64,000 nucleotides of DNA. Source: Coriobacteriia bacterium. GTDB lineage: Bacteria; Actinomycetota; Coriobacteriia; Coriobacteriales; QAMH01. The stretch spans positions 2,774 through 66,773 of the forward strand of contig QAMH01000009.1 of NCBI GenBank assembly GCA_003149935.1, in the 5' to 3' direction. Both the position numbers and the translations under genes were made by a program. The notes beneath the pieces were generated by a model, which worked only from the letters and a program-made list of their open reading frames with translations, made no database searches and had not been told where the DNA came from. Shown here in pieces: positions 1-64,000 of this stretch (positions within the stretch are counted from its first letter, which is position 1; each line of letters begins with the position of its first letter).

Positions 1-2
1 GC

Positions 3-764
3 TACGACCACGACGGTTCGGCGAAGAGGCCGACCGTCACCGTGAAGTGCGGCGGCAAGACCCTCGCAGCGGGCACTGACTACGACGCCGTCTGGCCCTC
101 CGACGTCACAAACGTGGGCAAGAAGGAGGTCACCGTCACCGGCAAGGGCAACTACGCCGGCACGCTGAAGGCGAGCTACGAGATCGTCGCCGCCCCCAAG
201 CCGACACCAGACCCAACGCCCATACCCAAACCGAACCCCACGCCTACGCCCGACCCCGATCCCACCCCCACGCCGAATCCTGATCCGGAACCAACGCCGA
301 CCCCGGAGCCGAAACCCGATCCGGTTCCCACGCCAGAGCCGCAGCCCGAGCCGACGCCCACCAATGCCATGTTCCGCCTGTATAACCCAAACTCCGGCGA
401 GCACTTCTACAGCTCGTCGACCGTCGAATGCGACCACCTGGTCTCGCTGGGTTGGCAAGATGAGGGCACGGGGTGGATCGCTCCGGCATCTGGCAACGCG
501 GTCTACCGCCTGTACAACCCATATGCCGGCGAGCATCACTACACCCTGTCAGCCGCCGAGCGCGACATGTTGGTTTCGGTGGGCTGGAACGACGAGGGCA
601 TCGGCTGGTACTCTGATTCTGCACAAAGCATTCCCTTATACCGCATCTACAACCCCAACGAGTATGCCAACAACCATCACTACACCACGAGCGCTGCAGA
701 ACGTGACTTTCTACTGTCTATAGGCTGGCAAGACGAAGGCGTGAGTTGGTATGGAGTGGGGTAG
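3..764 (+). CDS. Cell-surface/cell-wall associated protein, C-terminal portion (5' end lies upstream of the window)
   Basis: Frame 3 is open from the window edge. It starts with an Ig-like surface-protein repeat (YDHDGSAKRPTVTVKCGGKTLAAGTDYDAVWPSDVTNVGKKEVTVTGKGNYAGT). A ~55-aa Pro/Thr/Asp/Glu linker follows (PKPTPDPTPIPKPNPTPTP...). Then come three tandem ~45-aa repeats Y(R)LYNPxxGEHxYT...E...L...GW.DEG.GW (DUF5648-like). Stop at 762-764. Confidence 0.7.
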   Translation, partial: YDHDGSAKRPTVTVKCGGKTLAAGTDYDAVWPSDVTNVGKKEVTVTGKGNYAGTLKASYEIVAAPKPTPDPTPIPKPNPTPTPDPDPTPTPNPDPEPTPTPEPKPDPVPTPEPQPEPTPTNAMFRLYNPNSGEHFYSSSTVECDHLVSLGWQDEGTGWIAPASGNAVYRLYNPYAGEHHYTLSAAERDMLVSVGWNDEGIGWYSDSAQSIPLYRIYNPNEYANNHHYTTSAAERDFLLSIGWQDEGVSWYGVG

Positions 765-848
765 TAGTTATCCATCAAGATGGAAACGGAGGTATAGAGC
801 CATAAAACTTATTGATCAGGCGAAACTCTTAAAACAAAGGAAGTGGCT

Positions 849-1004
849 ATGGTAAGAAAAACGAGAGGCGATTGCAGAGTTGGTACTTTCGAAGAAAAAC
901 ATGGCTTGCCCTCTGGAACAATTCGAAACGACAACGGACGTAAAACACGCAGCGATAAAAGAATAGACACTATTAGAAAAGAAAGAAGCAAGGGTAAAAG
1001 ATAA
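849..1004 (+). CDS. Candidate small basic protein (51 aa, MVRKTRGDCRVGTFEEKHGLPSGTIRNDNGRKTRSDKRIDTIRKERSKGKR)
   Basis: Below the ORF-track size cutoff. ATG at 849 is preceded by AAGGAAG at 7 nt spacing, and a GC hairpin follows 13 nt after the stop. It competes with the antisense 60-aa ORF 809-991, which has no obvious RBS. No homology could be checked. Confidence 0.3.
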   Translation: MVRKTRGDCRVGTFEEKHGLPSGTIRNDNGRKTRSDKRIDTIRKERSKGKR

Positions 1005-1017
1005 TCAAGTTTGACAA

Positions 1018-1041
1018 GGGGAGGGGCATCTACCCCTCCCC
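1018..1041. terminator. Perfect 9-bp GC hairpin (GGGGAGGGG-catcta-CCCCTCCCC) between convergent genes
   Basis: Read directly from the sequence. It overlaps the stop codon (1030-1032) of the minus-strand 215-aa gene and follows the small plus-strand ORF. There is no strong U-tract on the plus strand and a moderate T-rich tail on the minus strand. Confidence 0.4.
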
Positions 1042-1677
1042 CGCCTCCAGCTTAGATGTTTGGCGACATTCAAATAAACATTTAGCTGACCGTTCTTCGT
1101 GTTCGTTTTCACTGACAAAGCACGCCATGCCTCCATATGCAATGGCACCTTTATCAATCGTCCTATCACATTCAGGATGCTCCTCAAGGAAAGATTGGAC
1201 CGCACTTTCAACATACGAAACAAAGCGTGTGAGATTTAGGGTAAGGTGCCGCCCTTCCTTCTCTTTATTCTCTTTGTCCTTCGTGCTGTATACCCCATAG
1301 CCGACAACCAGGGGATTCTCGAATGAGAAAACATGGAATCGGACATTGTGATAGTGAGTGAGCTTCCCAGCATCCAATGCTAATGAACCATTATGGAGTA
1401 CAGCATTTCTAATTTGATAAATGTCATTACTGCCAATGCTGTTGCATTCATCATGATAAGACGGGTCGTTTTTAATGATGGGCATCAGATAGTCGTCAGT
1501 CCATCCCATGTACTTTTCAGCATTCGTACGGCAATTACCATCAAGAGAAGAAGCGCACACATCGGGGAGAATAAGTGCGTTGTTTAGTGCTGATATATAC
1601 AATCTTGCGTCCATCGCCGCCACCATTTCAGTGCAATAATCACTGGGTTTCATGCCAATCACTTTCCACGCAGGCAT
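1030..1677 (-). CDS. Hypothetical protein with HEPN-like Rx4H motif (QIRNAVLHNG)
   Basis: 215-aa ORF in an AT-richer island. ATG 1677 is preceded by GGAGAGGGGG. The gene is divergent from the recombinase. Functional assignment rests only on the RNxxxH motif and the defence-island context. Confidence 0.6.
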   Translation of the reverse strand: MPAWKVIGMKPSDYCTEMVAAMDARLYISALNNALILPDVCASSLDGNCRTNAEKYMGWTDDYLMPIIKNDPSYHDECNSIGSNDIYQIRNAVLHNGSLALDAGKLTHYHNVRFHVFSFENPLVVGYGVYSTKDKENKEKEGRHLTLNLTRFVSYVESAVQSFLEEHPECDRTIDKGAIAYGGMACFVSENEHEERSAKCLFECRQTSKLEAGEG

Positions 1678-1753
1678 GTATACCCCCTCTCCGCTAAGCC
1701 CAAACAGCTGTCATATTCATTCTCTTCTGGCAGAGGCGTTGAAAGGAACGAAC

Positions 1754-2716
1754 GTGACAGATTTAATGATAGAGGACATCTTACAGCGCATGAGCAGGGT
1801 CCTCTCATGCACGCAGCTTAAGGTTTTGAAAGCGGAGCTTCAGGCAATGCAGAGCTCTCATGTTGCGCATAAGAACGATAGCGATTTGCTGGAACTCTTT
1901 CTCACCGCTAAAGAAGTTGAAGGATGCTCGCCGAAAACGCTTGTGTATTACGAAAAAACAATTAGCAAAATGAATGCTGCGCTCGCCAAGCCTTATACGC
2001 AACTAACCACAGATGATCTTCGCAAATATCTCAGCGACTACGAAAATGAACGAGGCTCAAGCAAGGTCACCATAGACAATATCCGACGCATCTTTTCAAG
2101 TTTTTTCTCTTGGCTCGAAGACGAAGACTACATTGTGAAAAGCCCCGCACGACGTATTCATCATGTAAAAACACCTGCTCTTGTCAAAGAAACATTAAGC
2201 GATGAAGATCTAGAGACGCTACGCGATGGATGCAGATGCGATCGTGATCTTGCCATTATCGACATGCTCGCCTCTACAGGAATGCGCGTTGGCGAACTCG
2301 TTCGCCTCGACAGGGCAGATCTCGATTTACACGAACGAGAATGTCTGGTTCTTGGAAAGGGAAATAAGCAACGTCCGGTCTACTTCGATGCGCGAACGAA
2401 ACTGCATTTGAAGAACTATCTCGCCTCACGAACTGATGATAATCCTGCTCTCTTCGTAAGTTTGAGTGGAAGACGCGAGCGTCTGAGCATTAGCGGAGTC
2501 GAACTGCGCTTGAGGCAACTAGGAAGAAGACTGCTCCCCCAACGCGTTCACCCTCACAAATTCCGGCGAACACTTGCCACGAATGCAATAGACAAGGGAA
2601 TGCCTGTCGAACAAGTGCAAAAGCTCCTCGGTCATGCAAGAATAGACACGACCATGCATTATGCAATGGTAAACCAGAATAACGTTAAAGCTTCGCATAG
2701 AAGGTATTTGGAATGA
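1754..2716 (+). CDS. Tyrosine recombinase / phage-type integrase (XerC/D-like)
   Basis: The C-terminal catalytic region is typical of the family (RVGELVRLDRADLDL..., HKFRRTLATNAIDKGMPVEQVQKLLGHARIDTTMHYAMV). The start is uncertain: GTG 1754 has AAGGAA 6 nt upstream, and alternatives are ATG 1766 or ATG 1652. Stop TGA overlaps the hsdS ATG (ATGA). Confidence 0.85.
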   Translation: MTDLMIEDILQRMSRVLSCTQLKVLKAELQAMQSSHVAHKNDSDLLELFLTAKEVEGCSPKTLVYYEKTISKMNAALAKPYTQLTTDDLRKYLSDYENERGSSKVTIDNIRRIFSSFFSWLEDEDYIVKSPARRIHHVKTPALVKETLSDEDLETLRDGCRCDRDLAIIDMLASTGMRVGELVRLDRADLDLHERECLVLGKGNKQRPVYFDARTKLHLKNYLASRTDDNPALFVSLSGRRERLSISGVELRLRQLGRRLLPQRVHPHKFRRTLATNAIDKGMPVEQVQKLLGHARIDTTMHYAMVNQNNVKASHRRYLE

Positions 2717-3951
2717 AACTTGGCGAACTGTGTATAAAGATTGGCAGCGGCGCCACCCCGCGAGGTGGCAAAAAATCCTATAGGTCATTCGGCATTCCTA
2801 TTATAAGGAGCCAAAATATTCACGATTGGACATTCAGTAGTGACGGCTTGGCTTTTTTGGACGAAACGCAGGCGAATTCTTTGTCAAATGCTGAAGTAAT
2901 GCCGGGCGATATCCTTCTCAACATAACTGGCGATTCTGTCGCGCGGTCTTGCATGGTTCCACAACACTATACCCCGGCGCGCGTGAATCAACATGTCTTG
3001 ATAATCCGGCCTAACGAAATGCTTAATCCGATATACCTTCTTTGTTTTCTGCAACATATCAAGTCATATCTGCTCAACCTCGCCTCCTCCGGTGCAACGC
3101 GTAACGCGTTGACAAAAGGCATGATTGAGAATTTAGACATCGAGCTTCCCTCATTTGAAACTCAGCAGGCTATCGCCTCTGTAATCGAGAAGTTTCTAGA
3201 TAAGATTGCCATTAACAATCAGATAAATGATTATTTGTACGAGTGTTGCACGGCAAAGATGCAAGAGATAGTCGCTGAGTCGACAGGAACTATAACCGTT
3301 GATGATTGCTGCGATGCGATTTACAGCGGCGGGACACCGTCAACAAAAAAGCCAGCATATTGGGACGGCGGTCTTCCATGGCTGTCGTCAGGCGAAACTA
3401 GATCGAGATTCATTATTGATACAGAGAAGACCATTACAGAACTTGGTGTAAATGAATCGTCTACTAAACTGGCAAAGGCTGGCGATGTTGTGATGGCCTC
3501 GGCTGGCCAGGGTTTTACCAGAGGCCAAACGTCGATGCTGTTCTTCGATACGTACGTAAATCAGTCGGTCGTTGTTATGCGGCCAAAACAATTCTATGGC
3601 GCATATTTGCTGCTTATGTTGGCTTCGCAGTACGACTCGTTGAGGGCATGGTCAGATTCGACCTCAACTAGGGGAAGCATGTCGGGTAAACTCCTTCGGC
3701 AGTTCGATATTCCATCGATTGATTCAGACCGGGCGAGAGAGCTTACAGATTCCGCAGCACCGATATTTGCCTTGATTGAAAACAACTTGCGCGAATCGAA
3801 GTCCTTAGGGCAAACCAGAGACGCATTATTACCCAAGCTCATGTCTGGCGAAATCGACGTTTCGAAAGTCGACGTCACGCAGCTAAATAATCATTTTCCC
3901 TGCATCGCCGATGCCCTTGGCGTCAGCGTAAAATCACTTGTCGAGTTCTAG
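2713..3951 (+). CDS. hsdS: Type I restriction-modification specificity subunit HsdS (intact, two TRDs)
   Basis: Two target-recognition domains, each containing ...VNQ(H/S)V(L/V)(I/V)(I/M)RP.... They are separated by a central conserved region (FETQQAIASVIEKFLDKIAINNQINDYL). A C-terminal conserved helix is present (RDALLPKLMSGEIDV). Translationally coupled to the recombinase. Confidence 0.9.
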   Translation: MKLGELCIKIGSGATPRGGKKSYRSFGIPIIRSQNIHDWTFSSDGLAFLDETQANSLSNAEVMPGDILLNITGDSVARSCMVPQHYTPARVNQHVLIIRPNEMLNPIYLLCFLQHIKSYLLNLASSGATRNALTKGMIENLDIELPSFETQQAIASVIEKFLDKIAINNQINDYLYECCTAKMQEIVAESTGTITVDDCCDAIYSGGTPSTKKPAYWDGGLPWLSSGETRSRFIIDTEKTITELGVNESSTKLAKAGDVVMASAGQGFTRGQTSMLFFDTYVNQSVVVMRPKQFYGAYLLLMLASQYDSLRAWSDSTSTRGSMSGKLLRQFDIPSIDSDRARELTDSAAPIFALIENNLRESKSLGQTRDALLPKLMSGEIDVSKVDVTQLNNHFPCIADALGVSVKSLVEF

Positions 3952-5330
3952 TCAGGCGTAGTCATCTTTCCCTCTGACACCATCCGCTGCGCGAAATCGC
4001 GCGTCCTCTTCTCCACCGCGCAATCCTCTTCCTCGCTTGACCAACGAGCTTCGGGAGGGTCGGCGAAAGTGCATGCATAATGCTCCTCGACCCATGCGGA
4101 AAAGCGCTCAATCTGCTCTTTTTCGTCCAATAATCCAGGACAGTCCACTTGAGAACCACCATGCGTCATACGCTCCCATTGCAACCGCAATGCGTCAATC
4201 CACTCATCGATCCTCTGCTCAATCTCCGACGCGCCACCATCCGAAAGCCATGACTCGAGGCGCCCCTCGACCCAAGCTTCGGTTATATGTCGCGCAGTCT
4301 CAAGACCGGGGCCATCCACGGCATAGAACTCATCGAGATGTAAGTAACGCTCGAGTCTCTCGTCAAGGGCCACTTCCTCCAGAAGTTCGAATACCGCTTG
4401 AGCGATCTCAACGAATTCCGTGCTCTGTTCCGGCGTCAGCTTCCCATCTGACATATGGGGACGATATGAAAATTCCGCAACAGCCGCTCGTAGCACCTTC
4501 GCTGTCTCGTGTACTGGTTCTAGCGACACACCCCCGCAGGCATTCCAATACAAGACCGCGAGAACGTCCTCCATGCATTTGAGGGCACTTGATGCCCATG
4601 CAAGACGAAAGGCCTCGGCGAGGGACTCGCACGCTTCGGCATCAAAAAGGCCGTCTGCGTTCTCCCCATTTTCTGTCATTTCGGCAAATGTAAAGTGGAA
4701 TGCAAGCATCTGTCCCACAGTGGGCCATCCAAATGGTTTGCTCCACGCATCGCAGAAGCGGGCGATATGAGATTTGACTAGCTCCCACGGCGCATCGGCT
4801 GGTACCTGGACAAGGCCCTCCAGCGTGTCTTGGAGCTCAGCATTGATTTTCTCGATATCGCGATCGGTATGGCTACGAGACCAGCGAATCCACTGTCTCA
4901 GATTCTTGTCCCTCTCGTAAGCATCAATGAGTCTGTCAGGACCCTCAATGCCAACGAGCTCGTCCATCAGCGATTCAGGACCCACAACTTCGAGGGCCGA
5001 GCTCAGTTCTATCTTCCTTTGGATGTGGGCATAGTCTTCCTTGAGCTCGTTTGTGCGCATTGCCACGAGCGAAGCACGTTCCGTCTCGGGAGCAGCAAGA
5101 ACTTCCTTGATTCGGTCAAGACTAAAGCCCAACTTGCGATATAGGAGGATCCCCTGGGCCCTACGAACGTCATCCATAGTGTAAAGCTTGCGATTGTTCG
5201 CAATCCCTTCGCCCGAGCGCCGTGCGACCAGAACGCCCTCCTTATCCCAGTTCTTCAGTTGAGCGGCAGTGATTCCGGTAAGTTCGTGTACCTGCGCCAC
5301 CGTAAGCAGTTTGCCATTGTCTTCGTCCAT
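3948..5330 (-). CDS. MerR-family transcriptional regulator with long C-terminal domain of unknown function
   Basis: N-terminal MerR HTH (LTVAQVHELTGITAAQLKNWDKEGVLVARRS...RKLYTMDDVRRAQGILLYRKLGFSLDRIKEVL). 460 aa. The stop overlaps the hsdS stop by 4 nt (convergent). Confidence 0.8.
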   Translation of the reverse strand: MDEDNGKLLTVAQVHELTGITAAQLKNWDKEGVLVARRSGEGIANNRKLYTMDDVRRAQGILLYRKLGFSLDRIKEVLAAPETERASLVAMRTNELKEDYAHIQRKIELSSALEVVGPESLMDELVGIEGPDRLIDAYERDKNLRQWIRWSRSHTDRDIEKINAELQDTLEGLVQVPADAPWELVKSHIARFCDAWSKPFGWPTVGQMLAFHFTFAEMTENGENADGLFDAEACESLAEAFRLAWASSALKCMEDVLAVLYWNACGGVSLEPVHETAKVLRAAVAEFSYRPHMSDGKLTPEQSTEFVEIAQAVFELLEEVALDERLERYLHLDEFYAVDGPGLETARHITEAWVEGRLESWLSDGGASEIEQRIDEWIDALRLQWERMTHGGSQVDCPGLLDEKEQIERFSAWVEEHYACTFADPPEARWSSEEEDCAVEKRTRDFAQRMVSEGKMTTPD

Positions 5331-5404
5331 GCTTCACCTCCTCGCAGGGCACTTTAAACCCAGACACTATATCCAGGTCAAGGTGAAAACACGATTGGAT
5401 GGAA

Positions 5405-5525
5405 AGATTTCTCGACTTCACTCGAAATGATAAAGGGGAGGCACAGGCCTCCCCTTTGATGGTGGGATTTCTCGACTTCGCTCGAAATGACAGAAGAATC
5501 GCTCGGCTTCGGTCGAAATGACAAG
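5405..5525. repeat. Three copies (two full, one partial) of the dispersed GATTTCTCGACT..GCTCGAAATGACA element
   Basis: Copies at 5405-5432, 5465-5493 and 5500-5525 were read directly. The same element occurs at 12150, 33638-33799, 38591 and 56758. Confidence 0.7.
5432..5457 (-). terminator. Rho-independent terminator of the infC-rpmI-rplT operon
   Basis: Perfect 11-bp stem AAAGGGGAGGC/GCCTCCCCTTT with a 4-nt loop, 75 nt downstream of the rplT stop. On the minus strand it is followed by UUUAUCAUUU. Confidence 0.6.
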
Positions 5526-5531
5526 CAGCGC

Positions 5532-5888
5532 TTATGCAGCAGCCTTCTGGGCAATCTTGCACAGCTCGGCGAAACCCTGCGGGTCATTGACGGCCATATC
5601 GGCAAGCACCTTGCGGTCGAGCTCGATGCCAGCCGTCTTGAGGCCATGCATGAAGACCGAATAGGACAGGCCGTTGATGCGAGCAGCCGCGTTGATGCGG
5701 GTGATCCAGAGACGGCGAATCTCGCGCTTCTTGTTGCGACGGTCGCGATAGGCATACTGCAGCGAATGCTGGACCTGCTCTTTAGCCGCACGATACTGAC
5801 GGGACTTAGCACCGTAGTAACCCTTTGCGCGTTTGAATACGGTACGACGCTTCTTCTTGGCGTTAACTGCGCGCTTGACACGTGCCAT
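5532..5888 (-). CDS. rplT: 50S ribosomal protein L20
   Basis: [39 protein letters not shown]... is canonical L20. ATG 5888 is preferred over the in-frame TTG at 5897. Confidence 0.95.
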
Positions 5889-5936
5889 GTTTATCAACTC
5901 CTACTAACAACTGAAACGGATACGGGCTTGCGCGCT

Positions 5937-6134
5937 TTACGCCTTGCCCAGATTCTTCTTGACGACCTTCACATCGGCCTCGGCGACGACCGTCTCGTGA
6001 CGGAAGTTACGCTTACGCTTCTGGGACTTCTTGGTCATGATGTGGCTCTTGAAAGCCTTGCCGCGCATGATCTTGCCCGACCCCGTGGTGCGGAAGCGCT
6101 TGGCAGTGCCCTTGTGGGTCTTCATCTTAGGCAT
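5937..6134 (-). CDS. rpmI: 50S ribosomal protein L35
   Basis: [32 protein letters not shown]... is canonical L35. Confidence 0.95.
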
Positions 6135-6138
6135 GGTG

Positions 6139-6693
6139 CTACTCCTTGTCTTCGTTTTCCTTGCCGGAATTCTTGCGTGCGTCCTTGGGAAGCGGCGCCA
6201 CCATCATGTGCATGTTGCGCCCTTCCATCTTTGGCTGCTGTTCTACGACGGCGAGGTCCTTGAGGTCGTCGGCAAGCCTCTCGAGAATGGTCAGCCCCTG
6301 CTCGGGGTGGGCCATCTCGCGACCGCGGAACATGATGGTGATCTTGACCTTGTTGCCCTTGCCGAGGAAGCGAAGCACGTGACCCTTCTTGGTCTCGTAG
6401 TCGCCCGTATCGATCTTGGGGCGGAACTTCATCTCCTTGACCTCGATCTTGGTCTGGTTCTTGCGCGCCTTCTTGGCCTTGACCGCCTGCTCGTACTTGT
6501 ACTTGCCGTAATCCATAACGCGGCAAACGGGCGGATCGGCATTGGGAGCGACCTCTACCAGATCGAGACCCTGGTCTTCGGCAAAGCGTTGTGCCGCATC
6601 GTTGGCCATCTCGTACTTGGTGCCATCGACACCGATGACGAGGAGCTGCGGCGCATGAATCTCACCGTTGATCCGTGTGTCCTGAGCTGCTAT
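6139..6693 (-). CDS. infC: Translation initiation factor IF-3 (probable non-canonical AUA start)
   Basis: ...[63 protein letters not shown]... is canonical IF-3. The track start (GTG 6702) abuts the AGGAGG SD (6703-6708). The in-frame ATA at 6693 lies 9 nt from the SD. Confidence 0.9.
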
Positions 6694-6707
6694 GACAAAC
6701 ACCTCCT

Positions 6708-6743
6708 AATAAAAAACCTGCCGAGCTGCATTCAGCCGACAGG
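6708..6743 (-). promoter_or_regulatory. Terminator-like hairpin plus U-tract immediately upstream of the infC SD (L20-leader-type attenuator candidate)
   Basis: The minus-strand RNA CCUGUCGGCUGAAUGCAGCUCGGCAGG is followed by UUUUUUAUU, then AGGAGG. No room remains for a promoter between the hairpin and the SD, so infC must be transcribed through it. Confidence 0.45.
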
Positions 6744-6893
6744 CACACACAAAGACCCCCGAAGAGCGAATTGTAAGTGACCAGACAACTGAGCGCTTGC
6801 TCGTCGAAAGGTGGAAGGTAGCTTGCGCACCTTCACTTCGTAGATACGGACGCATAGTTTACACGTGCCCACGGGCACATGCAAGAAGTATTT

Positions 6894-8024
6894 CTAGCGT
6901 AGGTCGACGCTCAGCGTGCGGATGACGCTGTTATCACCCACCGTAACGCCAGCCGTGTGATCGTACGTCTCGGTCACCTTCCAGGTGCCGGGAACGCCCT
7001 CGATGTTGGTGGGGCCGGTGAACTCGGCCACCTCCTGGGCGCTCGTGTCGCGCGAGAGCACCGCCTGGGGGTTTTCGACGATAGTGAGCTGTGCGGACTC
7101 GACGGCGGCAGGATCAAGGCCGATGCCCGCGAGAATCGAGGAGGCGACCACCTTGGAGGCGATGAGCTCGTCGAACTTCGCATCGGCGACGCCAAAGGCA
7201 TCGAGGTCGAATGATGCGAAGATGTAATCGATGTCGCCCGCCGCATTGAGACCGAAGGTGATGCTCGCAAGCGTCTCGCCGTTGGGGCCGACAAGCCATC
7301 CATTGCGCGTCCTCACGACATTGGGCAGCGTCGCATCCGAGGCAGCCGTCGCCTCGGCATCGAGAGCAATCGAGTTGCCGCTTGCCTCGACAGCGGCCTC
7401 GGGCGTCATGCCGAAGTAGGTGATGAGATCGGGGATACGCGCAGCATCGATTGCCTGGAATTGCGCGGCGTTTGTACCCGCCGTCGAGGTTTGCAGAACA
7501 TCGGAGTCCGGCTGCTTAACGCCCGGCGGTGTGCTGTTGCGCCAGATGAACAGGCCGATGACGGCGATAAGGACAAGCAGGATGATGATGAAGAAGACGA
7601 GCAGGTTGCGCAGACGGCGTCTGCTACGCATCGCGCGTTCGGCAGAAAACTCGTCATCGTCCTCGACATATTCGACCGTTTCCTGCTCGGTAATGTTGAT
7701 GGACTCGGAAAGCTCGTCAAGATCGGCGCTCTCAGTGAGACGGTCCCCCTTGCTGCGAGCCGCGACCACGTCGTCTACGTTGACGACGGCATCGGAAGAC
7801 ATATCCCCCGGATCGAAGTCATCGGCATCGGCGGCAGCTGCAGCGCTTATGCCATAGAGGCTATCGGACTTGATGTCATCGAGCATGGACTCGGCGGCCT
7901 CGCCGAAATCCACCGTGATCTCTCCCTGCGGAGTTTCCTCGGCAGGGCGACCGTCGTTAAAGTCCTCCTCCGCGAAGAGGTGGACCTCGACCTCGTTTTG
8001 CTCGTCGTTCTCGCGCTTATCCAT
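6894..8024 (-). CDS. Single-pass membrane protein, acidic N-terminal region, unknown extracytoplasmic domain
   Basis: 376-aa ORF with one TM segment (LLVFFIIILLVLIAVIGLFIW). No recognisable catalytic motifs. Confidence 0.6.
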   Translation of the reverse strand: MDKRENDEQNEVEVHLFAEEDFNDGRPAEETPQGEITVDFGEAAESMLDDIKSDSLYGISAAAAADADDFDPGDMSSDAVVNVDDVVAARSKGDRLTESADLDELSESINITEQETVEYVEDDDEFSAERAMRSRRRLRNLLVFFIIILLVLIAVIGLFIWRNSTPPGVKQPDSDVLQTSTAGTNAAQFQAIDAARIPDLITYFGMTPEAAVEASGNSIALDAEATAASDATLPNVVRTRNGWLVGPNGETLASITFGLNAAGDIDYIFASFDLDAFGVADAKFDELIASKVVASSILAGIGLDPAAVESAQLTIVENPQAVLSRDTSAQEVAEFTGPTNIEGVPGTWKVTETYDHTAGVTVGDNSVIRTLSVDLR

Positions 8025-8032
8025 ATGCGTCC

Positions 8033-8308
8033 CTATACGAAGTGAACCCAGCTATTAACAATATACAGTATTGCGACAATTACGACGACGACTGCGACGA
8101 CAATCAACGCCTTGTGTCCAGCTCCCATGGGCGGCGTCGATGCCAGCCCGTGGAACTCCTCTTCCTGCTCGGCGCTCATGTCGCCTTGCTCGGAAACGGG
8201 CTGTTCTGGCACTGCAGCCTCAGGCTCTGGTGCGACGGTCTGCGTCACGGTTTGCCGTGCCTGCTGTGCGCGACGCTCGACGTCTTCGATATGGCTGAGC
8301 TTGCTCAT
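8033..8308 (-). CDS. Small tail-anchored membrane protein
   Basis: 91-aa ORF with a C-terminal TM (ALIVVAVVVVIVAILYIV). Tightly spaced between the GT2 gene and the 376-aa gene. Confidence 0.5.
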   Translation of the reverse strand: MSKLSHIEDVERRAQQARQTVTQTVAPEPEAAVPEQPVSEQGDMSAEQEEEFHGLASTPPMGAGHKALIVVAVVVVIVAILYIVNSWVHFV

Positions 8309-8336
8309 CGTGCCTCCTCGCCTCGCAAAGAGCCGA

Positions 8337-9812
8337 TTATCCCTTGCTCACGACGTCGGCAACCGAGCGCACGACATTATGCGTGATCGGCTTCCACTCG
8401 ACCTTCTTGAAGACGGCAATGAGGGCGATGGGGACGTAGGTGAGCATGAAGATCGGGAAGGTGAACAGATACTTGATCTTATCGGAATTCTTCGCGTGGA
8501 TGTGATTCCACTCGGTGATCGTCGTAAGCGTGCCAAACACGAGCATGACGACCGCGAAGCTCAGGAAGCAGCCGGCAAGGGAGAGCACCGAGGTAACGAT
8601 GGTCGCGCGTGCCTCGGCATAGGCGAGCACGGTCGAAACCTGGCTGATGTTGAAGGAGCTCAGCGGGTCGCCCTCGAAGACGGAGCCACTCATCATGCCC
8701 GTGGCCATCGAGAACCAATTGGGGTCGCTCGCCACGACACCAGCGCCCCCCGAGGTACTCGCGGCAACCGTTTGCACCGATGCCGCAATGCCTGCCATCT
8801 GCACGATGCCGGTGAGGCAGAAGACGAGGTTGACGGCGACGCCGGCCAAGGTGAGCAGCATGGCCGGCGCAATGGTCATGAACATGTCGTAGCAGGCGAA
8901 ACGGCCCTGCTTGCCACGGAAAATGCCGTTGAAGAGGAAGGAGCCGTACTTGAGTAGCACCTGGTAGAAGCCCTTGGCCCAACGCATGCGCTGACGCCAG
9001 GAATCCTTCATCGTCGTGGGCTGCTCGTCGTAGACGTAGGCATCGGCGCAGTAGCCGATGCGGATGCCATGCGCGATGCAATCCGTCGAGAACTCGATGT
9101 CCTCGGTGAGCAGATGATGAATCCATCCGCCATTGGATTCGAGGATATCGGCGCTGATCATGAAGCCCGTGCCGCTAATGGCGCACGAGCTACCCATCAT
9201 GTAGCGGGCATTGGAGAGGAACTTGGCCTCGCGCAAGAACCACAGGGCACTGCCAGCGGAGATCCAGTTGGAGTCGTAGTTCTTCGAGTTGCGATAGCAG
9301 GTGAGCACCTGGTAGCCGCGATTCACGCCGCGGTTCATCGCCGCGATGAATCCGGGATCGAGCACGTTGTCGGCATCGAAGACGAAGTAGGCGTCATAAT
9401 CCGTACGCCCCGAACAATCGCCGTAGAGCACGCGGATGCGATTGAGCGCGAAGTCGAGCGCATGGCTCTTGCCGACGACCAGGCGGTCGTTGCGTACGAG
9501 CACCTCGGCGCCAGCCTCCTCGGCTACCTGCGCCGTGTTGTCGGTGCAGTTGTCGGCAATGACGAAGATGTCGATGAGCTCTTCGGGGTAGTCCTGGTTC
9601 TTGATGCTGCGCACGAGCTCGCCGATAACGGCCTCCTCGTTGCGACCAGCAATCATCACGGCAAACTTGTGCAGCGGCTCGTCTTGCACGGGCGTGATCT
9701 TGCGTCGATGGTCCTTTACCAAGACAATGACGGCATAGACGGCCTGATACATGTAGCAAAGGCTGAATACGAAGAACAGAAACAGGTTAAAGGTGTTGAC
9801 GAATGTCGCCAT
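8337..9812 (-). CDS. Membrane-embedded family 2 glycosyltransferase (processive, PgaC/cellulose-synthase-like)
   Basis: FAVMIAGRNEEAVIGELVRSIKNQDYP...IFVIADNCTDNT, FDADNV, and the QxxRW motif (WRQRMRWAKGF), with flanking TM segments. The start is either ATG 9812 (MATFVN...) or the upstream ATG 9911. Confidence 0.85.
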   Translation of the reverse strand: MATFVNTFNLFLFFVFSLCYMYQAVYAVIVLVKDHRRKITPVQDEPLHKFAVMIAGRNEEAVIGELVRSIKNQDYPEELIDIFVIADNCTDNTAQVAEEAGAEVLVRNDRLVVGKSHALDFALNRIRVLYGDCSGRTDYDAYFVFDADNVLDPGFIAAMNRGVNRGYQVLTCYRNSKNYDSNWISAGSALWFLREAKFLSNARYMMGSSCAISGTGFMISADILESNGGWIHHLLTEDIEFSTDCIAHGIRIGYCADAYVYDEQPTTMKDSWRQRMRWAKGFYQVLLKYGSFLFNGIFRGKQGRFACYDMFMTIAPAMLLTLAGVAVNLVFCLTGIVQMAGIAASVQTVAASTSGGAGVVASDPNWFSMATGMMSGSVFEGDPLSSFNISQVSTVLAYAEARATIVTSVLSLAGCFLSFAVVMLVFGTLTTITEWNHIHAKNSDKIKYLFTFPIFMLTYVPIALIAVFKKVEWKPITHNVVRSVADVVSKG

Positions 9813-9982
9813 ATTCCCGCTGCGGTACCCCTCCAGGTATTGTCTGCAGATTCGTTGTTGCATTGTAATGCAAGCTGTTAGCAAGCGCCAATCGCTCCAC
9901 AGTTTGTGCACGGGATGTTAAGGGAGCATTCAGGTGAGCAAATTGTGAACTTTCTCTCGCACCCGAGTTGCGCTTCGCACTC

Positions 9983-10376
9983 GAGTTGCAGCTCGCACCG
10001 GCAAGCTGCAACGCTCCGACGGTCGCTTCCCGACAGCCCGCTTCGCGGTCTTTACGGCGCGCTCCCTTGAACCTCCGCTTTACAGCTTGCCGGTGCGCTC
10101 AGACAGTCCTCGCAAGACCGCATCGAGCTCAGCGCAACTCTGCCCGAGATGTCCGCAATTCGCTCGCCTTCATTTTTGTAAGTTGTAGCTCGCATTGGCA
10201 AGCTGCATCGCTCCGACGGTCGCTTCCCGACAGCCCGCTTCGCGGTCTTTACGGCGCGCTCCCTTGGACCTCCGCTTTGCAGCTTGCCAGCGCGCTCAGA
10301 TAGTTCCCTTAGAGCCATATCGAGCTCAGCGCGGCTATGCTCGAGATGTCCGCATTTGCTCACCTTCATTTTTGTG
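9983..10376. repeat. Tandem duplication, 2 x 197 bp, each unit with a 13-15 bp stem enclosing ~65 nt
   Basis: Unit 1 spans 9983-10179 and unit 2 spans 10180-10376. The period was established from GGCAAGCTGCA at 10000 and 10197. The end of unit 2 overlaps the last codons of rsmA. Confidence 0.8.
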
Positions 10377-11259
10377 AATTATGTTCTAAGAACGCGTGGG
10401 CCATTTGCAAATAGACATCGGGCGCGAGGGTTTCGCCACGCACCGTGGGGGCGATGTCGCATTCGGCGAGCAGACGGTCGACGACATCCTTGGGATAGCG
10501 GCTGCTCATGGAGTTGCGGATGGTCTTGCGTCGCTGGGCGAAGGCCGCATCGGCCAGAGTGCTCGCAACTTCGAGTAGCTCGGGGGCCGGTGCATCCTCA
10601 TTGCGCTCGATGCGAATGACGGCACTCTCGACGTGCGGCGCGGGCATGAAGCAACCTGGGGGCACCTGGAAGCGATCGGTTACGTGCGCACGCAGGCGCA
10701 GCTTGACCGTGTAGGCGCCATAGTTCTTGGTGCCCACCTCGGCGCACATGCGATCGGCGACCTCGCTTTGCACCATGACCGTCATGGCATCGAGAAACTC
10801 GAAGCGCTCGAGCCAATCGAGCACCACCGTGGCGGCAATACCGTAGGGCAGGTTGGAGACGAGTTGGTGCGGTAAGGGCGCATCAAGGGCCGTGGCGGCT
10901 AGCTCGACCTCGTCACGCGTCAGCTTCAATGCGTCCTTCTCGATAAGGACAAGACGATGGGAAAGGTCGGCGGTCGTCTGCGCGAGCACATCGAGAAGAT
11001 CACGGTCTCGTTCGACAGCGATGAGCTTGGCCCGTTCGAGCAGTGCGATGGTGAGCGTGCCGATACCCGGTCCAATCTCGAGCAGCGTGGGCAGTTCTTC
11101 GTCCGGCTGCGGGTCATCGAGATGCGCGAGGTGCAGGATATTGCCGATGACGTTATCATCCACCAGAAAGTTCTGGCCAAGCGCATGCTTGGCGCTCAGG
11201 CCGAACTCCTGCAAAACGCCCCTGGTCGCCCGGGGATTCGCCAGCGACGAGTACGACAT
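10366..11259 (-). CDS. rsmA: 16S rRNA (adenine1518/1519-N6)-dimethyltransferase
   Basis: HALGQNFLVDDNVIGNIL...LEIGPGIGTLTIALLE...VSNLPYGIA is canonical KsgA/RsmA. Confidence 0.95.
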   Translation of the reverse strand: MSYSSLANPRATRGVLQEFGLSAKHALGQNFLVDDNVIGNILHLAHLDDPQPDEELPTLLEIGPGIGTLTIALLERAKLIAVERDRDLLDVLAQTTADLSHRLVLIEKDALKLTRDEVELAATALDAPLPHQLVSNLPYGIAATVVLDWLERFEFLDAMTVMVQSEVADRMCAEVGTKNYGAYTVKLRLRAHVTDRFQVPPGCFMPAPHVESAVIRIERNEDAPAPELLEVASTLADAAFAQRRKTIRNSMSSRYPKDVVDRLLAECDIAPTVRGETLAPDVYLQMAHAFLEHNSQK

Positions 11260-12344
11260 CAGCGACTCCTCGGTACGTCGGCCCGCACGGCACCGGCCAC
11301 CTGGACGGCATAGGACAAGTCAAAGGCGTCGCCGATAAGGCGATGGATACGCTGGGGTTCGATACGCAAATCGGCGCAGTTGAGGGCCGAGGTGCATATG
11401 GTTTCGAGGGGCTCGGTGCCAAAGGGGTCTCCGCCATCGCCGATGACGACGAGGTGGGCCGGCCGCTTGCGCGGAATCCAATTCCTGAGCACGTACTTGC
11501 GCGCCCAGTACATCTGGCAACGGTCAAGGGCGGCCTTGAGCCAACCGGAAGGTCCCGCAAAGTAGACAGGCGCAATGACGACGAGCGCCGCGCAGGAGTT
11601 CATGTGCCGCGAAAGCACGTTCCACGAATCGCCCTTGATACAACACTCACCGGTCTGGCTGCACACGCCACAACCCGTGCAAGCGGCAATCGGATACTTC
11701 GAAATCTCGAACAGCGTGACGGCAAAACCTGATAGGCGCAGATATTCCCTGAGCTTGCGACCGAAGAGGGCCGACTTACCATCGCGATGCGGAGAGCCCA
11801 CGAGAATGAGCACCTCGGGCGGCCTGGAGGCGTCGTCGGGCTCTGAGTCGGGTTCGGGCTCTGAGTCGGGGCGAACGGGGACGCCCTCGGTATCTACGCC
11901 GGTGCTGCCCGCATCAGAGGTATGCACGACAGGTTCGTCGTTGAGCTGGGTAAGGGGCTTCGCGTTGACCTGATTCAGGAAGCTCTGGGGTGACTCTCCG
12001 AAGAGCTCCTCGAAGCTTTCCTCGTCCAGGGCACCTTCAGGAGGCGTTTCGTCATCATCAACGTTTCCGGTGCCGGTGACATCTCCGGCAAGCGAAACCG
12101 ATATGCCACCATCGACGTTATATGTGGATCGGGCCGTGTCCTCGGTGGCGAGATTTCTCGACTCCGCTTCGCTTCGCTCGAAATGACAGTGGGGCGCTTC
12201 GCTGCGGTCGGAATGGGAATCAGATGCTTCGCTGCGGTCGGAATGAGAATCGGGGGCGTCCCCCGATTCACCCGGTTTGGGGGCACTCAGCTTCTCGAGG
12301 TCCTTCTCGGTTGGGAGCTTCTGTCGACGCGACTTCTTTGCCAT
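11259..12344 (-). CDS. Iron-sulfur flavoprotein-like (flavodoxin-fold FMN reductase) with ~170-aa disordered N-terminal extension
   Basis: The C-terminal domain VLILVGSPHRDGKS... carries the compact Cys motif CTGCGVCSQTGEC (CX2CX2CX5C). ATG 12344 is preceded by GGAGGGGG. There is no internal ATG before the flavodoxin domain. Confidence 0.75.
   Translation of the reverse strand: MAKKSRRQKLPTEKDLEKLSAPKPGESGDAPDSHSDRSEASDSHSDRSEAPHCHFERSEAESRNLATEDTARSTYNVDGGISVSLAGDVTGTGNVDDDETPPEGALDEESFEELFGESPQSFLNQVNAKPLTQLNDEPVVHTSDAGSTGVDTEGVPVRPDSEPEPDSEPDDASRPPEVLILVGSPHRDGKSALFGRKLREYLRLSGFAVTLFEISKYPIAACTGCGVCSQTGECCIKGDSWNVLSRHMNSCAALVVIAPVYFAGPSGWLKAALDRCQMYWARKYVLRNWIPRKRPAHLVVIGDGGDPFGTEPLETICTSALNCADLRIEPQRIHRLIGDAFDLSYAVQVAGAVRADVPRSR
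12150..12253. repeat. Dispersed element copy plus two 30-bp tandem derivative units, located inside the flavoprotein ORF
   Basis: 12150-12189 is GAGATTTCTCGACTCCGCTTCGCTTCGCTCGAAATGACAG. 12196-12223 and 12226-12253 are GCTTCGCTGCGGTCGGAATG(G/A)GAATC... The translation is SDSHSDRSEA x2 followed by PHCHFERSEAESRNL. Confidence 0.75.
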
Positions 12345-12353
12345 ACCCCCTCC

Positions 12354-13421
12354 TCAAGCACGCTTGGCATCGAGCAAATCGTGAGCGTTCTGGAAAACGC
12401 GCTCGGCGAACTGCGCCTCGGTGAGCCCCCGTTGCAGGACCGCGTAGTCTGGCATCGACGTCACCGGCGCCACGGCGCCCTTGTCGATGTCGCTTTGGCG
12501 CGGCTGCAGAAGCCCGAAGGCGCGCTCAGCCCCCGCATATCCAAAGCAATCGAGCAGCTCGCGCAAGGTGAAGACGGTCTGACTCGGCGTGCAGACCGTG
12601 CCGCGCAAGGGCTCGGGAGCCATGTAGGGAGCATCGGTTTCGGTAAGAAGACGGTCCAGTGGCACGTCGAGGGCAGCCGCACGCGTCTCCCAGCTCTTCT
12701 TGAAAGTGAGCGGCCCGCCAAAGGCAACGTAGCAGCCGAGTTCGAGAAACGGGGCCAGCGTTTGGGCGTCAAGGTTGAAGCAGTGCACGATGCAGCCAGC
12801 TTTGGGGACGCCCGTCTCGTGCAAGATGGCGAGCGCGTCATCATGGGCCTCGCGCAGATGCAGGCTTACTGGAAGCCCGTGCTCCTGTGCCGTTTGCAGT
12901 TGCGCGGCAAAGACCTCGCGCTGCACGTCACGCGGGCTGAAATCGTAATGGTAATCGAGCCCCACCTCGCCCAGGCAGCTCGTCTCGGGACGGGCAAGCA
13001 GGGCGGCGAGCTCGTCACGCGCATCATCAAAGTACTTGGCGTTGTGCGGATGCACGCCACAGGCAAAGCGAACGCGTGGCATGACGGCCTGCGCCATCCC
13101 CCACTCCTCGAGCAATGCCGCGGCATCATCAAACCACGAGCCGAGCCCGTCGTAGGTATCACGCGCCGTCCGTCGCGTCACGTCTCCGTCGTCGCCGTCA
13201 AGCTCGGGTCTTGTCGGGTCGGTCATGCAGCAGATGAAGTCGACGCCATGGGCCGCTGCCTGCGCAAGCGTGAGCCCCGGTTCGGGAAACATGCCCAGGT
13301 GACAATGCGTGTCGGCAACAAGCGTACCGTACGGCAATTCGGGAGCAGACTTGACCTTGCCCTTCGAGTTGCGAAAGAGCGCGTCACGTTCGTCGAAGTG
13401 TTTGAAGTCGTTGTAGCCCAT
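12354..13421 (-). CDS. tatD: TatD-family metal-dependent hydrolase/DNase
   Basis: The motifs ADTHCHL, ...VHPHNA..., CLGEVGLDYHYD and ...SLHLREAHDD... are typical of TatD. The ATG overlaps the metG stop. Confidence 0.9.
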   Translation of the reverse strand: MGYNDFKHFDERDALFRNSKGKVKSAPELPYGTLVADTHCHLGMFPEPGLTLAQAAAHGVDFICCMTDPTRPELDGDDGDVTRRTARDTYDGLGSWFDDAAALLEEWGMAQAVMPRVRFACGVHPHNAKYFDDARDELAALLARPETSCLGEVGLDYHYDFSPRDVQREVFAAQLQTAQEHGLPVSLHLREAHDDALAILHETGVPKAGCIVHCFNLDAQTLAPFLELGCYVAFGGPLTFKKSWETRAAALDVPLDRLLTETDAPYMAPEPLRGTVCTPSQTVFTLRELLDCFGYAGAERAFGLLQPRQSDIDKGAVAPVTSMPDYAVLQRGLTEAQFAERVFQNAHDLLDAKRA

Positions 13422-14965
13422 TACTTCTCGAGACGCGGGAAGAGAGCATCACCCTTGGTGACCTCGTTGCCGGCAGGAAGCCCGCCCCACAGCGCGAGCT
13501 CGGCGGCGTTGTCGACAGCGCACGGGTCTTCCAAGCCCAGGCGCCTCCACAGCTCCGTCGACGTATTGGGCATGAAGGGGGCAAGGAGCAGCGCGGCGAT
13601 GCGGCAGGTCTCCAGTGCGTTGTAGAGCACGAACGCTAGCTCGCCCTGGGTCTCCTCGCTTTTGGCGAGATTCCATGGCGCACTTTCCTCGACGTAGAGG
13701 TTTGCGCGATGCAGAAGCTCCATGACATGAGCGGACGCCCCACCGAAGTCGATGTCGTTCATGCACGCGGCGTAGCGTTCGTAGAGCCCCTCGGCAATCT
13801 CCGAGAGCGGATTTTCCTCCAGACCGAACTCGGCGGGTACCTCGGGCACCTGTCCGTCGAAGTACTTGATGACCATATTGCTCACGCGGCTGAAGAGGTT
13901 GCCGTAGGTGTTGGCCAGGTCGGCGTTGTAAACCTGCGTGATGCGATCGTGACCAATATTGGCATCGGAACCAAAGGTCACGTCACTCAGAAAGTAGTAG
14001 CGATAGGCGTCCACACCGTAGCGCTCGATGAGGTCGCGCGGATAGAGCGCATTGCCCTTCGATTTGCTCATCTTGGAGCCATCGGCCGCCATGAGGAAGC
14101 CGTGCGCGAAGACGTGGCGCGGGCACTCCATGCCGGCGGCCATGAGCATGGCCGGCCAAATCACGCAGTGAAAGCGGATGATGTCCTTGCCGACGAAGTG
14201 GAAGTTCGCCGGCCAGAAGCGCTCGAGCAGCGTGATGTCGTCGCTGCCGTAGCCGAGCGCGGTGAGGTAATTGATGAGGGCGTCGACCCACACGTAGGTG
14301 ACATGCTCGGGGTCGAACGGCAGCGGGATGCCCCAGTCGAACGCCGTGCGGCTCACGGACAGGTCATGCATGCCGCCTTCGATGAAGGAGCGGATCTCGT
14401 TTTCGCGAATCTGCGGGCGGATGAAGTTGGGGTGTTCGTCGTAGTACGCGAGCAACTTGTCGCCAAACTCGGAGAGCTTGAAGAACCAGTTCTCCTCGTG
14501 GATGACCTTGACCTCACGCCCGCAATCGGGGCACTTGCCGTCAACCAGATCGCCCTCGGTGAACTGCGTCTCGCACGGCGTGCAGTAGTAGCCGTCGTAG
14601 GTTCCCTTGTAGAGATAGCCATTGTCATGGAGCTTCTGCATGAAGTCCTGGACGCCCTTAACGTGATGCGGCTGCGTCGTGCGGATGAAGTCGTCGTTGG
14701 TGATGTCGAGCTCGTGCCACAGGTCGGTGAACTGCGTGACCTGGCTGTCGCACCACTCCTGCGGCGTCATGCCGTGCTCGGCGGCCGCCTCGGCGACCTT
14801 CTCGCCATGCTCGTCCATGCCGGTGAGGAAGAAGACGTCGCGCCCGTCCATGCGTGCGAAGCGCGCAGTGGCATCGGCCGCGACGGTGGTGTACGCGGTG
14901 CCGATGTGCGGCTCGCCGTTGACGTAGTAGATGGGTGTGGTGACGTAGAAGCTGTCTTTGGTCAT
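13421..14965 (-). CDS. metG: Methionine--tRNA ligase
   Basis: FYVTTPIYYVNGEPHIGTAYTTV (HIGH region), KMSKSKGN (KMSKS), and a Zn knuckle CTPCE...CPDCG. Confidence 0.97.
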   Translation of the reverse strand: MTKDSFYVTTPIYYVNGEPHIGTAYTTVAADATARFARMDGRDVFFLTGMDEHGEKVAEAAAEHGMTPQEWCDSQVTQFTDLWHELDITNDDFIRTTQPHHVKGVQDFMQKLHDNGYLYKGTYDGYYCTPCETQFTEGDLVDGKCPDCGREVKVIHEENWFFKLSEFGDKLLAYYDEHPNFIRPQIRENEIRSFIEGGMHDLSVSRTAFDWGIPLPFDPEHVTYVWVDALINYLTALGYGSDDITLLERFWPANFHFVGKDIIRFHCVIWPAMLMAAGMECPRHVFAHGFLMAADGSKMSKSKGNALYPRDLIERYGVDAYRYYFLSDVTFGSDANIGHDRITQVYNADLANTYGNLFSRVSNMVIKYFDGQVPEVPAEFGLEENPLSEIAEGLYERYAACMNDIDFGGASAHVMELLHRANLYVEESAPWNLAKSEETQGELAFVLYNALETCRIAALLLAPFMPNTSTELWRRLGLEDPCAVDNAAELALWGGLPAGNEVTKGDALFPRLEK

Positions 14966-15151
14966 GGGATATCGGTCCTCACTCGTACGGGTGTGCTGGA
15001 GGAGATTATAGCGGCTTGCGCAGGGCGCAGGCTGTTTAGATTGAATGCAAAATGCTTAGATGAAACGTGGGCATGTCCGATGAGCTTGGGCATTCAACAC
15101 TCACGGCCTGTCCGCCGCCCGCTAGCGGCCATAGAGGAGCACGATGCATTG

Positions 15152-15928
15152 CTATCTCAATCGGTATTCCCACTTATCGAGCCAGTTGGTTCTGACGCGT
15201 TCAGCTACTCCATTCTCAACAACTAACATGGAGCCATCCCCGACTGGTTGCATGCGACTAGTAAGTGAGAAGGTATCGCACAGCCATATATCATCTCTTT
15301 TTGACCGCAGCTTCATACATGTTTCTACAGGCGTGTGCCCCACAATTTGGTTCACTCGAGATGCAGCGTCCGCCTGCAGATCGCGTTTGTCGGCCCAAAG
15401 CGGCGATGGCAGCTCACAACCTCCCCTTGATGGACCACAAGATGCAAGTGCCCGCCAGTCGTAGTATGACCCATCGAAATACATTTCATTGATTCTTGTC
15501 GCCAAGCTCTCTGTATTGTCAGCTCTTGGCGCGTACTCGTTCCTCCATTCTTCAGTCACCCCCGCATGCGTGATGAGATGCCCATCGCAGGAAATTGCAG
15601 CGCACATTTTAAATTGGCCGAGAAGCTCACGGATACTGTCCATCGCTTCAAGATGGGTACCCGAGCATCCCTCACCAAGCAAATACTCAAAGTCGTGATT
15701 GCCCAATACAAGAATGACCTCGATATCTCTAGTCGCGGCTAACTTAATCCACCGTGCCTGAACATCAAGTGCGTCTATTACGTCTTTTGCCGTCGTATTC
15801 CACTCATCTACGTAATCACCCAGGAAGATGATTCTGCTTGGTTCAAAACATGAGACTACCTCATCCACCAAAGGGAGGACTATCCTTTGTTTGCAGTGCA
15901 TATCACCAACGATAAGAGTTTTTGACAT
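15152..15928 (-). CDS. Calcineurin-like metallophosphoesterase
   Basis: Motifs GDMHC, GDYVDEW, GNHDF, THAG and GHTP occur in canonical order. The gene sits in the AT-richer island. Confidence 0.8.
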   Translation of the reverse strand: MSKTLIVGDMHCKQRIVLPLVDEVVSCFEPSRIIFLGDYVDEWNTTAKDVIDALDVQARWIKLAATRDIEVILVLGNHDFEYLLGEGCSGTHLEAMDSIRELLGQFKMCAAISCDGHLITHAGVTEEWRNEYAPRADNTESLATRINEMYFDGSYYDWRALASCGPSRGGCELPSPLWADKRDLQADAASRVNQIVGHTPVETCMKLRSKRDDIWLCDTFSLTSRMQPVGDGSMLVVENGVAERVRTNWLDKWEYRLR

Positions 15929-15995
15929 GAGGCTCCTCAGGACTACGCGTATTGTATCGACTTCGCGAGCGGCAGCATATCAGCATTGTTATAAG

Positions 15996-16345
15996 GCAAC
16001 CAGATAAATGATTATTTAGCTGCGTTGCTTTCAAGCGAATTTGCTCAGAGATTTACGGCAAATACGCCAACTGCTCCACTAGGTGAAGTTCTTGCCATTT
16101 CGACGAAAACTCTAAACCCGCGCGGCTGTGCAGGTGAGATATGGGAACATTACAGTATCCCCGCCTTTGATGAGAGCCATTGGCCTGTCTTTGAGCCGGC
16201 AGAAAACATCAAAAGCAATAAGTACATTATTGACACTGATTGCATTCTGATATCTAAGCTGAATCCATCTATGAAGCGAATGTGGGTACCACCTTGTGTA
16301 TCAGACAAAGCGGTTTGTTCAACGGAATTCATTGTTTATAAGGGT
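15996..16345 (+). pseudogene. hsdS: Promoterless half-hsdS cassette (central conserved region plus most of one TRD), 3' end cut by IS256-family element
   Basis: It begins with (N)QINDYL, sharing the 17-bp CAGATAAATGATTATTT with hsdS 3220-3236, immediately after an in-frame stop. TRD-like sequence follows (LGEVLAIS...EHYSIPAFD...ILISKLNP...CSTEFIVYKG) and runs into the IS inverted repeat. Confidence 0.75.
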
Positions 16346-17790
16346 AGTGTCCCGAATGTTGGTGTAGGCACCTAGAATCTGGTTCGTATTCTAGCCCATC
16401 ATCTAGGCGGCCCTCCTTCCAATCGGATTATCGGCGACCACGACATCGATGATCCGCCTCGCATGCTCTTCGGCGGTTCCCTCGTATGCAGGCGCAGGAG
16501 CGGTCGGCTTTGACGGAGCCGTTGCCTGAGCGATCGATTCCTCCGTGAACCATCTCCTGCTCGCCCAATCCTCGTCCATCTCGGAGAACACGGCTCCCAG
16601 CATCCGGATCAGCGACTTTCTGGATGGGAATACCTGCACTACGCGGCTCCTCCTCTTGAGCTCGCGGTTGGCACGCTCCTGCACGTTGTTGGTGCGAAGG
16701 CGCCTGTGGTGGGCATAGGGAAAATCGAGATAGGCGAGGGCATCCGCCTCTGCCTCCTCCAAAAGCTCCGCCGCCTTCGGACAGAAGCTGGAGACCTCCT
16801 CGCATGCAAGATGGTAGAGCTCGCGCACGAGATCCGGGTCGCGCTCGTCGAAGACGGCGTGCAGGATGGCGAGCACAGCCGCCCTCTTTTGCCTCGTGGG
16901 TGCACTTGATGCGGCATTCCTCATCAAGTGCACGATGCAGCGTTGCCAAGCAGCTCCTGGAAAGACCTCCTCTATCGCACGCCTCAGTCCCTCATGGGCA
17001 TCGGAGGTCACGCAGGCTACACCGTCTACCCCTCTCTCGCGAAGCGACCTCAAGAATGAGATCCAGCCTGCATAGGTCTCCGTATCGATGGCATCAAGGC
17101 TCAGCAGGCGCCTATAACCATCAGCGCCGACACCAATCGCGGTAACGAGGGCGCAAGAGGAGACATGACCTTCATCACGGCATTTGATATAGGTGGCATC
17201 GAGCCAGATGTAGGGATATGCCACCTCCGAAAGATCGCGGCTCTGCAAATCGGCCACGATGTCATCCAAGGACTCGCAGATCCGCGACACTTGGCTTGAG
17301 CTCATGCGCTCGATGCCCATAGTGTGAGCTACGCGCTCGACCTTCCTTGTTGACACACCATTTGTCACCATTTCCGATATCGCCGCGATTACCGCACGAT
17401 CCACCCGTGAATAACGCACTATCAGATCCTCTGGGAAATAGCTGCCTCGCCTGAGTTTTGGGATGCGCAGGTTGATCGTGCCAACACTGGTGTGAAGCAT
17501 CCGCTCGCGATATCCGTTTCTCCGGTTGCCATCGGCGCAGGCGTCTTCTGCCTGCGCGTCCATTATCTCGTTTACAAGCGATTCGGCCATGATGCGGATG
17601 AGCTCTTGGATGTTGACCATCCCGTCATCGAATCTCGGTAAATCTTGGCAAAGTGCTTGCTGCTGCTCTAAACTGTTCATTGCGGTCATCCCTTTCATCT
17701 CGAACTTCAGCAATTCAAGATTCTAGGCGATGACCGTTTCTTATGTTTCAATCGAAACGGTTCTTACACCAACATTTGGGACATGATCCC
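16342..17790 (-). mobile_element. IS256-family insertion sequence (~1.45 kb)
   Basis: Imperfect terminal inverted repeats TGTCCC(G/A)AATGTTGGTGTA(G/A)G(C/A)ACC lie at 16348-16374 and 17764-17790. Exact outer ends are uncertain by a few bp. A single mutator-type transposase ORF is present. The flanks show no direct target duplication. Confidence 0.85.
16403..17713 (-). CDS. IS256-family (mutator-type) transposase
   Basis: ...YIWLDATYIKCRDEGHV...DGYRRLLSLDAIDTETYAGWISFLRSLRERGVDGVACVTSDAHEGLRRAIEEVFPGAAWQRCIVHLMRN... is the canonical IS256 DDE region. Confidence 0.9.
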   Translation of the reverse strand: MLKFEMKGMTAMNSLEQQQALCQDLPRFDDGMVNIQELIRIMAESLVNEIMDAQAEDACADGNRRNGYRERMLHTSVGTINLRIPKLRRGSYFPEDLIVRYSRVDRAVIAAISEMVTNGVSTRKVERVAHTMGIERMSSSQVSRICESLDDIVADLQSRDLSEVAYPYIWLDATYIKCRDEGHVSSCALVTAIGVGADGYRRLLSLDAIDTETYAGWISFLRSLRERGVDGVACVTSDAHEGLRRAIEEVFPGAAWQRCIVHLMRNAASSAPTRQKRAAVLAILHAVFDERDPDLVRELYHLACEEVSSFCPKAAELLEEAEADALAYLDFPYAHHRRLRTNNVQERANRELKRRSRVVQVFPSRKSLIRMLGAVFSEMDEDWASRRWFTEESIAQATAPSKPTAPAPAYEGTAEEHARRIIDVVVADNPIGRRAA

Positions 17791-18074
17791 TTGCTTGTCC
17801 CTTGAACAACGTGCGCATGATTATTGACGCGAAATTTACCAGCGACCATATTGGCAATAGGCTGTTTTCTAGAACGAAGGTTCTCCCCATCTTCCGCAAC
17901 CAACAAATACTCGCCTTCGTACGAGTAGTCATCTAGATAATCAACAATGCCCTGTGCTCCATAGTATGGATATATTCCAGCTCGCGTTTCGCGCTGCCTT
18001 GCAGAAAGTGGCTCTCTGAGCGAGTCGCAAATCTCAACAACATCTCCCAAGGAAATGTTACATCCCATACCCAA
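17791..18074 (-). pseudogene. hsdS: 5' fragment (~95 codons) of the hsdS gene belonging to the hsdM-hsdR operon, truncated by the IS
   Basis: The start overlaps the hsdM 3' end. The N-terminal TRD sequence ISLGDVVEICDSLREPLSA...YPYYGAQGIVDYLD...FRVNNHAHVVQG runs directly into the IS inverted repeat. Confidence 0.8.
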
Positions 18075-19566
18075 TCGCCTCCAGATTCTTCTTAATCTGT
18101 TCTTGCAAGCGATTGGATTCTTCGAAGCACTTCGCCAACTCGCCGGTCAAGCGTTCCATCTTTTCCTCGAAAGGTTCACCATCATCTTCGACATCGGCGA
18201 TGCCCACATAACGCCCGGGCGTAAGGATGTAATCCTGCTTTGCGATGTCATCGATAGTGGCTATCGCACTGAAGCCCTTTTCTTCTTCAAGCTTGCCCTC
18301 CCTGAAAGCGTCGAATGCTCTGGCGACTCTCGCGATATCCTCATCGGTAAACTCACGCAACCTGCGGCTCACCATCGTGCCCATCTCGCGGGCATCGATG
18401 AAAAGCGTCTCTCCTGGTCGAGACTTTCCCTTCGAAATGATCCAGAGACTAACGGGAATGCCCGTGCTGTAGAAAAGCTTGTCAGGCATGGCTACGATAC
18501 CCTCAACCAAATCGGCATCGACGATGGCTTTTCTGATGTCACCTTCACCGCCCGATTGACTCGATAATGAGCCATTGGCAAGCACCATTCCCATGCGGCC
18601 GCCTTGGGCAAGATGGTGAATCATGTGCTGCACCCATGCGAAGTTCGCATTTCCTTCAGGAGGGGTGCCAAATTCCCATCGCGGATCATTCGCAAGTTCC
18701 TTGCCTCCCCAATCTTTCAAATTGAACGGAGGGTTAGCCAGGATGAAGTCGAAGTCCTCGAACTTGTGAACATCATCAAAGAACGTATCTTTATTCGCTG
18801 GTCCAAGGTTCGCATCAATACCCCTGATGGCAAGGTTCATTGTCGCCATTTTCCAAGTGGTCGGATTGCTCTCCTGACCATAAATAGACAAATCGTCAAT
18901 GTTGCCTTGGTGACGCTTGACGAACTCGGCCGACTGCACGAACATCCCGCCACTTCCACAGCAAGGGTCGTATACGCGCCCATGATAGGGCTCGATAATC
19001 TCGACGAGCGTCTTCACGATACACGCCGGCGTGTAGAATTCGCCAGCGTTCTTTCCCTCGGCTTCGGCAAACTTGCTCAGGCAGTACTCATAAGTTCGAC
19101 CAAGAATATCCCTCGTATCGCCTTTCTCAGCCATTTGAACATTGGTGAAAAGGTCCACCACATCGCCAAGGCGGCGCTTATCCAGTTCTTGCCGGGCAAA
19201 GTTCTTGGGAAGGATATTCTTGAGCTTCGGATTTTCGGCTTCGATTTGGCGCATGGCCTCGTCGATGACTTTGCCAATCTCCGGCTCATGCGCAGCTGCG
19301 GCTATTTCAGACCAGCGAGCGCTTGCGGGGACATAGAAAATGTTTCTATAGCTGTATTCATCTCTGTCTTCCTCAAAACCATCGCCCTCGTCGACAAGCT
19401 CCTGATAGCGTTCGTCAAACTTGTCGGAAATGTATTTCAGGAAGATTAGACCCAAGATAACGCTTTTGTACTCCGAAGCATCTAGGTTGCCGCGAAGCTT
19501 GTCGGCCGCCTTCCAAATTTGCTCCTCGAAACCTATCTCCGCGGTATTCTCGCTCTTTTTTGCCAT
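18058..19566 (-). CDS. hsdM: Type I restriction-modification DNA methyltransferase subunit HsdM
   Basis: HsdM N-terminal domain (LWKAADKLRGNLDASEYKSVILGLIFLKYISD), SAM motif DPCCGSGGM, and catalytic NPPF (ILANPPFNLKDW). Confidence 0.95.
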   Translation of the reverse strand: MAKKSENTAEIGFEEQIWKAADKLRGNLDASEYKSVILGLIFLKYISDKFDERYQELVDEGDGFEEDRDEYSYRNIFYVPASARWSEIAAAAHEPEIGKVIDEAMRQIEAENPKLKNILPKNFARQELDKRRLGDVVDLFTNVQMAEKGDTRDILGRTYEYCLSKFAEAEGKNAGEFYTPACIVKTLVEIIEPYHGRVYDPCCGSGGMFVQSAEFVKRHQGNIDDLSIYGQESNPTTWKMATMNLAIRGIDANLGPANKDTFFDDVHKFEDFDFILANPPFNLKDWGGKELANDPRWEFGTPPEGNANFAWVQHMIHHLAQGGRMGMVLANGSLSSQSGGEGDIRKAIVDADLVEGIVAMPDKLFYSTGIPVSLWIISKGKSRPGETLFIDAREMGTMVSRRLREFTDEDIARVARAFDAFREGKLEEEKGFSAIATIDDIAKQDYILTPGRYVGIADVEDDGEPFEEKMERLTGELAKCFEESNRLQEQIKKNLEAIGYGM

Positions 19567-19574
19567 GCTCGTCC

Positions 19575-22500
19575 TTACTCGTGAATCTTGTTATCAGCCC
19601 AAAGCTCGCACTGGGCCATGACGGTCTCGAGGGCGCCTGCCGCTTCCTCAGGTGGGTACTTGTACTTTTTCAGCAGCCTCTTGATAGCACGCCTCATGCC
19701 CGCTCTCGCACTCTCCTTCTTCTGCCAGTCTATCGTCGCGCTTCTCTGCAACGTATCCGTTAACTCGCGGCTTATCGCGACAAGCTGATCGTTGTCGTAG
19801 AAATCCTTGACGGCCTGTGGTTTGGTGATGGCATCATAGAATGCCATCTCCTCATCGGTAAGTCCCAGCGCCTTGGCGTCGAATCGATCCTGCATCATCT
19901 CGCGTGCCATCTTCAGAAGCTCTTCTATGACTTCGGCATTGGTGAGCATCCCGTTTAGATAGGCGTTGAGTGTTTTTTGGAGCATGTCGCTGAATTTCTC
20001 CGACTTGACGACACTCGTGCGTTGGTATGTCTTCACTTGCTCCTTGATAAGACGCTTCAGACTTTCGAGGGCGACGTTCTTCTGTTTCATGTCTGCGATT
20101 TCGCGTAAAAACGCCTCGTCGAAAAGCGATATCTCGACTTTGTCTTTGTCGAAGAGATTGATGACACCTTCGACTTTAACCGTTTGGTTCATGATCTCGG
20201 TAACGCGCTTGTTGAACTCTGCGTAGCTCATGCCCTTGCCACCGCTGCCATTTCGGCCCTCGATACGCAGAATCTGCACGCGCAGAACAGAGAAAAAGGC
20301 AGCCTCATGCTGATCTTTCTCATCTACGAGGCTTTTGCAAAGGCTCAGGGCCTGATTCATAAGCTGGCACTGCCTGATGAAATCTTCCTTATCATACTCA
20401 CGCTTTGGATTGAGTAGCCAGTCGGTACCATCGGCAATTGCCATCGCAAGATCTGATTTGCTTCCGCTGAATATTTGTGTTTCGTACTTGAAGCCAAACA
20501 GAAGATCCCGGCAAACGCGAAGCTTCTCTTGGAACTTCGGAAGAGCCGTAAGGGCGATGTCCATATCACCGTAATTGGCCTGATCTCGATTCGTATAGTC
20601 CTTCATCGCTCGTTTGAGCGCGTTGGCAATGCCAATGTAGTCGACGACAAGACCACCCTCCTTGCCCTTGCACACACGATTAACGCGCGCAATAGCTTGC
20701 ATGAGGTTATGTCCGGACATGGGTTTGAACACGTACATCGTGGAAAGGCTCGGCACGTCAAATCCGGTAAGCCACATATCGACGACGATGGCAATCTTCA
20801 GAGGATCATCGTCGGTCTTGAACTTTCGTTCCATTTCTTTCTTGTGAGTTGTCCCGCCGCAAACTTCGAACCACTCTTCCGGGTCTTGGTTAGACATCGT
20901 CATCACGACGCCGACTTTCTCTTTCCAATTAGGCCGCAATGCAAGGATCTGATGGTATATCTTCATTGCAATAGGACGGCTATAGGCAACGATGAGTGCC
21001 TTTCCGGCCAGAATATCCTCGCGATTGTTCTCATAATGCTCAACGATGTCCTTACAGAGAGATTCGATGGTTTCCGGCGTGTCGAACAGCGCATCCAATC
21101 CGACATGGTCGCGCTTTGCCTTCTCGACGCTTACCTCATCTGCCTCGGCGGTGAACTCGTTATAGGCGTTATCAAGCTGTTTGAGCGCATCCTCATTGAG
21201 ACTTAGAGCGACAACGCGGCTTTCGTAAAACACCGGTTTGGTGGAATTGTCCTCGACGGACTGTGTCATGTCGTACACATCGATGTAGTCGCCGAATATC
21301 TCGCGAGTGTTCTTATCCTCCGTTGAGATGGGCGTGCCTGTAAAACCAATATAGGAAGCATTGGGAAGCGCCTTTCGCACGACCCTCGCCGCTCCCACGA
21401 TGATGTTTCCCTCGACATCCATGCGCTCAGTGAGTCCATATTGGCCTCGATGTGCTTCATCAACCATGACAACTACGTTTGGTCTGTCGCAAAGAGGCTC
21501 ATCACTGTCGATAAACTTCTGCATGGTGGTGAAGATAATGCCATTTGCTTCGCGCCCCTCAAGTAGCTTCTTCAGGCTCGTCTGATCCTTCGGATTCGCC
21601 TGACTCGTTGCTTGAACAGGTTGCTGGCGCAAGAACTGACTGCATCGGGAGAATTGACCATATAGTTGGTCATCAAGGTCGTTTCTGTCTGTGATAACGA
21701 CAATTGTCGGGCTATCAAGTCGTTCCTGAAGCAAGTGCGCAAGAAAGACCATGGAAAGCGATTTACCGCTCCCCTGCGTATGCCAGAAAACGCCAATCTT
21801 GCCATCACCCTCGACAGCTTCTTCGGTTCTCAAAGCCGCCTTCTTCACAGCGAAATACTGATGATAGGCAGCGAGAATTTTGATTACCTGCCTCGAAGTA
21901 TTGCTAAAGCAAATGAAGTTTTTGACAATATCCAAAAGGCGGTATTTCGACATCATGCCATCGAGCATGGTTTTCCATGTAGCCAATGCGGTTTCGGAAT
22001 AATCTCCGTCAACAGATTTCCAAGCGACGAAGCGGTCTTCGTCAGCTGTAATCGTGCCCACTCTCGTCTCTGCCATATCGCTCATCACGCAGAAGGCGTT
22101 GGGCACAAAAAGGCCCGGAATGTGTTGCATGTAGTTGCGAAGCTGCAGGTATGCCTCGGAAGCATCCGTCTCTTCGCGCGATGGGCTCTTGAGTTCGAAT
22201 ATGACAAGAGGCATTCCGTTGACGAACGCAATGATATCCGGACGCTTCTCCGAATATTCGACGTATGTCCACTGATTTACTACATGGAAGTCGTTGTTCT
22301 CAGGATCGCTGTAATCAATGAGGTAGATGATATCGTCACGTTCCTCTTTGCCATCAAAATAGCGAACCTCAACGCCGTTCTGAAGGTAATCCATGAAGGT
22401 TTCGTTTCTGTGCTGAAGCGAATCGCCCTCAACATTCAAGATCTTCAATATGGCTTCTTGAATCGCGGCCTCTGGTACACCCTTGTTGATGCGAGAAAGC

Positions 22501-22682
22501 GCTCGTGGCAGGACATCCGGAAGAAAAACGTCATCGTATTTATCACTGGTTCTACGAACGTCTGGGCCATGAAGGTAAGTATAGCCGAGCCTATCTCGTA
22601 GGTGTTCAATCACGACGTCCTCGAAGAACTCTTCGTTTATTGGCATCTTGCTGTATGCGTAGTCAACGCCCTTAATCTGCAT
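19575..22682 (-). CDS. hsdR: Type I restriction enzyme endonuclease/translocase subunit HsdR
   Basis: N-terminal PD-(D/E)xK region (PDIIAFVNGMPLVIFELK), helicase motif I (HTQGSGKS), DEAH (VVMVDEAHRGQ), and later SF2 motifs. ATG 22682 is preceded by GAGGAG. The longer track ORF starts at 22733. Confidence 0.95.
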   Translation of the reverse strand: MQIKGVDYAYSKMPINEEFFEDVVIEHLRDRLGYTYLHGPDVRRTSDKYDDVFLPDVLPRALSRINKGVPEAAIQEAILKILNVEGDSLQHRNETFMDYLQNGVEVRYFDGKEERDDIIYLIDYSDPENNDFHVVNQWTYVEYSEKRPDIIAFVNGMPLVIFELKSPSREETDASEAYLQLRNYMQHIPGLFVPNAFCVMSDMAETRVGTITADEDRFVAWKSVDGDYSETALATWKTMLDGMMSKYRLLDIVKNFICFSNTSRQVIKILAAYHQYFAVKKAALRTEEAVEGDGKIGVFWHTQGSGKSLSMVFLAHLLQERLDSPTIVVITDRNDLDDQLYGQFSRCSQFLRQQPVQATSQANPKDQTSLKKLLEGREANGIIFTTMQKFIDSDEPLCDRPNVVVMVDEAHRGQYGLTERMDVEGNIIVGAARVVRKALPNASYIGFTGTPISTEDKNTREIFGDYIDVYDMTQSVEDNSTKPVFYESRVVALSLNEDALKQLDNAYNEFTAEADEVSVEKAKRDHVGLDALFDTPETIESLCKDIVEHYENNREDILAGKALIVAYSRPIAMKIYHQILALRPNWKEKVGVVMTMSNQDPEEWFEVCGGTTHKKEMERKFKTDDDPLKIAIVVDMWLTGFDVPSLSTMYVFKPMSGHNLMQAIARVNRVCKGKEGGLVVDYIGIANALKRAMKDYTNRDQANYGDMDIALTALPKFQEKLRVCRDLLFGFKYETQIFSGSKSDLAMAIADGTDWLLNPKREYDKEDFIRQCQLMNQALSLCKSLVDEKDQHEAAFFSVLRVQILRIEGRNGSGGKGMSYAEFNKRVTEIMNQTVKVEGVINLFDKDKVEISLFDEAFLREIADMKQKNVALESLKRLIKEQVKTYQRTSVVKSEKFSDMLQKTLNAYLNGMLTNAEVIEELLKMAREMMQDRFDAKALGLTDEEMAFYDAITKPQAVKDFYDNDQLVAISRELTDTLQRSATIDWQKKESARAGMRRAIKRLLKKYKYPPEEAAGALETVMAQCELWADNKIHE

Positions 22683-23068
22683 GGTGCTCCTCACGCAACA
22701 ATCCGCTCGAAACAAAGGCGCGTTACAGCGCATTATCGTAATCCGAGAAAATGCTGATATCTTGCGATTATACTTCGTGATTCTACTGCTAGCCGATACG
22801 AACGACTGGTATCAAACTCCAACGCGCGAATGGTGCACTCCGACTACATGCTATGCGACAGGAATAGCCTGCTCCGATGCAGAGAAATGACCGATTGAAA
22901 ATTGCAAATCAGCCCGTATGGACATACGGATGCATCTTCAGTTCTATTAATATACGAATTGGCATGAACTGGATTGCCGCAGGCACTCGAAAGACTGCTG
23001 GTAAAACGCGCGAAACGCAGTCAATATACAGGATAGACGTGCCCTCATCCTTGAATGGTGAATGGATT

Positions 23069-23458
23069 ATGGTAAATCCGAAAGGGAAAATAATTATCGA
23101 ACCAGGGCTGAATATCTGGCCGCACGAACTCAAAACAGCAGAAGCACTAGCCGCCGCTGGTTATACCGTCGAGTTTATTCGTAAAAGCGATGTCGAATAT
23201 GAAAAGACAGCAGACGTGCTAATTGATGGCGTGCAGTGGGAAATGAAAGCGCCTAAATCAGGAAAGACAGATATGATTTTAAAGAACTTGCGTCGTGCGC
23301 TCCATCAATCCTGCTGTGTTGTTTTTGATGCTCGCCGCATGAAGAATTTGCCTAACCAGATAATAGAGCGTGAAGTACGCGCACGCGCCCATGACTTGAA
23401 ATCACTGAGGCATTTAATCTATATCAATCGCTATGGGGAAGTTGTGACAATCAGATAA
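23069..23458 (+). CDS. Small protein with PD-(D/E)xK-like signature (possible restriction-endonuclease-fold nuclease/toxin domain)
   Basis: HELKTAEALAAAGYTVEFIRKS....KTADVLIDGVQWEMKAPKSGK gives the D...E-x-K arrangement. The track ORF begins at 22877, but ATG 23069 (MVNPKGK...) fits the compact domain better. The function is an inference only. Confidence 0.5.
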   Translation: MVNPKGKIIIEPGLNIWPHELKTAEALAAAGYTVEFIRKSDVEYEKTADVLIDGVQWEMKAPKSGKTDMILKNLRRALHQSCCVVFDARRMKNLPNQIIEREVRARAHDLKSLRHLIYINRYGEVVTIR

Positions 23459-23600
23459 CCCGTGTTAGACTACGTAATGTCAAAGCGCTCGAACGGTGCA
23501 TATTGTACCTTCCTCGGGCGCTTTCTTGCTCTCTTGGCACTCGTTGAGCATCCGAAATCCGTTGCACAAGACGTCGTCTTTACTTACTCAAACCAAACCG

Positions 23601-24431
23601 TTACTTCTCCTCACGGCGATACACGCTGTCGAGCGTTTGGTTCTGATCGTTTACCCACTCAATCCAGCCATTCTGACTGCCCCCAAGCACAAAGACAGCA
23701 GCGGCGCTTGGACTCGGGAACTCATAGTCCTCCTCGTGCGTGACGACTTCGTCCGCATTGCCGAAAATCTGCTTGCGTTTCTCATCCACACCGGTATTTT
23801 TCGTTATCGCATGGGTAAGGTCAATCTGGGAACCAGCTAGGACTGTAAACCGACCCGAGTTCTTGTCATATTTACCGATGCCCTTGATGCCATTGCGTCG
23901 TGTATGGAATACCGGGCTAATCTCAGGACCAGCATAAACCCGATCAAGGTCGAGGCCCAAAGCGGCCATCCGGAACAACACGTCATCGTGCAATCTCTCG
24001 ATGTAGTCTTCGGAATATGGGCTCACGTAAGGCTTGGGAACTTCCGAATTCACCGAGCTGTATGAACCATGCTCAAGAATATATGCAATCGCCTTTGCTT
24101 CGAGCCCGTTGAGAGCATCCTGGCTGAGGTTCTGGTTATCTGTCAGGAACATGACGGCTTTGTTCCAGAAGTCTTTCTTCGCCTTATGGTCATCAAGACG
24201 TCTGATGCCCTGCACGGTCTGTCCGGCATACACGCTACTAATCACTCCATGATCTTCATCAAGCAGATAGTAGATGCCGCGCGAGGGAATGTCGGGAAGT
24301 CGCTTGGCTTCAGGGAGCATAGCTCGCGGTATGACAATGGTCATAAGTGATTCGCCCTCGACGCGGCAGATCCGAATGCCCTCCGGATCACTGTTAATGA
24401 GCTGCATGATTATAGTTTTGAGCTTTATCAC
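23601..24431 (-). CDS. GIY-YIG nuclease domain protein with C-terminal DUF4357-like domain
   Basis: GIYYLLDEDHGVISSVYAGQTVQGIRRLDDHKAKKDFW...LEAKAI is GIY-YIG. The C-terminus is FPSPSAAAVFVLGGSQNGWIEW (DUF4357-like). AT-richer sequence. Confidence 0.8.
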   Translation of the reverse strand: MIKLKTIIMQLINSDPEGIRICRVEGESLMTIVIPRAMLPEAKRLPDIPSRGIYYLLDEDHGVISSVYAGQTVQGIRRLDDHKAKKDFWNKAVMFLTDNQNLSQDALNGLEAKAIAYILEHGSYSSVNSEVPKPYVSPYSEDYIERLHDDVLFRMAALGLDLDRVYAGPEISPVFHTRRNGIKGIGKYDKNSGRFTVLAGSQIDLTHAITKNTGVDEKRKQIFGNADEVVTHEEDYEFPSPSAAAVFVLGGSQNGWIEWVNDQNQTLDSVYRREEK

Positions 24432-24463
24432 TTGTTATCCCATCTGTTAAGCAGCCGTTATTG

Positions 24464-25300
24464 CTACATCCCTAAAATCAGCTCGTAGAGCTTGTTTTTG
24501 GGAAGGCCAAGTTCGCGGGCGAGCTGCTTGGCGAGAGCGGATTTTGGTGTGCCAGCGGCGAGCTCGGCGGCGATGCGTTCGTGCAAGGCGGGATCATCAA
24601 GCGAGGCCGCCTGTTGCGCGCGGACATCTGGCGGTGCGATGACCAGGGCAATCTCGCCCTTGACCACATCACGGGTGACGAGGTTTGCAGCAAGTTCGTC
24701 AGCAGGAAGGCGCAATACCTCCTCGTGAAGCTTGGTGAGCTCGCGGCACAGTGCAACCGGACGGGAGCCATATGCCTGTGCGATAGACGCGACGGACGCA
24801 GCGACGCGATGGGGCGATTCGTAAAAGACGAGCGCGGCATCGAGGTTTGCCAGCGATTCGAGAAGCGCGGTGCGCTCGGCCTCCTTACGTGGCAAAAAGC
24901 CTCCGAAATAGAAGGCGTTGTACTTGAATCCCGAGGCAACAAGTGCGGTCGTCACGGCCGACGGCCCCGGCAAGACATCCACCGGCACGCCCGCCTCACG
25001 CGCGGCGTCGACGAGCACACAGCCCGGATCGCTGATGCCCGGCATGCCCGCATCCGAGCAAAACGCCACTGTCTCGCCATCGAGCATGCGGGAGACAAGA
25101 GTGGGAGACTTGGCGGCGATGACGTTCTCGTCGCAGCGCTCGAGACGATTCTCGATACCGAAATGCGCCAGCAATTTGCCGGTCACGCGCGTGTCCTCGG
25201 CACAGACGACATCGGCCTGCTCGAGCGCCTCGAGCGCACGGGCAGTCATGTCGCCCAGGTTGCCCAGCGGCGTGGGCACTATGATCAGCTTTCCGGTCAT
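24464..25300 (-). CDS. rsmI: 16S rRNA (cytidine1402-2'-O)-methyltransferase
   Basis: KLIIVPTPLGNLGDMTARALEALEQADVVCAEDTRVTGKLL... is canonical RsmI. ATG 25300 is preferred, because the track start 25312 is a TTG. Confidence 0.9.
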   Translation of the reverse strand: MTGKLIIVPTPLGNLGDMTARALEALEQADVVCAEDTRVTGKLLAHFGIENRLERCDENVIAAKSPTLVSRMLDGETVAFCSDAGMPGISDPGCVLVDAAREAGVPVDVLPGPSAVTTALVASGFKYNAFYFGGFLPRKEAERTALLESLANLDAALVFYESPHRVAASVASIAQAYGSRPVALCRELTKLHEEVLRLPADELAANLVTRDVVKGEIALVIAPPDVRAQQAASLDDPALHERIAAELAAGTPKSALAKQLARELGLPKNKLYELILGM

Positions 25301-25314
25301 CGTCGCCTGCAAAT

Positions 25315-25351
25315 AAAATGAGACAGTTGCTCAGAGCAACTGTCTCATTTT
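25315..25351 (-). terminator. Rho-independent terminator downstream of gap
   Basis: Perfect 16-bp stem AAAATGAGACAGTTGC / GCAACTGTCTCATTTT with a 5-nt loop, and U-rich on both strands. Confidence 0.7.
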
Positions 25352-25365
25352 CATGGATTCGGCAC

Positions 25366-26370
25366 TTATGCCACCAGGAACTTGGCAAGGTCAATGCAGC
25401 GTGCGGAATAGCCCATCTCGTTGTCGTACCAGGAAATGCACTTCACGAAGTTACCCTCGCCGCCAAGCACCTTGGTGAGCCTGGAGTCGAAAATCGAGGA
25501 ATGCAGGTCGCCGATGATGTCGCAGCTGACGATGGGGTCGACACAGTACTCGAGAATGCCCTTCATGGGGCCTTCGGCAGCGGTCTTCATGGCGGCGTTG
25601 ATCTCGTCGACGGTCACGTCGCGCTCGAGCTCGGCCGTGAGGTCGACCATCGAACCCGTCGGGGTGGGAACGCGGGTCGCGAAGCCGTCGAGCTTGCCTT
25701 GCAGGCTGGGAAGCACCAGGCCGACAGCCTTGGCGGCACCGGTGGAGGTGGGAATCATGGAAAGCGCAGCAGCACGCGAGCGACGGAAATCCTTGTGGTG
25801 CACATCGAGGATCTTCTGGTCGTTGGTGTATGCGTGAATGGTGTTCATCAAACCACGCTTGATGCCAAAGGAATCATTGAGGACCTTGGCAAACGGCGCA
25901 AGGCAGTTGGTGGTGCACGACGCATTGGAGACGATGTTCATCGTCGCCGGATCATAGATGTCCTGGTTGACACCCATAACGATGGTGGCGTCCACGTCCG
26001 TACCCGGAGCGGAGATGACGACCTTCTTGGCGCCGTTATCGAGATGCACCTGGCAGGCTTCGCCGGTCTTGAGGCGACCCGTGGACTCGATGACGACCTC
26101 TGCGCCAACGGAAGCCCAGTCGAGCTCCTTGGGTTCGCGCGTCTGGAACGCCTTGATCTCGTGACCTTCGACGACGAGCGCGCCCTCCTTGGCGTAGCAC
26201 TCCTCGAAGACACGGCCCTGGCTGGAATCGTACTTGGTCAGATACGCCGCGCACTCGAGATCGCTCGGGTTGTTGATGGCGACGACTTCGACGTCCGGAT
26301 CAAGCTCTGCAAGACGGAAGACCAGACGACCGATGCGGCCAAAGCCATTGATGCCGATTTTGAGAGACAT
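25366..26370 (-). CDS. gap: Glyceraldehyde-3-phosphate dehydrogenase
   Basis: KIGINGFGRIGRLVFR...SNASCTTNCLAP...WYDNEMGYS is canonical GAPDH. Confidence 0.97.
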   Translation of the reverse strand: MSLKIGINGFGRIGRLVFRLAELDPDVEVVAINNPSDLECAAYLTKYDSSQGRVFEECYAKEGALVVEGHEIKAFQTREPKELDWASVGAEVVIESTGRLKTGEACQVHLDNGAKKVVISAPGTDVDATIVMGVNQDIYDPATMNIVSNASCTTNCLAPFAKVLNDSFGIKRGLMNTIHAYTNDQKILDVHHKDFRRSRAAALSMIPTSTGAAKAVGLVLPSLQGKLDGFATRVPTPTGSMVDLTAELERDVTVDEINAAMKTAAEGPMKGILEYCVDPIVSCDIIGDLHSSIFDSRLTKVLGGEGNFVKCISWYDNEMGYSARCIDLAKFLVA

Positions 26371-26469
26371 TCCAGATTCACCTTCCCTGAAAGGTTACAT
26401 AACGACATAAGTATAGCGGTGCTACTTTGGTCTCGCCGCAATCGTTCGGCAGGCGGGATAAATGTTGAG

Positions 26470-26700
26470 CGCGCAAAAAGCCCGGAAGTCTAGGATGCCA
26501 CGAATTCATATGCGCATTTTCTGCGAGAGTCTAGGGTTTGCAGCCCTTTGCAGGAGCAAACTCCTAGACATCCGCAAGAAATGCGCATTCTCACATGCGC
26601 AATCCTAGACTTCCGGGCTTTTTGCGCACGATTCGCTCTGGCAACTCGAATGGCCACTGCAAATCCTAGACTTTGGCGATTTCTGCGCATTGAGTCCTAG
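26470..26700. repeat. Cluster of five 25-bp TGCGCA..GTCTAGG units (2 forward, 3 reverse; 41-bp spacing) forming a ~160-bp nested palindrome
   Basis: Units lie at 26470-26494, 26511-26535 (forward) and 26563-26587, 26604-26628, 26665-26689 (reverse). Unit 1 and unit 4 are 24/25 reverse complements. A central small hairpin spans 26536-26562. Confidence 0.8.
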
Positions 26701-27767
26701 AAGATAACGAGCTCGTCGCGATTGATGAACTCGCGGGCCCCGTGCTTCCCGAGCAAACCCTCGAGCTCGTCGGCACCATAGCCAGCAAGACCACGCCCAA
26801 TGATGCGTCCCTGCAAATCGACGACGTCGACCGGATCACCTGCCTCGAACGTGCCCTCAACCGCGACGATGCCCACGGGCAACAGCGAGCCGCCGTGATT
26901 GAGCAGCGCATTGCAAGCGCCATCATCGCAGGTAACGCGGCCCTTCACCTTGCCACCGAGTGCAATCCACGACTTACGTGCCGCAAGACCGTTCGAGCTC
27001 TCGTCGAAGAAGGTCGTTCCGACCTGGCGCCCATGCACCGCATCGGTAATGGCTCCACGACGATGCCCCTCGCAGATGACCATCGGAATGCCTGCTGCCA
27101 TGAGCACGCGCGCGGCGGCAATCTTGGTGAGCATGCCGCCCGAACCGCTGCGGCTGCCAACGCCACCGGCACCATTCTCGATCTCCTCGCTCATCTTGCT
27201 CACGGTGTTGAGCAGCTCGGCGTCCTCGTTCTTGCGCGGATCAGCCGTGTACAGGCCGTCGATGTCGCTGAGCAGCACCACGAGGTCGGCGTTGATGGAT
27301 GTCGCGACCATGGCCGCGAGCGTGTCGTTGTCGCCAAAGCGAATCTCTTCGACGGCAACGGTGTCGTTTTCGTTGATGATGGGCACCACGCCCAGCTCGA
27401 GCAGACGCTCGATCGTGTCGCGTGCGTGCAAGTACGATTCGCGCTGCCCGGTGGTCGCGCGCGTCATGAGGATCTGTCCCACCGTCACGCCAAAGCAGGC
27501 GAAGGTGTCGGTGTACTGGCGGATGAGGCCAACCTGGCCGATGGAAGCAGCGGCCTGCAAGGTGGGCATGTCATCGGGGCGTTCGCCGTGAATGCCGAGC
27601 ACTTCGAGACCCAACGCGATAGATCCCGAAGACACGATGATGGGTTGGACGTCCTCGTCATGTATGAGGTTGGCGCACTCGGAGGCAAGATGCCCCACGA
27701 AGACGGCATCAACCTTGCCATCCTTCACGAGAGTGGACGAACCGATCTTGATTACCACGCGCTTCAT
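26697..27767 (-). CDS. proB: Glutamate 5-kinase (with PUA domain)
   Basis: RVVIKIGSSTLV...NENDTVAVEEIRFGDNDTLAA... plus a C-terminal PUA-like region. Confidence 0.95.
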   Translation of the reverse strand: MKRVVIKIGSSTLVKDGKVDAVFVGHLASECANLIHDEDVQPIIVSSGSIALGLEVLGIHGERPDDMPTLQAAASIGQVGLIRQYTDTFACFGVTVGQILMTRATTGQRESYLHARDTIERLLELGVVPIINENDTVAVEEIRFGDNDTLAAMVATSINADLVVLLSDIDGLYTADPRKNEDAELLNTVSKMSEEIENGAGGVGSRSGSGGMLTKIAAARVLMAAGIPMVICEGHRRGAITDAVHGRQVGTTFFDESSNGLAARKSWIALGGKVKGRVTCDDGACNALLNHGGSLLPVGIVAVEGTFEAGDPVDVVDLQGRIIGRGLAGYGADELEGLLGKHGAREFINRDELVIF

Positions 27768-27770
27768 CGC

Positions 27771-29180
27771 CTAGCCCTCTCGATCAATGATGTTATCGAA
27801 CTCATCATCACCCCAGCCCGCAGGCTCGAACTCGAAGGCGATGTCCATGATGCGCACCTCGTCGCCGGCATGCGCCCCCGCTGCGGTAAGCGCGCGCTCG
27901 ACACCAGCACGCTCCATGCGGCGCTGCAGGAAGGCGACGGCTTCGTCGTTGTCCCACTCGGTCTGGACGACCATGCGCTCGACGCCCTTGCCGTGCACAC
28001 GCCATGCATGCGGCCCCTCTTCCTCGACCTCGATGGCGCGATCGCGCTCGAGGCGCTTGTGCTCCCAAATCTGGTCGTACTCGGGCATTGGGTCTTCGGC
28101 CGCTTGCTCACGCAAGCGATGGACCTCGGTCGCGGTTGCCGCGATGAGCGAGTCGATGCCCGTTTGCGTTACGGCGCTCACCGCGAAAAACGGGATGGGA
28201 TTGGGAATGTCTATGCCGTCGTCGAGCAGGCGCTCGGAGAGCTCCTCGCTCTCGGCCTTCACGTGCGCGCGCAGGCGCTCGAGATTCTCCTCGGTCCCGG
28301 GCACGTCGACCTTGTTGCCCACGACGATGACGGGGCGGTCGGCGAGCTCGGGGGCGTACAGAGCCAGCTCGCGTTTGATGATCTCGTAATCCTCGACCGG
28401 ATCGCGTCCCTCGAGGCCGCCCGTCAAATCGACGACGTGCAAGATGAGGGCCGTGCGCTCGACATGACGCAGGAACTCGTGACCCAGGCCCTTGCCCTCG
28501 GCGGCACCTTCGATGAGACCGGGGACGTCTGCCACCGTGAAGCTCAGGTCCCCGTAGCGAACCATGCCCAGATTGGGCGTGAGCGTAGTGAACGGGTAAT
28601 CGGCAATCTTGGGGCGTGCGGCCGACATGCAGGCGATGAGCGAGCTCTTGCCCACCGATGGCATGCCCACAAGCGCGGCATCTGCCATGAGCTTCATCTC
28701 GAGCTCGATCCAGAACGGCTCGGTCGGCTCGCCCAGCTCGGAGAACGACGGGGCGCGCCTCGTGGGCGTGACGAAGTGCGTGTTGCCACGGCCACCACGG
28801 CCACCCTTGGCGACGATGACGCGCTCGCCGTTATGGGTGAGGTCGGCGATTTCCTCGCATGGCTCCAAATCCTCATCGAGCAGACGCACGACCGTGCCCA
28901 CGGGCACTTTGAGGATGAGGTCCTCGCCGTTTGCGCCGTGCATGCGCTTGCCCTGCCCATGCGTGCCCTTCTGCGCCTTGAAATGGTGCTTGTAGCGATA
29001 GTCGATGAGCGTGGAAACCGTGGCATCCGCAACGATGATGATGTCGCCACCGCGGCCACCATCGCCGCCGTCAGGACCACCCTTGGGAACATGGGCCTCG
29101 CGACGAAACGAGGTGCATCCGGCACCGCCGTTGCCAGATTTGACCTGTATGCGAACCTGATCGGTGAAGGTTCCCGCCAT
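27771..29180 (-). CDS. obg: GTPase Obg/CgtA
   Basis: MAGTFTDQVRIQVKSGNGGAGCTSFRREAHVPKGGPDGGDGGRGG (Obg fold), G-motifs GMPSVGKSS and DVPGLIEGA, and a C-terminal OCT domain. ATG 29180 lies 1 nt after the upstream stop. Confidence 0.95.
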   Translation of the reverse strand: MAGTFTDQVRIQVKSGNGGAGCTSFRREAHVPKGGPDGGDGGRGGDIIIVADATVSTLIDYRYKHHFKAQKGTHGQGKRMHGANGEDLILKVPVGTVVRLLDEDLEPCEEIADLTHNGERVIVAKGGRGGRGNTHFVTPTRRAPSFSELGEPTEPFWIELEMKLMADAALVGMPSVGKSSLIACMSAARPKIADYPFTTLTPNLGMVRYGDLSFTVADVPGLIEGAAEGKGLGHEFLRHVERTALILHVVDLTGGLEGRDPVEDYEIIKRELALYAPELADRPVIVVGNKVDVPGTEENLERLRAHVKAESEELSERLLDDGIDIPNPIPFFAVSAVTQTGIDSLIAATATEVHRLREQAAEDPMPEYDQIWEHKRLERDRAIEVEEEGPHAWRVHGKGVERMVVQTEWDNDEAVAFLQRRMERAGVERALTAAGAHAGDEVRIMDIAFEFEPAGWGDDEFDNIIDREG

Positions 29181-29181
29181 G

Positions 29182-30417
29182 TTAGATCCCCTTGAAGTCC
29201 ATGAGCGGTTCGAGATAATCCGCTTCGACGCCCAGGCCATCGGGTGCAATCTGGAAGAGCAGCCCAATCCAGCTCTCGAGCGTACGGCCATAGATCACGG
29301 CATCGAGCTCATCGGTAATCACAGCATCGATGGCATCCTCGACACTTTGCTCGGTATAGGGCCAAATGCCATCCTCGCCCACTCCGAGCGCGCGTTCAAT
29401 GATGTCGAGATTGGTCTCGCCATAGAAAATGCCCTTGATGAGCGCGGCATATCCGAGCGCAACGTCAAAAGGCACCGAGTCGCCCTGACGAATCTCGACG
29501 TAGCGCTTGAGGCGCACGTCTGGCCACACCATGCTGAACAGGTGCTCGATATCGGCCTTGTCCATAGGCGCATCCGCATAGGCTTCGGCCGCGGTCATCG
29601 TTCCCGTGGAATGCACGTCAGGGCGCGTGATGAAGATAGGCGGAACGGAGAGCAGCCAATCCGCGTAGGCGGCAAAGCCGAATCCCTCGTCGAAGAGGCC
29701 CGGAATGGCACCGCAACGAGCAGGATCGACCTCACGCCACACCTTCATGCGACGAAGCGGCGTAGAGTTGGGCTCGCCTTCGAAGACAGGAACGTTATCG
29801 AGCAGATATGAGAAGACGGGACCAAGCAAAGTGGCGATGCGCAGCTTGCGCACGGCGTCGGCCTCGTTCGCGAAATCAATGGAAACCTGCATGGAGGTGG
29901 TCGCGCGCATCATGCGCTCGGCGTGCATGCCAGGTAGCTTCGAGAAGTACTCGTCCATGAAGTGATAGCGCGGCTTGGGGATGATGGGGAGATCTGCCGC
30001 ATGATTCTTGGGGTCGTAGCCCAGTGGGACGAGCGTGTAGTCGAAGGGCTTGAGGATCTGCTTCATGCGCAAGGCGAAGTTGTCGTACTCGTGCTCGACA
30101 TCTGCTAGCGAGAGCATAGGCGATATGGAGACCTCAAGCTGCGCCGCAGGCTCAATGGTCACGTTGGAATCGAGGCGGAACAGCGACAGGATGTCGCCCT
30201 CCTCGTTGCGCACGACCTCGGAATAGTACGGACTTAGCTGCTCGAGAATGTCGCGCACGCCCAGACGGCCGTGCTTCTCGATGTAGGGTACACGATCGCC
30301 GTCCTCGTCGAGCACGAACTGCTCGATCTCGACGCCGATGTAGCCCATGTCACCGCCCTTGCACCCCGATTCGAGGTACTCGATGATTAACTCGCGATTG
30401 TCGAATTGGTCGCTCAT
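29182..30417 (-). CDS. Glutamate--cysteine ligase family protein
   Basis: YIGVEIEQFV... and TIEPAAQLEVS resemble the GCL GxExE / EPGGQxExS motifs. ATG 30417 (MSDQFDNREL) is preferred over the longer track ORF. Confidence 0.65.
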   Translation of the reverse strand: MSDQFDNRELIIEYLESGCKGGDMGYIGVEIEQFVLDEDGDRVPYIEKHGRLGVRDILEQLSPYYSEVVRNEEGDILSLFRLDSNVTIEPAAQLEVSISPMLSLADVEHEYDNFALRMKQILKPFDYTLVPLGYDPKNHAADLPIIPKPRYHFMDEYFSKLPGMHAERMMRATTSMQVSIDFANEADAVRKLRIATLLGPVFSYLLDNVPVFEGEPNSTPLRRMKVWREVDPARCGAIPGLFDEGFGFAAYADWLLSVPPIFITRPDVHSTGTMTAAEAYADAPMDKADIEHLFSMVWPDVRLKRYVEIRQGDSVPFDVALGYAALIKGIFYGETNLDIIERALGVGEDGIWPYTEQSVEDAIDAVITDELDAVIYGRTLESWIGLLFQIAPDGLGVEADYLEPLMDFKGI

Positions 30418-30466
30418 GACAGCCTCATTCGTTGACGTTGTAGTTAACCCGATATGGTACCGCAAC

Positions 30467-31393
30467 TCACTCACCCAGATACCTCGCAACGAGCGGATTG
30501 CTCTTGATGACGGCACGCAGGTTGTCGATGTAAGACGCGAGCAGACCGTCGAGCACACGATCCCTATGGATGAGATATCCCACAGTCATGGTGATATCAG
30601 TATCAAGCGGAATGGAGACGATGCCGTCCTGCATCTCGGGCGTGAGTATGCCCGTCGAAAGCGTGTAGCCATCGAAGTCAGTGAGCAGACTCGTGAGCGT
30701 CGCGCGATCGGAAATGCGAATCTTGCGCTTGTGCGGCACCTCGGAGAGCGGTTCTTCCGAGAAGAAGAACGAGTTGGCGACGCCCTGCTCGAACGAATAG
30801 CGCGGGTAATCTTCCAGCTCATCGAGCGTAAGCATCTCACGATGCGCCAGTGGATGGTGCTCGCCCACAAAAACGTTGACGGGTGCCTCGAAGAGCGGCG
30901 TGAACACGAGCTGGGCATCTTCGAAGGCGCTGCGCAGCACGCGCGCATTGTGCCGGTCAATGTAGAGAATACCGATGTCAGAGCGATGCGTGCGCACGTC
31001 ATCGATAATCTCGCCAGTCGCCGCCTCGCGCATGATGAAGTCGTATTCCTCGTCATCGCAGCTATCCACCGTGTCGATGAACGCGCGGACGCAAAACGCG
31101 TAATGCTGTGTCGAGACCGAGAAACGCGCCTCGTGGCTTTTGCTCGCGTAATGCTCCTCGAGCATGTTTGCCTGCTCGACGATTTGTCGCGCGTAGGCAA
31201 GCAGTTCGTTTCCCTCGTTGGTGAGTGCCACACCACGATTGGTACGCGTGAATATCTCGATGCCAAACTCGCGCTCGAGTTCCTTGACGGCAATCGAAAG
31301 ATTCGATTGAGATGCGTACATGTGCTTGGCCGCTGCGCTCATGGATCCGGTCTCGGCAATTGCGATGAGATAACGAAGCTGTTGGAGGGTCAT
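30467..31393 (-). CDS. LysR-family transcriptional regulator
   Basis: MTLQQLRYLIAIAETGSMSAAAKHMYASQSNLSIAVKELEREFGIEIFTRTNRGVALTNEG is a LysR HTH, followed by a substrate-binding domain. Divergent from the ligase gene. Confidence 0.9.
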   Translation of the reverse strand: MTLQQLRYLIAIAETGSMSAAAKHMYASQSNLSIAVKELEREFGIEIFTRTNRGVALTNEGNELLAYARQIVEQANMLEEHYASKSHEARFSVSTQHYAFCVRAFIDTVDSCDDEEYDFIMREAATGEIIDDVRTHRSDIGILYIDRHNARVLRSAFEDAQLVFTPLFEAPVNVFVGEHHPLAHREMLTLDELEDYPRYSFEQGVANSFFFSEEPLSEVPHKRKIRISDRATLTSLLTDFDGYTLSTGILTPEMQDGIVSIPLDTDITMTVGYLIHRDRVLDGLLASYIDNLRAVIKSNPLVARYLGE

Positions 31394-31553
31394 GGTTTCC
31401 TTCAATCGTATATATTGCTTGTCAATCTATTTTATCAATAGCAAGGTATCGAAACTACGCATGGGCAAAACTCTATGCAACGAAGTCGAAGAGTGGTGAA
31501 ATAGCGGACGTCTATCCGAGAGCAAGATCGATACCACACGAAAGGAGCTCGGC

Positions 31554-32897
31554 ATGGCAAAGAAGAACGTTCCATATGACCAGGAGTACTACGACAAAGA
31601 GATCGAGACCATGCCGCGCGAGCAGCTTGAGGAGTTGCAGCTTGGCTATCTCAAAGACGAGCTGAAATTCGCCTACGACAACTGCCCCTATTACAAGCGC
31701 GCCTGGGACGAGGCCGGCGTCTCGCCCGAGATCGAGACCCTCGCCGACCTGCAGAAGTTCCCCTTCATCAACAAGCAGACGGAGCGTGACACGCAAGGTG
31801 TCGGCAGTTTCTTCGGCGAGCTGTGCGGTGTGCCCGAAGACGACGTCGTCTACATGGCCACTTCCTCGGGTTCGACCGGCGTGCCCACGATGAGCCCCTT
31901 TACCCAAGGTGATTTCGAGGACTTCATGAAAGCCGAAAGCCGCTTGTTCTGGCAGGCAGGCATGCGTCCCAACGATCGCTACCTGCACGGCATGAACTTC
32001 GCGCTCTACGTCGGCGGCCCTTGCGTCATCGGCGCCCAGGAGCTCGGCGCGCTCGGCATCTGGGTCGGCGCTGTTCCAAGCGATCGCCTGCTGTGGGCGA
32101 TGAAGCAGTATCAGCCCACGTTCTTCTGGTCGTCGCCCTCTTATGCCTGGCAGCTCGGCCAGAAGGCCATCGAGAAGGGTTATGACCCCAAGACGGACTT
32201 CGCTTCGCTCAAGCACATCATCATATCCGGCGAGCCCGGCGGCTCCATCGAGTCAACGCGCAAAGCCATCGAGGAGATCTGGGACGCGAGCGTCTACGAC
32301 TTCTTCGGCCTCTCCGACATCTACGGCGCCTGCGCCGCCATGTGCGACGCCAAGGACGGCCTGCACATCATCGAGGACCAGATTCTCGTCGAGGTCGTCG
32401 ACCCCGTCACGGGCGAGGTCCTGCCCGATGGCGAACGCGGCGAAATCGTCTACACCACGCTTAAGAAGCGCGCCCGTCCGATGATCCGCTTCCGCAGCGG
32501 CGACATCGGTCACGTCAACCGCGAGACCTGCGAGTGCGGCCGCACCATGACCCGCATCTACATCCAGGGTCGCAAGGATGAAATGTTCATCGTGAGCGCC
32601 GTCAACGTGTTCCCGAGCGATATCGAATACATCGTCCGCAACGAAAAGGGGCTGTCGGGCGAGTACCTCATCCGCGTGTACGACGAGAACTACACGACGC
32701 GTTACGAAGTCTCCGTCGAGCGTGCGTTTGGCTCCGACGAGGCGTACGATGAGATTGCCAAGCGCGTCGAAAACGAACTCAAGACCCATACAGGCGTACG
32801 TCCGGCCAAGGTTCTCGTGTTCGACACCGACAAGTTGGGCACCTCAAGTGAGCACAAGGCCAAGCGCTTCATCGACGAGCGCCACCAGAACGCGTAG
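31554..32897 (+). CDS. Phenylacetate-CoA ligase-like adenylate-forming enzyme (PaaK / F390 synthetase family)
   Basis: MATSSGSTGVPT (AMP-binding P-loop), ...ISGEPGG..., FRSGDIG. The ~440-aa size is typical of the PaaK family. Confidence 0.85.
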   Translation: MAKKNVPYDQEYYDKEIETMPREQLEELQLGYLKDELKFAYDNCPYYKRAWDEAGVSPEIETLADLQKFPFINKQTERDTQGVGSFFGELCGVPEDDVVYMATSSGSTGVPTMSPFTQGDFEDFMKAESRLFWQAGMRPNDRYLHGMNFALYVGGPCVIGAQELGALGIWVGAVPSDRLLWAMKQYQPTFFWSSPSYAWQLGQKAIEKGYDPKTDFASLKHIIISGEPGGSIESTRKAIEEIWDASVYDFFGLSDIYGACAAMCDAKDGLHIIEDQILVEVVDPVTGEVLPDGERGEIVYTTLKKRARPMIRFRSGDIGHVNRETCECGRTMTRIYIQGRKDEMFIVSAVNVFPSDIEYIVRNEKGLSGEYLIRVYDENYTTRYEVSVERAFGSDEAYDEIAKRVENELKTHTGVRPAKVLVFDTDKLGTSSEHKAKRFIDERHQNA

Positions 32898-32915
32898 GAA
32901 GGCAGGGGATCAACT

Positions 32916-33569
32916 ATGACCAAGAAATTCGCAATCTCCGGACAGCACTATCTGTTCGATGTTCAATCCTTCGCGGCGCTCGTCCTCGCACTTGGCGGCG
33001 ATGATTACGAGTACGCGCTGCGTGACCGCACGACCAAGCGTGTCATCGAAGACGTCGCGAATGGCGAGAGCGAGATCGGTGTGCTCGTTGAGACCACACG
33101 CTCGGCGGCCGGCCTCGAGGAGGCCTTCGCGGAGGCAGGCGTGGAGTTCGTCGAGCTCATCGAATCGACGCCGCGCGTCGCCCTGCCCAAGAGCCATCCG
33201 TTCGTGAACGCCGAATCGCTCACGCTCGATCAGCTCGAGGACTATCCGTACATCTACTTCGAGCAGGAGGAGGACGCCCCGGTGTGCTTTGCCGAGGAGG
33301 CCCTTGCCGACGAAGCGCGGCATAAGAGCATCGCCTGCACGGACCGCGCCTCGCTCTCCGAGCTCATCGTCGCGCTCAATGGCTATACGGTGACGAGCGG
33401 CATTCTCGTCGGCATCTCGGATGGCGCCTCTCTCGCCACGGTACGTCTCGACACGGACGTGACGCTGCATCTGGGCTACATCATCAAGAAGGGCGTGAAG
33501 CTCTCCGACACGGCCAAGAAGTTCATCGAGAAGCTCGAGGGCAATCTCAAGAAGTACGCGAAGTTCTAA
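32916..33569 (+). CDS. Stand-alone LysR-type substrate-binding domain protein (no HTH)
   Basis: It aligns by eye with the effector domain of the divergent LysR (FAISGQHYLFDVQSFAALV...DYEYALRDRTTKRVIEDVANGESEIGVL vs FSVSTQHYAFCVRAFIDTV...EYDFIMREAATGEIIDDVRTHRSDIGIL). It starts directly at that domain. Confidence 0.7.
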   Translation: MTKKFAISGQHYLFDVQSFAALVLALGGDDYEYALRDRTTKRVIEDVANGESEIGVLVETTRSAAGLEEAFAEAGVEFVELIESTPRVALPKSHPFVNAESLTLDQLEDYPYIYFEQEEDAPVCFAEEALADEARHKSIACTDRASLSELIVALNGYTVTSGILVGISDGASLATVRLDTDVTLHLGYIIKKGVKLSDTAKKFIEKLEGNLKKYAKF

Positions 33570-33600
33570 AGACGCAGCTCACTGACTCGGCAGTTGCGCA

Positions 33601-33631
33601 GGGGCGGCACATAAGGGCCGCCCCTTTTTTT
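33601..33631 (+). terminator. Rho-independent terminator
   Basis: GGGGCGGC-acataagg-GCCGCCCC followed by TTTTTTT. Confidence 0.8.
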
Positions 33632-33637
33632 GATGCT

Positions 33638-33799
33638 CTGTCATCTCGACTGGAGCGGCCGCCAGGCCGCGGAACGGAGAGATCTCTCGGGAGATTTCTC
33701 GACTCCGCGACCTTCGGTCGCTCCGCTCGAAATGACAAGAGGGGATGTCTTCGCTCACTCGAAATGACAAGGCAGCTTCGCTTCGCTCGAAATGACAGG
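33638..33799. repeat. Cluster of 3-4 copies/part-copies of the GAGATTTCTCGAC...GCTCGAAATGACA element
   Basis: The full copy spans 33691-33737. 3' half copies lie at 33749-33772 and 33776-33799. Inverted or degenerate pieces occupy 33638-33690. Confidence 0.75.
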
Positions 33800-33806
33800 G
33801 GGAAGA

Positions 33807-34250
33807 TCAATCGTCGCTTATCCCGAGCAGCTCGATTTCGTACTCGAGCGTCTTGCCGGCAAAGGGATGGTTGAAGTCGACTTGGATGAAGTCCTCTGTC
33901 GCCTTCGTGCAGATGGCCGGAATCCTGCGCTGGGAAACCGGATTGACCCAACTGCCCACGAAACCTTCGTAGATGTCGTCACCATTGGGAAAATCACGTC
34001 GCAGAAAACGCTGCACGCCAGCCGGATCATGCTCTCCGTAGGCTTTCTCGGGCTCGATTACGACGGTGCGCACCTCGCCGATCTCCATGTCATAGAGTGC
34101 CTCGTCGATGCCGCGTATGACCTCACCCACACCCATGCGGATGGTCGTGGGCTCATCCCAGCAGACATCCTCGGGAGGTTGCCCCTGTACACCACCTCGA
34201 TAACGCACGTGCGCCGTCTTCCCTGACCGCTCGATATTAGGAAGCGTCAT
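33807..34250 (-). CDS. FKBP-type peptidyl-prolyl cis-trans isomerase (SlyD-like)
   Basis: VIRGIDEALYDMEIGEVRTVVIEPEKAYGEHD...DFNHPFAGKTLEYEIELLGI. ATG 34250 is preceded by AGGAGG. Confidence 0.85.
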   Translation of the reverse strand: MTLPNIERSGKTAHVRYRGGVQGQPPEDVCWDEPTTIRMGVGEVIRGIDEALYDMEIGEVRTVVIEPEKAYGEHDPAGVQRFLRRDFPNGDDIYEGFVGSWVNPVSQRRIPAICTKATEDFIQVDFNHPFAGKTLEYEIELLGISDD

Positions 34251-34305
34251 AAAGACCTCCTTGCAGAGACGGAGTGCCCCTTTCAATGACACTCCGTCTT
34301 CGTTT

Positions 34306-34668
34306 CTATTCCCTCAGCTTTTCGTATGGTTTGTAGACCGGCGTGAAAATGACCTGACGTCGCTGTCCGTCCATCTTCTGCGCAAGCTCGGTGACTGGCC
34401 CGTAATACATCACGTTGGCCAGACAGTGATGCACGCAAATGGGCTCTCGGCCGCGGCTCGTGCGATCGATGCACAAGTCGCACAGATCCGTCGGCACCGG
34501 AATCTTGTTCCAGTTGTAGTGACCGGGCTCAATCTCCCATGGGCCATCATCAAGCACGCGGATGCCCCATTTGCCCACGGGGTAATCGTGCTCTTCCTTG
34601 CATGACACCTCGCATGATTGGCAACCCGTGCACAGTTCGTAATCGATAAGCAGTCCCGTTGCTTCCAT
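34306..34668 (-). CDS. 4Fe-4S dicluster ferredoxin-type subunit
   Basis: CTGCQSCEVSC plus CDLC...CVHHC cysteine motifs. It lies 2 nt downstream of the molybdoenzyme gene. Confidence 0.85.
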   Translation of the reverse strand: MEATGLLIDYELCTGCQSCEVSCKEEHDYPVGKWGIRVLDDGPWEIEPGHYNWNKIPVPTDLCDLCIDRTSRGREPICVHHCLANVMYYGPVTELAQKMDGQRRQVIFTPVYKPYEKLRE

Positions 34669-34670
34669 GG

Positions 34671-37052
34671 CTACCTCAACTCCCCGAATTTATCCTGGAT
34701 AAGCTGCATGTCCGTATCAAAGTTCTCATCCGTGCCTTCGATATTGCAGAGCATGCATTTGAACGGTGCGCCGAAGCCCAGCTTACCGACATGAAAATTC
34801 GGGATGAGATTGTTGATGTTGGAGCGGTATACACCGTAGTTATGCGGCGCATTACCGTCCTCCTCCGGGAACCACCAGCCGTGCTGCGCATGAATCACAT
34901 CGGGCTTCACGGACACCGTCAGCTTCGCCTTGAGATAGGCCTCGCCGAACTGGTTGTACACACGGCACCATTGCCCATCAACGATGCCAAGCTTCTTGGC
35001 CGTCTCGGGATTAATTTCCACGAGCGGATTGGGGTTCAACTCGCGAAGGCGCGGAATCTGGCGATGCTCCGAGTGGAAGAACGCGTAGGTGCGCGCACCA
35101 GTCGTGAGCACGAACGGATAGTCTTTCAGGAGCTCCGGCGTGCTGATGGGGCTGAAATCGGGTTCCTCGTAATACGGCAGCGGGTCGTCGCCGAACTGTT
35201 GGAAGCCCAGATTGTAGAGCTCGACGCGGCCGGTCGGCGTATTGAAGCCAGGTGCGCCGTCAGGACGCATCAGACCCTTCTCGTACTTGTAGTACTCGTT
35301 CTTGCTCTGGATGCACACCTGCTCGCGCAGTTCCTCGAACGTGCGGCTCTTGCCGAAACGCAGGAATTGCAACAGGTCATAGTAGCTATCAAACTCCTCG
35401 AAGCGCTTGGGGTTGAGACGCTTGCCGAGGATGTAGAGCAGCTCGAGATCACCGCGGCAATCGCCCTCGTCAACGCATTTGTTCTGCGTGCCGAAGTACA
35501 GGGGCGCCGATCCATATGCGGCAGCCACCGTGCTGTCGCGCTCGACGACCGTGGCCAGCGGCAAGACGATGTCGCAGACTGCCTGGATGGACGGCGTCAT
35601 GAAGCAGTCGAATCCGATGACGAACTCGAGTGAGCGGTTGATGGCCGCTTCCCAACGCTTGGGCTCAGCCGACGTGCAGGCAAGCAGGTTGTTGCCCGCA
35701 AAGGCGCCGATGCGCAGAGGATACGGATCGTCGGTCTCCATGCAGCGCAGCGTGAGGTCGGCGTGCGAGTTCTGGCTCATGCCGCAGTATGCCGGGTACT
35801 CCTTGAGACCTATCATCTTGGCGCGCAGCTCGTCGTCGTCAAGTGCCATGTAGGGCATGTACTCGTCGTCTTCCTCGGTGTCGGCGTCGAGCGCGACAGC
35901 GCCGCCTGTGGTTATCTGACCGCCGGGACGGTCGATGTTACCCGTGATGGCCATGAGGGCGATGATGCACTGCGCCTGCTGCATGCCGTTGGTCTTCTGG
36001 TCGGTCGCAAGACCCCACTGGATCGTGGCGGCCTCGGCGTTGGCGTACATGCGCGCCGCTCCGATGATGTCCTCGGCGGGAATGCCGCAGATCTCGGCAG
36101 CCTTCTCGGGCGGCATGGTGGCAACACGCTCGGCGAGCTGCTCGAAGCCGTAACACCACTTCTCAACGAACTCATGGTCGTAGAGACCCTCGCGGATTAT
36201 CACGTCGAGCATCGCCATGGCAATGGCCGTGTCGGTGCCGGGGCGCAATTGCAGGTGATAGGCCGCGCGCGTCGTGAGCCAGTTGACGCGCGAGTCGACC
36301 ATAATGAGCTTGCTGCCACGCTTCATGAGGTCGATAACCGCGTGACCAAACGCACCGTCCGGATTCGATACCGTGGGCACCTTGCCCCACAGCACGACTG
36401 CCTCGGGGATGTGGTACTCGGGATCCTCGTAGCGGCCAGGCAGACAACCCGCGTAGTCCATCTCAGGGTAGACCAAGCCAGCAGACATGGTGCCAGCAGC
36501 CAGACGTGGGAAATAACACGCGTACCCTGACTGCGTATAGCAGGCGTTGGGCGTTTGCCACACCATCGCAGTGTAGGTCATGCACGAGACGCCGCCCTCG
36601 CGCCCAGTGCCTCCGAAGTTCACGAAGCTTTCCTTGCCGTACTTGCTCGTGATCTCGGTGTAGCGCTTCTCGATGAGATCAAGCGCCTCATCCCAGGTAA
36701 TCTTCTCCCACGCGTCTGCCTGCCCGCGCTTGTCGCGATCACGCTTCATCGGATGCAGAATGCGGGAGTTGTTGTACTCGTAGTCCTTCAGCGCAATGCA
36801 GCGTACGCAGAGGCGCCCCTGGGTGACGGGATGGTTCTCGTCTCCTTCGACCTTGACGAGGCGCCCGTTCTCGTCGGTATAGAGCTTGAGACCACAGCCA
36901 ACCGGATGACAACCCGGTGGTGACCACACGCAGCTCCTCGTAACGGTTAGCCCCGTGTCCTCATCTGTGAACCTCCAGGGCTTACCCAGGTCGTTCACGT
37001 CAGAGAGACTGTCCAGCTTGACAGCTGGCGACGCGGTCTTTCTTAACGCCAT
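34671..37052 (-). CDS. Molybdopterin (bis-MGD) oxidoreductase catalytic subunit, DMSO-reductase superfamily, no Tat signal
   Basis: N-terminal Cys cluster (SCVWSPPGCHPVGCG...RLCVRC) and conserved molybdopterin-binding blocks through ~790 aa. ATG 37052 is preceded by GAGGAG. The N-terminus MALRKTASPAVK... lacks a twin-arginine motif. Confidence 0.9.
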   Translation of the reverse strand: MALRKTASPAVKLDSLSDVNDLGKPWRFTDEDTGLTVTRSCVWSPPGCHPVGCGLKLYTDENGRLVKVEGDENHPVTQGRLCVRCIALKDYEYNNSRILHPMKRDRDKRGQADAWEKITWDEALDLIEKRYTEITSKYGKESFVNFGGTGREGGVSCMTYTAMVWQTPNACYTQSGYACYFPRLAAGTMSAGLVYPEMDYAGCLPGRYEDPEYHIPEAVVLWGKVPTVSNPDGAFGHAVIDLMKRGSKLIMVDSRVNWLTTRAAYHLQLRPGTDTAIAMAMLDVIIREGLYDHEFVEKWCYGFEQLAERVATMPPEKAAEICGIPAEDIIGAARMYANAEAATIQWGLATDQKTNGMQQAQCIIALMAITGNIDRPGGQITTGGAVALDADTEEDDEYMPYMALDDDELRAKMIGLKEYPAYCGMSQNSHADLTLRCMETDDPYPLRIGAFAGNNLLACTSAEPKRWEAAINRSLEFVIGFDCFMTPSIQAVCDIVLPLATVVERDSTVAAAYGSAPLYFGTQNKCVDEGDCRGDLELLYILGKRLNPKRFEEFDSYYDLLQFLRFGKSRTFEELREQVCIQSKNEYYKYEKGLMRPDGAPGFNTPTGRVELYNLGFQQFGDDPLPYYEEPDFSPISTPELLKDYPFVLTTGARTYAFFHSEHRQIPRLRELNPNPLVEINPETAKKLGIVDGQWCRVYNQFGEAYLKAKLTVSVKPDVIHAQHGWWFPEEDGNAPHNYGVYRSNINNLIPNFHVGKLGFGAPFKCMLCNIEGTDENFDTDMQLIQDKFGELR

Positions 37053-37188
37053 GTCCTGCTCCTCTCGCTCGAAATGCACAATGATTCGCCATAACGCAAG
37101 CATATGAGCGTGAAGGGGTACCGAAAAGCTATCGCGTGGTGCCGTATGGCTGGACAGACCCGAACGCTGCGGCCAGTTGCGATGAGAC

Positions 37189-37205
37189 CCGTACTCAGAG
37201 TACGG
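37189..37205. promoter_or_regulatory. Palindromic operator candidate CCGTAC-TCAGA-GTACGG
   Basis: A perfect 6-N5-6 palindrome in the divergent intergenic region, repeated with the same half-sites at 37298-37314. Confidence 0.4.
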
Positions 37206-37297
37206 ATTAGACAACATTTTCCTGCCTCCGAGTACAAGTGTCTACGGATATTTCCAGGTGATAGCTATAATTTTACCGAGAGTCCGTGCGTTCGATT

Positions 37298-37314
37298 CCG
37301 TACCAATCGTACGG
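37298..37314. promoter_or_regulatory. Palindromic operator candidate CCGTAC-CAATC-GTACGG (extended ATTCCGTAC..GTACGGAAT)
   Basis: A perfect 6-N5-6 palindrome, 21 nt upstream of the PucR-type regulator ATG. Confidence 0.4.
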
Positions 37315-37334
37315 AATAAGTGAAATGAGATGGT

Positions 37335-38564
37335 ATGTTCCTGAGCATGGAGATACTGGCAGGCGACCTTGCACAATGGCATGCGTCTGCACATGTGCGC
37401 AATGCGGAAGGGAGCAGGCAGATTCGCTATGTGACACCTGCTGGCGCTCTGCCGCTTGATGATGCCACCGCCTTGTATGCCATGCGCGCAAACGAACTTG
37501 CAAGTTGCGCGTCCCGGGCTAAGGATGGCACCAACCTATTGTGTGTGGGCATTCCTGATGAAGAAGACCTGCTTGCATGCGAAGCGCTCAACGTCCTGAT
37601 ACTCGATGCGCCGGAAAGTGACTTTGATCGTGCCCTCAAAGACTGCGCCGAGGCCATCGCCTGGTATGCGGACGGCTTTACGAACCTTGCCGATGCTGTT
37701 GAGCGTGGCGACGAGGAGGCGATGCGCCGTGCGGCTGCGCTCTTGCGCTATTGTCTGCATGATGAACCGACGCAGGATGCCGATCCGAGCGCCTTGGCCG
37801 AGCAACTTAACTTACTGCTGCATCGCAACATAACCTCGTGGCAACTGCTCGAGGACACCATTGCCGATTGGGGTTGGGATCTGCTCGATGAGTACCTTTG
37901 CGTAACGAGCACAATTCCCGACGGGGCGTTTCGCTCAATGCTCGCAACCATTCAACCCGAGGCGACGGACAATACACCTGCGCAGGTGTATTTGCCTCAA
38001 GAGGAGTATCTAGTCGTCGTCGTGAATCTCACGCATGCCAAGATGGGGTATCGCGAGGCGGCATCCGAGATTGCCGTTCGCCTGCACGCACTCTCAAAAG
38101 AAGCGCGCGTTGGGGCGAGCAATCCATTCAGCGAGCTGCAGGATCTCTACTACTACGGCCAGCAGGCCAAGTCAGCCGTGCAGATGAGCATCGCGTTGAG
38201 CGCCGACGAGGACGTGTCGATCTTTCACGACCGCTTCCTTGATTTCGTGGCGCTGCATCTACTGGAGACGTGCCCACCGACGACGCTGTTTCCACCAGGG
38301 TACAGCCGCCTGCGTAATTACGAGCATGGCCAGGCGCGCACGAGTTCACTGCTGCACTTCCTCGATAGCTATATCGAGCATGACTTCCAGATGAAGCCCA
38401 CGGTTGCGGCAGAATATTGCTCGCGCACGACAGCATTCGACAAGTTACGCAAGATCAAGCAAATTACGGGCATGGATCTCGATGACCCCAATACGCGCGC
38501 AGCGCTGCGCCTGGCAACGCATGCGATACGGCTCTCGAAGATATCGCCTCGTCAGCCGGAGTAG
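37335..38564 (+). CDS. PucR/CdaR-family transcriptional regulator
   Basis: The C-terminal PucR-type HTH (LLHFLDSYIEHDFQMKPTVAAEYCSRTTAFDKLRKIKQITGMDLDDPNTRAALRLA). Divergent from the molybdoenzyme operon. Confidence 0.8.
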   Translation: MFLSMEILAGDLAQWHASAHVRNAEGSRQIRYVTPAGALPLDDATALYAMRANELASCASRAKDGTNLLCVGIPDEEDLLACEALNVLILDAPESDFDRALKDCAEAIAWYADGFTNLADAVERGDEEAMRRAAALLRYCLHDEPTQDADPSALAEQLNLLLHRNITSWQLLEDTIADWGWDLLDEYLCVTSTIPDGAFRSMLATIQPEATDNTPAQVYLPQEEYLVVVVNLTHAKMGYREAASEIAVRLHALSKEARVGASNPFSELQDLYYYGQQAKSAVQMSIALSADEDVSIFHDRFLDFVALHLLETCPPTTLFPPGYSRLRNYEHGQARTSSLLHFLDSYIEHDFQMKPTVAAEYCSRTTAFDKLRKIKQITGMDLDDPNTRAALRLATHAIRLSKISPRQPE

Positions 38565-38590
38565 GCGAGGCGAAGCTCCGGTTGAGCGAG

Positions 38591-38630
38591 GAGATCTCTC
38601 GACTCCGCTTCCCTCCGCTCGAAATGACAG
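38591..38630. repeat. Single copy of the dispersed element (GAGATCTCTCGACTCCGCTTCCCTCCGCTCGAAATGACAG)
   Basis: Read directly. It lies between the convergent stops of the PucR regulator and the AAA-MTase gene. Confidence 0.75.
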
Positions 38631-38635
38631 CGGGG

Positions 38636-40882
38636 CTATTTGCGTGCGTTGAACGCCACTGCCTCGAAGCGGACCGTTTCGGTAGTTGGAACGGTCTCGA
38701 CCACCGTACTCGAGGTGAAGCCGCGATCGGCTTCGACCGAATACAAGTCGACGACCTCGACATCCGCGAATCCCGCGGCCTCCATCTGGCTACGCAGCAG
38801 ATCTTCGGGGCGTGCCGCTTGGATGCTGTTGCCGATGTTGCGAGCAGCCTCGACTACTGCCTCGTCGCGCGTCACGTCCGACACGATCGTCTCGCAGATA
38901 AGCAAGCCACCGGGCTTGAGCACGCGATAAAACTCCTCGAGCGCCTTTTGCTGATCGTAGAGCAGTGTCATAACGTTGTTGATGTAGACGACGTCAACAG
39001 TCCCCTCTCCGATGCCAGCCTGCATGAGATCCTCGGGGTAGGCAACCTTGAAGCTCATGTTATTGGCCTTGAGGCCGTTCTTGCGCCACGCCTTCTCGGA
39101 ATCGACAATGGCCTCCTCGATGTAGCTCGGCGACCAGTCGACGCCGATGACGTGACCCGTACCGCCCACCTTCGCGCTGAACTTGAAACAGCCCTTGCCA
39201 CGCCTGCACGCCACATCGAGCACGGTCTTGCCCTTGAGCTGCGCAGCATCGGGCAGGGTCATCTTGCTCATGGACGCAAAGCCATACTCGAACTGCTTGC
39301 CGCCGTAGTACTCGGCGATCGTCTGGCCACCCGTCGCGGCAGTCTCGCCCGGCTGCATGGCCTCCTCGGCGTTGATGTCGAGCGTACGCACGCGCTCAGC
39401 GAGGCTACGGCGATGTTCATCAACCTGGAGCTCGTCATTGTGCGCGTAATACTCCTCATTGCCATAGTGAGCGATGAACTGAGTGGTCGTTTGGCGCGTC
39501 GTAATCTCGGCGATCGCAACGAGCATCTCGCGTCCGTTGCCCCAGGCCTCCTCGATGAACTTGATCGCATTGGTCATCTGCGTGTCCGCCGTCTTGACGA
39601 GCGGATCGATTGCGTTGACCTCATCGCGGTACGCATCGCTGATGGTCGCGAAGGCATCCTCGCCAGCCACCGTACCCGCAAGTCTGCACTGCTCCACGAG
39701 GCGTTTGAGCTTGGCGATGACGAGACCCTCCTTGCGCTCGAAGCTCGGCTTGGCAGTGCCGGAAGCAACCTTGCGCGCCAAGCTCTGCTCGCGCGCCGAG
39801 ATGACGACTCCAACGGTATCATCCACCGCTGCCCCTTCGAGCAATCTCGGCTTGGCATCGCGCAGGATGTCGCGCAGCTCGATGACGACCTCCTCCTGCT
39901 CAAGGGCATGCGCACACGACGTAGAGACTGCATCGAGCATGAGGCCTAGCAACGCCACGCGCTCATCAAACTCGGCACCACGCGCACGGTTAATGATATC
40001 GAGTCCCGCCTCACCGGCGAGAATGCTCATGATCTGGTAGTCAGAGCGGTACTTGTCGAAGAGGTTGTAGTACACCGAGAAGCTATCGGCGATGTCGTCG
40101 TCGCGCAGGAACTGCCCGATGAGATCGCGGCTGATCGGCTTGCTCATTTCCTCGTAGAGCGCAATGGCCTCGGCCAAATCCTCCCAACCGCGTGCGGTGA
40201 CGAAGCTCTTGCCACCACCGGGCTTGGACTGCACGAGGTAGAAGCAGTCGGGCTTGGCCTCGAGGAAGGTCGTTACCACCGGATGTATGCCCTTCTGCGT
40301 GGCGTAGCGCTTCCATGCGGCATACTCGGGCTCGACTTCGATTTCGCGTAAGCGGTCGAGCGTAACGATGTCGAATTCATGTACCGATTTGTTGTACTCG
40401 GGCGGGTTTCCCGCGCAGACGATGATCCAATCATGCGGAATGCGGTGACGGCCAAAGGTCTTGAACTGCAGGAACTGGAGCATCGAAGGATATAGCGTCT
40501 CGGAGACGCAGTTGATCTCGTCGAGGAACAGGATGCCCGCATGCAGGCCCGTCTCGCTCATGTAATCGTAGATGGACGAGACGATCTCGCTCATCGTGTA
40601 CTCGGAGGAGTCGTACTCGAAGCCCTCAAACTCGTTATGCACGATGCGTGGCAGGCCCAGTGCGCTTTGACGCGTGTGATGTGTCATGGAGTACGAAACG
40701 ATGCCGATCTGAAGTTCCTGGGCAATCTGCTCCATGATGGCGGTCTTGCCAATACCAGGTGCGCCAATGAGGAAGATTGGCCGTTGGCGCGCGGGGTTGA
40801 TCTTGTACATTCCCGCGTCATCCTTGAGAAGGTAGGCCTCGACGGAGTCCTTGATCTGTTCCTTTGCGTCGGCAATGTTCAT
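38636..40882 (-). CDS. MoxR/AAA_5-type ATPase fused to a C-terminal class I SAM-dependent methyltransferase
   Basis: Walker A is LIGAPGIGKT and Walker B is ILFLDEIN, with ...IVCAGNPPEYN.... A ~270-aa helical middle region follows. The C-terminal MTase (VLDVACRRGKGCFKF...GHVIGVDW...LKPGGLLICE) is paralogous to 44898-45656. Confidence 0.85.
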   Translation of the reverse strand: MNIADAKEQIKDSVEAYLLKDDAGMYKINPARQRPIFLIGAPGIGKTAIMEQIAQELQIGIVSYSMTHHTRQSALGLPRIVHNEFEGFEYDSSEYTMSEIVSSIYDYMSETGLHAGILFLDEINCVSETLYPSMLQFLQFKTFGRHRIPHDWIIVCAGNPPEYNKSVHEFDIVTLDRLREIEVEPEYAAWKRYATQKGIHPVVTTFLEAKPDCFYLVQSKPGGGKSFVTARGWEDLAEAIALYEEMSKPISRDLIGQFLRDDDIADSFSVYYNLFDKYRSDYQIMSILAGEAGLDIINRARGAEFDERVALLGLMLDAVSTSCAHALEQEEVVIELRDILRDAKPRLLEGAAVDDTVGVVISAREQSLARKVASGTAKPSFERKEGLVIAKLKRLVEQCRLAGTVAGEDAFATISDAYRDEVNAIDPLVKTADTQMTNAIKFIEEAWGNGREMLVAIAEITTRQTTTQFIAHYGNEEYYAHNDELQVDEHRRSLAERVRTLDINAEEAMQPGETAATGGQTIAEYYGGKQFEYGFASMSKMTLPDAAQLKGKTVLDVACRRGKGCFKFSAKVGGTGHVIGVDWSPSYIEEAIVDSEKAWRKNGLKANNMSFKVAYPEDLMQAGIGEGTVDVVYINNVMTLLYDQQKALEEFYRVLKPGGLLICETIVSDVTRDEAVVEAARNIGNSIQAARPEDLLRSQMEAAGFADVEVVDLYSVEADRGFTSSTVVETVPTTETVRFEAVAFNARK

Positions 40883-40912
40883 GGCCTTGATCCTTTCTTC
40901 GAGACCGTCTTA

Positions 40913-42595
40913 TCACGAATGGGCGCGCTCGGCGCTCTTGAATCGGTTGATGCCGTCCTCATCTATCACGACGCGCATGGTCCACGGCGGCACACTTGGC
41001 AGATGCGTCTCGCCGTTGTCGATGAAGACGAACGCCACGTCATACGGTGGCATCTTGTCGGGGTAATAGCCCAAACCGTCCGTAAAGTACAAAAGTCCCT
41101 GCAAGTTTTCGAGCTCTCCACGGTCTTGCAAGTCGGACACATAATCGAAGACCGGTCTGAAATCGGTGCCGCCGAAGCCCCGCACATAGAAGTTGGCGAG
41201 GTACTCCTTGAGCTGCTCAGGGTTCGTGATCTTGGTGTCAGATTGCACGCGCGCATCGCATTGGATGATGTGGATGTTCACCTTGGTACCGAATTCCTCG
41301 GAGTTCATGAGAATGTCAAAGGTGTGCTCGATGAAACGCTTGCAAAGATCGCCGCTCACAGACTCGGAGGTATCGATGGCGATGACGAAGTCACGCACGC
41401 TCTTCGTCTCCTTGTACTCAAGCGGCTCGACAAGTGGCATATTGCCGTAGAGTTCCAGCCCGTAGGTGTAGAAGATGTAATCGAACTCATCGTCATTGAT
41501 GCGCATGTCCTCGTGCACTGTCGCGAAACGACGCAGGAAATCGCTGTAGTCGTAGGTCTTGCGGTTGGCGATAGCCAAACTCGAGATGAGATCACGCGCC
41601 TCGTCGCCCCATTCCTTGGAGAAGGTCTCGAGGTTCATCTCGATCTGACGACTGATCTCCTCCCACTCCTTTTCCTCGTGAGCATTCTCGTCGTTGACCT
41701 GCTGTTCCGTGTCAGTCTCGCTGCTCGAACCCTCAAGCTCGTCATCACTCGTATCGAGCCCCGAGCCATCGACGTTAGAGCTCGCGTCCTCGGCATCGTC
41801 GTCTTCGGAAGCCTGCTCGTCATCACCATCATCCTGACCTTCTTGTTTCTGGTCGGAGGAGGGATCGGACTGGCTCATGTCCATATCGCTCGTCGACTGC
41901 AGGCTCTGGTCGCTCGTATCCGCCACCTCGTCGGCGTTGTCGTCCTCCTCGCCAATCTCCTCGATATCACCAGGCTTTTCTTCGCCCTCCTGGTCATTGA
42001 AGGCTGGCCACGACTCATGGTTGTCGCGTTCGAACAGTGCCTGCATCTCGACGATGTTGCTCTTCGAGTAGCTGAAGTAGCTCGTCCCCTCCGGATTCTT
42101 CATGATGCGGTCGAACAGGTGGTAGAGCTTGGCCGGCATGAGCGTGCCCACGGTCTGCCTTACCTGCGAGAGATATTGCTCGCGGTCCGCATCCTGCTCG
42201 CTTGTGAAGCGCGTCGCGCACATCTCCATGGCAACGCTTTCGACGATGACGTCGCAGGCTAGCGACCATGCCTCTCGGTTGCGTAGATAGTCGCGATTAT
42301 ACGGATGGCGAAAAATGCAGTGCAGGACCAGGTGCAGGTAATCACGCACCGCCTCGTCGAAGGACTCTTCAAAGCGCGCCAACACGCTGTAAGGTTCAAA
42401 ATAGATGTTCTTGCCGTCCGTCGAGAGTGGATAGCGGGCATGCGCGTGCACGGGAACGAGCTCCATGCGCCATAACGCAAGGTCGAGAAAGCGGAACTTG
42501 AGCATGAGCTGGACGCGACATTCCTCGATGATATCGGTGGCGAGACGCGCAGCCCGATTGAAGCGCTCGGTCTTCTCGTCGGTAATGTGCGCCAC
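40913..42595 (-). CDS. DUF2201-type protein: metallopeptidase-like N-domain, poly-acidic linker, vWA domain
   Basis: The N-domain contains YLHLVLHCIFRHPY. Residues ~201-312 are a D/E/S-rich linker. The C-terminal vWA has a MIDAS-like AIDTSESVSG and GGTDF. GTG 42595 is preceded by AGGGGA. Confidence 0.8.
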   Translation of the reverse strand: MAHITDEKTERFNRAARLATDIIEECRVQLMLKFRFLDLALWRMELVPVHAHARYPLSTDGKNIYFEPYSVLARFEESFDEAVRDYLHLVLHCIFRHPYNRDYLRNREAWSLACDVIVESVAMEMCATRFTSEQDADREQYLSQVRQTVGTLMPAKLYHLFDRIMKNPEGTSYFSYSKSNIVEMQALFERDNHESWPAFNDQEGEEKPGDIEEIGEEDDNADEVADTSDQSLQSTSDMDMSQSDPSSDQKQEGQDDGDDEQASEDDDAEDASSNVDGSGLDTSDDELEGSSSETDTEQQVNDENAHEEKEWEEISRQIEMNLETFSKEWGDEARDLISSLAIANRKTYDYSDFLRRFATVHEDMRINDDEFDYIFYTYGLELYGNMPLVEPLEYKETKSVRDFVIAIDTSESVSGDLCKRFIEHTFDILMNSEEFGTKVNIHIIQCDARVQSDTKITNPEQLKEYLANFYVRGFGGTDFRPVFDYVSDLQDRGELENLQGLLYFTDGLGYYPDKMPPYDVAFVFIDNGETHLPSVPPWTMRVVIDEDGINRFKSAERAHS

Positions 42596-42606
42596 GCCGC
42601 GTCCCC

Positions 42607-44895
42607 TTACAAGTCGAAGTCCACGGCGCTTCGTTGGAACAGCCGCCGTTTTATCTCAAGAAGGTATCCCGTCATTGCCGCATCTTGAAGCTTGCCGATG
42701 TGGTCAATGACATCAAGCAGATTATCCTTGTTCAGAATCTCCAATTCAAGAAGCTCGTCAATTGCCGTGCGATCGTCATGGCGCGTAATCGCCTCGCACA
42801 CTTCCTCAAGGTTTTTGGTAAGGACTTGCGTGAGCATAATCTTGTTGGTGCTGCTCATGAGGATGGGATCAGCCAGGCGCTCTATCGCGAGTTTGGCCTG
42901 CCCGTATACGTCGAAATCATCGTGCGCACCACTCGTCTTCTTGTCGAATTCGTGCATGTTGACAATCGCGCTGTCGTAGTGCTTGAAAATGCGCGCCAGG
43001 TCGACCGAGCTGCTCAGGTTAAACGCAAGCTGGATTTCGTGCGCGCTACGCGGGGCATCCGGAAAGTAGAAATCGAAGCTTGCATGGCCCTCATGGGGCT
43101 CGTCCAGATCGATGTGGAAGTGCTCCACAAAGCAATCGAGGCTCAATCCGCGCATGCCGACGTGCCGAATGCGATCGCTTAGAAACAGCTCACGCAGATG
43201 ACGAGCGCCGCCAAAGGCATAGGGATCGATGGCGCTCACATCCTCGGGAATCCTCACGCTTTCAACGCCATCGGCATAGACGACGACGTGCGAGCCACCC
43301 TCATCATGGCGCTCGATGAGCAGCCCGGGGACAGAATAGAAGCGCTCGTTGCCCTCCTCGACGCCGATGCTCGTGAGGGAAGGGGCCTCGTCACCGTTGT
43401 GCGCGCCATGCGTGATGAGCGCGGTGTTGCCAAGGCGCTTCAGCTTGCGGGGAATGAAGGCGCGCGAAAGCGAGGTGTCGAGGAAGGCCTCGTCGCCCAC
43501 CTCCTCGAGCGTCGAGGGAAAGTCGGCGATGGCAAGCTCGTGGCAATCGCGGAAGGCCGCATCCCCGATGCGCAGCAAGCCCTCGGGCAGCGTGACCTTC
43601 GTGACGTGCGCATGATGCGCGAAGGCATGCGGCTCGATTTCGATCGTGCCGGGCTGCACCGCGTACTCACGTGCCTTGTCATCGAGCAGATGCACGAAGT
43701 GCTTGCCCTCGGGCGTGTTGCGATACAGACCGCCCTCGCGGTCGATTTCGAGAATGCCACCTGCGGCGATGGAAAAGCCCGCATCATCCCCGGAAAAGCC
43801 GAGCTTGGTGTCGGCCGCGATGCTATTGCCCAGCGTCTCGAGCGTCGCGGGCACGCGCAAGGTCTCGATACCCGTCCCGGTGAACGCGTCGTCGCCGATG
43901 GACACGAGCCCTTCGTCGAGGGTGACCTGGGTGAGCTTGCGGCAGCGGAAGAAGGCGCGCTCGCCGATGGTGCGCAGGTCGCGCGGAGACGTGAAGCTCT
44001 CGAGACCCGAATAGGAGAACGCGTAGTCCTCGATCGTGGTGATGGTGTCGGGGAGCTCGACTTCGTAGAGCTCGGAGCGATTCGCAAAGGCCTTCTTCTC
44101 GATGACCTGACAACCATCGGGCACGACGTAGCGCTCGCAAGACAGCGCCAGCACTCGCAGGTGCGCACCCTCGTGTGCGAAGATGGCTTGCCCGTCGGTC
44201 GTTATGTAGGGGTTCTCGTCATCGATGCGGATGCTCTCGAGCTTGCCCTGGGCAAAGAGACCCGGCGCGAAGTCGTAGGTGGCAAAGCCGATGACGAGTG
44301 TGCGCAGCTGACCCTCGTCGAAGATGCTCGAAGTGACGCGCGCGAGCATGCCGGGCAAGACGAGCTCCGCGAGCTCACGACAACCGCGAACCCACGACGA
44401 GTCATAGGTCTCGACGTTGCGGGGTAAGACGAGGCGCTCGAGCTTCATGCACGAGCGAAACGCGCAGTTGCCGATCTTCTCGATCTGCGGCGAGCAGATG
44501 ATCTCGCGCACCGATTCGAGATACGAGCACGCATCGACGGCTAGCTCGGCCACCGGTTTGTCCTCGATGGTGGCGGGAATCTCGAGCGTGGTGGCATCGG
44601 TCTTGCAGCCGATGATGCGCACGTACTCGTCATGCACGGTCACGTACTCCCACAGCGTACCGTCATCGAGCATGAGCGCGCGCTCCTCCGAGCACGCAGC
44701 CGCATCCTCGCGAACGAGACGCTCGTGTTCGTCGTGGTTGCGCGCGAAGATCTCCTGCATGCGCTCGACTTCCTCGACGCTTCTCAATCCATCGCTCAGA
44801 GCCACGACAGCCACTTCCTTGATTCTCGAGAACTCCTCGTCGCCTTCGGCGTCAAGGCCACCAGTCATAACCGGCATTTCCCTACCCCAGCCCAT
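42607..44895 (-). CDS. Intracellular BspA-type leucine-rich repeat (LRR_5) protein with helical C-terminal domain
   Basis: Many repeats of the type I(G/E)..AF..C..L..V.LP..(L/V)..IG..AF. The N-terminus is acidic, with no signal peptide and no TM. The exact start is uncertain (ATGs at 44895, 44877, 44868). Confidence 0.85.
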   Translation of the reverse strand: MGWGREMPVMTGGLDAEGDEEFSRIKEVAVVALSDGLRSVEEVERMQEIFARNHDEHERLVREDAAACSEERALMLDDGTLWEYVTVHDEYVRIIGCKTDATTLEIPATIEDKPVAELAVDACSYLESVREIICSPQIEKIGNCAFRSCMKLERLVLPRNVETYDSSWVRGCRELAELVLPGMLARVTSSIFDEGQLRTLVIGFATYDFAPGLFAQGKLESIRIDDENPYITTDGQAIFAHEGAHLRVLALSCERYVVPDGCQVIEKKAFANRSELYEVELPDTITTIEDYAFSYSGLESFTSPRDLRTIGERAFFRCRKLTQVTLDEGLVSIGDDAFTGTGIETLRVPATLETLGNSIAADTKLGFSGDDAGFSIAAGGILEIDREGGLYRNTPEGKHFVHLLDDKAREYAVQPGTIEIEPHAFAHHAHVTKVTLPEGLLRIGDAAFRDCHELAIADFPSTLEEVGDEAFLDTSLSRAFIPRKLKRLGNTALITHGAHNGDEAPSLTSIGVEEGNERFYSVPGLLIERHDEGGSHVVVYADGVESVRIPEDVSAIDPYAFGGARHLRELFLSDRIRHVGMRGLSLDCFVEHFHIDLDEPHEGHASFDFYFPDAPRSAHEIQLAFNLSSSVDLARIFKHYDSAIVNMHEFDKKTSGAHDDFDVYGQAKLAIERLADPILMSSTNKIMLTQVLTKNLEEVCEAITRHDDRTAIDELLELEILNKDNLLDVIDHIGKLQDAAMTGYLLEIKRRLFQRSAVDFDL

Positions 44896-44897
44896 CT

Positions 44898-45656
44898 CTA
44901 GCGAAAATCGCTCATGTCCTTGAGCAGGAAGGCCTGGTAGTCGAAGCCACCGAGCTTCTCGACGTTCACGACGCAGCTCGTGAAGCGCGCCTCCTCGTCC
45001 GTCTCGACAATGGGCGCCTGCCCGTCTGCGGCCACGGCGTCGCAGGGCTGGATGGGACGCGCCTCGAGCGTCTCGTAGGTGGGCATGTCCATACCGGCGT
45101 TATGCAGCCAGAGCGCGAAGTTCTTGCGATTCGGGGCCGCCTGGACGACGTTTCCGATTGCGCGCGCCTCGGCGATGACCTTCTTGTCGCGCGGTGTCGT
45201 GGCGAGCACCGTCTGACACACGAGTTTGCCGCCCGGTACGAGCAGGCGGCCGATGAGCTTGATGACGTACGCCGGATCGTAGAAAAGGTTGAGGGCGCTA
45301 TTGACATAGACGTAATCGAGGCTGCCCTCCTCGATGCCGATCTGGTCGATCATCTCAGGATACGCGACGACGAATTCCATGTTGCTCTCGGTGAGCTTGT
45401 TCTTCTCGACTGCATGAGCCTCACCCTCGCGGGCGCGCTCGATGAAGGGCTTGCGCCAATCGATGCCGATGACGTGACCGGCCGGACCCACGTGATCAGA
45501 GAGCTTGTAGGCGCCCTTGCCGCGGCGGCATGCCAAGTCGAGGACGGTCTGATCGTTCAAGCCGCCGGGAACGAACATCTCGCAGCGACTATCGAGGCCA
45601 CCTGCCTCGGGAAGCTGCGCGTAATATGCCGCAAGATCGTCGAGCGTGAACGCCAT
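44898..45656 (-). CDS. Class I SAM-dependent methyltransferase
   Basis: VLDLACRRGKGAYKLSDHVGPAGHVIGIDW...LDYVYVNSALNLF...LVPGGKLVCQ. ATG 45656 is preceded by AGGAGG. Confidence 0.85.
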   Translation of the reverse strand: MAFTLDDLAAYYAQLPEAGGLDSRCEMFVPGGLNDQTVLDLACRRGKGAYKLSDHVGPAGHVIGIDWRKPFIERAREGEAHAVEKNKLTESNMEFVVAYPEMIDQIGIEEGSLDYVYVNSALNLFYDPAYVIKLIGRLLVPGGKLVCQTVLATTPRDKKVIAEARAIGNVVQAAPNRKNFALWLHNAGMDMPTYETLEARPIQPCDAVAADGQAPIVETDEEARFTSCVVNVEKLGGFDYQAFLLKDMSDFR

Positions 45657-45670
45657 AGATGCCTCCTAGA

Positions 45671-45694
45671 AGAAAAAGGCCCGCGACGCGGGCC
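45671..45694 (-). terminator. Hairpin plus U-tract downstream of tRNA-Thr
   Basis: GGCCCGC-gtc-GCGGGCC is followed on the minus strand by UUUUUCU. It lies 13 nt after the tRNA 3' end and 15 nt before the MTase ATG. Confidence 0.6.
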
Positions 45695-45706
45695 CCAGGT
45701 TTTTGA

Positions 45707-45782
45707 TGGTGCCGACGAAGAGACTCGAACTCTTGACCCCCGCATTACGAGTGCGGTGCTCTACCAGCTGAGCTACATCGGC
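45707..45782 (-). tRNA. tRNA-Thr (anticodon CGU), CCA encoded
   Basis: Manual cloverleaf of the minus strand: GCCGATG-TA-GCTC-AGCTGGTA-GAGC-A-CCGCA-CTCGTAA-TGCGG-GGGTC-AAGAG-TTCGAGT-CTCTT-CGTCGGC-ACCA. Confidence 0.95.
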
Positions 45783-45906
45783 CTACGCGTTTCGCGCAGT
45801 TGCACAGTCTATCAGACTCATGTGCGTTTGTGGGAACAAACCCGGCAATTGGTAACGAGGAGGTTTTATCAGAATCAAGTGGCTGTCTCGCTTGTAGCAG
45901 GCAAAT

Positions 45907-46127
45907 AATTTTCGATTATGTGTAACCGAGAAAAGCAACATGCAGAAAAAATGCGATTATGTGTAATCGGGAGCCAACAGCGTGTAGATAATTTTCGATT
46001 GTGTGGGAGCCGCTGCGTATTCATCCCACATAATCGAAAAAAACATGTAATTGAATCCGAACCATCACACATAATCGAAAAAAACGTGCAGCTGATCCCC
46101 CGTGATTACACGAAATCACAAAAAACG
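45907..46127. repeat. Array of six ~20-bp units (TTTTCGATTATGTGT; 3 forward plus 3 reverse) with 41-42 bp spacing, forming a nested palindrome
   Basis: Forward units are at 45907, 45946 and 45990. Reverse units are at 46024, 46065 and 46106. The inner pair 45992-46008 / 46024-46040 matches 16/17 as a reverse complement. Confidence 0.75.
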
Positions 46128-46139
46128 TCCCTGTTGTCC

Positions 46140-46748
46140 TTAGTCGCGTTTCTCGAACTCGCGGATGAAGGCGCGCAGCGCCTCGCCACGATGGGAGATA
46201 GCATCCTTTTGCTCGGAGGGCACCTCGGCTGTGGTGAGCTTGCCGTCAAAGGCATCGGCATAGAAGAGTGGGTCGTAGCCAAAGCCGTTGTTGCCGCGCT
46301 CCTCGTAGCCAATCCTTCCCTCGCAGCTACCGTGCGCCACGATTTCGGAATCGTCCGTATCGACGAAGACGAGCGTGCAGACGAAGCGCGCCGTGCGCTC
46401 GTCATCGGGCACGTCTGCCAGCAGTTCGAGCAGCTTGGCGTTGTTGTCGGCATCGGTCGCGTCTTCGCCTGCGAAGCGGCTCGAGAAGACGCCGGGTGCG
46501 CCGTCGAGCGCATCGACGACCAGGCCACTGTCGTCGGCAAGTGCGGGAAGCCCCGTGTTATCACGCGCGGCCAACGCCTTGATGCGGGCGTTCCCCTCGA
46601 AGTCATCGGCATCTTCGACGGGCTCCGGATACGTGCCGCAGTCCTTGAAGCTCACGAATTCCCATCCCGTGACCGGGGCGAGCATGCGAGAAATCTCCTC
46701 GAGCTTATGAGCGTTATTCGTTGCGATAACGACCTTCTTCGTAGCCAT
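46140..46748 (-). CDS. rdgB: dITP/XTP pyrophosphatase (RdgB/HAM1 family)
   Basis: VVIATNNAHKLEEI...ALADDSGLVVDALDGAPGVFSSRF...GFGYDPLF...ISHRG. Confidence 0.9.
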   Translation of the reverse strand: MATKKVVIATNNAHKLEEISRMLAPVTGWEFVSFKDCGTYPEPVEDADDFEGNARIKALAARDNTGLPALADDSGLVVDALDGAPGVFSSRFAGEDATDADNNAKLLELLADVPDDERTARFVCTLVFVDTDDSEIVAHGSCEGRIGYEERGNNGFGYDPLFYADAFDGKLTTAEVPSEQKDAISHRGEALRAFIREFEKRD

Positions 46749-46750
46749 GC

Positions 46751-47485
46751 CTATTCCTCCAAGGCTCTTCTTTGGTCTGCGAGCAGCTCCTCAATGCCAA
46801 TGGTCGCGACGTCGAGCATCTTGTTGAGCTTGCTGCGATCGAAGGAGCACTGCTCACCCGTGCCCTGGACCTCGATGATCTCGCCACGCGCGTTCATGAT
46901 GAGGTTGAGGTCGACCTCGGCGCGCGAGTCCTCCTGGTAGTCCAGGTCGAGCAGGATGCGTCCGTCCACCTGGCCAACGCTGATGGCGGCGACTTGGTCG
47001 ATGATGGGACTCGTCTTGATCTTGCCGGCGTTCTGCCACATCTCGAGCGCGTCGTGCAGCGCGACCCACGCCCCCGTGATGGCCGCCGTGCGCGTACCGC
47101 CGTCCGCCTGCAGCACGTCGCAGTCAACGGTGAAGGTGACCTCGCCGCCCAAGCCGGTCATATCGACTGCCGAGCGCAGGCTGCGTCCGATGAGGCGCTC
47201 GATCTCCATGCTACGGCCCTTACGCGTAAGGTGCTCGCGCGACGTGCGCTTGGCAGTTGACGCCGGAAGCATTGCGTACTCGGCGGTTATCCAGCCGGCA
47301 CCGGCGCCTTTGCGCCACGCCTTGACACGCTCCTCGATGCTGACCGCACACAAAACCTTAGTCGCGCCCGTCTCGATGAGGCACGAGCCGGGGACGTTAT
47401 CGAGAAAGTGCCGCGTGATCTTAGTGGGGCGTTTCTCCTCGGGACCGCGCCCGTAGGAGCGTCCCAAACCGATATTGAACGTCAT
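46751..47485 (-). CDS. rph: Ribonuclease PH
   Basis: GRSYGRGPEEKRPTKITRHFLDNVPGSCLIETGATKVLCAVS...DCDVLQADGGTRTAAITGA. Confidence 0.95.
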   Translation of the reverse strand: MTFNIGLGRSYGRGPEEKRPTKITRHFLDNVPGSCLIETGATKVLCAVSIEERVKAWRKGAGAGWITAEYAMLPASTAKRTSREHLTRKGRSMEIERLIGRSLRSAVDMTGLGGEVTFTVDCDVLQADGGTRTAAITGAWVALHDALEMWQNAGKIKTSPIIDQVAAISVGQVDGRILLDLDYQEDSRAEVDLNLIMNARGEIIEVQGTGEQCSFDRSKLNKMLDVATIGIEELLADQRRALEE

Positions 47486-47497
47486 ATTCTCTCCTGT

Positions 47498-48358
47498 CTA
47501 GAGTTCGTTGACACCCACATAGGTAAGGTCCTCGATAGGCTGGCCGAAGATATGCCCACCGATGGTGCGAAAATCGTCCAAATCCTCACCCGTGGTATAG
47601 AAACTGCTATGTTGCGGTATCGAGCCGTCGGCCAGATGACCACGATAGGAAAGCGTCTCGACGACCTCCTTGGCTGTCTCCTCCGACGAGGAAATGATGG
47701 AGACGTTTTCACCCACGGCTTGCTGAATAAGCGGGGCAAGCACCGGGTAGTGCGTGCAGCCTAGGACAAGCGTGTCGACGCCGGCCTTCTTGATGGGATC
47801 GAGATAATCGCGCGCGATCGTCTGGAATGCCGGGCGCAGGTACACGTCACTTGCCTCGGCTGTGAGCCGCTCGATGGGACTATTGGAGCGACGGATACCG
47901 TCCTCGACAATTTCGACGAAGCGCGGCGTTGCCGTGGAAAACGCGGTCACTCCCGCATCGAGATTGCGAATCGTGTCCGGATAGATACCCGAATCAATCG
48001 TCGCCTGCGTAGCAATGACACCCACGCGGCGGTTGCGCGTCATGCGAACAGCCCCGCGCGCCCCTGGTTCGACCACGCCGATGACCGGCACGTCAAACTC
48101 CATCTGAGCAAGCGCGAGTCCGGCCGCCGTTGCCGTATTGCATGCGATGATGATGAGCTTCACATCGTGCTGGGAAAGCCAGCTGCCAATCTGATGCACG
48201 AAACCACGCACCTCGCGCAAATCGCGCGGACCATAGGGGCAACGTGCCGTGTCGCCAAAGAAGATGAGCGACTCCTGTGGCAAGCGCTCGTGGACGGCGC
48301 GCGCGACGGTGAGACCACCAAAGCCGGAATCGAATATGCCAATCGGGGCGTTGTTCAT
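47498..48358 (-). CDS. murI: Glutamate racemase
   Basis: IGIFDSGFGGLTV...IIACNTATA...LVLGCTHYP. Confidence 0.95.
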   Translation of the reverse strand: MNNAPIGIFDSGFGGLTVARAVHERLPQESLIFFGDTARCPYGPRDLREVRGFVHQIGSWLSQHDVKLIIIACNTATAAGLALAQMEFDVPVIGVVEPGARGAVRMTRNRRVGVIATQATIDSGIYPDTIRNLDAGVTAFSTATPRFVEIVEDGIRRSNSPIERLTAEASDVYLRPAFQTIARDYLDPIKKAGVDTLVLGCTHYPVLAPLIQQAVGENVSIISSSEETAKEVVETLSYRGHLADGSIPQHSSFYTTGEDLDDFRTIGGHIFGQPIEDLTYVGVNEL

Positions 48359-48365
48359 AACCCCG

Positions 48366-50159
48366 TTATCTTAGCGCATCAGCTAGCTCATCGATAAGCT
48401 CATCGAAGTAGGCAAGCGCCGCCGCCGTCGGCTCGGGCGTAGTCATGTCCACTCCCGCTCCCTTGAGGAGCTCGATGGGCGTTTTGCTTGAGCCGCCGGA
48501 CAAGAAGCCAAGATAGTCGGCCACGGCGGGAGCGCCCTCATTGAGGATGCGGTTCGACAGCGCAATGGCGGCAGAGAAGCCCGTCGCGTATTGATACACG
48601 TAATACTGGTAGTAAAAATGCGGGATACGTGCCCACTCGACGGCAATCTGGTCATCCACGACAATGTCCGGGCCATAGTAGCTGGCGTTTAGTTCGCGGT
48701 AGATCTCGCCCAATGCCTCGGCAGTGATGCCCTCGCCTCGGGCGGCGATTTCGTTGAAGGCGAGCTCGAATTCGGCAAACATCGTCTGACGGTACAGCGT
48801 ACCCTTAAATTGCTCGAGGAAATGATTAAGAATGTAGGCACGTTCGCGTGAATCGGTGCGTGTCTTGAGCAGATGCTGGGTGAGCAGAGCCTCGTTAACC
48901 GTCGAAGCGACCTCGGCCACGAAGATCACGTAATCGGAATACACGGCGGGCTGGCCCTTGCAGCTCAGGTACGTGTGGATGGAATGGCCCATCTCGTGGA
49001 TGAGCGTGAAGACGTCATCGAGCTGCCCCTGGAAGTTCATGAGTATGACCGGATGCATGCCGTAGCCACCGGCAGAATACGCGCCGCTGCGCTTGCCGGG
49101 CGTCTCGTAGACGTCGATCCAGCGCTGCGACAGACCCTCGCGCACGATGGCCAGGTAGTCCTCCCCAAGCGGCGCAAGCGCCTCGAGGATGAGGTCGCAT
49201 GCCTCCTCGTAGGTGAACTCCATGTCGACATCCTCGACGATGGGCACGTAAAGGTCGTAGAAGTGCAGCTCGTCGACGCCCAGTACCTGCTTGCGCAGCT
49301 CGACGTACTTGTGCATGGGCGCGAAATGCTCGTGCACGCAGGAGATGAGGTTGGTGTAGACCTCGGTGGGCACCTCGTTTTGGTCGAGGCAATACTCGAG
49401 TGCCGTGGGATACTTGCGCGCGTCCGTGTAGAACTTGAGCTGCTTTGCCTGCGCTCCCAGCGTCGCGGCTGCCGTGTTGCGGAATTGCGTATACGCTGCA
49501 TACAGGGAGGTATAGGCCGACTTACGTAGCACGCGGTCATCCGACATCATGAGCGGGACGTAGCTGCCATGGGTAACGGGGTGGGTCTCGCCTTGCGCGT
49601 CGATGGCGTCCTCGAACGTGAGGTCGGCATCGTTGAAGAGCGAGAAGATGTGCTCGGGCTGCATGGCCATGTCCTGTGCGCGGGCAAGCAGTTCTTCTTC
49701 GGCATCGCCCAGAATGTGGCCGCGCTGGCGGAACACGACGTCAAGCGCGCGGCGATACAGCACGAGGTCCGGACAGCTAGCGTAGAAGCGTTCGATCTGC
49801 TCGTCATCGAGCTTCAGAATCTCCGGCGCAAACCAGCTCGTGGCAGACGAGACCTCAGTGTAGACAGAGATAACCTGCGCGGAGTAATCCTGATAGGTGG
49901 CATTGCGCGTGTCCTCATCGAGCTTGCGCTGCGCATAGTTCACGAACTTGCCGAGCTCGATGCCCACCTCGTCGCTCAGCCGCAGATAGGCAAGCAGATC
50001 CTCGGCCGACTTCGAAACCTTGCCGCGAAATGCAGCGAGCGTGGCCGCATAGCCTTTCGCTTCCTCGAGTGCGACGAGGAACGCCTCGTCACCGGCATAG
50101 ATGCTGGAAAGATCCCAGCGATAGCGCTCGTCGATTTCATCACGCGATTGATAAGCCAT
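48366..50159 (-). CDS. pepF: Oligoendopeptidase F (M3B)
   Basis: The ~600-aa size, the HEMGHSIH zinc motif, and N-terminal ...RWDLSSIY.... Confidence 0.9.
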   Translation of the reverse strand: MAYQSRDEIDERYRWDLSSIYAGDEAFLVALEEAKGYAATLAAFRGKVSKSAEDLLAYLRLSDEVGIELGKFVNYAQRKLDEDTRNATYQDYSAQVISVYTEVSSATSWFAPEILKLDDEQIERFYASCPDLVLYRRALDVVFRQRGHILGDAEEELLARAQDMAMQPEHIFSLFNDADLTFEDAIDAQGETHPVTHGSYVPLMMSDDRVLRKSAYTSLYAAYTQFRNTAAATLGAQAKQLKFYTDARKYPTALEYCLDQNEVPTEVYTNLISCVHEHFAPMHKYVELRKQVLGVDELHFYDLYVPIVEDVDMEFTYEEACDLILEALAPLGEDYLAIVREGLSQRWIDVYETPGKRSGAYSAGGYGMHPVILMNFQGQLDDVFTLIHEMGHSIHTYLSCKGQPAVYSDYVIFVAEVASTVNEALLTQHLLKTRTDSRERAYILNHFLEQFKGTLYRQTMFAEFELAFNEIAARGEGITAEALGEIYRELNASYYGPDIVVDDQIAVEWARIPHFYYQYYVYQYATGFSAAIALSNRILNEGAPAVADYLGFLSGGSSKTPIELLKGAGVDMTTPEPTAAALAYFDELIDELADALR

Positions 50160-50204
50160 GATTCACCGCTTTCCTAATGTTTTTGGTGTTGCAAGACATT
50201 GTAG

Positions 50205-50245
50205 ATATAAAAAGACGAACTATCCCCATACGAAGATAGCTCGTC
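50205..50245 (-). terminator. Rho-independent terminator of ssrA
   Basis: The minus-strand stem GACGAGCUAUC / GAUAGUUCGUC (one G-U pair) is followed by UUUUUAUAU, 12 nt after the tmRNA CCA end. Confidence 0.6.
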
Positions 50246-50257
50246 ATCTTCTTGTAC

Positions 50258-50639
50258 TGGTGGAGGTGCGGAGAATCGAACTCCGGTCCACGATAATCCT
50301 GCGAAAGGTGTCTCCAAGCTCAGTCGATGTTCAGTAGGAAACCGCCAAGCACATCGACAAGCGAAAACGGTTTCCTGTCGGTTCGGTCTTAGCCCGGGGC
50401 ATACCGTCTACGTCCCCGGGAGCAACCTCCTTTAAATGATCCCGTGCAGATGCCAGAGGTTTAGCAGCTGGTTGGGAGGGCTGAACCTAAATTAGGCAGC
50501 CAGGGCGACAGGCTGAGCCTGCGCACCCTTGAAAGAAACAACTTTGCCAGTTAATTGGCTTTACCCCTGTTTAACGTGGCGAGGAGACCACGGCCTGCTG
50601 CCCTTCGCTCAAACTATCCTGTCGAAACCAGTCACCCCC
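50258..50639 (-). ncRNA. ssrA: tmRNA (SsrA)
   Basis: The 5' end is GGGGGTGACTGGTTTCGACAGG. The 3' end is CGGAGTTCGATTCTCCGCACCTCCACCA. The internal tag reading frame is GKVVSFKGAQAQPVALAA-stop. Confidence 0.95.
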
Positions 50640-50685
50640 AGTTTCAAACCCTTTTCAAAGTCCACCCGCCTCAAGCGGATTTCCC

Positions 50686-50714
50686 AGTATACGCCCCGCT
50701 TACGAGGACCTCAA
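50686..50714 (-). promoter_or_regulatory. Candidate sigma-70-type promoter for ssrA
   Basis: The minus strand reads TTGAGG-17 nt-TATACT, about 45 nt upstream of the mature tmRNA 5' end. Confidence 0.4.
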
Positions 50715-50787
50715 GCAACAGGTACGCGACAATGTAATCTAGCAGCACCCGATCTTCAGGCAATGCGGTTTCGCTCGCATCCGCACG

Positions 50788-50940
50788 CTGCCAAGAATGC
50801 ATAGTCAGTGACCATCTATAGCGTCTTTGTGCCAAAGATGCGGGTCAGTGACCAGATTATCTGGCATCTTGCCAAAGATGCGAGTCAGTGACCCGGTAAC
50901 TTGGCACTTTGCAGTCAGGCGCGTTGCTTCTTGGCACATC
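50788..50940. repeat. Direct tandem array, about 3.5 units of 40-41 bp, each with palindromes TGGCA-N3-TGCCA and GTCAGTGAC
   Basis: GCCAA(A/G)(G/A)ATGC(G/A)(G/T)(G/A)GTCAGTGACC occurs at 50790, 50831 and 50871, with a degenerate unit at 50911. The array lies between the smpB stop and ssrA. Confidence 0.8.
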
Positions 50941-50943
50941 GCC

Positions 50944-51426
50944 TCAGCGGTTACGTGCCTTCATGGAGCGGGCGATCTCGCGCTTGGCGTCGCGTTCCTT
51001 GATGGAGGCACGCTTGTCGTAGAGCTTCTTGCCCTTGCAGACGCCAACCTCGACCTTCACGCGGCCTTCCTCGGTGAAATACATGGAAAGCGGAATGAGG
51101 GAATAGCCTTGCTGTGAGGCCTCTTGCTCGAGCTTGAGGATCTCCTTCTTGTGCAGCAAAAGCTTGCGGCGGCGTTCGGGCTCGACGTTGAAGATGGACC
51201 CGTTGCTGTAAGGGGCTATGTGCACGCCGTTGAGCCAGGCCTCGCCTTTGCGGATCGTGATGAAGCAATCGCGCAGCTGCGCCGAGTTCTCTCGTAGCGA
51301 GCGTACTTCGGTACCAGTAAGTACGATGCCAGCCTCGACGCGATCCTCGACGAAGTAATCGTGTAGTGCCTTACGGTTCTTGGCGATATATGTCCGTTCC
51401 TTTTTCACGTGCCGTCCGCCTGTCAT
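50944..51426 (-). CDS. smpB: SsrA-binding protein
   Basis: IAKNRKALHDYFVEDRVEAGIVLTGTEVRSLRE...LLLHKKEI... is canonical SmpB. Confidence 0.95.
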   Translation of the reverse strand: MTGGRHVKKERTYIAKNRKALHDYFVEDRVEAGIVLTGTEVRSLRENSAQLRDCFITIRKGEAWLNGVHIAPYSNGSIFNVEPERRRKLLLHKKEILKLEQEASQQGYSLIPLSMYFTEEGRVKVEVGVCKGKKLYDKRASIKERDAKREIARSMKARNR

Positions 51427-51624
51427 GTTTATCCGTACGTCATGTAAGCCATTCTAGAATACTATCCCCCGTTTACGGCTCAAAACCGCCCGTAAATTGT
51501 TTGCGAATCGTTTTATCTCTGCAACAGAATGAGGTTTCTTTATAGTAGGTTCGGTGTCATAGCTTCGCTGCGATTTCGTGTGAGGGGCACGCGCGGCGAG
51601 TTTGATTGGAAGATGGAGGTATCT

Positions 51625-52887
51625 ATGCAAGATTCGTTTATCGAGTCGCTTGAGTCGCGTGGTTTGACACGTCGCGCCTTTCTCGGCTTCTGTGGCACGA
51701 TTGCAGCTGCAATCGGCATTGAAGGCGTAACGGCTGCCGATGTTGCCGAAGCCATCGAGAGCAACTCCCTTATCGGTACGAACGGAGGTTTGGGCCAAGG
51801 CGGCCTCGCACCAGTCATCTGGATGGAGCTTGGTTCCTGCACCGGTTGCACCGAGTCTTTTGCCCAGTCTGATAACCCCGATCCGGCAACGCTGCTCCTC
51901 GAGTATCTCGCGCTCAACTACGCCGAGACCCTCTCTGCCGCTGCTGGCTACTCCCTCGAGGAAGCTCGCGAGGAGACGATCGAGGCTGCTAAGGGCAAGT
52001 ACGTCGTCGTCATCGAGGGTGCTGTCATGACCCGCTACGATGGCGAGATTCTGCGCATCGCGGGTGCCCCCACCTGCGCTCCGCACGAGAGCCACCTGCT
52101 CCACACCTGCAAGAACGCTGCTGCCGTCATCGCCGCAGGTTCCTGCGCTGTCGACGGTGGTTTCTGCGCGGCATATCCCAACCCGGGCAATGCCGAGGGT
52201 ATCCAGAAGTACCTCAAGGACAATGGTGTGTCGACTCCCGTCGTCAACCTTCCCTCTTGTCCCGTCAATCCCGCTAACCTGGTTGCAGTCATCGTTCAGT
52301 ACCTGCTGCTGGGAGCCGAGTCCGTCGTTGCCGGTCTCAACGAGTTCAACATGCCGAGCTCCATGTATGGCCAGACCATCCATGACAACTGCGAGCGTCG
52401 CGGCCACTTCGAGAACGGCGAGTTCGTCTACGAGTTCGGCAGCGAAGAAGAGGCCAAGGGCTACTGCCTGTACGCTCTCGGCTGCAAGGGTCCACAGACC
52501 AAGGCCAACTGCCCGCAGGTTCGCTGGAACCGTCGCGTGAGCTGGTGCGTCGCCTCTGGTGCTCCCTGCATCGGCTGCTGCAACGGCGACCCGCGCGTCA
52601 CGGTCCGCAACTGGATCGACGTTGACTCCCCGTTCCTGGGCCGTCTCAAGACCCTCAGGCTCGGCAGCATCGCATTCCAGCCGACCCCGATCGCACTCGG
52701 CGTCACCGGTCTTCTGACCGCCGCCCTCGTCGTCCATGGTATCGGCATGAAGGCTACGGGCCGCACCAAGGGCGGTGCTCCGTTCGAGAAGGAGCGCGAG
52801 TGGGACGTCAAGCACGGCAAGAAGGAACCCTCCACCGTACCTGTCGTCGAAGAGCAGGTCATCGTTGACATTGAGGAGGGTAAGTAA
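51625..52887 (+). CDS. [NiFe] uptake hydrogenase small subunit (Tat signal, C-terminal TM anchor)
   Basis: MQDSFIESLESRGLTRRAFLGFCG has the twin-arginine motif. Fe-S Cys motifs CTGCTES and ...GCKGPQT.ANCP...GAPCIGC are present. ATG 51625 is preceded by GGAGG. Confidence 0.9.
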   Translation: MQDSFIESLESRGLTRRAFLGFCGTIAAAIGIEGVTAADVAEAIESNSLIGTNGGLGQGGLAPVIWMELGSCTGCTESFAQSDNPDPATLLLEYLALNYAETLSAAAGYSLEEAREETIEAAKGKYVVVIEGAVMTRYDGEILRIAGAPTCAPHESHLLHTCKNAAAVIAAGSCAVDGGFCAAYPNPGNAEGIQKYLKDNGVSTPVVNLPSCPVNPANLVAVIVQYLLLGAESVVAGLNEFNMPSSMYGQTIHDNCERRGHFENGEFVYEFGSEEEAKGYCLYALGCKGPQTKANCPQVRWNRRVSWCVASGAPCIGCCNGDPRVTVRNWIDVDSPFLGRLKTLRLGSIAFQPTPIALGVTGLLTAALVVHGIGMKATGRTKGGAPFEKEREWDVKHGKKEPSTVPVVEEQVIVDIEEGK

Positions 52888-52889
52888 AC

Positions 52890-54611
52890 ATGGCTAAGCA
52901 TTCTATTATCGATCCGGTTGATCGTATCGAGGGCCACCTGCGCGTCGAGATGGAAGTCGAGAACGGCGTCGTCACTGACGCTTGGGTCTCCGGCGGCCTT
53001 TTCCGTGGCCTCGAGCTCATCGCCGAGGGTCGCGATCCCTATGACGCGGCCATGCTCGCCCAGCGCGTCTGCGGCGTCTGCCCTGTCTCGCACTGCCACA
53101 CCTCCGTTTTCGCGGCTGAGGAGGCCTACGGCATCCAGATTCCCGAGGGCGGCCGTCTGGTCCGCAATCTCATCGAGGGTGCGCAGTTCATGCACAGCCA
53201 CATCCTGTGGTTCTATCAGCTGAGCGCGCTCGACTACGTCAACCCGCTGCACGCACTTGAGGCTGACGTCAACAAGACCTATGCCCTGTGCGAGACCCTC
53301 GGTCTTGCTCAGACCGACTTCGCCGCGCTCAAGGATCGCCTCGCGAAGTTCGCCGAGAATGGCCAGTACTCCTGGCTGTCCGGCGGCTGGTTCATGGAGG
53401 GCCTGGCACCCGAAGCCTACAAGCTTCCGGCCGAGGTCGACCTCATCGCCACGGCGCACTACATCGAGGCCATCGACATGCAGGCAACTGCCGACGAGAT
53501 CTCCGCGATCATCGGTGGCAAGATGCCGCACGTTCAGACCTCGATTCCCGGTGGCACCGCCTGGTACCCGAGCGTCGAGAAGCTCGATGACATCCTGTTC
53601 CGTGCCAAGAAGCTCAAGGACTGGGTCGACAACGTCATGATCCCCGACGCCATCGCCATCGCGAGCGTCTACCTCAATGACGTCGCCACCATCGGTAACA
53701 ACAAGCATGGCAACTTCATGGCCTACGGCGTCTTCGACCGTCCGTCGCGTGAGCTCGAAGACCGTTTCTTCCCCGCGGGCATCGTCCGCATGAAGAGCGG
53801 CGCTCCGGTTCTCGAGCCGTTCGATGGTGCCTACATCACCGAGGGCACGACGCATGCCTACTACAAGGACAGCGGCGAGCCGCTGCATCCCACGGTTGGC
53901 GTAACCGAGCTCCCCGAGACCTTCCCCGGCTACTACAAGAACGAGGCCGAGGAAATCGTCAACGACAAGTACACCTGGTCCAAGGCTCCTCGCTACGACG
54001 GTGAGCCCATGGAGGTTGGCCCGCTCGCTCGCGTGCTCGTCTCCTACATGAGCGGCAACCCGGAGATCATCGCCGGCGTCAACACCGTTCTCGCTGGCCT
54101 CAACCTTCCGCTGACCCCGGCCAGCATCATGGGCCTCAACTCCGCGCTTGGCCGCCTGGCCGCCCGCCCCGTCGAGGCTTCCGCTGTCGCTGGCTACATG
54201 ATCGACTGGTGCGGCGAGCTCGTCGAGCTCCTCGGCCTCATCGAGGCCGGCGCCGTCGAGGGCAACCCCTGGTTCGCCGAGCGTGTCCGTGACACGGGCC
54301 TGGGCGAGGGCTTCTGGGAGGCTCCGCGTGGCGCTCTCTACCACACCGAGACCCTCTCCGGCAATACGATCACGCACTATCAGGAGGTCGTCCCCACCAC
54401 GTGGAACATCTCCCCGCGTGACGAGTACGGCGTGCCTGGCACCATCGAGCAGGGCCTCATCGGCACCCCTGTTGCCAACATCGAGGCTCCGATCAACGCC
54501 CTGCGCATCGTCCACGGATATGACCCGTGCGTTGCCTGCGCGGTCCATATCGTCGAGCCCAAGACGGGTCGCGAGTTCAAGATGCACACGAGTCCTTGGG
54601 GAGGTCGATAA
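52890..54611 (+). CDS. [NiFe] hydrogenase large subunit
   Basis: RIEGHLRVEMEV, RVCGVCPVSH (N-terminal CxxC) and DPCVACAVH (C-terminal CxxC). Confidence 0.95.
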   Translation: MAKHSIIDPVDRIEGHLRVEMEVENGVVTDAWVSGGLFRGLELIAEGRDPYDAAMLAQRVCGVCPVSHCHTSVFAAEEAYGIQIPEGGRLVRNLIEGAQFMHSHILWFYQLSALDYVNPLHALEADVNKTYALCETLGLAQTDFAALKDRLAKFAENGQYSWLSGGWFMEGLAPEAYKLPAEVDLIATAHYIEAIDMQATADEISAIIGGKMPHVQTSIPGGTAWYPSVEKLDDILFRAKKLKDWVDNVMIPDAIAIASVYLNDVATIGNNKHGNFMAYGVFDRPSRELEDRFFPAGIVRMKSGAPVLEPFDGAYITEGTTHAYYKDSGEPLHPTVGVTELPETFPGYYKNEAEEIVNDKYTWSKAPRYDGEPMEVGPLARVLVSYMSGNPEIIAGVNTVLAGLNLPLTPASIMGLNSALGRLAARPVEASAVAGYMIDWCGELVELLGLIEAGAVEGNPWFAERVRDTGLGEGFWEAPRGALYHTETLSGNTITHYQEVVPTTWNISPRDEYGVPGTIEQGLIGTPVANIEAPINALRIVHGYDPCVACAVHIVEPKTGREFKMHTSPWGGR

Positions 54612-54613
54612 TC

Positions 54614-55345
54614 ATGGCACATCTCGTACACTATCCTGAGGCACATCCGTTCGTCTTCCGCTTTACCCACTGGGTCAACCTCATCTGCATGCTTCTCCTT
54701 ATCCTCTCGGGTATCGAGATTCACTACCCGGTTGTTCCCGGCCTGATGGGCATGGCTCGTGGCGTGCACATGTTCTGCGCGTTTGTGATCCTCATCAACC
54801 TCATCTTCCGTATTGTCGCCGCTGGCTTCATCAAGTCCGCTCCGGCTTACGGCACCCGTGAGACCAAGCTGGATATGTACACGTTCTTCCCGCAGAAGGA
54901 CAACCGCCACCAGCTCTGGCCGTGGATCAAGTACTATCTCTTCTTCAAGAAGGACCATCCCCTGGGTGGCAAGTACGGCGTACCGCAGAAGCTGTCCTAC
55001 ATCCTCATCGCTGTAGCTCTCCTCTTCATGGGCTACACGGGCTTCTGCCTGTGGGTTCCGACGATGAACATCCCGTTCTTCGCTGGCTTCACTGCGCTCG
55101 TCGGTGGTCTGATGAAGGTGCGCGTCATCCACTACTTCATGATGTTCTTCTTCATCTGCTTCACGCTCATCCACATCTACCTCGCCAACATCGAGGGTAT
55201 CGATCCGACCAAGGTCATGCTGCTTGGTTCCAAGCCGCATGGTGGTCTGACCTACAGCCTGGAGACCATGAACGTCTCCGGTTACGATCCCATGGACGAG
55301 GAGATCATCGTCATGGAGGACAAGGTGGTCCTCGAGAAGGAGTAA
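54614..55345 (+). CDS. Ni/Fe-hydrogenase b-type cytochrome subunit
   Basis: MAHLVHYPEAHPFVFRFTHWVN..., with four TM segments bearing conserved His. ATG 54614 is preceded by GGAGG. Confidence 0.9.
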   Translation: MAHLVHYPEAHPFVFRFTHWVNLICMLLLILSGIEIHYPVVPGLMGMARGVHMFCAFVILINLIFRIVAAGFIKSAPAYGTRETKLDMYTFFPQKDNRHQLWPWIKYYLFFKKDHPLGGKYGVPQKLSYILIAVALLFMGYTGFCLWVPTMNIPFFAGFTALVGGLMKVRVIHYFMMFFFICFTLIHIYLANIEGIDPTKVMLLGSKPHGGLTYSLETMNVSGYDPMDEEIIVMEDKVVLEKE

Positions 55346-55369
55346 GCGCTTCTCCACAAGATGACGACC

Positions 55370-55406
55370 GGGGCCCGCGGGAAATCCTGCGGGCCCCTTC
55401 CTTTTT
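55370..55406 (+). terminator. Rho-independent terminator after the hydrogenase structural genes
   Basis: GGGGCCCGC-gggaaatcct-GCGGGCCCC followed by TTCCTTTTT. Confidence 0.8.
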
Positions 55407-55413
55407 CGAAGCG

Positions 55414-55602
55414 TGCGCATTTCTGGCGGATGTCTAGCGACGAAAAGCGATTGCAAGCGCAGAAATCGCGAAAGTCTAGGATTTAAACGCTTGAACCCTA
55501 GACTTTCCTCATAAATGCGCACGCAGGTAAGCCAAATCCTAGAGATTCGCGAAAAGTGCGCAACGCAGAGCAACAAGGCTAGACATCCGCCAGAAACGCG
55601 CA
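55414..55602. repeat. Cluster of five 25-bp TGCGCA..GTCTAG units (2 forward, 3 reverse; 40-42 bp spacing) forming a ~190-bp nested palindrome
   Basis: Units lie at 55414-55438, 55456-55480 (forward) and 55497-55521, 55538-55562, 55578-55602 (reverse). The outer units are 24/25 reverse complements. The units match those at 26470-26700 at 23/25. Confidence 0.8.
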
Positions 55603-55659
55603 TCCCTTCGCATGGGCAGCGGTAACAGCGAGCATCTCGTTGGTGATAAGATTGTGCCC

Positions 55660-56181
55660 ATGCAAAAACACGACAACATCACGCTCATTGGCATGCCCGG
55701 TGCTGGCAAAAGCACGCTCGGCGTTGTGCTCGCCAAGAAGCTCGGGTATCGCTTTGTCGATACCGACCTGCTCATCCAGGAAGGCGAGGGCATGTTGCTC
55801 TCGGAGATACTGGAAGCACGCGGCACTGAAGGCTTCATTGCCTGCGAGAACGAGTTGCTCGCGAATCTCTCGTGCGCTCGCCACGTCATCGCGACAGGCG
55901 GCTCGGCCGTGTATGGTACCGACGCCGTTGCAAACCTGAAGTCGCTGGGAACCGTCGTCTTCCTCGACTTGAGCCTCGACGAAATCTCCCGTCGGCTTTC
56001 ACCCGACCTACTCGACCGTGGGGTCGTCATCCACCAGGGAAGCACGCTCGCTGACCTCTACGCAGAGCGTCATCCGCTCTATGTGCAGGCAGCTGATCTC
56101 ACCGTAAAGCTCGACGGTCTCAGTACGCTCGAATCGGTCGAAAAGCTCACGGCAGAGCTTGCGTTGTACCTGCAAGCATAA
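55660..56181 (+). CDS. aroK: Shikimate kinase
   Basis: MQKHDNITLIGMPGAGKSTLGVVLAKKLGYRFVDTDLLIQ... The track ORF begins at 55612. Confidence 0.9.
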   Translation: MQKHDNITLIGMPGAGKSTLGVVLAKKLGYRFVDTDLLIQEGEGMLLSEILEARGTEGFIACENELLANLSCARHVIATGGSAVYGTDAVANLKSLGTVVFLDLSLDEISRRLSPDLLDRGVVIHQGSTLADLYAERHPLYVQAADLTVKLDGLSTLESVEKLTAELALYLQA

Positions 56182-56194
56182 CGAAGGAGACATT

Positions 56195-56752
56195 GTGGAA
56201 GATATCAAGCAGATGGTCGTCTGCGTGGGAAACATGCTCATGCTCGACGAGGGTTTTGGCTCGCACATGGCCAAGGTACTGACTAATTACGATGTCGCCC
56301 GAGAAGCCTTCGATGATGCCCATGCCCGGACGCTTGTCGAAACCTTTCGCGAATACGATGCCCATGACGACGACGGAGCTGACGAACGCATCCCCGTCAT
56401 GGATGCTGGCACCATGGGCATGGGGCTCATCCCGTACATTCGTGATTTCGACCGCCTGGTCATCGTAGATGCCGTGGATTGCGGACCCGATGCGGCTCCC
56501 GGCACCTGTTACACCTTCACACCCGAGGATATGGCAGCCTATAGCATCATGCACTCGCTGCACGACATGCGCGTCTCGGACGTGCTCAATAACGCACGTC
56601 TGGCTGGGCATGACTGTGACATCCGCTGCGTGGGCGTGCAGAAGAAGGACATCTGCCCACGAGATTTCACCATCGACCTTACCCCCGAGGTGAAGGCGGC
56701 CGTGCCCTACGCGGTCGATGCGGTGCTCGAGCTACTGGAAATCAGCCTGTAG
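56195..56752 (+). CDS. Hydrogenase maturation endopeptidase (HyaD/HybD family)
   Basis: VVCVGNMLMLDEGFGSHMAKVL...LVIVDAVD. GTG 56195 is preceded by GAAGGAG. Confidence 0.85.
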   Translation: MEDIKQMVVCVGNMLMLDEGFGSHMAKVLTNYDVAREAFDDAHARTLVETFREYDAHDDDGADERIPVMDAGTMGMGLIPYIRDFDRLVIVDAVDCGPDAAPGTCYTFTPEDMAAYSIMHSLHDMRVSDVLNNARLAGHDCDIRCVGVQKKDICPRDFTIDLTPEVKAAVPYAVDAVLELLEISL

Positions 56753-56757
56753 GTGCT

Positions 56758-56798
56758 GAGATTTCTCGACTCCGCTACGCTCCGCTCGAAATGACAAG
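56758..56798. repeat. Single copy of the dispersed element (GAGATTTCTCGACTCCGCTACGCTCCGCTCGAAATGACAAG)
   Basis: Read directly, 6 nt after the maturation protease stop. Confidence 0.75.
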
Positions 56799-56836
56799 AA
56801 CGAGCGCTCAGTTGAAAGACACAAAAAAGGGGCTCG

Positions 56837-56872
56837 CAACAAGAAGGCCCGCAGATGCGGGCCTTCTTGTTG
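56837..56872. terminator. Bidirectional terminator between the convergent hydrogenase protease and rpsI
   Basis: Perfect 16-bp stem CAACAAGAAGGCCCGC / GCGGGCCTTCTTGTTG with a 4-nt loop. Confidence 0.75.
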
Positions 56873-56891
56873 CATATATGTCTCTCGAAAC

Positions 56892-57293
56892 TTAGCGCTT
56901 GGAGAACTGCGGACGCTTGCGAGCCTTCTTGAGACCGTACTTCTTGCGCTCGACCATACGCGGATCGCGCGTGAGGAAGCCAGCCTTCTTGAGCTCGGCA
57001 CGATAGTCGCCAGCCTCAAGCAGCGCACGGGCGATGCCGTGACGCAGAGCACCAGCCTGACCGGAGATGCCGCCACCATTGAGCGTGGCAATGACGTCGA
57101 AATGCTTGACCGTACCCGTCACGGTGAAGGGAGTCATCGCATACTCGACGAGCGCCTTGCGGCCGAAGTAATCCTCGGCGTCGCGCTTGTTAACGGTGAC
57201 CTTACCGGTGCCGGGGACGAGACGAACGCGCGCGATGGCGTTCTTGCGGCGACCGGTGCCATAGTAGATGGCTTCTTTCTTGGTATCTGCCAT
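56892..57293 (-). CDS. rpsI: 30S ribosomal protein S9
   Basis: ...[16 protein letters not shown]...[19 protein letters not shown]...[12 protein letters not shown]. Confidence 0.97.
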
Positions 57294-57296
57294 GGG

Positions 57297-57731
57297 TTAT
57301 GCCTCCAGGTCAATCTTGCGGGGATTCTGCGCCTGATGCGGATGCTCGGGGCCTACATAGACCTTGAGCTTCTTAGCCATCTGACGTCCGAGCGTGTTCT
57401 TGGGGAGCATGCCCTTGACGGCGTGCTCGATGACGCGCTCGGGATGCTTCTCCATTGCCTCCTGGAAGGTCTCCTGACGCACGCCGCCGGGATAGCCCGT
57501 GATGCGGGTGTACACCTTATCGGTGACCTTGGCGCCAGTCACTTTGATCTTGTCGCAGTTGATGACGACAACGAAGTCGCCCGTGTCAACGTGCGGCGTG
57601 TACGTCGGCTTGTTCTTGCCGCGCAGAATCTGCGCAACGGCGGAAGCAAGACGACCAAGGGTCATGTCGGTCGCATCGACCAGAAGCCACTCGCGCTGGA
57701 CTTCGCCGGGCTTCGCATAGTAGGTCTTCAC
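57297..57731 (-). CDS. rplM: 50S ribosomal protein L13
   Basis: (V)[59 protein letters not shown] 57731 is preceded by GGAGG, and the track ORF extends to 57770. Confidence 0.95.
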
Positions 57732-57868
57732 GTGTGTTCCTCCAACTAAACTACCATGTTGTTCAATCACAGAGTTTCACGGGGCTCTGAAAGCGAACCC
57801 GTTAAGAATACTCGTGGTGCGACACGAAAGCAATAAAAATATGCTAAGTGGATGGTGCTTTTTACCCT

Positions 57869-59209
57869 CTAGAGCTTGTCCTCAGACTGACGCTCCGTCA
57901 TCTCCTCCTCTTCGGAGACGACAAGATTGGGATCGACATCGTCGACAAACGGCGACGCATCTGCATCCTTCGCGTCGTCACCCGCCTCAAGCGCAGCCTC
58001 GGGATGCTCCGCATCTTCTTCCGCGGCGATAATGCCAGCCGCCGCCTCCTCGGGCTCGGCCAACTCGGGATCGACAACGTCGACGTGCGTTGCCTCATCG
58101 CTCACGTTGTCATCAGCCGCATCGGATGCAGGCAGCTCGGGCTCGGCGTCAAGTGCCTCGGCGACCACCACGGGATTGAGCGCCGCAGGAACCTCAGGCG
58201 CAGCTGCAGAAGCTGGTTGCGGAGTAGCGACGTTCACGGGTTCGCCCGTGGGCGGAGCGGGCATATCGCCAGATGCAGCCGGAGCATGGGGCGGATGGGG
58301 CGCATCGGGCTGTCCACCGGCAACCTCAAAGGGCAGCGGGTCATCCTTCGTACCCCAAGCAGACACGTCAAACTGACGCGTCCAGTAACCTACCGCCCTG
58401 GCAACGAGCAGTTCTATAAATGCGCTGTACACAAACCAGACGTAGGAAAGGACGAGGACAACGGGGAACATCGTCATGATGAGGGTCAGGACATAGCCGA
58501 ACATCGCCGAGTCAGAGTACATGCCGTTACTCGACATGAAAATGAGCGGTGCAACGGTAGCACCGAGCACGGCCACCACGATGATGAGAGCAACGATGCC
58601 GATGATGATGCCACCGACAAGGTCGAAGAGAATCGCCATGCCGAAGATGCGCATGAGGCCGCCGAAGTCCTTTTTGATCATGGTCCAGATCTTGCCGAAT
58701 TGCAGGCCCGTACCCAGGCGATCGTACATGGTCATGCGGATGGTGCCCACCCAGATCATGACGCTGGCAAAGACGGTGAGTACGATACCGGCAACGTAGA
58801 GAATCCAGCCGATGCCAGCAAAGACGAAGTTGCCCGGCGTGACGACCATGTAGCGGCCCGTTGCCGTGTAGATACCGGTCTCCATGCCCATCGAGCTAAA
58901 CCAGCCGCCGATTGACAAGACGATGCCCGGAATGATGGTCATCACGATTGCGATGACGAGCGCAAACCAGCCCCAACGCAGCATCTTGCTACCCGGACGA
59001 CCGTAAATCTTCTTGGGCATGGGCGATTCGACACCCCATGCCGCCTTGTGTGCCCACTCCCAGGCGTACCCATAGACAGTCATCTGGCCGAATATGGGGA
59101 TAAACGAGATGAGGCCGAGCAGACAGATCTTGCCAAACCAGCCCTTCGATGACTTGATGTCACCATAGCTCGTACGGAAATACTTCCCGCTGTAGTTCGT
59201 CTGATCCAT
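57869..59209 (-). CDS. Polytopic membrane protein (DUF4013-like N-terminal region) with acidic/Pro-rich C-terminal tail
   Basis: Multiple TM segments, the N-terminal motif GWFGKICLLGLISFIPIFGQMTVYGYAWEW, and a low-complexity C-terminal ~150 aa. The family assignment is tentative. Confidence 0.65.
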   Translation of the reverse strand: MDQTNYSGKYFRTSYGDIKSSKGWFGKICLLGLISFIPIFGQMTVYGYAWEWAHKAAWGVESPMPKKIYGRPGSKMLRWGWFALVIAIVMTIIPGIVLSIGGWFSSMGMETGIYTATGRYMVVTPGNFVFAGIGWILYVAGIVLTVFASVMIWVGTIRMTMYDRLGTGLQFGKIWTMIKKDFGGLMRIFGMAILFDLVGGIIIGIVALIIVVAVLGATVAPLIFMSSNGMYSDSAMFGYVLTLIMTMFPVVLVLSYVWFVYSAFIELLVARAVGYWTRQFDVSAWGTKDDPLPFEVAGGQPDAPHPPHAPAASGDMPAPPTGEPVNVATPQPASAAAPEVPAALNPVVVAEALDAEPELPASDAADDNVSDEATHVDVVDPELAEPEEAAAGIIAAEEDAEHPEAALEAGDDAKDADASPFVDDVDPNLVVSEEEEMTERQSEDKL

Positions 59210-59229
59210 AATTTCCTCCGTTTAAACGG

Positions 59230-59988
59230 TTATGAGATTAGTCTTTGCTTCATAGTATCATGAGCTGCGTCTTCAAGAGCATCATCAAGACGAGAAAGCT
59301 GCACCCCGGGATATCTGCGTTGCAGCGCAAGCTCGATGAGCGCATCTGCCACACGTGGATTTTTGGGCAGAAGCGGGCCATGGCTGTAGGTCGCAATGAC
59401 ATTGCGGTAGCGTAGGCCCTCGGTGCCGTCCTCGCCATTGTTGCCGAAACCCTTCACCACCGTGCCGAGCGCTCGTGCCCCCTCGCGCAGATGCGTGCGG
59501 CCTGCATGGTTCTCGAACCCGACGACCACGGGCGCGCCCTCGATGGCGTCTGCCGTGAAGACGATGTTGCCGATGAGACGCGTATCACCCGCCTCGGTAT
59601 ACATGGGCAGCGCGCCGATATAGGAAGCCTCGTGGCCTTCGTGATCGACATAATACTCGCCGAGAATCTGGTAACCGCCACATATGGCGAGTACGGGGAC
59701 ATCGTTCTCGATGGCCCGCTGCAAACGCGAGGCCTTAGAGCCGGCAACTCCCACGCCCAGATCTGCCAACAGCGTGCGCTGGTCAAAGTCCTGGCCACCC
59801 CCGATAAAGAAGAGGTCGATATCCTCGAAATCCGCATCCTGGCCTGCGCCCAGGTCAACCACCTGCGCATCGATGTCACGCCATTCGCAGCGCTTGGTGA
59901 GCGCAATTGTGTTGCCACGGTCTCCGTAGAGATTGAGCAGGTCGGGGTAGAGATGTCCGATCGTGATGTGCATGCGCCCGTCAGTCAC
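59230..59988 (-). CDS. gatD: Lipid II isoglutaminyl synthase, glutamine amidotransferase subunit GatD
   Basis: HLYPDLLNLYGDRGN...FIGGGQDFDQ...LAICGGYQILG...VGFENHAGRT...GTYSHGPLLPKNP. It lies directly downstream of murT. Confidence 0.85.
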   Translation of the reverse strand: MTDGRMHITIGHLYPDLLNLYGDRGNTIALTKRCEWRDIDAQVVDLGAGQDADFEDIDLFFIGGGQDFDQRTLLADLGVGVAGSKASRLQRAIENDVPVLAICGGYQILGEYYVDHEGHEASYIGALPMYTEAGDTRLIGNIVFTADAIEGAPVVVGFENHAGRTHLREGARALGTVVKGFGNNGEDGTEGLRYRNVIATYSHGPLLPKNPRVADALIELALQRRYPGVQLSRLDDALEDAAHDTMKQRLIS

Positions 59989-59991
59989 TGC

Positions 59992-61359
59992 CTAGCCCTC
60001 CCAGAATCCCGCGAGGCCCAGAACGCTTGCCGCTTTCGCGCGAAAGCCGAGCATCGCCGAGTAGTTGGCGACGACCGTCACCGCATGGTCCATGCGATTA
60101 AGCTCCTCGATGAGCTCGCCATAATCGTGGATGATGCGGATGCCGGAGGCGGGCATCCCCGCATACTTGAGGCGCAGCGCCATGTCCTCGGCGCGGTCGC
60201 CACTGCAGATGGTCTCGGACTTGCGTGCGCAGATCGCCTCCCAGCCGGCATCGTAAATCCACGAGACATCCGTCCCGTCGCATTCCTGGTCATTGAGTAT
60301 GCATACGAGACCCATACCCTCGTCGGTCTCGTTGAGCAGCAGGTTGATAATCTGATTGCAGCCTGCCGGATTCTTCATGAGCATGAGACGCACCTTGGTG
60401 CCGTTGATGTCGAGGACCTCCGAGCGACCGAAACCGTGCTTGAATTTGCCAAGCGCCTCGAAGGCCTGCTCCTTGGAAAAACCAAACGCCAAAAGACCAG
60501 CCACGACGCATGCACAATTGTAGATATCGTAGCTTGCAGGCACATCGACCGGCACCGCCGAGCTTACGCCGTCAACGCTGATCTCGAGCACGCAGCTATC
60601 GCTGTGTCGCTCGAGGATCTTTTCCACCGCGACTGCGGGAACGGGACGAGCATAGCCGCAAGCCGGGCAGCGAAATCCGCCCAGATGTGCAAACGTGACA
60701 TAGTCGTAGGCATATTCGGCACCGCACATGATGCAGTGCGTCGCATCCGAAAGGTCGGCTACGCGCTCGGGGTAAATCTCGCAGCTCACGCCATAGAAAA
60801 TGACATCGTTATCAACCTTGTCGGCAATCGAGGCAACCATCGAGTCATCTGCGTTGAGGCACAGCGTCGCATGCGGAGAATTCGTCACGCCCGCCATGAT
60901 GTTCTCGAGCGTGTGAGTGACCTCGCCGTAGCGGTCGAGCTGGTCACGGAAGACGTTCGTGACCACGAGCACGGCCGGGTCAAGCTGCTTGCACACGCGC
61001 CGCAACGCGCCCTCATCGCACTCGATGGCGGCAAGCTTGTAGCGTGGCTTGCCCGTGATGCTCGAACGGATCGCAAACTCCGTCGTGATGCCCTGGATGA
61101 GGTTTGCGCCACTACGGTTATAGAACGCTTGCTCGCCCATGTTCTCGAGTGCCTGGGCAACGATATGCGTGGACGTCGTCTTGCCGTTGGTTCCCGTGAT
61201 CACGATGGTGCGCACGCCACGACTCAGGCGGTGCAGATATTCGGGATCAATCTTGAGGGCAAGCTTACCGGGCAGCGAGGTGCCACCACGTCCGAGCAGG
61301 CGTAGCATATGGTACGTCGCCTTGCAGACGAGCGCCGCACAGACCGTCCTGGCACTCAT
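59992..61359 (-). CDS. murT: Lipid II isoglutaminyl synthase, Mur-ligase-like subunit MurT
   Basis: ITGTNGKTTSTHIV, a Cys4 ribbon CIMCGAEYAY...FRCPACG, and a C-terminal DUF1727-like region. Confidence 0.9.
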   Translation of the reverse strand: MSARTVCAALVCKATYHMLRLLGRGGTSLPGKLALKIDPEYLHRLSRGVRTIVITGTNGKTTSTHIVAQALENMGEQAFYNRSGANLIQGITTEFAIRSSITGKPRYKLAAIECDEGALRRVCKQLDPAVLVVTNVFRDQLDRYGEVTHTLENIMAGVTNSPHATLCLNADDSMVASIADKVDNDVIFYGVSCEIYPERVADLSDATHCIMCGAEYAYDYVTFAHLGGFRCPACGYARPVPAVAVEKILERHSDSCVLEISVDGVSSAVPVDVPASYDIYNCACVVAGLLAFGFSKEQAFEALGKFKHGFGRSEVLDINGTKVRLMLMKNPAGCNQIINLLLNETDEGMGLVCILNDQECDGTDVSWIYDAGWEAICARKSETICSGDRAEDMALRLKYAGMPASGIRIIHDYGELIEELNRMDHAVTVVANYSAMLGFRAKAASVLGLAGFWEG

Positions 61360-61362
61360 GAG

Positions 61363-61836
61363 CTAGTCCTCGTCCACCGTGTCCTGGCTTGCGCCTTCGG
61401 CACGCTCGAGGAGACGCGCGATGCGCTCGGTGTAAACGGGGTCCTCGATGCCCGCGAGAGCGACATCCACGGTGGGAGCCGCATCCCAAAGTTGCTCAAG
61501 ACGGTAGTAATCACGCGGACCAGGCTGGAAGATATGCACGACGATAGGACCGTAGTCCATGAGCACCCACTCGCTCTCGTCGAGGCCCTCGATGCTCACC
61601 GGCTTGATGCCGAAATCCTTGAAAAGCTGCTCCTCGACTTCCTCGGCAATCGCATCGACGCGACGATTATTGGCTGCCGTGCAGATTACGAAATAGTCGG
61701 TGACATTGAGAAGGTCTGACACATCCTGGATGACTATGTCGGTGCCCTTCTTCTCGTCGATGGCGCGCGCGGCAACGAGTGCCTGCTCCTTGAATGCGCT
61801 GTGCTCGGTCAACGTGCCCCCTTTACGGACATGCAA
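61363..61836 (-). CDS. rsfS: Ribosome silencing factor RsfS (iojap)
   Basis: KKGTDIVIQDVSDLLNVTDYFVICTAANNRRVDAIAEEV...EWVLMDYGPIVVHIF. Confidence 0.9.
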   Translation of the reverse strand: MHVRKGGTLTEHSAFKEQALVAARAIDEKKGTDIVIQDVSDLLNVTDYFVICTAANNRRVDAIAEEVEEQLFKDFGIKPVSIEGLDESEWVLMDYGPIVVHIFQPGPRDYYRLEQLWDAAPTVDVALAGIEDPVYTERIARLLERAEGASQDTVDED

Positions 61837-61866
61837 GTTTGCTTGCGTTAATGATAGCGAATTGTA

Positions 61867-62571
61867 TTACAAGACGACGTCGGGGTCGCCCTGACGCGAC
61901 TTGTCGATGGAATGATGGCGCTCGACCAGGCTGTTCCAGATGTCGAGAGCAACCGGGTCAATGAAACGCTTGCGCTCGATGAGCGACACCATCGTCGTTG
62001 CATAGGCCTCGAAATACAGCTCGTCGAGCGATGCCTCGCCTACCATCTTGCGTAGCCGCTTGATCTGCGGGCGTCCCTTCGTCTTTCGAAGCGGCTCAAT
62101 CATATCGGCCGTGAAGATGATGATATCCAGATCGCTCATTTCGAAATCACCCAGCGTATGCTTGTGAATGGCGCTGATGATATCATCGCTGAGCTCGGGG
62201 AACTCGCGCTTGACGGCGGCAGCGCCCGTGAAAGAGTGCAAGACCGGATACAGGTACTCGATGTTTGCGGGACGTTCGATGCCCAGCTCGTCAAGACGCG
62301 CCGGTAATTCGTCATCGGTCAGCAGCTTGTCCCAATCATGCAACAGCCCCGCGATGCGAGCATCGAATTCGTTGGCTCCGTATATACATGCAAGCTTGGC
62401 AGCGCACTCGGAAACCGAATGAACGTGCTCGAGACGCTTGCCCGACAAGCGCTTGTCCACTGCCTTGGTCACGCGCTTCAGTAGTTTCTTGTCTTCCTTC
62501 ACGTTCGAAAACCTTCTCTCTCGATGTGCCAGCCGGGCGGGATGAGGTAGATGCCGCCGGGGACCAGACAA
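61867..62571 (-). CDS. yqeK: HD-domain phosphohydrolase YqeK (nadD-associated)
   Basis: RLEHVHSVSECAAKLA...AGLLHDWDK. Located in the nadD-yqeK-rsfS gene order. The true start may be the internal GTG at 62502. Confidence 0.8.
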   Translation of the reverse strand: MSGPRRHLPHPARLAHRERRFSNVKEDKKLLKRVTKAVDKRLSGKRLEHVHSVSECAAKLACIYGANEFDARIAGLLHDWDKLLTDDELPARLDELGIERPANIEYLYPVLHSFTGAAAVKREFPELSDDIISAIHKHTLGDFEMSDLDIIIFTADMIEPLRKTKGRPQIKRLRKMVGEASLDELYFEAYATTMVSLIERKRFIDPVALDIWNSLVERHHSIDKSRQGDPDVVL

Positions 62572-62616
62572 AACTCGCCGGGTAGAATTGTCTGGTTTCC
62601 GGTCAATCGTTTCACA

Positions 62617-63228
62617 TCAGACATTCCGGTACAGCTCCGTCCGCGCGATATATGCCCCGACGGGCGCCGGGATCATGTCGCTCACGTCCCTGCCACATGC
62701 CATGTCCTCGCGTAACTGGGTCGAGGACACGTCAATCTGCGGAACGTCGAGATACATGACATCGAAGTCGACGGGGCTTGTCCCAAGGGCCTCGCGCACG
62801 CGCTCAGTGGATTGCCCCGGGCGCTTCGCCACGACGATGGTGCACAGCCGCGCGACATCATCGGCTCGCTTCCAGCCTGGCAAGGTAATTGCCGAATCGG
62901 TGCCCATGATGAAGAAGAGCCGCGCACCCTCATAGCGCTGTGCCAGCTCTTCGAGCGTGTCAGCCGTATAGGTGATGCCCCCGCGTTCGACTTCGCAGAG
63001 GTCAAGCGCAAAGAGCGAGTCATCCGCAATCGCGAGCGCGACCATGTCGGCACGCTGCGATGCGGGCGTAACCTCTTGATCCTGCTTGAAATGAGGATTA
63101 CCCGCCGGAATGAAAAGCACGCGGCTGAGCTCAAGTTGCTCGGCAGCGCTGCGCGCGATGACGAGATGCCCATTGTGCACCGGATCGAAGGTGCCACCCA
63201 TAATGCCTATGCGTGCGTCTTTCTCCAC
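62617..63228 (-). CDS. nadD: Nicotinate-nucleotide adenylyltransferase
   Basis: IGIMGGTFDPVHNGHL...ISSTQLR-like motif (VSSTQLRED). Confidence 0.95.
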   Translation of the reverse strand: MEKDARIGIMGGTFDPVHNGHLVIARSAAEQLELSRVLFIPAGNPHFKQDQEVTPASQRADMVALAIADDSLFALDLCEVERGGITYTADTLEELAQRYEGARLFFIMGTDSAITLPGWKRADDVARLCTIVVAKRPGQSTERVREALGTSPVDFDVMYLDVPQIDVSSTQLREDMACGRDVSDMIPAPVGAYIARTELYRNV

Positions 63229-63231
63229 ACC

Positions 63232-64000
63232 CTAGCCTCGAATCTGGCCCTCACCGCTCACGAGATACTTGACCGATGTAAGCGCAGCCGCACCCATGGG
63301 TCCGCGTGCGTGAAGCTTCTGGGTGCTGATGCCAATCTCGGCGCCTAGCCCGAACTCGCCACCGTCGGTAAAGCGCGTCGAGGCGTTGGCATAGACAACA
63401 GCCGCATCGACCTGACGCTGAAACGCGTCAACGGCACTCACGTCCTGAGAGATGATGCTCTCCGAGTGGCCCGTGCCATATGCGTTGATATGTGCAATCG
63501 CCTCCTCGACACCGGTGACGCACTTGACGCTGATCTCCATGTCGAGGTACTCGGTGCCCCAATCCTCCTCGGTCGCGGCAGTGGTTTCGATGCCGTGCGC
63601 GGAAGCAATGGCAGCGGCAGGAGCATCGGCGTGGATGACGACGCCTGCGCGGGCAAGTGCCATAAGCAACGTGGGCAGGAAGATCTCGGCGACCTCTTCG
63701 TCGATGAGGATGCTCTCGCAGGCATTGCAGACACCGGGGCGCTGCGTCTTCGCGTTCATGATGATAGGCTCGACATAGGCGGGGTCGGCCTGCTTGTGAA
63801 TGTAGACGTGACAATTACCCGTGCCCGTCTCGATGACGGGAACGGTCGCGTTCTTCACGCAGTGCTGGATAAGGCCGGCGCCACCACGCGGAATGAGCAC
63901 GTCGACCAAACCGGCGAGACTCATGAGCTCATCGGTTGCCTCGCGGCCAGGGTCCTCGATGCTCTGGATGCAGTCAACGGGCAGGCCGGCACTGGCTGCC
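63232..64000 (-). CDS. proA: Gamma-glutamyl phosphate reductase, C-terminal part (5' end beyond window)
   Basis: ...[35 protein letters not shown]...CNACESILI...HTDAI-like region. The ORF is open to the window end. Confidence 0.9.

Follow-up and report, generated by a model that had tools for sequence, protein, structure and literature searches.

The type I restriction-modification system of this Coriobacteriia bacterium is very probably a four-site, XerA-type hsdS shufflon that was split by its own site-specific recombination. In the window (the whole 64,000-nucleotide stretch of DNA analyzed here), an islet carrying the recombinase and hsdS lies 14 kb from hsdM and hsdR, with rplT-rpmI-infC through metG between them. 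Because the site occupied by the islet is found empty in relatives, the boundaries of the insertion fall exactly at recombination cores, the pieces are 99–100% identical to one contiguous locus of a relative (L021), and a relic remains at the original position, we regard the shufflon as recently split. The initial annotation had offered a "fossil of a split shufflon" as one of its readings, and the contiguity of the two islets in relatives supports it.

The set of type I genes is complete as judged by Pfam and PADLOC. Both hsdM (18058–19566, minus strand, 502 aa) and hsdR (19575–22733, minus strand, 1052 aa, with all domains) are full length, and hsdS (2713–3951, plus strand) encodes a 412-aa protein with two target recognition domains (TRDs). 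A tblastn search of the 64 kb revealed no other HsdS-like reading frame, and this gene is the only intact hsdS; with this gene 14 kb from hsdM, specificity gene and hsdMR are not adjacent. The hsdS ATG overlaps the TGA stop of a tyrosine recombinase gene (1754–2716, plus strand, GTG start), the ATGA coupling previously described. The 320-aa recombinase has Pfam Phage_integrase and SAM-like domains, scores 233.4 bits against the NCBIfam XerA model NF040815 (cutoff 220), and carries R178, K205, H268, R271, H294, and Y303 when aligned to Pyrococcus abyssi XerA (4a8e); among the homologues listed, almost all are 317–323 aa long. The islet is AT-richer, as had been noted (GC 0.45–0.50 across 1000–4000 vs 0.55–0.64 in the block between the islets). 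This intervening block of host core genes (3897–15050, minus strand: MerR-like, rplT, rpmI, infC, …, ksgA, TatD, and metG), whose gene order was taken from the gene table of contig L001, identical to the window, keeps with respect to hsdM the orientation found in relatives. A scan of 700–4200 for promoters and terminators gave no signal beyond that expected from shuffled sequence.

The 17-mer CAGATAAATGATTATTT occurs exactly at 3220–3236 and 16001–16017 on the same (plus) strand, as first reported, with no match in 100 shuffles. It comprises a 12-bp crossover core, AAATGATTATTT, and a 5-bp arm, CAGAT; it is the 12-bp core, not the 17-bp identity, that functions as the unit. Two shared sites had been recognized; both are real, but the window has four. 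The first, w1 (1072–1083), is the left junction of the inserted module, and its core AAATAAACATTT is a target-site variant with one mismatch to AAATGATTATTT (11/12). The second, w2 (3225–3236, plus strand, AAATGATTATTT), corresponds to s3 of the relatives and lies inside the hsdS central conserved region. Its inverted partner w3 (3885–3896, minus strand, AAATAATCATTT) is the right junction and closes the module, and w4 (16006–16017, plus strand) is s1 of the original locus, with a left flank, TAAGGCAACCAGAT, that s1 of L021 shares exactly. The w1 site, the inverted pair at 3225/3885, and an IS256 element described below had all been overlooked. The 17-mer also encodes a stretch (QINDYL) of the central conserved helix of HsdS.

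About twenty related Coriobacteriia loci have four cores and form one contiguous shufflon beside metG, in the order s1-cassette-s2-X-recombinase-TRD1(+)-s3-cassette-s4-TRD1(−)-hsdM-hsdR. Of the related loci, 12 are on contigs that extend to hsdM, and in every one recombinase-hsdS(+) is convergent with hsdS(−)-hsdM-hsdR, with recombinases 94% down to 68% identical to that of the window; ten of these 12 belong to the window's own genus and adjoin metG where the contig extends far enough. The module had been described as inverted relative to the hsdMS operon, and the orientation is correct, but it reflects this ancestral convergent layout rather than an outcome of the split. Sites s2 and s4 have equal orientation in all relatives. 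L004 and L006 differ only by exact inversions of two segments, s1-s2 and s3-s4, with 100% identity elsewhere, and L013 differs from L014 by an exact inversion at s3-s4; these breakpoints fall exactly at the 12-mer, bearing out the suggestion that the shared sequence is a recombination site.

The nearest unsplit relative, L021, is 99–100% identical to all three separated pieces: window positions 14770–16017, 1072–2170, 2572–3236, and 17789–18788 match at this level a single contiguous L021 locus, whereas the flanking core genes are only 82–95% identical. Distant systems have similar though non-identical cores (AAATCATCATTT in Lactococcus and AAATGATAATTT in Latilactobacillus sakei), as would be expected if the 17-mer were a mere conserved HsdS coding motif (QINDYL) and the two islets had been acquired independently, the outcome that the initial annotation had named as a refutation. 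We consider this hardly credible, as it is contradicted by the empty site, the core-exact boundaries, the 99–100% identity of the pieces to the contiguous L021 locus, and the inversion breakpoints of relatives lying exactly at the 12-mer.

Positions 1084–3896, carrying gene X, the recombinase gene, and hsdS, were inserted as a unit of precisely 2,813 bp. Position 1072 is exactly where homology to L016, L021, and L022 begins, and that of the relatives stops at 3896, i.e., at the cores, which at 1072 and 3885 are in direct orientation and bound the recombinase-bearing segment. To the left of w1 is target DNA; to its right is AGCTGACCGTTCTT, the s2 right flank of relatives. The empty site in L020 and L023 reads GTTTGGCGACATTC-AAATAAACATTT-TCCCTGCATCGC, with the core as at window 1072 (written with left flank GGCGACATTC, the empty site of two relatives is GGCGACATTC-AAATAAACATTT-TCCCTGCATCGC), and the match of the occupied window site to these empty sites points to reintegration at a core-bearing site. 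The insertion point is 52 nt downstream of the stop codon of the MerR-like gene, and a search of genome contigs with the MerR-like protein returned a single locus. In the window hsdS consists of TRD1a (2713–3224), a core, an invertible TRD cassette (3237–3884; 95% identical to cassettes of L004, L006, and L007), a second core, and a tail (3897–3951) whose 55 nt (18 codons plus stop) are read from target DNA. The empty sites establish the insertion; the enzyme that carried it out is an inference. Transposition of the module by IS256 was rejected because neither 1072 nor 3896 has IS sequence and the window holds no second IS copy, and movement by two successive inversions was rejected because it would give the opposite orientation.

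Gene X (1030–1677, minus strand) encodes a 199-aa protein in relatives (1081–1677). In the window it is 16 codons longer and extends into target DNA because the core variant turns its TGA stop into TGT; its 594-nt match to L021 has 100% identity. Ten homologues were found, with invariant motifs including RNxxLH. The protein has no Pfam, NCBIfam, or PADLOC match, and Foldseek searches of the PDB with its AlphaFold model (pLDDT 75) returned nothing below E = 0.2; the RNxxLH motif, which is HEPN-like, is the only remaining hint to its role. A near-copy of the 17-mer at the 3' end of 1030–1677 led to the reading of this frame as a silent half-hsdS. It is not a TRD, as it has no match in Pfam, PADLOC, or NCBIfam and its frame differs from that of the QLN motif; the near-copy is the insertion junction.

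We propose that the ancestor was arranged as L021 is, metG-metallophosphoesterase-s1-cassette-s2-X-recombinase-TRD1a-s3-cassette-s4-TRD1c(−)-hsdM-hsdR, each site having the core AAATGATTATTT in alternating orientation. Recombination between the direct cores s2 and s4, or equivalently s1 and s3, would have released a circle of ∼2.8 kb carrying X, the recombinase gene, TRD1a, and one cassette. Integration of this circle at the pseudo-site AAATAAACATTT would then yield the insertion at 1084–3896 with its direct cores at 1072 and 3885, and the core mismatch at 1072 probably hinders re-excision. The donor locus retained s1, one cassette, and TRD1c-hsdM-hsdR.

Two metagenome contigs are consistent with such a circle. 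L017 is 2,837 nt long with a 141-nt terminal overlap (from a k=141 assembly), L022 is 2,804 nt long with ends that abut inside gene X, and both read X-recombinase-TRD1a-s3-cassette-core. As closed loops they match the excised circle, although mixed shufflon states in a de Bruijn assembly could also give loops. Such mixed states ended the contigs of L025, L027, and L028, and L025–L028 (about 2.85 kb), considered as further loops, proved to be linear unitigs ending inside cassettes.

What remains of the donor locus lies between a metallophosphoesterase gene (15152–15928, minus strand), which flanks s1 in both the window and L021 and is identical over 854/854 positions including the intergenic region, and hsdM. 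A silent TRD cassette (16018–16342, plus strand), which matches that of loop contig L022 at 100% identity, is cut after 108 of 213 codons by an IS256-family element (16343–17788, minus strand) with an intact 436-aa transposase (NF033543, 331.7 bits) and inverted repeats at 16348–16372 and 17759–17783. The silent half-cassette previously placed at 16001 is thus there but dead. An ORF at 16403–17713 (minus strand), considered as an hsdS, is this transposase. On the other side of the element lies TRD1c (17789–18068, minus strand), a 93-codon 5' remnant of the hsdS after hsdM that is 100% identical to L021, so the element interrupts both the plus-strand cassette (16018–16342) and the hsdM-following hsdS (18068–17789). 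No 8-bp target duplication of IS256 was found (flanks TTTATAAG and CCTTGCTT). In L021 and L022 these flanks map 0.5 kb from each other and face opposite ways, so the insertion came with a deletion; the ∼0.5 kb replaced comprised the rest of the cassette, a reverse-complement core, and CR1 plus the C-terminal part of TRD1c. The same junction is found in L031–L033. IS256 and the adjacent ∼0.5-kb deletion destroyed the donor cassette, the site, and the hsdM-linked hsdS.

Because the donor junction (s2-left/s4-right) falls within this deletion, excision from this chromosome is not directly readable, and an identical remnant would result had a larger IS-linked deletion removed a complete resident copy. 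The module might accordingly be a circle from a sister chromosome or another strain that entered while the resident locus was complete, with the resident s2-X-recombinase-TRD1a-s3-cassette-s4 later lost in a single IS256-associated deletion of ∼3.4 kb. Besides the missing junction and the lack of a target duplication, circle-like contigs in other samples fit such an origin, as does a mosaic recombinase gene: a 330-nt patch (2172–2500) is only 75–82% identical to L021 and 94.6% identical to the L012–L015 lineage, implying some exchange with another lineage. However, gene X is 100% and TRD1a 99.8% identical to L021, and both sides of the right-hand locus, the metallophosphoesterase side and the TRD1c/hsdM side, are 100% identical to it, which fits the splitting of a single locus. 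A duplicative or horizontal origin also requires one extra event, and we judge it unlikely. The pseudo-site integration step is identical in the two models.

It had further been suggested that the copies at 3220–3236 and 16001–16017 are recombining partners, so that an active long-range shufflon would still exchange TRDs over 12.8 kb by inverting or excising the essential block. The cores are identical, the recombinase is intact, and the cores at 3885–3896 and 16006–16017 lie within a 20-nt perfect inverted repeat (3877–3896/16006–16025). Nevertheless, 17 of these 20 nt are the ordinary site consensus (CAGCT plus core), present at most sites in relatives, and we therefore rejected the repeat as a recombinant junction. 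Since the cores at 3225 and 16006 form a direct repeat, their recombination could only excise 12.8 kb with rplT, infC, and metG. The cassette at 16018 stops after 108 codons, which leaves no way to build a functional allele. For an inversion between 3885 and 16006 a 428-aa product is predicted, and the protein collection does not contain it. Continued long-range exchange is therefore very improbable, and the copies at 3220 and 16001 are not partners today.

The cores at 3225–3236 and 3885–3896 form a perfect inverted pair around TRD2, and inversion between them would switch hsdS between a product of 412 aa with two TRDs and one of 177 aa with a single TRD, the latter expected to act as a dimer. 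Among relatives TRD1a exists in both forms, and the 177-aa half HsdS proteins of L021 and L022 are 1–2 residues off the predicted flipped product. The exact product is absent from the protein collection, in which few samples carry the window strain, and in the window's own lineage, likewise represented by few samples, only the 412-aa form and no inversion or circle was seen. With hsdRMS, inverted cores around TRD2, and a linked recombinase all present, the original classification as a recombinase-linked, phase-variable type I system holds. Most likely the surviving hsdS would serve HsdM/HsdR in trans, because unsplit relatives already have the recombinase-coupled hsdS in an operon of its own that converges with hsdRMS.

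The arrangement extends a known type of system, the pneumococcal tvr locus and the "epigenetic invertons" in which hsdS is linked to a tyrosine invertase (Huang et al. 2020, PMC7672463; Atack et al. 2020, PMC7394358), and its ectopic reintegration is unusual. In Streptococcus pneumoniae tvr (SpnIV), hsdS is shuffled by excision and reintegration via circular intermediates with the TvrR recombinase (Kwun et al. 2018, PMC6265443), which belongs to clade 2 of Huang et al. (PMC7672463). In both systems the recombinase gene lies within the excisable segment beside TRD sequence and small accessory genes (tvr carries tvrAT; relative L015 carries a RelB + ParE/YafQ pair beside the locus), and, as proposed for the window, short repeats guide excision of a circle and then its reintegration. 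While tvr reintegrates within its locus, the window circle would have landed at a secondary site 12 kb off, splitting the system, and unlike in tvr the inverted cores are also used for plain inversions; the likeness is drawn from layout and mechanism. Annotated invertons on Latilactobacillus sakei pRV500 and Lactococcus cremoris pJM2A, with recombinases 61–63% identical to that of the window, share the overlap of xerA-hsdS(+) with a convergent hsdS(−)-hsdM seen in the window's relatives, and have 2–4 cores of the form AAAT-N-AT-N-ATTT in conserved regions. They differ in being contiguous, with other central core bases, without gene X, and with no ectopic module reported. In Mycoplasma pulmonis, as cited in PMC7672463, one recombinase, HvsR, acts on distant hsd and vsa loci. 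On that account the two systems are alike in having a recombinase far from some target sites and specificity genes apart from other hsd genes; however, the distant M. pulmonis loci are complete, independent invertible units, whereas the window site at 16006 is a relic that has lost its partner sites, and recombination with it would be lethal or pointless.

These findings provide a base-pair-resolved natural record of an hsdS-shufflon recombinase going beyond local inversion, to excision and then integration at a secondary site matching only the 12-bp core. They define the crossover core for a widespread family of XerA-type hsdS invertases whose members occur in gut Coriobacteriia and on plasmids of Lactobacillales, and show how "orphan" recombinase-hsdS modules distant from hsdMR can come about. 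In practice, annotation and methylome analysis should allow for a type I system whose specificity gene lies at another place in the genome and is still able to switch. More tentatively, X-recombinase-half-hsdS-cassette might be a self-mobilizing mini-element of about 2.7–2.8 kb that regularly leaves as a circle and inserts at any 12-bp core-like sequence. If so, the closed-loop metagenome contigs would represent an abundant circle, and orphan recombinase-hsdS modules would have a general route by which to arise and to move within genomes, possibly between strains, re-programming resident type I enzymes in trans.

Domain and ORF evidence bore out the gene layout of the initial annotation, with a recombinase and an overlapping hsdS far from hsdM and hsdR. 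The tyrosine recombinase (320 aa; 1754-2716, plus strand) carries Pfam Phage_integrase and N-terminal SAM-like domains and scores 233 bits against NCBIfam XerA NF040815 (cutoff 220), and its TGA overlaps the ATG of an hsdS (2713-3951) encoding 412 aa with two TRDs. Full-length hsdM (18058-19566) and hsdR (19575-22733) are on the minus strand, and the block separating the islets (MerR-like, rplT, rpmI, infC ... ksgA, TatD, metG; gene table of the identical contig L001) has a GC content of 0.55-0.64 versus 0.45-0.50 in the islet. Other repeats in the window are a 177-nt direct repeat (87% identity; 9984-10160 and 10181-10357) with internal hairpins between a glycosyltransferase gene and ksgA, clusters of a 30-36-nt repeat (TTCTCGACTTCGCTCGAAATGA-like) at 5395-5530 (MerR-rplT intergenic) and 12141-12254 (5' end of the FMN-reductase ORF), and a perfect 32-nt palindrome at 25317-25349, between the GAPDH and TP_methylase genes, spotted as a reciprocal match to the nearest unsplit relative, L021.

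The 17-mer said to be shared by hsdS and the silent cassette, CAGATAAATGATTATTT, is exact at 3220-3236(+) and 16001-16017(+) and was matched in 0 of 100 dinucleotide-preserving shuffles. It had been taken to mark two sites, but there are four (1072-1083, 3225-3236, 3885-3896, and 16006-16017), and no further 12-mer within one mismatch of the core exists in the 64 kb. Each relative's locus also has four 12-bp cores, in the order s1 (AAATGATTATTT), s2 (reverse complement, AAATAATCATTT), gene X, recombinase, TRD1a (the N-terminal TRD of hsdS(+)), s3 (forward), and s4 (reverse); most sites take the form CAG[A/C]T-core-A[G/T]CTG, an imperfect 22-bp palindrome.

The recombinase family is very large; gene neighbourhoods were retrieved for eight homologues, at 94% to 68% identity, and for one 177-aa HsdS-cluster protein. 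The two islets proved contiguous in relatives: recombinase-hsdS(+) directly adjoins, and is convergent with, hsdS(-)-hsdM-hsdR in all 12 retrieved loci with a contig long enough to include hsdM. In the ten of these that belong to the window's own genus the entire shufflon adjoins metG wherever the contig goes that far, and ksgA, FMN reductase, TatD, and metG keep the order and orientation seen in the window. Two loci sharing a recombinase in separate samples (L004 and L006) are 100% identical over 7 kb except for the s1-s2 and s3-s4 segments, which are exact reverse complements, as is s3-s4 between L013 and L014; in L018, L019, L027, and L028 cassettes have been exchanged between the s1-s2 and s3-s4 positions, and in one of these the recombinase segment is flipped as well. 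These inversions and swaps identify the core as the crossover site and indicate that the shufflon is active in this bacterial group. Because s4 serves hsdS(+) as its C-terminal conserved region and hsdS(-) as its central one, a single s3-s4 TRD cassette completes one gene or the other according to its orientation. Immediately 5' of the s1 core, L003-L008, L012, and L015 have ATG GGC TCT CAG CT (14 nt left of s1), and a forward cassette there, translated as MGSQLNDYL plus a TRD, may constitute a third expression site; in L006 the ORF from this start is 401 codons long, antisense to X. In L003-L008 and L012 the shufflon has a RelB antitoxin gene next to it (about 7880-8560), and L015 has one there together with a ParE/YafQ toxin (208-800), resembling the tvrAT pair of pneumococcal tvr; in the window lineage a metallophosphoesterase gene occupies this slot.

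Gene X (1081-1677, minus strand) is a real gene from a small conserved family, and the ten homologues found have many invariant residues in common, including RNxxLH, a HEPN-like Rx4H motif. A family assignment was not found, its model (pLDDT 75) had no significant structural neighbour, and other lineages have an unrelated HNH-like gene in the slot. Its stop codon is usually a TGA inside the s2 core; here, owing to insertion at a target-variant core, it is TGT, and X runs on for 16 more codons.

The unsplit arrangement is preserved in L021 (a 2.05-Mb contig), which reads metG, metallophosphoesterase, s1, cassette, s2, X, recombinase, TRD1a, s3, cassette, s4, TRD1c(-) (of the hsdM-linked hsdS(-)), hsdM, and hsdR. 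Window positions 14770-16017, 1072-2170, 2572-3236, and 17789-18788 match it at 99-100% identity (X, 594/594 nt; metallophosphoesterase and intergenic region, 854/854), and the 16006 site is its s1, with an identical left flank (TAAGGCAACCAGAT), while the core genes to either side are only 82-95% identical. Such near-total identity of three separated pieces argues that they were contiguous very recently. One mosaic patch in the recombinase gene (2172-2500) is 75-82% identical to L021 and 94.6% to the L012-L015 lineage; elsewhere in the module, identity to L021 is 99-100%.

The homology that the window shares with its relatives begins exactly at 1072 and stops exactly at 3896; the right flank of the 1072 core (AGCTGACCGTTCTT) is that of s2 in L021 and in another relative's locus (L016), and to the left of the 3885 core lies the end of a cassette. 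These limits and flanks predict an empty site, GTTTGGCGACATTC-AAATnnnnATTT-TCCCTGCATCGCC, in relatives, and it was found in two, a Coriobacteriia MAG reached via the MerR-like protein (L020) and a JGI metagenome contig reached via a 21-nt pattern (L023), both reading ...GTTTGGCGACATTC AAATAAACATTT TCCCTGCATCGC... at a point bounded by the terminator hairpin of a DUF5648 gene and the MerR-like gene's 3' end. The insertion thus measures 2,813 bp with direct cores on both sides; the left one carries the variant base of the target (AAATAAACATTT), the right one that of the shufflon (AAATAATCATTT), the outcome expected of reciprocal exchange within the core. As a consequence of the target site, HsdS has an 18-residue tail beyond its usual end (...LLPKLMSGEIDV...). 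Both junctions are present in contigs L001 and L002. At 780-1003, ~224 nt with ATCAAG flanks, containing a 51-aa, very basic ORF (849-1004), are missing from the otherwise collinear L020.

Two inversions cannot carry the module across the core block with orientation unchanged, and this route was rejected. What is required instead is excision of the module by recombination of two directly oriented cores (s2 x s4 or s1 x s3), followed by reintegration; excision and reinsertion of the 12-kb core block itself would formally give the same end result. The "fossil of a split shufflon" suggested by the initial annotation is thus supported by the contiguous L021 locus and the empty sites, with excision and reintegration of the module at the cores added as its mechanism. 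Two contigs resemble the excised form. L022, a k141 contig of 2,804 nt, corresponds to a perfect circular permutation of the module (X 5' part, recombinase, TRD1a, s3, cassette(-), core, X 3' part) and exactly one turn (2,141 + 12 + 639 + 12 nt); its ends abut inside X, the end-to-start join is intact in the window and L021, and its cassette matches window 16018-16342 at 100% identity. L017 (2,837 nt, k141, a different lineage) has the same content and a 141-nt terminal direct overlap, and both match the s2 x s4 product predicted for excision; other ~2.85 kb contigs were linear on inspection. Because assembly-graph cycles can also come from mixed shufflon states, these contigs are supportive but not conclusive evidence of excised circles.

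The locus left behind has been interrupted by an IS256 element (16343-17788) with an intact transposase and inverted repeats but no target duplication; the transposase is the ORF (16403-17713, minus strand) that had been read as hsdS. The first half of a plus-strand cassette lies to its left and the first 93 codons of a minus-strand hsdS to its right; mapped onto L021 and L022, the two flanks point towards each other with ~0.5 kb between them, comprising the rest of the cassette, a reverse-complement core, and CR1 and the C-terminal part of TRD1c. Three further assemblies carry this IS junction at 100% identity, so the lineage is established across multiple samples and the arrangement is no artefact of assembly.

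Latilactobacillus sakei pRV500 and Lactococcus pJM2A also have xerA-hsdS(+)/hsdS(-)-hsdM, with cores AAAT-N-AT-N-ATTT and recombinases 61-63% identical to the window's; pJM2A (L029, 5278-8196) has four sites (AAATCATCATTT/AAATGATGATTT) and pRV500 (L030, 7328-7979) two (AAATGATAATTT/AAATTATCATTT). Invertons of hsdS with linked invertases are widely catalogued, Actinobacteria included (PMC7672463), and at the pneumococcal tvr locus circles bearing the recombinase gene excise and reintegrate (PMC6265443). In contrast to tvr, the landing here was ectopic, at a pseudo-site, and split the system.

Both HsdM and HsdR are intact, the hsdS linked to them is dead, and the hsdS at 2713-3951, transcribed with the recombinase according to the gene layout, is the only specificity source in the window; most likely it supplies HsdM/HsdR in trans, which would be nothing new for it because the recombinase-coupled layout is ancestral. 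The proposed long-range pairing of the 3220 and 16001 copies is rejected: the cores at 3225 and 16006 have the same orientation, and an exchange between them would remove essential genes. Those at 3885 and 16006 are oppositely oriented, but inversion there would give a useless product, and its predicted 428-aa protein is absent from the protein collection. The module is plausibly held where it is by the mismatch in the 1072 core. The pair at 3225 and 3885 forms perfect inverted cores, and inversion between them is predicted to yield a one-TRD protein of 177 aa with the C-terminus ...QINDYLAA. L021 and L022 encode near-identical proteins of this length, and truncated half HsdS subunits can dimerise to recognize a symmetric target. 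The switch has probably been reduced from several specificities to two.

Follow-up and report, generated by a model that had tools for sequence, protein, structure and literature searches.

The Type I restriction-modification (RM) operon at 15996-22682 of the sequence analyzed in the current work (a stretch of 64,000 nucleotides, referred to as the window) carries an insertion sequence (IS)-broken hsdS gene beside intact hsdR and hsdM genes. In annotation, such an arrangement commonly passes for a dead or orphaned RM system. An earlier interpretation based on the nucleotide sequence alone (the sequence-only reading) had considered hsdR and hsdM to be intact, and this is confirmed. The hsdR gene (19575-22682, minus strand) encodes a protein of 1035 aa with Pfam domains HSDR_N, SWI2_SNF2, T1R_D3-like and T1RH-like_C, representing the nuclease N-domain, SF2 motor and C-terminal domain that define a Type I HsdR; the protein matches NCBIfam model TIGR00348 at 558 bits (above cut-off) and is, in a protein comparison, 95% identical from end to end to the HsdR of an IS-free relative (L004, see below). 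The hsdM gene (18058-19566, minus strand) encodes 502 aa with Pfam domains HsdM_N and N6_Mtase, as befits the gamma-class N6-adenine methyltransferase of a Type I system, its match to TIGR00497 being at family level only (176 bits, below the equivalog cut-off of 243).

Five metagenome contigs encode an identical HsdM protein, each of them breaking off at the IS, and no IS-free allele with this protein was found. The closest HsdM in the genome collection is 88% identical (a Parvibacter MAG), and no locus there is syntenic with the housekeeping flanks of the window. Syntenic relatives were found by using as an anchor the metallophosphoesterase gene (15152-15928, minus strand; Pfam Metallophos) at the edge of the low-GC island (≈50% GC versus ≈60% in its surroundings). 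A search for a closer IS-free allele by means of the hsdM-linked hsdS fragment was unsuccessful, as a 99%-identical protein (P0121) is located next to hsdM DNA that is only 88-90% identical.

The hsdM-linked hsdS (expression site 1, containing TRD1a; 17789-18074, minus strand) starts at 18074/18068, the 3' end of hsdM being at 18058, and retains its first 95 codons only. It enters the IS at 17789/17788, reads through 13 IS codons and ends at 17748, so that the two-domain HsdS that a Type I operon encodes together with hsdM is here cut at codon 95. The fragment is collinear with L004 positions 5942-6227 and matches Pfam Methylase_S with E=8e-4 over profile positions 8-90 of 168. Related intact HsdS proteins match over these 95 codons and continue beyond them to ...NNQINDYLAA, which agrees with the proposal of the sequence-only reading that hsdS stops at the IS after about 95 codons.

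The element responsible (16343-17788, minus strand; 1446 bp, with its transposase at 16403-17680/17713) belongs to the IS256 family, its Mutator-family DDE transposase matching Transposase_mut (PF00872) with E=1e-104 and the IS256-family model NF033543 at 332 bits (cut-off 150). Alignment with ten further copies of at least 99.8% identity covers exactly 16343-17788, similarity ending abruptly on both sides, which moves the originally proposed ends (16342-17790) by one to two bases while leaving the family assignment as it was. Imperfect terminal inverted repeats of ≈26-30 nt are present at 16343-16372 and 17759-17788 (25 nt being 88% complementary), and the element thus shares with IS256-family ISs the Mutator-type DDE transposase, a length of ≈1.4 kb and imperfect terminal inverted repeats of ≈26-30 bp. 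This copy is distinctive in that it lacks a target-site duplication and bridges non-adjacent sequences, a combination typical of a secondary deletion or recombination. With the ends defined by the ten copies, no direct repeat exists between the flanks (..TTTATAAG / IS / CCTTGCTTG..), and the absence of a duplication, already reported before the exact ends were fixed, thereby stands. The same IS in L022 is surrounded by a clean 8-bp duplication (GTCGGCTC); most other assembled metagenome copies are without one and may be chimeric joins. The IS connects TRD1a, at codon 95, with the middle of an inverted TRD2a, and a simple insertion into one contiguous hsdS was rejected because there is no duplication and because the flanks correspond to L004 positions 6227 and 6800 in opposite orientation. 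The flanks are thus non-contiguous hsdS pieces, and the earlier statement that the IS did not simply insert is borne out.

The piece on the far side of the IS is a silent TRD2a cassette fragment (16018-16342, plus strand), which matches L004 6412-6800 in inverted orientation. Its identity as HsdS was obtained from a homology search, in which the plus-strand piece 15995-16342 retrieved 231 homologues at 50-75% identity, several of them named S subunit, while a Pfam search of the same piece gave no match; the piece also matches the continuation of hsdS in L004. The sequence-only reading was right in calling this segment a genuine hsdS piece cut inside a TRD, but the part it described as most of a TRD amounts to the first ≈55% of the recognition domain, and of the central conserved region only the distal half, from the recombination core onward, is present. 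According to the alignment, the IS cuts the fragment after ...EFIVYK, with ≈95 residues missing.

The origin of this inverted piece can be traced by comparison with L004, in which hsdM and hsdS are followed by an inverted hsdS', an integrase gene and a second inverted hsdS'. L004 contains four sites in the order +,-,+,-, all sharing the 12-bp core AAATGATTATTT, which lies in the I-N-D-Y-L codons of the HsdS central conserved region and, when read on the other strand, encodes a C-terminal tail ..QLNNH. There are two TRD2 cassettes as well as two acceptor modules, of which TRD1a follows hsdM and TRD1b follows the recombinase gene. The RM locus of the window is syntenic and collinear with L004 and with L005, the latter matching L004 in an identical background except for the absence of the 2.8 kb that separate direct sites R1 and R3, and the metallophosphoesterase region is 100% identical to L004 9911-10800, including the left flank of R4. 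L004 is not a close relative, as core genes are 79-93% identical to those of the window and the island is 94-100% identical; from this distant locus we infer the four-site state that would be ancestral in the lineage of the window.

The core occurs four times in the window versus 0.11 times expected. At the RM locus it is represented by site Wb (16006-16017, plus strand), the left flank of which is that of L004 R4 (the metallophosphoesterase side, L4), and the right flank that of L004 R1 (the start of TRD2a, r1). An inversion of the silent piece by the IS was ruled out, since the adjoining Wb is an R4-left/R1-right hybrid, and it is therefore site-specific inversion at the 12-bp core, not the IS, that flipped TRD2a. 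The alignment to IS-free relatives that the sequence-only reading had called for thus supports its notion of a remnant of an active/silent hsdS shufflon, and an IS-associated deletion is indeed required; the opposite orientation is, however, not of IS origin, and the deletion need only be ≈0.5 kb, the loss of the whole shufflon being unnecessary.

Across genera, 45 of 80 HsdM-family loci carry the core without a mismatch, and it is embedded in the hsdS-family central conserved region across Coriobacteriia, Bifidobacterium and Bacteroidales. The stereotyped +,-,+,- pattern around an integrase is seen in 15 of the 45 core-bearing loci, about eight integrase-less loci carry a single +,- pair ≈650 bp apart, and the core marks the end of contigs L007 and L008. 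Recombinase homologues (52-70% identity) are present in the shufflons of about half of the related loci, and the L004 shufflon likewise encodes a tyrosine recombinase; the RM operon of the window does not itself encode a recombinase. The general anatomy of a shufflon, i.e. partial and full hsdS genes in mixed orientation that share repeats, is found in L004 with its four sites and in the window, which keeps Wa-Wd.

The remaining three sites (Wa, Wc and Wd) belong to a 2.8-kb recombinase-hsdS module (1084-3884), which is bounded by direct core sites and has a merR-like gene on one side and a surface-protein gene on the other, about 12-14 kb from the RM operon. Its first gene is a 215-aa ORF (1030-1677, minus strand; 199 aa in L004), for which Pfam, NCBIfam and PADLOC returned no match, and whose length depends on the arrangement since its C-terminal tail crosses Wc. 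Next is a gene for a tyrosine site-specific recombinase (1652-2716, plus strand; 354 aa, or 346 aa from a start at 1676) with a Pfam Phage_integrase domain, a SAM-like N domain and a match to NF040815 (233 bits, cut-off 220), an NCBIfam model of the Xer-like/integron-integrase type; an exact-protein look-up returned this recombinase in the merR-side context only. The recombinase stop codon overlaps the start (ATGA) of a translationally coupled, intact hsdS (2713-3951, plus strand) that encodes 412 aa in the order TRD1b, core, TRD2c and C-terminal conserved region. Its product contains two Methylase_S stretches (Pfam) and matches PADLOC Specificity_I with E=4e-88; residues 1-175 are 99% identical to the 177-aa acceptor module (TRD1b) of L004, and the final 18 codons derive from the flank of the integration site, supplying a foreign 18-residue C-terminal tail that could impair the protein.

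The boundaries of the module are defined by comparison with sister strain L107, which is 99.9-100% identical to both window flanks, is without exactly 1084-3884, and carries the uninterrupted target AAATGTTTATTT at this site. Site Wc (1072-1083, minus strand; attR-like) consists of the L004 R3 left flank, core variant AAATGTTTATTT and the empty-site right flank, whereas Wd (3885-3896, minus strand; attL-like) consists of the empty-site left flank (merR side), the core and the L004 R3 right flank. Flank by flank, Wb thus equals L4/r1, Wc L3/rB, Wd LB/r3 and the L107 empty site LB/rB, so that the arrangements in the window, L004, L005 and L107 are related by exchange exactly at the repeats. Site Wa (3225-3236, plus strand) is located inside the intact hsdS, in the I-N-D-Y-L codons, and is inverted relative to Wd, and TRD2c should therefore itself be invertible. 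The independent assemblies L104 (18.9 kb) and L105 repeat the module arrangement of the window, and L105 (a Logan contig) reads straight through Wa, Wd and Wc, an indication that the distal module is largely uniform in that sample.

We consider it likely that the RM locus at 15996-22682 is the decayed remainder of the hsdM-proximal expression site in a Type I specificity shufflon driven by a recombinase, and that the module moved away from this locus, the IS caused a deletion in it, and specificity is now supplied to it in trans. The Xer-like tyrosine recombinase would exchange DNA at the 12-bp core, each ≈650-bp TRD2 cassette being flanked by inverted cores, such that joining of an acceptor module (TRD1 plus core) to a cassette start would generate a full-length HsdS, and joining to an antisense cassette end would generate a product that stops at ..NDYLAA (OFF). 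The TRD2a remaining at the RM locus, on the R4-left/R1-right hybrid, would be in this inverted (OFF) orientation. The module would have moved as a circle that was excised and integrated by way of the core, its simplest source being the RM locus of the window. Subsequently, either a deletion adjacent to the IS or recombination between two copies of it would have removed at least ≈0.5 kb, comprising the rest of TRD1a, one recombination site and the 3' portion of TRD2a, and expression site 1 would thereby have been inactivated for good.

The absence of a functional local specificity subunit, as stated in the sequence-only reading, accordingly holds for the immediate neighborhood of the operon, but not for the window, where an intact hsdS in cis (2713-3951) lies in the distal module; the sequence-only reading overlooked this gene and had itself named such a finding as one that would refute it. 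As both the recombinase gene and this hsdS persist in the module, the RM enzyme is probably not orphaned, one specificity being kept and supplied in trans to HsdR and HsdM by the distal 412-aa HsdS. Its pairing with the HsdM of the window we infer only from the shared conserved regions and the cassettes shared with L004. The repertoire would be down to one specificity, for which an ON/OFF toggle may still be possible by inversion between Wa and Wd.

It is unlikely, in our estimation, that the RM locus itself held a complete shufflon with its own recombinase, inverted between R1 and R4, from which the IS event deleted ≈3.3 kb, with the distal module as an unrelated second copy and the operon effectively without a specificity subunit. 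An R1 x R4 inversion of a four-site locus would equally yield the Wb hybrid, the IS junctions at L004-equivalent positions 6227 and 6800 fit a single contiguous 3.3-kb deletion, and one genome can contain two loci of this family, as L057 and L058 share a single contig. This scenario nevertheless needs an extra duplication of the module, which is exactly the circle predicted from a four-site locus, with an L2/TRD2-start junction and an intact R3, and which shares the 99%-identical TRD1b acceptor with L004; moreover, the absence of a specificity subunit does not follow, because an intact, family-matched hsdS is still in the window.

The route taken by the module is a related matter, as it could have left the RM locus, could have come from elsewhere, or the empty site could represent a post-excision state. 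We regard it as quite improbable that the RM locus was always a two-site, integrase-less inverton and that the module came to the pseudo-site on the merR side from a different genome or locus, a course of events that would leave anatomy and function unchanged. Integrase-less two-site loci are common in the family, the similarity of island and module between L004 and the window exceeds that of the core genome, which suggests horizontal movement, and an empty site exists in L107. Against this, L004 has the module inside its RM locus, with the R4 flank and the metallophosphoesterase gene 100% identical to those of the window, which makes a local origin the shorter path. An assembly artefact, by which two IS copies with hsdS between them were collapsed or unlinked contig ends were joined at the IS, is hardly credible: although the IS occurs in many copies (76 blocks are indexed with the identical transposase), same-strain short-read contigs all break at it, most other assembled copies are without a duplication (consistent with chimeric joins) and only the window, among the contigs found, carries the full IS with both junctions, each junction was independently reproduced (L001 runs 141 bp into the IS at one; L006 and L016 carry the whole IS and the other), both flanks belong to one locus by L004 synteny, and no contig with the missing TRD1a/TRD2a parts from the lineage of the window was found.

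Returning to the reading we favor, the specificity gene and the switch recombinase would have been moved rather than lost, and an annotation restricted to the operon would mispredict the methylome, the barrier to phages and plasmids, and the phase-variable regulon. The natural pairs of occupied and empty sites point to a recombinase-hsdS unit that acts as a small mobile element. As a tentative extension, to which we give somewhat less than an even chance, the 2.8-kb unit (ORF215, recombinase, TRD1 acceptor and TRD2 cassette) may be an autonomous integrative minicircle whose attachment site is the core AAATGATTATTT. If so, a four-site shufflon would equal a two-site inverton plus an integrated circle, and the circle would hop out, land in chromosomal pseudo-sites and spread specificity switching horizontally.

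Among known systems, the tvr locus of Streptococcus pneumoniae (SpnIV) undergoes TvrR-driven excision and reintegration of a circle with the recombinase gene and hsdS segments, the circle reintegrating at short repeats and locked or decayed variants occurring between strains (Kwun et al. 2018, PMC6265443). Judged by arrangement, the module appears tvr-like, as it combines a recombinase gene with hsdS recognition-domain segments in a Type I RM context, and the recombinase-bearing segment has direct repeats and is found in occupied and empty states (the window and L107; L004 and L005). In tvr, reintegration occurs within the locus and involves direct repeats, whereas the nearly palindromic 12-bp core of the window and L004 is used in both orientations, and the module of the window, unlike that of tvr, occupies an ectopic pseudo-site; essential genes lie in the 12 kb between, and the locus is thus split. 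Epigenetic invertons with clade-2 (TvrR-like) invertases, such as that of Bifidobacterium longum F8, form a family that is common in Actinobacteria and Bacteroidetes, integrase-less loci being presumed to be served in trans; these clade-2 loci were left uncharacterized on account of an arrangement termed 'peculiar' (Huang et al. 2020, PMC7672463). The present loci resemble these clade-2 invertons in arrangement, with mixed-orientation hsdS genes around a tyrosine recombinase and inverted repeats so placed that truncated HsdS results from many of the arrangements (ON/OFF). What is new relative to PMC7672463 is the 12-bp core, the logic of two acceptors and two cassettes, and the pairs with and without the module, and the comparison thereby provides a precise candidate recombination core for this large class of gut-actinobacterial hsdS switches. 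According to the account cited in PMC7672463, HvsR of Mycoplasma pulmonis acts on hsdS inversion sites at distant hsd loci; the recombinase clade and the sites are different there and the loci are complete, whereas the window contains one locus that has been split.

Between 15.1 and 24.4 kb of the window lies a low-GC island (≈50% GC against ≈60% around it), bordered by metG and a metallophosphoesterase gene on one side and by rsmI on the other. Both hsdR (19575-22682) and hsdM (18058-19566), located on the minus strand, encode proteins with a full domain set, HsdR being 95% identical from end to end to its counterpart in L004, a syntenic relative that lacks the IS. The hsdS ORF that overlaps the hsdM stop codon (18074 to 17748, minus strand) is HsdS-like for 95 codons only, with a Pfam Methylase_S match covering profile positions 8-90 of 168, and then runs into an IS256-family element. 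The same island encodes, adjoining hsdR, a protein of 193 aa that has a toxin-like CdiA_C domain (22877-23458, plus strand), and also a DUF4357 protein (23601-24431, minus strand) that matches PDC-S14 (E=4e-53), a candidate defence family of PADLOC. The 15.1-24.4 kb region as a whole looks like a defence island.

The transposase of the element (16403-17680, minus strand) belongs to the IS256 family (PF00872, E=1e-104; NF033543, 332 bits) and is present in identical form on many metagenome contigs. Ten copies of the IS align at ≥99.8% identity over exactly 1446 bp (16343-17788 in the window), their flanks differing from the first base outside this interval. The window copy lies between ..CATTGTTTATAAG and CCTTGCTTGTCCC.., two flanks which share no direct repeat. 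A perfect 8-bp duplication (GTCGGCTC) surrounds the copy in contig L022, and the lack of a visible duplication at the other copies is uninformative, because short-read assemblies may fuse the flanks of different copies across the 1.4-kb repeat. Both junctions of the IS are spanned by a single contig in the window only, each junction being separately reproduced elsewhere. In contig L021, from another sample (ERZ28616345), the same IS (3092-4537) directly follows the rsmI-DUF4357 genes (≈90% identical to the window) and unrelated sequence replaces the toxin-domain gene and hsdR, which may represent an IS-associated loss of the entire RM operon.

L004, retrieved by look-up of the adjoining metallophosphoesterase protein, belongs to a contig of 2.05 Mb and shares the gene order of the window. 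It reads rsmI, hsdR, hsdM, an hsdS acceptor module (TRD1a, a recognition domain with core) and its continuation, cassette TRD2a; acceptor TRD1b (an hsdS module of 177 aa on the opposite strand) and, overlapping it by 4 bp, a tyrosine recombinase gene; an ORF of 199 aa, cassette TRD2b (an hsdS module of 281 aa on the opposite strand), the metallophosphoesterase gene and metG. All junctions share a 12-bp core, AAATGATTATTT, present as R1(+), R2(-), R3(+) and R4(-), each with its own left and right flank (L1-L4 and r1-r4). R1 joins TRD1a to the start of TRD2a, R2 joins TRD1b to the antisense end of TRD2a, R3 joins the end of the 199-aa ORF to the antisense end of TRD2b, and R4 joins the metallophosphoesterase side to the start of TRD2b. 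The core sits within the codons I-N-D-Y-L, its opposite strand encoding the tail ..QLNNH, and an acceptor module joined to an antisense cassette end reads ..NDYLAA-stop. Four copies, Wa to Wd, occur in the window, one of them with a single mismatch, where chance would give 0.11. The site with its immediate flanks (16006-16027; 3225-3236), CAGATAAATGATTATTTAGCTG, is a near-perfect 22-nt palindrome (9/11 pairs), a weak asymmetry which may explain how one core serves both inversion and excision/integration.

Window 19600-17789 is collinear with L004 4416-6227 (94% identity) and window 16018-15129 equals L004 9911-10800 (100% identity), while window 15997-16342 matches L004 6412-6800, that is TRD2a, in reversed relative orientation. 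In this plus-strand fragment no Pfam match was obtained (16025-16375), and a database search returned 231 proteins of 50-75% identity, mostly ≈199-aa single-domain HsdS modules, several of which are named S subunit. Alignment places its start, ..NQINDYLAALLSSEFAQRF, in the distal part of the central conserved region and its end, ..EFIVYK, ≈55% into one recognition domain, ≈95 residues including the C-terminal conserved region (..LRDALLPKLMSGEIDV..) being absent. The fragment had been described from the sequence alone as the central conserved region with most of a TRD; it is indeed an HsdS recognition domain, though with only the distal portion of that region and little over half of the domain. 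Compared with the window, TRD2a of L004 (6440-6800) has numerous insertions of 1-2 bases between clean flanks (43 gap columns, 87% identity). The cassette may be decaying, or the segment may be invertible and heterogeneous and its consensus, built from long reads, noisy.

Site Wb (16006-17) combines the left flank of R4 with the right flank of R1 and is the product of a core-mediated inversion; it was therefore site-specific recombination, and not the IS, that turned the TRD2a cassette toward the operon. The simplest state preceding the IS would read hsdM, TRD1a, an L1/r2 site, inverted TRD2a, an L4/r1 site and the metallophosphoesterase gene, i.e. an OFF-oriented inverton with two sites. At present the IS fuses the equivalents of L004 positions 6227 and 6800, the latter within the inverted cassette, ≈205 bp (the remainder of TRD1a and the core) and ≈319 bp (the 3' part of TRD2a), together ≈0.5 kb, having been lost. 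An IS-adjacent deletion would yield this structure, and recombination between two IS copies in the same orientation would yield it equally, the two routes being indistinguishable here. The event took out one core and parts of both modules, and recombination cannot restore the hsdM-linked expression site. The sequence-only reading was right about an IS-broken hsdS beside hsdR and hsdM, about IS flanks devoid of a target-site duplication and, given the L004 gene order and the opposite-orientation TRD2a match, about a former active/silent hsdS shufflon; its attribution of the rearrangement to the IS does not hold for the turning of TRD2a.

Its further claim, that no functional local hsdS exists, applies to the hsdM-linked copy, but an intact hsdS had been missed. 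When six-frame ORFs of the whole window were searched with the L004 hsdS modules, a second hsdS was retrieved at 2713-3951 (412 aa; two Methylase_S stretches; PADLOC Specificity_I, E=4e-88) and no further one. Its residues 1-175 are 99% identical to the L004 TRD1b module, and its start lies in the ATGA closing a tyrosine recombinase gene (1652-2716; 354 aa; Phage_integrase and SAM-like N domains; NF040815 above cut-off). Upstream and divergent lies a 215-aa ORF (1030-1677, minus strand) without match in Pfam, NCBIfam or PADLOC, the counterpart of the L004 199-aa ORF (8679-9278); its C-terminus crosses the core, hence the difference in length. Window 1072-3236 corresponds to L004 9284-7120 at 96.5% identity, compared with 79-93% for core genes and 94-100% for the island. 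These values indicate that L004 is of a different lineage, so that a four-site ancestor of the window lineage is inferred.

The module is bounded by two sites in direct orientation: Wd (3885-96), consisting of a merR-side flank, the core and the R3 right flank, and Wc (1072-83), consisting of the R3 left flank, a variant core AAATGTTTATTT and a flank on the side of a presumable surface-protein gene. The latter gene (42-764, plus strand) continues off the window start; in contig L104 (14567-17626) its product is ≈1019 aa long, has a linker rich in proline and threonine, and carries a DUF5648 domain at the C-terminus (E=2e-51). Contig L107, from another sample, is 99.9-100% identical to both module flanks and lacks exactly 1084-3884, reading merR-side flank, AAATGTTTATTT, surface-protein-side flank. 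By their sequences, the window and L107 sites are related as attB, attL and attR would be if a circle had integrated via an intact R3. Such a circle would carry R3, TRD2c, an L2/TRD2-start junction, TRD1b, the recombinase gene and the 215-aa ORF, and exactly this molecule would come free if two direct cores in a shufflon of four sites recombined; the module may have left the RM locus or come from elsewhere, or the empty site may result from excision. A second occupied/empty pair is formed by L004 and contig L005, which matches L004 at 99.9-100% identity except that it lacks the 2.8 kb separating R1 from R3, two direct sites, and has no recombinase. Assembly jumps were ruled out as the source of these pairs, the shared repeats being far shorter than assembly k-mers. 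The window arrangement was confirmed independently by L105 and by L104 (18.9 kb, metallophosphoesterase gene to surface-protein gene). The L005 hsdR (4173-7293) is called as two ORFs (571 and 486 aa) and is possibly frameshifted.

Considering that TRD1a and TRD1b use the same TRD2 cassettes in L004, both acceptor modules must serve the same HsdM, and the distal 412-aa HsdS is therefore likely the specificity subunit of the intact HsdM and HsdR of the window. Its last 18 residues derive from the integration-site flank, past the conserved C-terminal helix. TRD2c lies between Wa and Wd, which are oppositely oriented, and inversion between them would generate a 176-aa product ending ..NDYLAA-stop, i.e. 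an OFF state; L105, a Logan contig, is unbranched through Wa, Wd and Wc, with no evident heterogeneity there in that sample.

In a survey of 80 loci fetched with HsdM (one genome per species), the core was found in 45, exactly conserved between freely variable flanks. The +,-,+,- pattern recurs in fifteen loci, again around a homologous recombinase (52-70% identity), and ≈8 long loci possess just one +,- pair, its two sites ≈650 bp apart, the recombinase being absent within 10 kb. The hsdM-linked hsdS of many species (P0121-P0142; L033, L039, L042, L056, L057, L032, L070) is a ≈164-166-aa ORF ending ..N(D/G)YLAA-stop, one recognition domain plus core opposite the antisense end of a convergent cassette, on several long contigs without a recombinase within 10 kb; either the OFF/half-gene state predominates in assemblies or split half-HsdS subunits are functional. 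One Eggerthellaceae MAG contig (CALULI010000006.1) carries two loci of this family ≈155 kb apart (L057 and L058), a two-site locus without and a four-site locus with recombinase, consistent with recombinase action in trans. Contigs from other samples with an identical metallophosphoesterase gene (L007, L008 at position 1-89, L009 and L011) end at or just past the R4 core, which is what coexisting shufflon arrangements in those samples would produce by making the assembly graph branch.

An IS-killed hsdS, as originally proposed, is an ordinary finding. The pneumococcal tvr locus is an established case in which a recombinase excises a circle bearing its own gene together with hsdS segments and reintegrates it (PMC6265443). 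Huang et al. catalogued 'epigenetic invertons', among which those with clade-2 (TvrR-like) invertases, one of them from Bifidobacterium longum, have a layout whereby inversions mostly truncate HsdS; these recombinases may be capable of excision as well as inversion, loci that lack an integrase may rely on one acting in trans, and the clade-2 loci were left uncharacterised (PMC7672463). By function, the window fits this class. It differs from the known class in its ectopic landing site, the locus being split across 12 kb of essential genes, and in the later IS256-family damage to the hsdM-linked site. The mechanism is known, and what is new lies in the underlying anatomy: the conserved 12-bp core, the design with two acceptors and two cassettes, and a relocated module of recombinase and hsdS for which an empty site also exists.

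Follow-up and report, generated by a model that had tools for sequence, protein, structure and literature searches.

Introduction

Insertion sequences of the IS21 class end in terminal inverted repeats (TIRs) that each contain at least two direct repeats, separated by 23 bp; the termini are CA-3' and 5-bp duplications are generated, and the ends of Mu and Tn7 likewise carry several transposase sites (PMC10122671). A different architecture is found in the REP, BIME and REPIN sequences of Proteobacteria, which are short extragenic repeats that are clustered, alternate in orientation or are inverted, are regularly spaced, form large hairpins, are lineage-specific and lie beside genes of any function. 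Classical MITEs (e.g. Correia) are small and non-coding, with terminal inverted repeats, flanking direct repeats and variable presence, and their copies are similar over their full length. Iteron and centromere arrays, such as the 43-bp repeats of sopC on the F plasmid, are single plasmid loci built from direct repeats only. Proteobacteria and a few Firmicutes have well-known families of intergenic repeats. Our literature searches returned nothing relevant on repeats of the kind reported here, and no intergenic repeat family was found described for Coriobacteriia; the family is previously undescribed.

The window, by which we mean the whole 64-kb stretch of Coriobacteriia DNA that was analysed, contains two arrays (A and B) of this family. 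The arrays resemble IS21, Mu and Tn7 ends in having several direct copies of a candidate site of ~25 bp in each arm, inverted arms and mostly 5'-TG...CA-3' outer ends, and array A alone has a 5-bp flanking repeat, a candidate duplication. As in transposon ends, the unit is bipartite with an A/T-rich middle, and the total length is 150-220 bp with no coding capacity. Unlike in IS21, the sites recur with a period of 41 bp, as compared to the 23-bp separation there. Unlike in IS21, Mu or Tn7, no cognate transposase or autonomous copy was found and the number of units per arm varies from 1 to 3. The copies here have the motif but not the interior in common, and the motif positions appear constrained in orthologues.

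The general properties of REP, BIME and REPIN sequences listed above are all shared by the arrays. The units, however, are not stem-loops, the arms are arranged in blocks (-> -> <- <-) and do not alternate, complementarity between arms is not generally kept, spacing follows helical turns, there is no GTAG head, no RAYT gene was seen, and the copy number is probably tens and not hundreds. The likeness to MITEs extends to small size, lack of coding sequence, terminal inverted repeats, variable presence and, at array A, a flanking direct repeat, but what the arrays have in common is only motif and spacing. Like iteron and centromere arrays, the present arrays have candidate protein sites at intervals of about four helical turns, separated by variable sequence; unlike them, they occupy many chromosomal loci, have two opposed arms and have no match in plasmid and phage collections (array A, blastn).

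Array A in the proB-gap spacer

The features of array A and its surroundings are as follows (positions in the window).

26470-26689, no strand: array A, five units in the order + + - - -, centre-to-centre distances 41/52/41/61 bp
26470-26494, + strand: unit A1, CGCGCAAAAAGCCCGGAAGTCTAGG, first base mismatched (CGCGCA variant)
26511-26535, + strand: unit A2, TGCGCATTTTCTGCGAGAGTCTAGG
26563-26587, - strand: unit A3, TGCGCATTTCTTGCGGATGTCTAGG
26604-26628, - strand: unit A4, TGCGCAAAAAGCCCGGAAGTCTAGG, perfect 26-nt inverted partner of A1
26665-26689, - strand: unit A5, TGCGCAGAAATCGCCAAAGTCTAGG, outer unit without a partner, 61 bp (6 turns) away from A4
26536-26562, no strand: centre of the palindrome, with a small hairpin GTTTGC...GCAAAC
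26465-26469: TTGAG, left 5-bp direct repeat abutting array A, candidate target-site duplication
26690-26694: TTGAG, right 5-bp direct repeat abutting array A, candidate target-site duplication
26697-27767, - strand: proB, glutamate 5-kinase (AA_kinase and PUA domains), the upstream gene
25366-26370, - strand: gap, GAPDH, the downstream gene

An earlier note on this DNA had read two forward and three reverse units in this spacer, and a pattern search confirmed all five positions. Direct CTAG positions (26490, 26531, 26564, 26605 and 26666) gave the core spacings of 41, 33, 41 and 61 bp that had been reported. Also as reported, A1 and A4 are reverse complements at 24/25 positions of the footprint, A2 and A3 match at 20/25, and the central GTTTGC...GCAAAC hairpin is present; the A1/A4 pairing was found to form a perfect inverted repeat (26471-26496 versus 26602-26627, 26 nt, 100% complementary). 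One reading that failed concerned CCTAGA at 26696-26701, which overlaps the TAG stop codon of proB and had been described as a last partial unit containing that codon. It is not a unit, because it has no in-register TGCGCA, it is out of phase, and the sequence preceding it is conserved proB coding sequence. The gap upstream region, which is conserved in relatives and includes TATACT at 26410-26415 (- strand), lies intact between array A and the gap start codon.

Array B and word statistics in the window

The second locus in the window, also pointed out in the earlier note, carries five units in the same 2 + 3 layout.

55414-55602, no strand: array B, units at 55414 (+), 55456 (+), 55497 (-), 55538 (-) and 55578 (-), spacings 42/41/41/40 bp
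55370-55407, + strand: intrinsic terminator of the hydrogenase cytochrome b gene, directly upstream of array B

Array B is located in a NiFe-hydrogenase operon, where it follows the terminator of the cytochrome b gene and precedes a shikimate-kinase-like gene; the terminator is kept in relatives that do not have the array. The shikimate-kinase-like (SKI) gene itself (55612-56181) lies within the operon between the cytochrome b gene and a HycI-type maturation protease, a gene order that is conserved in three relatives (L024-L026). The units do recur between arrays A and B, as claimed; the 23/25 identity that had been quoted for them is only what the motif constraints predict under a column-shuffle null.

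With up to two mismatches allowed, the pattern TGCGCA-N12-GTCTAGG matched 12 times in the window (1.78 expected), ten of these being in arrays A and B, and 0/100 shuffles reached 12 matches. GTCTAGG/CCTAGAC did not occur outside arrays A and B in the 64 kb, while TGCGCA alone is an ordinary word there. The ten units scored at least 18 bits against the motif profile, versus less than 7 bits elsewhere in the window. A chance origin of the units is excluded, and within the window they are confined to the arrays. The under-representation of CTAG that had been assumed from bacterial genomes in general was borne out in the window (55 observed versus 131 expected), and 11 of the 55 occurrences are inside arrays A and B.

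Motif, orientation and spacing

The motif derived from 33 units is bipartite and asymmetric, consisting of TGCGCA, a 4-nt A/T tract, T-S-N-CG-R-A-W and GTCTAGG-RTT (25-28 bp, the full motif being ~28 bp). The A/T tract occurs as AAAA, TTTT, GAAA, CTTT and similar variants in either polarity, a freedom that is typical of shape read-out on duplex DNA. Each array has 3-5 units, 1-3 per arm, and in 8/8 arrays a + block is followed by a - block, with TGCGCA on the outside and CTAGG on the inside. At least 12 of the 16 outer units begin with TG (CA-3' on the other strand). Three begin with CG (the left-end units of A, C and G), and the fifth (outer) unit of array E is degenerate.

The distance between neighbouring units was most often 41 bp (15 of the 27 spacings); a further six were otherwise within 40-43 bp, four were 51-53 bp and two were 61-62 bp. 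All 27 fall within 1.4-1.6 bp of 4, 5 or 6 turns at 10.3-10.4 bp per turn. For the seven spacings other than 41 ± 1 bp, the agreement had P ~7e-5 against uniform spacing, a value based on small numbers and on a null chosen after seeing the data. The period of about four helical turns proposed in the earlier note therefore holds and is broader than claimed, since every spacing is 4, 5 or 6 turns.

Linkers, which are 15-18 nt long at the standard spacings of 40-43 bp, are unrelated between arrays, and comparison of the 12-nt cores between arrays gave 18 pairs matching at 10/12 or better versus 17.4 expected under the column-shuffle null. Within an array, the cores of neighbours in the same arm resembled each other somewhat more closely (7.3/12). 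In array F, three 41-bp tandem copies are nearly identical, linkers included, which indicates that arrays grow by local duplication.

The conserved motif, orientation and phasing point to a protein that recognises double-stranded DNA, and not a folded strand as in the REP type: the motif is bipartite and asymmetric, the polarity of the A/T tract is free, spacing is in whole turns and the arms face inward, a combination that suggests recognition by one protein. Spacing in whole turns would place the bound proteins on one face of the helix.

Several other classes of element were considered for the units and rejected. A CRISPR array does not fit, since every array has units in both orientations and the linkers at standard spacings are only 15-18 nt, whereas CRISPR repeats share one orientation and are separated by unique spacers of about 26-72 bp. 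The unit has no dyad symmetry by inspection, and a Xer/dif-like or tyrosine-recombinase core site was therefore rejected. If TGCGCA were read as a -35 and TAGGRT as a -10 element, the 15-nt spacer would be too short for a promoter; a promoter scan found no promoter-like site, and arrays of convergent promoters would make little sense. The N12 gap is too long for a Type I R-M target, and that reading was rejected as well.

Distribution of the arrays

In total, at least eight distinct arrays (A-H) were found at unrelated intergenic loci in the window, in gut metagenome contigs and in one Coriobacteriia MAG. All are non-coding, have inward-facing arms and span 148-220 bp. Among 185,579 species genomes, the exact inverted unit pair matched only one, a MAG of an uncultured member of the Coriobacteriia from the human gut. 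The exact direct unit pair matched 12 metagenome contigs, in 12/12 of which the opposite arm is immediately adjacent; no copy with arms separated by genes was found among these metagenome matches. Several arrays occur together in the same metagenome assemblies, which makes it likely that they belong to one species or tight group. The nearest named homologues of the flanking proteins are from Coriobacteriales and from Eggerthellaceae such as Adlercreutzia. Two additional arrays in ~125 kb of unbiased sequence suggest, by extrapolation, about 10-40 copies (tens) per genome.

Viral contigs were scanned with three queries (inverted pair, direct pair, extended single unit), each of which gave 0 matches, and an Rfam scan of the window found one tmRNA (50258-50639, - strand, 141.9 bits) and one tRNA (45710-45782, - strand) as its only hits, with no match at the arrays.

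The genes beside the arrays include those for a CLC channel, ABC and EamA transporters, PntB, a DUF3810 protein, a LysR regulator and a GNAT protein. Most arrays are downstream of a gene, and co-directional, convergent and divergent spacers are all represented (one array is in a divergent spacer). That the flanking genes are functionally unrelated and every spacer type occurs argues against a regulon, and this idea was rejected. No cognate transposase or other cognate protein was found in the sequences examined. The ORFs beside arrays D and H, considered as candidates, show no relation to one another and appear to be spurious antisense ORFs. No match was returned when two mis-called ORFs of the window were looked up by exact protein sequence.

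Folding and complementarity of the arms

The potential of array A to form a nested palindromic hairpin or cruciform, as proposed in the earlier note, is real. The 241-nt region folded at -130.6 kcal/mol (z = -12.3), and array B and a further array gave z = -8.3 and -6.4. Single units folded as DNA (n = 8) had minimum free energies of only 0 to -5 kcal/mol (z +1.3 to -2.7), with stems of at most 3-4 bp. Two unit pairs are perfectly complementary, A1/A4 and a pair in array B (55414/55578). On average, however, the cores of opposite arms match at 6.3/12 positions, versus 5.8/12 between unrelated arrays. Since opposite-arm cores are near the between-array background, arm complementarity does not appear to be the conserved feature and is not generally kept; the long RNA or DNA hairpin is a consequence of the inverted arms.

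These results bear on the resemblance to BIMEs and REPINs noted previously. Under a REP/BIME- or REPIN-like mechanism, inverted units would fold as single-stranded DNA hairpins and be copied by a RAYT (IS200/IS605-type Y1) transposase. The clustered, inverted, intergenic arrangement agrees with this part of the comparison, as do the very stable predicted hairpins, the two perfectly complementary pairs and the lineage-specific distribution. The comparison fails at the level of the unit, which has no stem-loop and no GTAG-type head, and is doubtful at the level of the pair, where average complementarity is close to background. Flips in A/T tract polarity also count against it, as does spacing quantised in B-DNA turns, which would be meaningless for a folded single strand. 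No Y1/RAYT gene is annotated in the annotated parts of the window and array-flanking loci. RAYTs are, to our knowledge, rare outside Proteobacteria, which we also count against this mechanism, and we consider it unlikely.

A role in RNA would require read-through transcripts from the upstream gene (proB for array A) to fold into the long hairpin, which would end, stabilise or process the transcript. Such a hairpin would still form in a read-through transcript from proB and may affect read-through transcripts, and the very low folding energies, the position of most arrays downstream of a gene and the absence of strong structures other than array A from the proB-gap spacer are all consistent with this. 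On the other hand, arrays B and E are just after canonical intrinsic terminators and would be mostly untranscribed or redundant, and one array is in a divergent spacer. The complementarity is not conserved and no compensatory changes were seen, the spacing fits turns of 10.3-10.4 bp and not A-form RNA, and the Rfam match and the U-tract are both absent. We judge an RNA function very unlikely; it and the REPIN/RAYT mechanism are the less likely readings of the arrays. An intrinsic terminator at array A was rejected: the lone terminator-like match inside the array (26582-26601) is within the shuffle expectation (1 found versus 0.9 expected).

Presence, absence and change among relatives

An independent assembly of this sequence carried array A unchanged, and a strain contig ~93% identical overall had it with 3 differences in 220 bp. 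A sister lineage (L027) has a ProB that is 94% identical and shows 90.5% nucleotide identity over 21 kb. There, the proB-gap spacer is 165-174 bp of unrelated filler, as compared to 326 bp here. The adjacent gap upstream region is ~97% identical, and an unrelated 83-nt segment replaces array A. In L027 (11072-11160), this segment of ~83 nt has a GACAAATG...CATTTGTC hairpin and a GGCGC-GAA-GCGCC stem. More distant relatives have proB-gap spacers of 65, 120 and 136 bp with no unit. The beginning of this spacer is a hotspot of turnover. The comparison of this spacer in related strains, which the earlier note had called for, thus found array A kept in close relatives and absent from the ~90% sister.

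Array B is absent in relatives whose cytochrome b proteins are 94% and 83% identical, where the spacers are 94 and 117 bp versus 266-315 bp with the array. No units were found in ~170 kb of relatives' sequence. The absence of arrays A and B in relatives indicates recent gain at the individual loci. The filled/empty junctions are not clean for either array, and the spacers are otherwise unalignable. Linkers had no similarity to the relatives' spacers, and 'peppering', in which units would be inserted singly into a pre-existing spacer, was neither supported nor excluded on this basis. TTGAG flanks array A exactly on both sides, for which the chance is ~1e-3 per array (an estimate, not computed); no comparable 5-bp repeat flanks the other seven arrays.

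Further copies exist, in the form of at least eight arrays at unrelated loci, and array A is conserved in close relatives. The earlier note had set its interpretation against a local duplication artefact, and that case is excluded by the unrelated loci and the conservation in relatives. Some within-array copying did occur (the three 41-bp tandem copies of array F, the perfect A1/A4 pair), which is what a local duplication or a chance palindrome without wider meaning would have in its favour. The arrays come from independent metagenome assemblies and one MAG, array A is present in an independent assembly and a 93%-identical strain, and the shuffles never reached the observed count; we regard such a reading as scarcely credible.

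Array E is older. It is present in a contig ~90% identical with its spacing unchanged and without indels, while the flanking spacer has indels. Differences between these orthologous copies fell at 3/64 motif positions versus 17/96 other positions (p = 0.015; small numbers), and pooling arrays E, A and C gave 3/192 versus 20/280 (p = 0.005; small numbers). Among six strain contigs 93-99% identical, array E had 2 variable sites in 160 bp, as compared to 6.6% in the flanks. The slower change at motif positions could reflect gene conversion among units instead of selection. In the left flank of array E (L031, 9630-9654), an oppositely oriented, decayed unit with 2 mismatches shares its TGCGCA with unit 1. 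The array may have had more units in the past, or edge units may be subject to decay.

Host selection for a bound protein is a serious alternative to an origin from transposon ends. The arrays would then be host cis-elements with no connection to transposition, and their phased sites would be occupied by a nucleoid-associated, partition-like or roadblock protein with a role in DNA organisation or in the insulation of operons. Helical phasing, the slow change at motif positions without indels, the near constancy of arrays among strains 93-99% identical, the location between operons (after terminators in arrays B and E) and the dissimilarity of linkers between arrays all agree with this. The recent gain per locus (array A absent in the ~90% sister, A and B absent in the more distant relatives examined) does not, nor does the 5-bp repeat flanking array A. 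In addition, de novo origin of four or five in-register sites of 16 positions each is implausible without a copying mechanism, and the inward two-arm layout resembles transposon ends. On balance we consider host cis-elements of this kind rather unlikely.

Other repeats and variable segments in the window and in relatives

Other inward-facing multi-unit arrays were seen in L020, a more distant relative (ProB 72% identical), at 4707-4837, 5890-6108 and 6223-6353. Two of them are near-identical -> -> <- <- arrays of 23-nt units (GTGGTCRC...GATWTGG) with a 31-bp period that flank a ParE toxin gene, and the third array is built of CGGATATGARCGAT units. A related strain, L022, has RelB/ParE at the place of the L020 ParE gene. 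L021 has a GIY-YIG ORF just downstream of proB (11091-11387) that was not called in the sibling contigs L020 and L022.

Another relative, L019, contains two full-length copies of a 178-bp MITE (3137-3314 and 4342-4517) with terminal inverted repeats of 27-30 bp (CTGCTCATTTTTCYGATTRCTGGAA). Between them is an ORF of 365 aa for which Pfam records no hit and which looks like DUF559 or AbiEi by eye. This ORF was rejected as a cognate protein for the present arrays, the bracketing elements being an ordinary full-length MITE of another family.

In the window, a tyrosine recombinase gene (1652-2716, + strand; Phage_integrase and SAM-like domains) is followed by a Type I R-M hsdS gene (2713-3951, + strand), and the locus at 1652-3951 looks like a recombinase-switched, phase-variable hsdS locus. 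A segment of ~9.4 kb (~15044-24476) is missing from contig L007, which is ~93% identical overall. It carries a Type I R-M hsdR gene (19575-22733, - strand), an ORF with a CdiA_C toxin domain (22877-23458, + strand) and a DUF4357 gene, and several of its ORFs have low third-position GC. Relative to L003, L004 has a 5-kb insertion (6526-11641) ~1.3 kb from array E, in which an LRR/DUF285/DUF5648 protein is encoded, along with an ORF containing an LHH nuclease toxin domain.

Discussion

The interpretation that we favour, tentatively and at a little short of an even chance, is that the arrays are inserted modules resembling transposon ends, made of phased protein-binding sites on double-stranded DNA in an architecture of the IS21/Mu/Tn7 type. 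The inward layout, the TG...CA ends and the candidate 5-bp duplication at array A, all features that mark IS21-, Mu- and Tn7-class ends, lead us to read the arrays as two-end miniature modules. Array A would accordingly be a non-coding module of two paired multi-site transposon ends with nothing between them. Each unit of 25-28 bp would be a duplex binding site for one sequence-specific protein, whose copies, at spacings of 4, 5 or 6 whole turns, would all sit on one helix face, and the two arms would face inward like the transposase sites in IS21-, Mu- or Tn7-type ends. We infer from these features that a protein binds the units, that it is a DDE-type transposase or a host-kept derivative of one, and that TTGAG is a target-site duplication.

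The proposed history is as follows. The module would have been inserted into the proB-gap spacer, with duplication of 5 bp (TTGAG), after the split from the ~90%-identical sister. Modules would have been inserted at different times in the lineage and then conserved at their motif positions. Locally, tandem duplication of 41 bp and the copying of one unit onto another may later have enlarged or homogenised the arrays. Points that count against transposon ends are that the sequences examined yielded no cognate protein and no copy with genes between its arms, that array A alone has a flanking 5-bp repeat, that three outer units begin with CG, that the 41-bp period differs from the 23-bp separation in IS21, and that the arrays share no linker or core sequence, unlike MITE copies from one master. 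As the copies have nothing but the motif in common, they are not explained by simple copy-and-paste from a single master, which leaves an old and diverse source pool or renewal of the units by conversion.

A further proposal, which we put forward as a rather improbable one, is that selection keeps the arrays as docking platforms on which a lineage-specific protein, perhaps a domesticated transposase, binds DNA, and that they act as insulators or topological barriers between operons. Four to five protein copies on one helix face would then synapse the two arms.

The array grammar is unusually clear (fixed motif, inward arms, whole-turn spacing); together with the slower change at motif positions, it leads one to expect a specific binding protein. 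The motif can also serve as a sharp lineage marker, its exact inverted pair being present in a single species genome among those searched. Should the binding protein prove to be a transposase, the arrays would illustrate how multi-site ends can survive in miniature form, whereas a protein of the host would make them a novel architectural element of an uncultured lineage of the human gut. Were the docking-platform proposal true, the arrays would represent a new type of element in bacterial chromatin, one derived from the ends of transposons.
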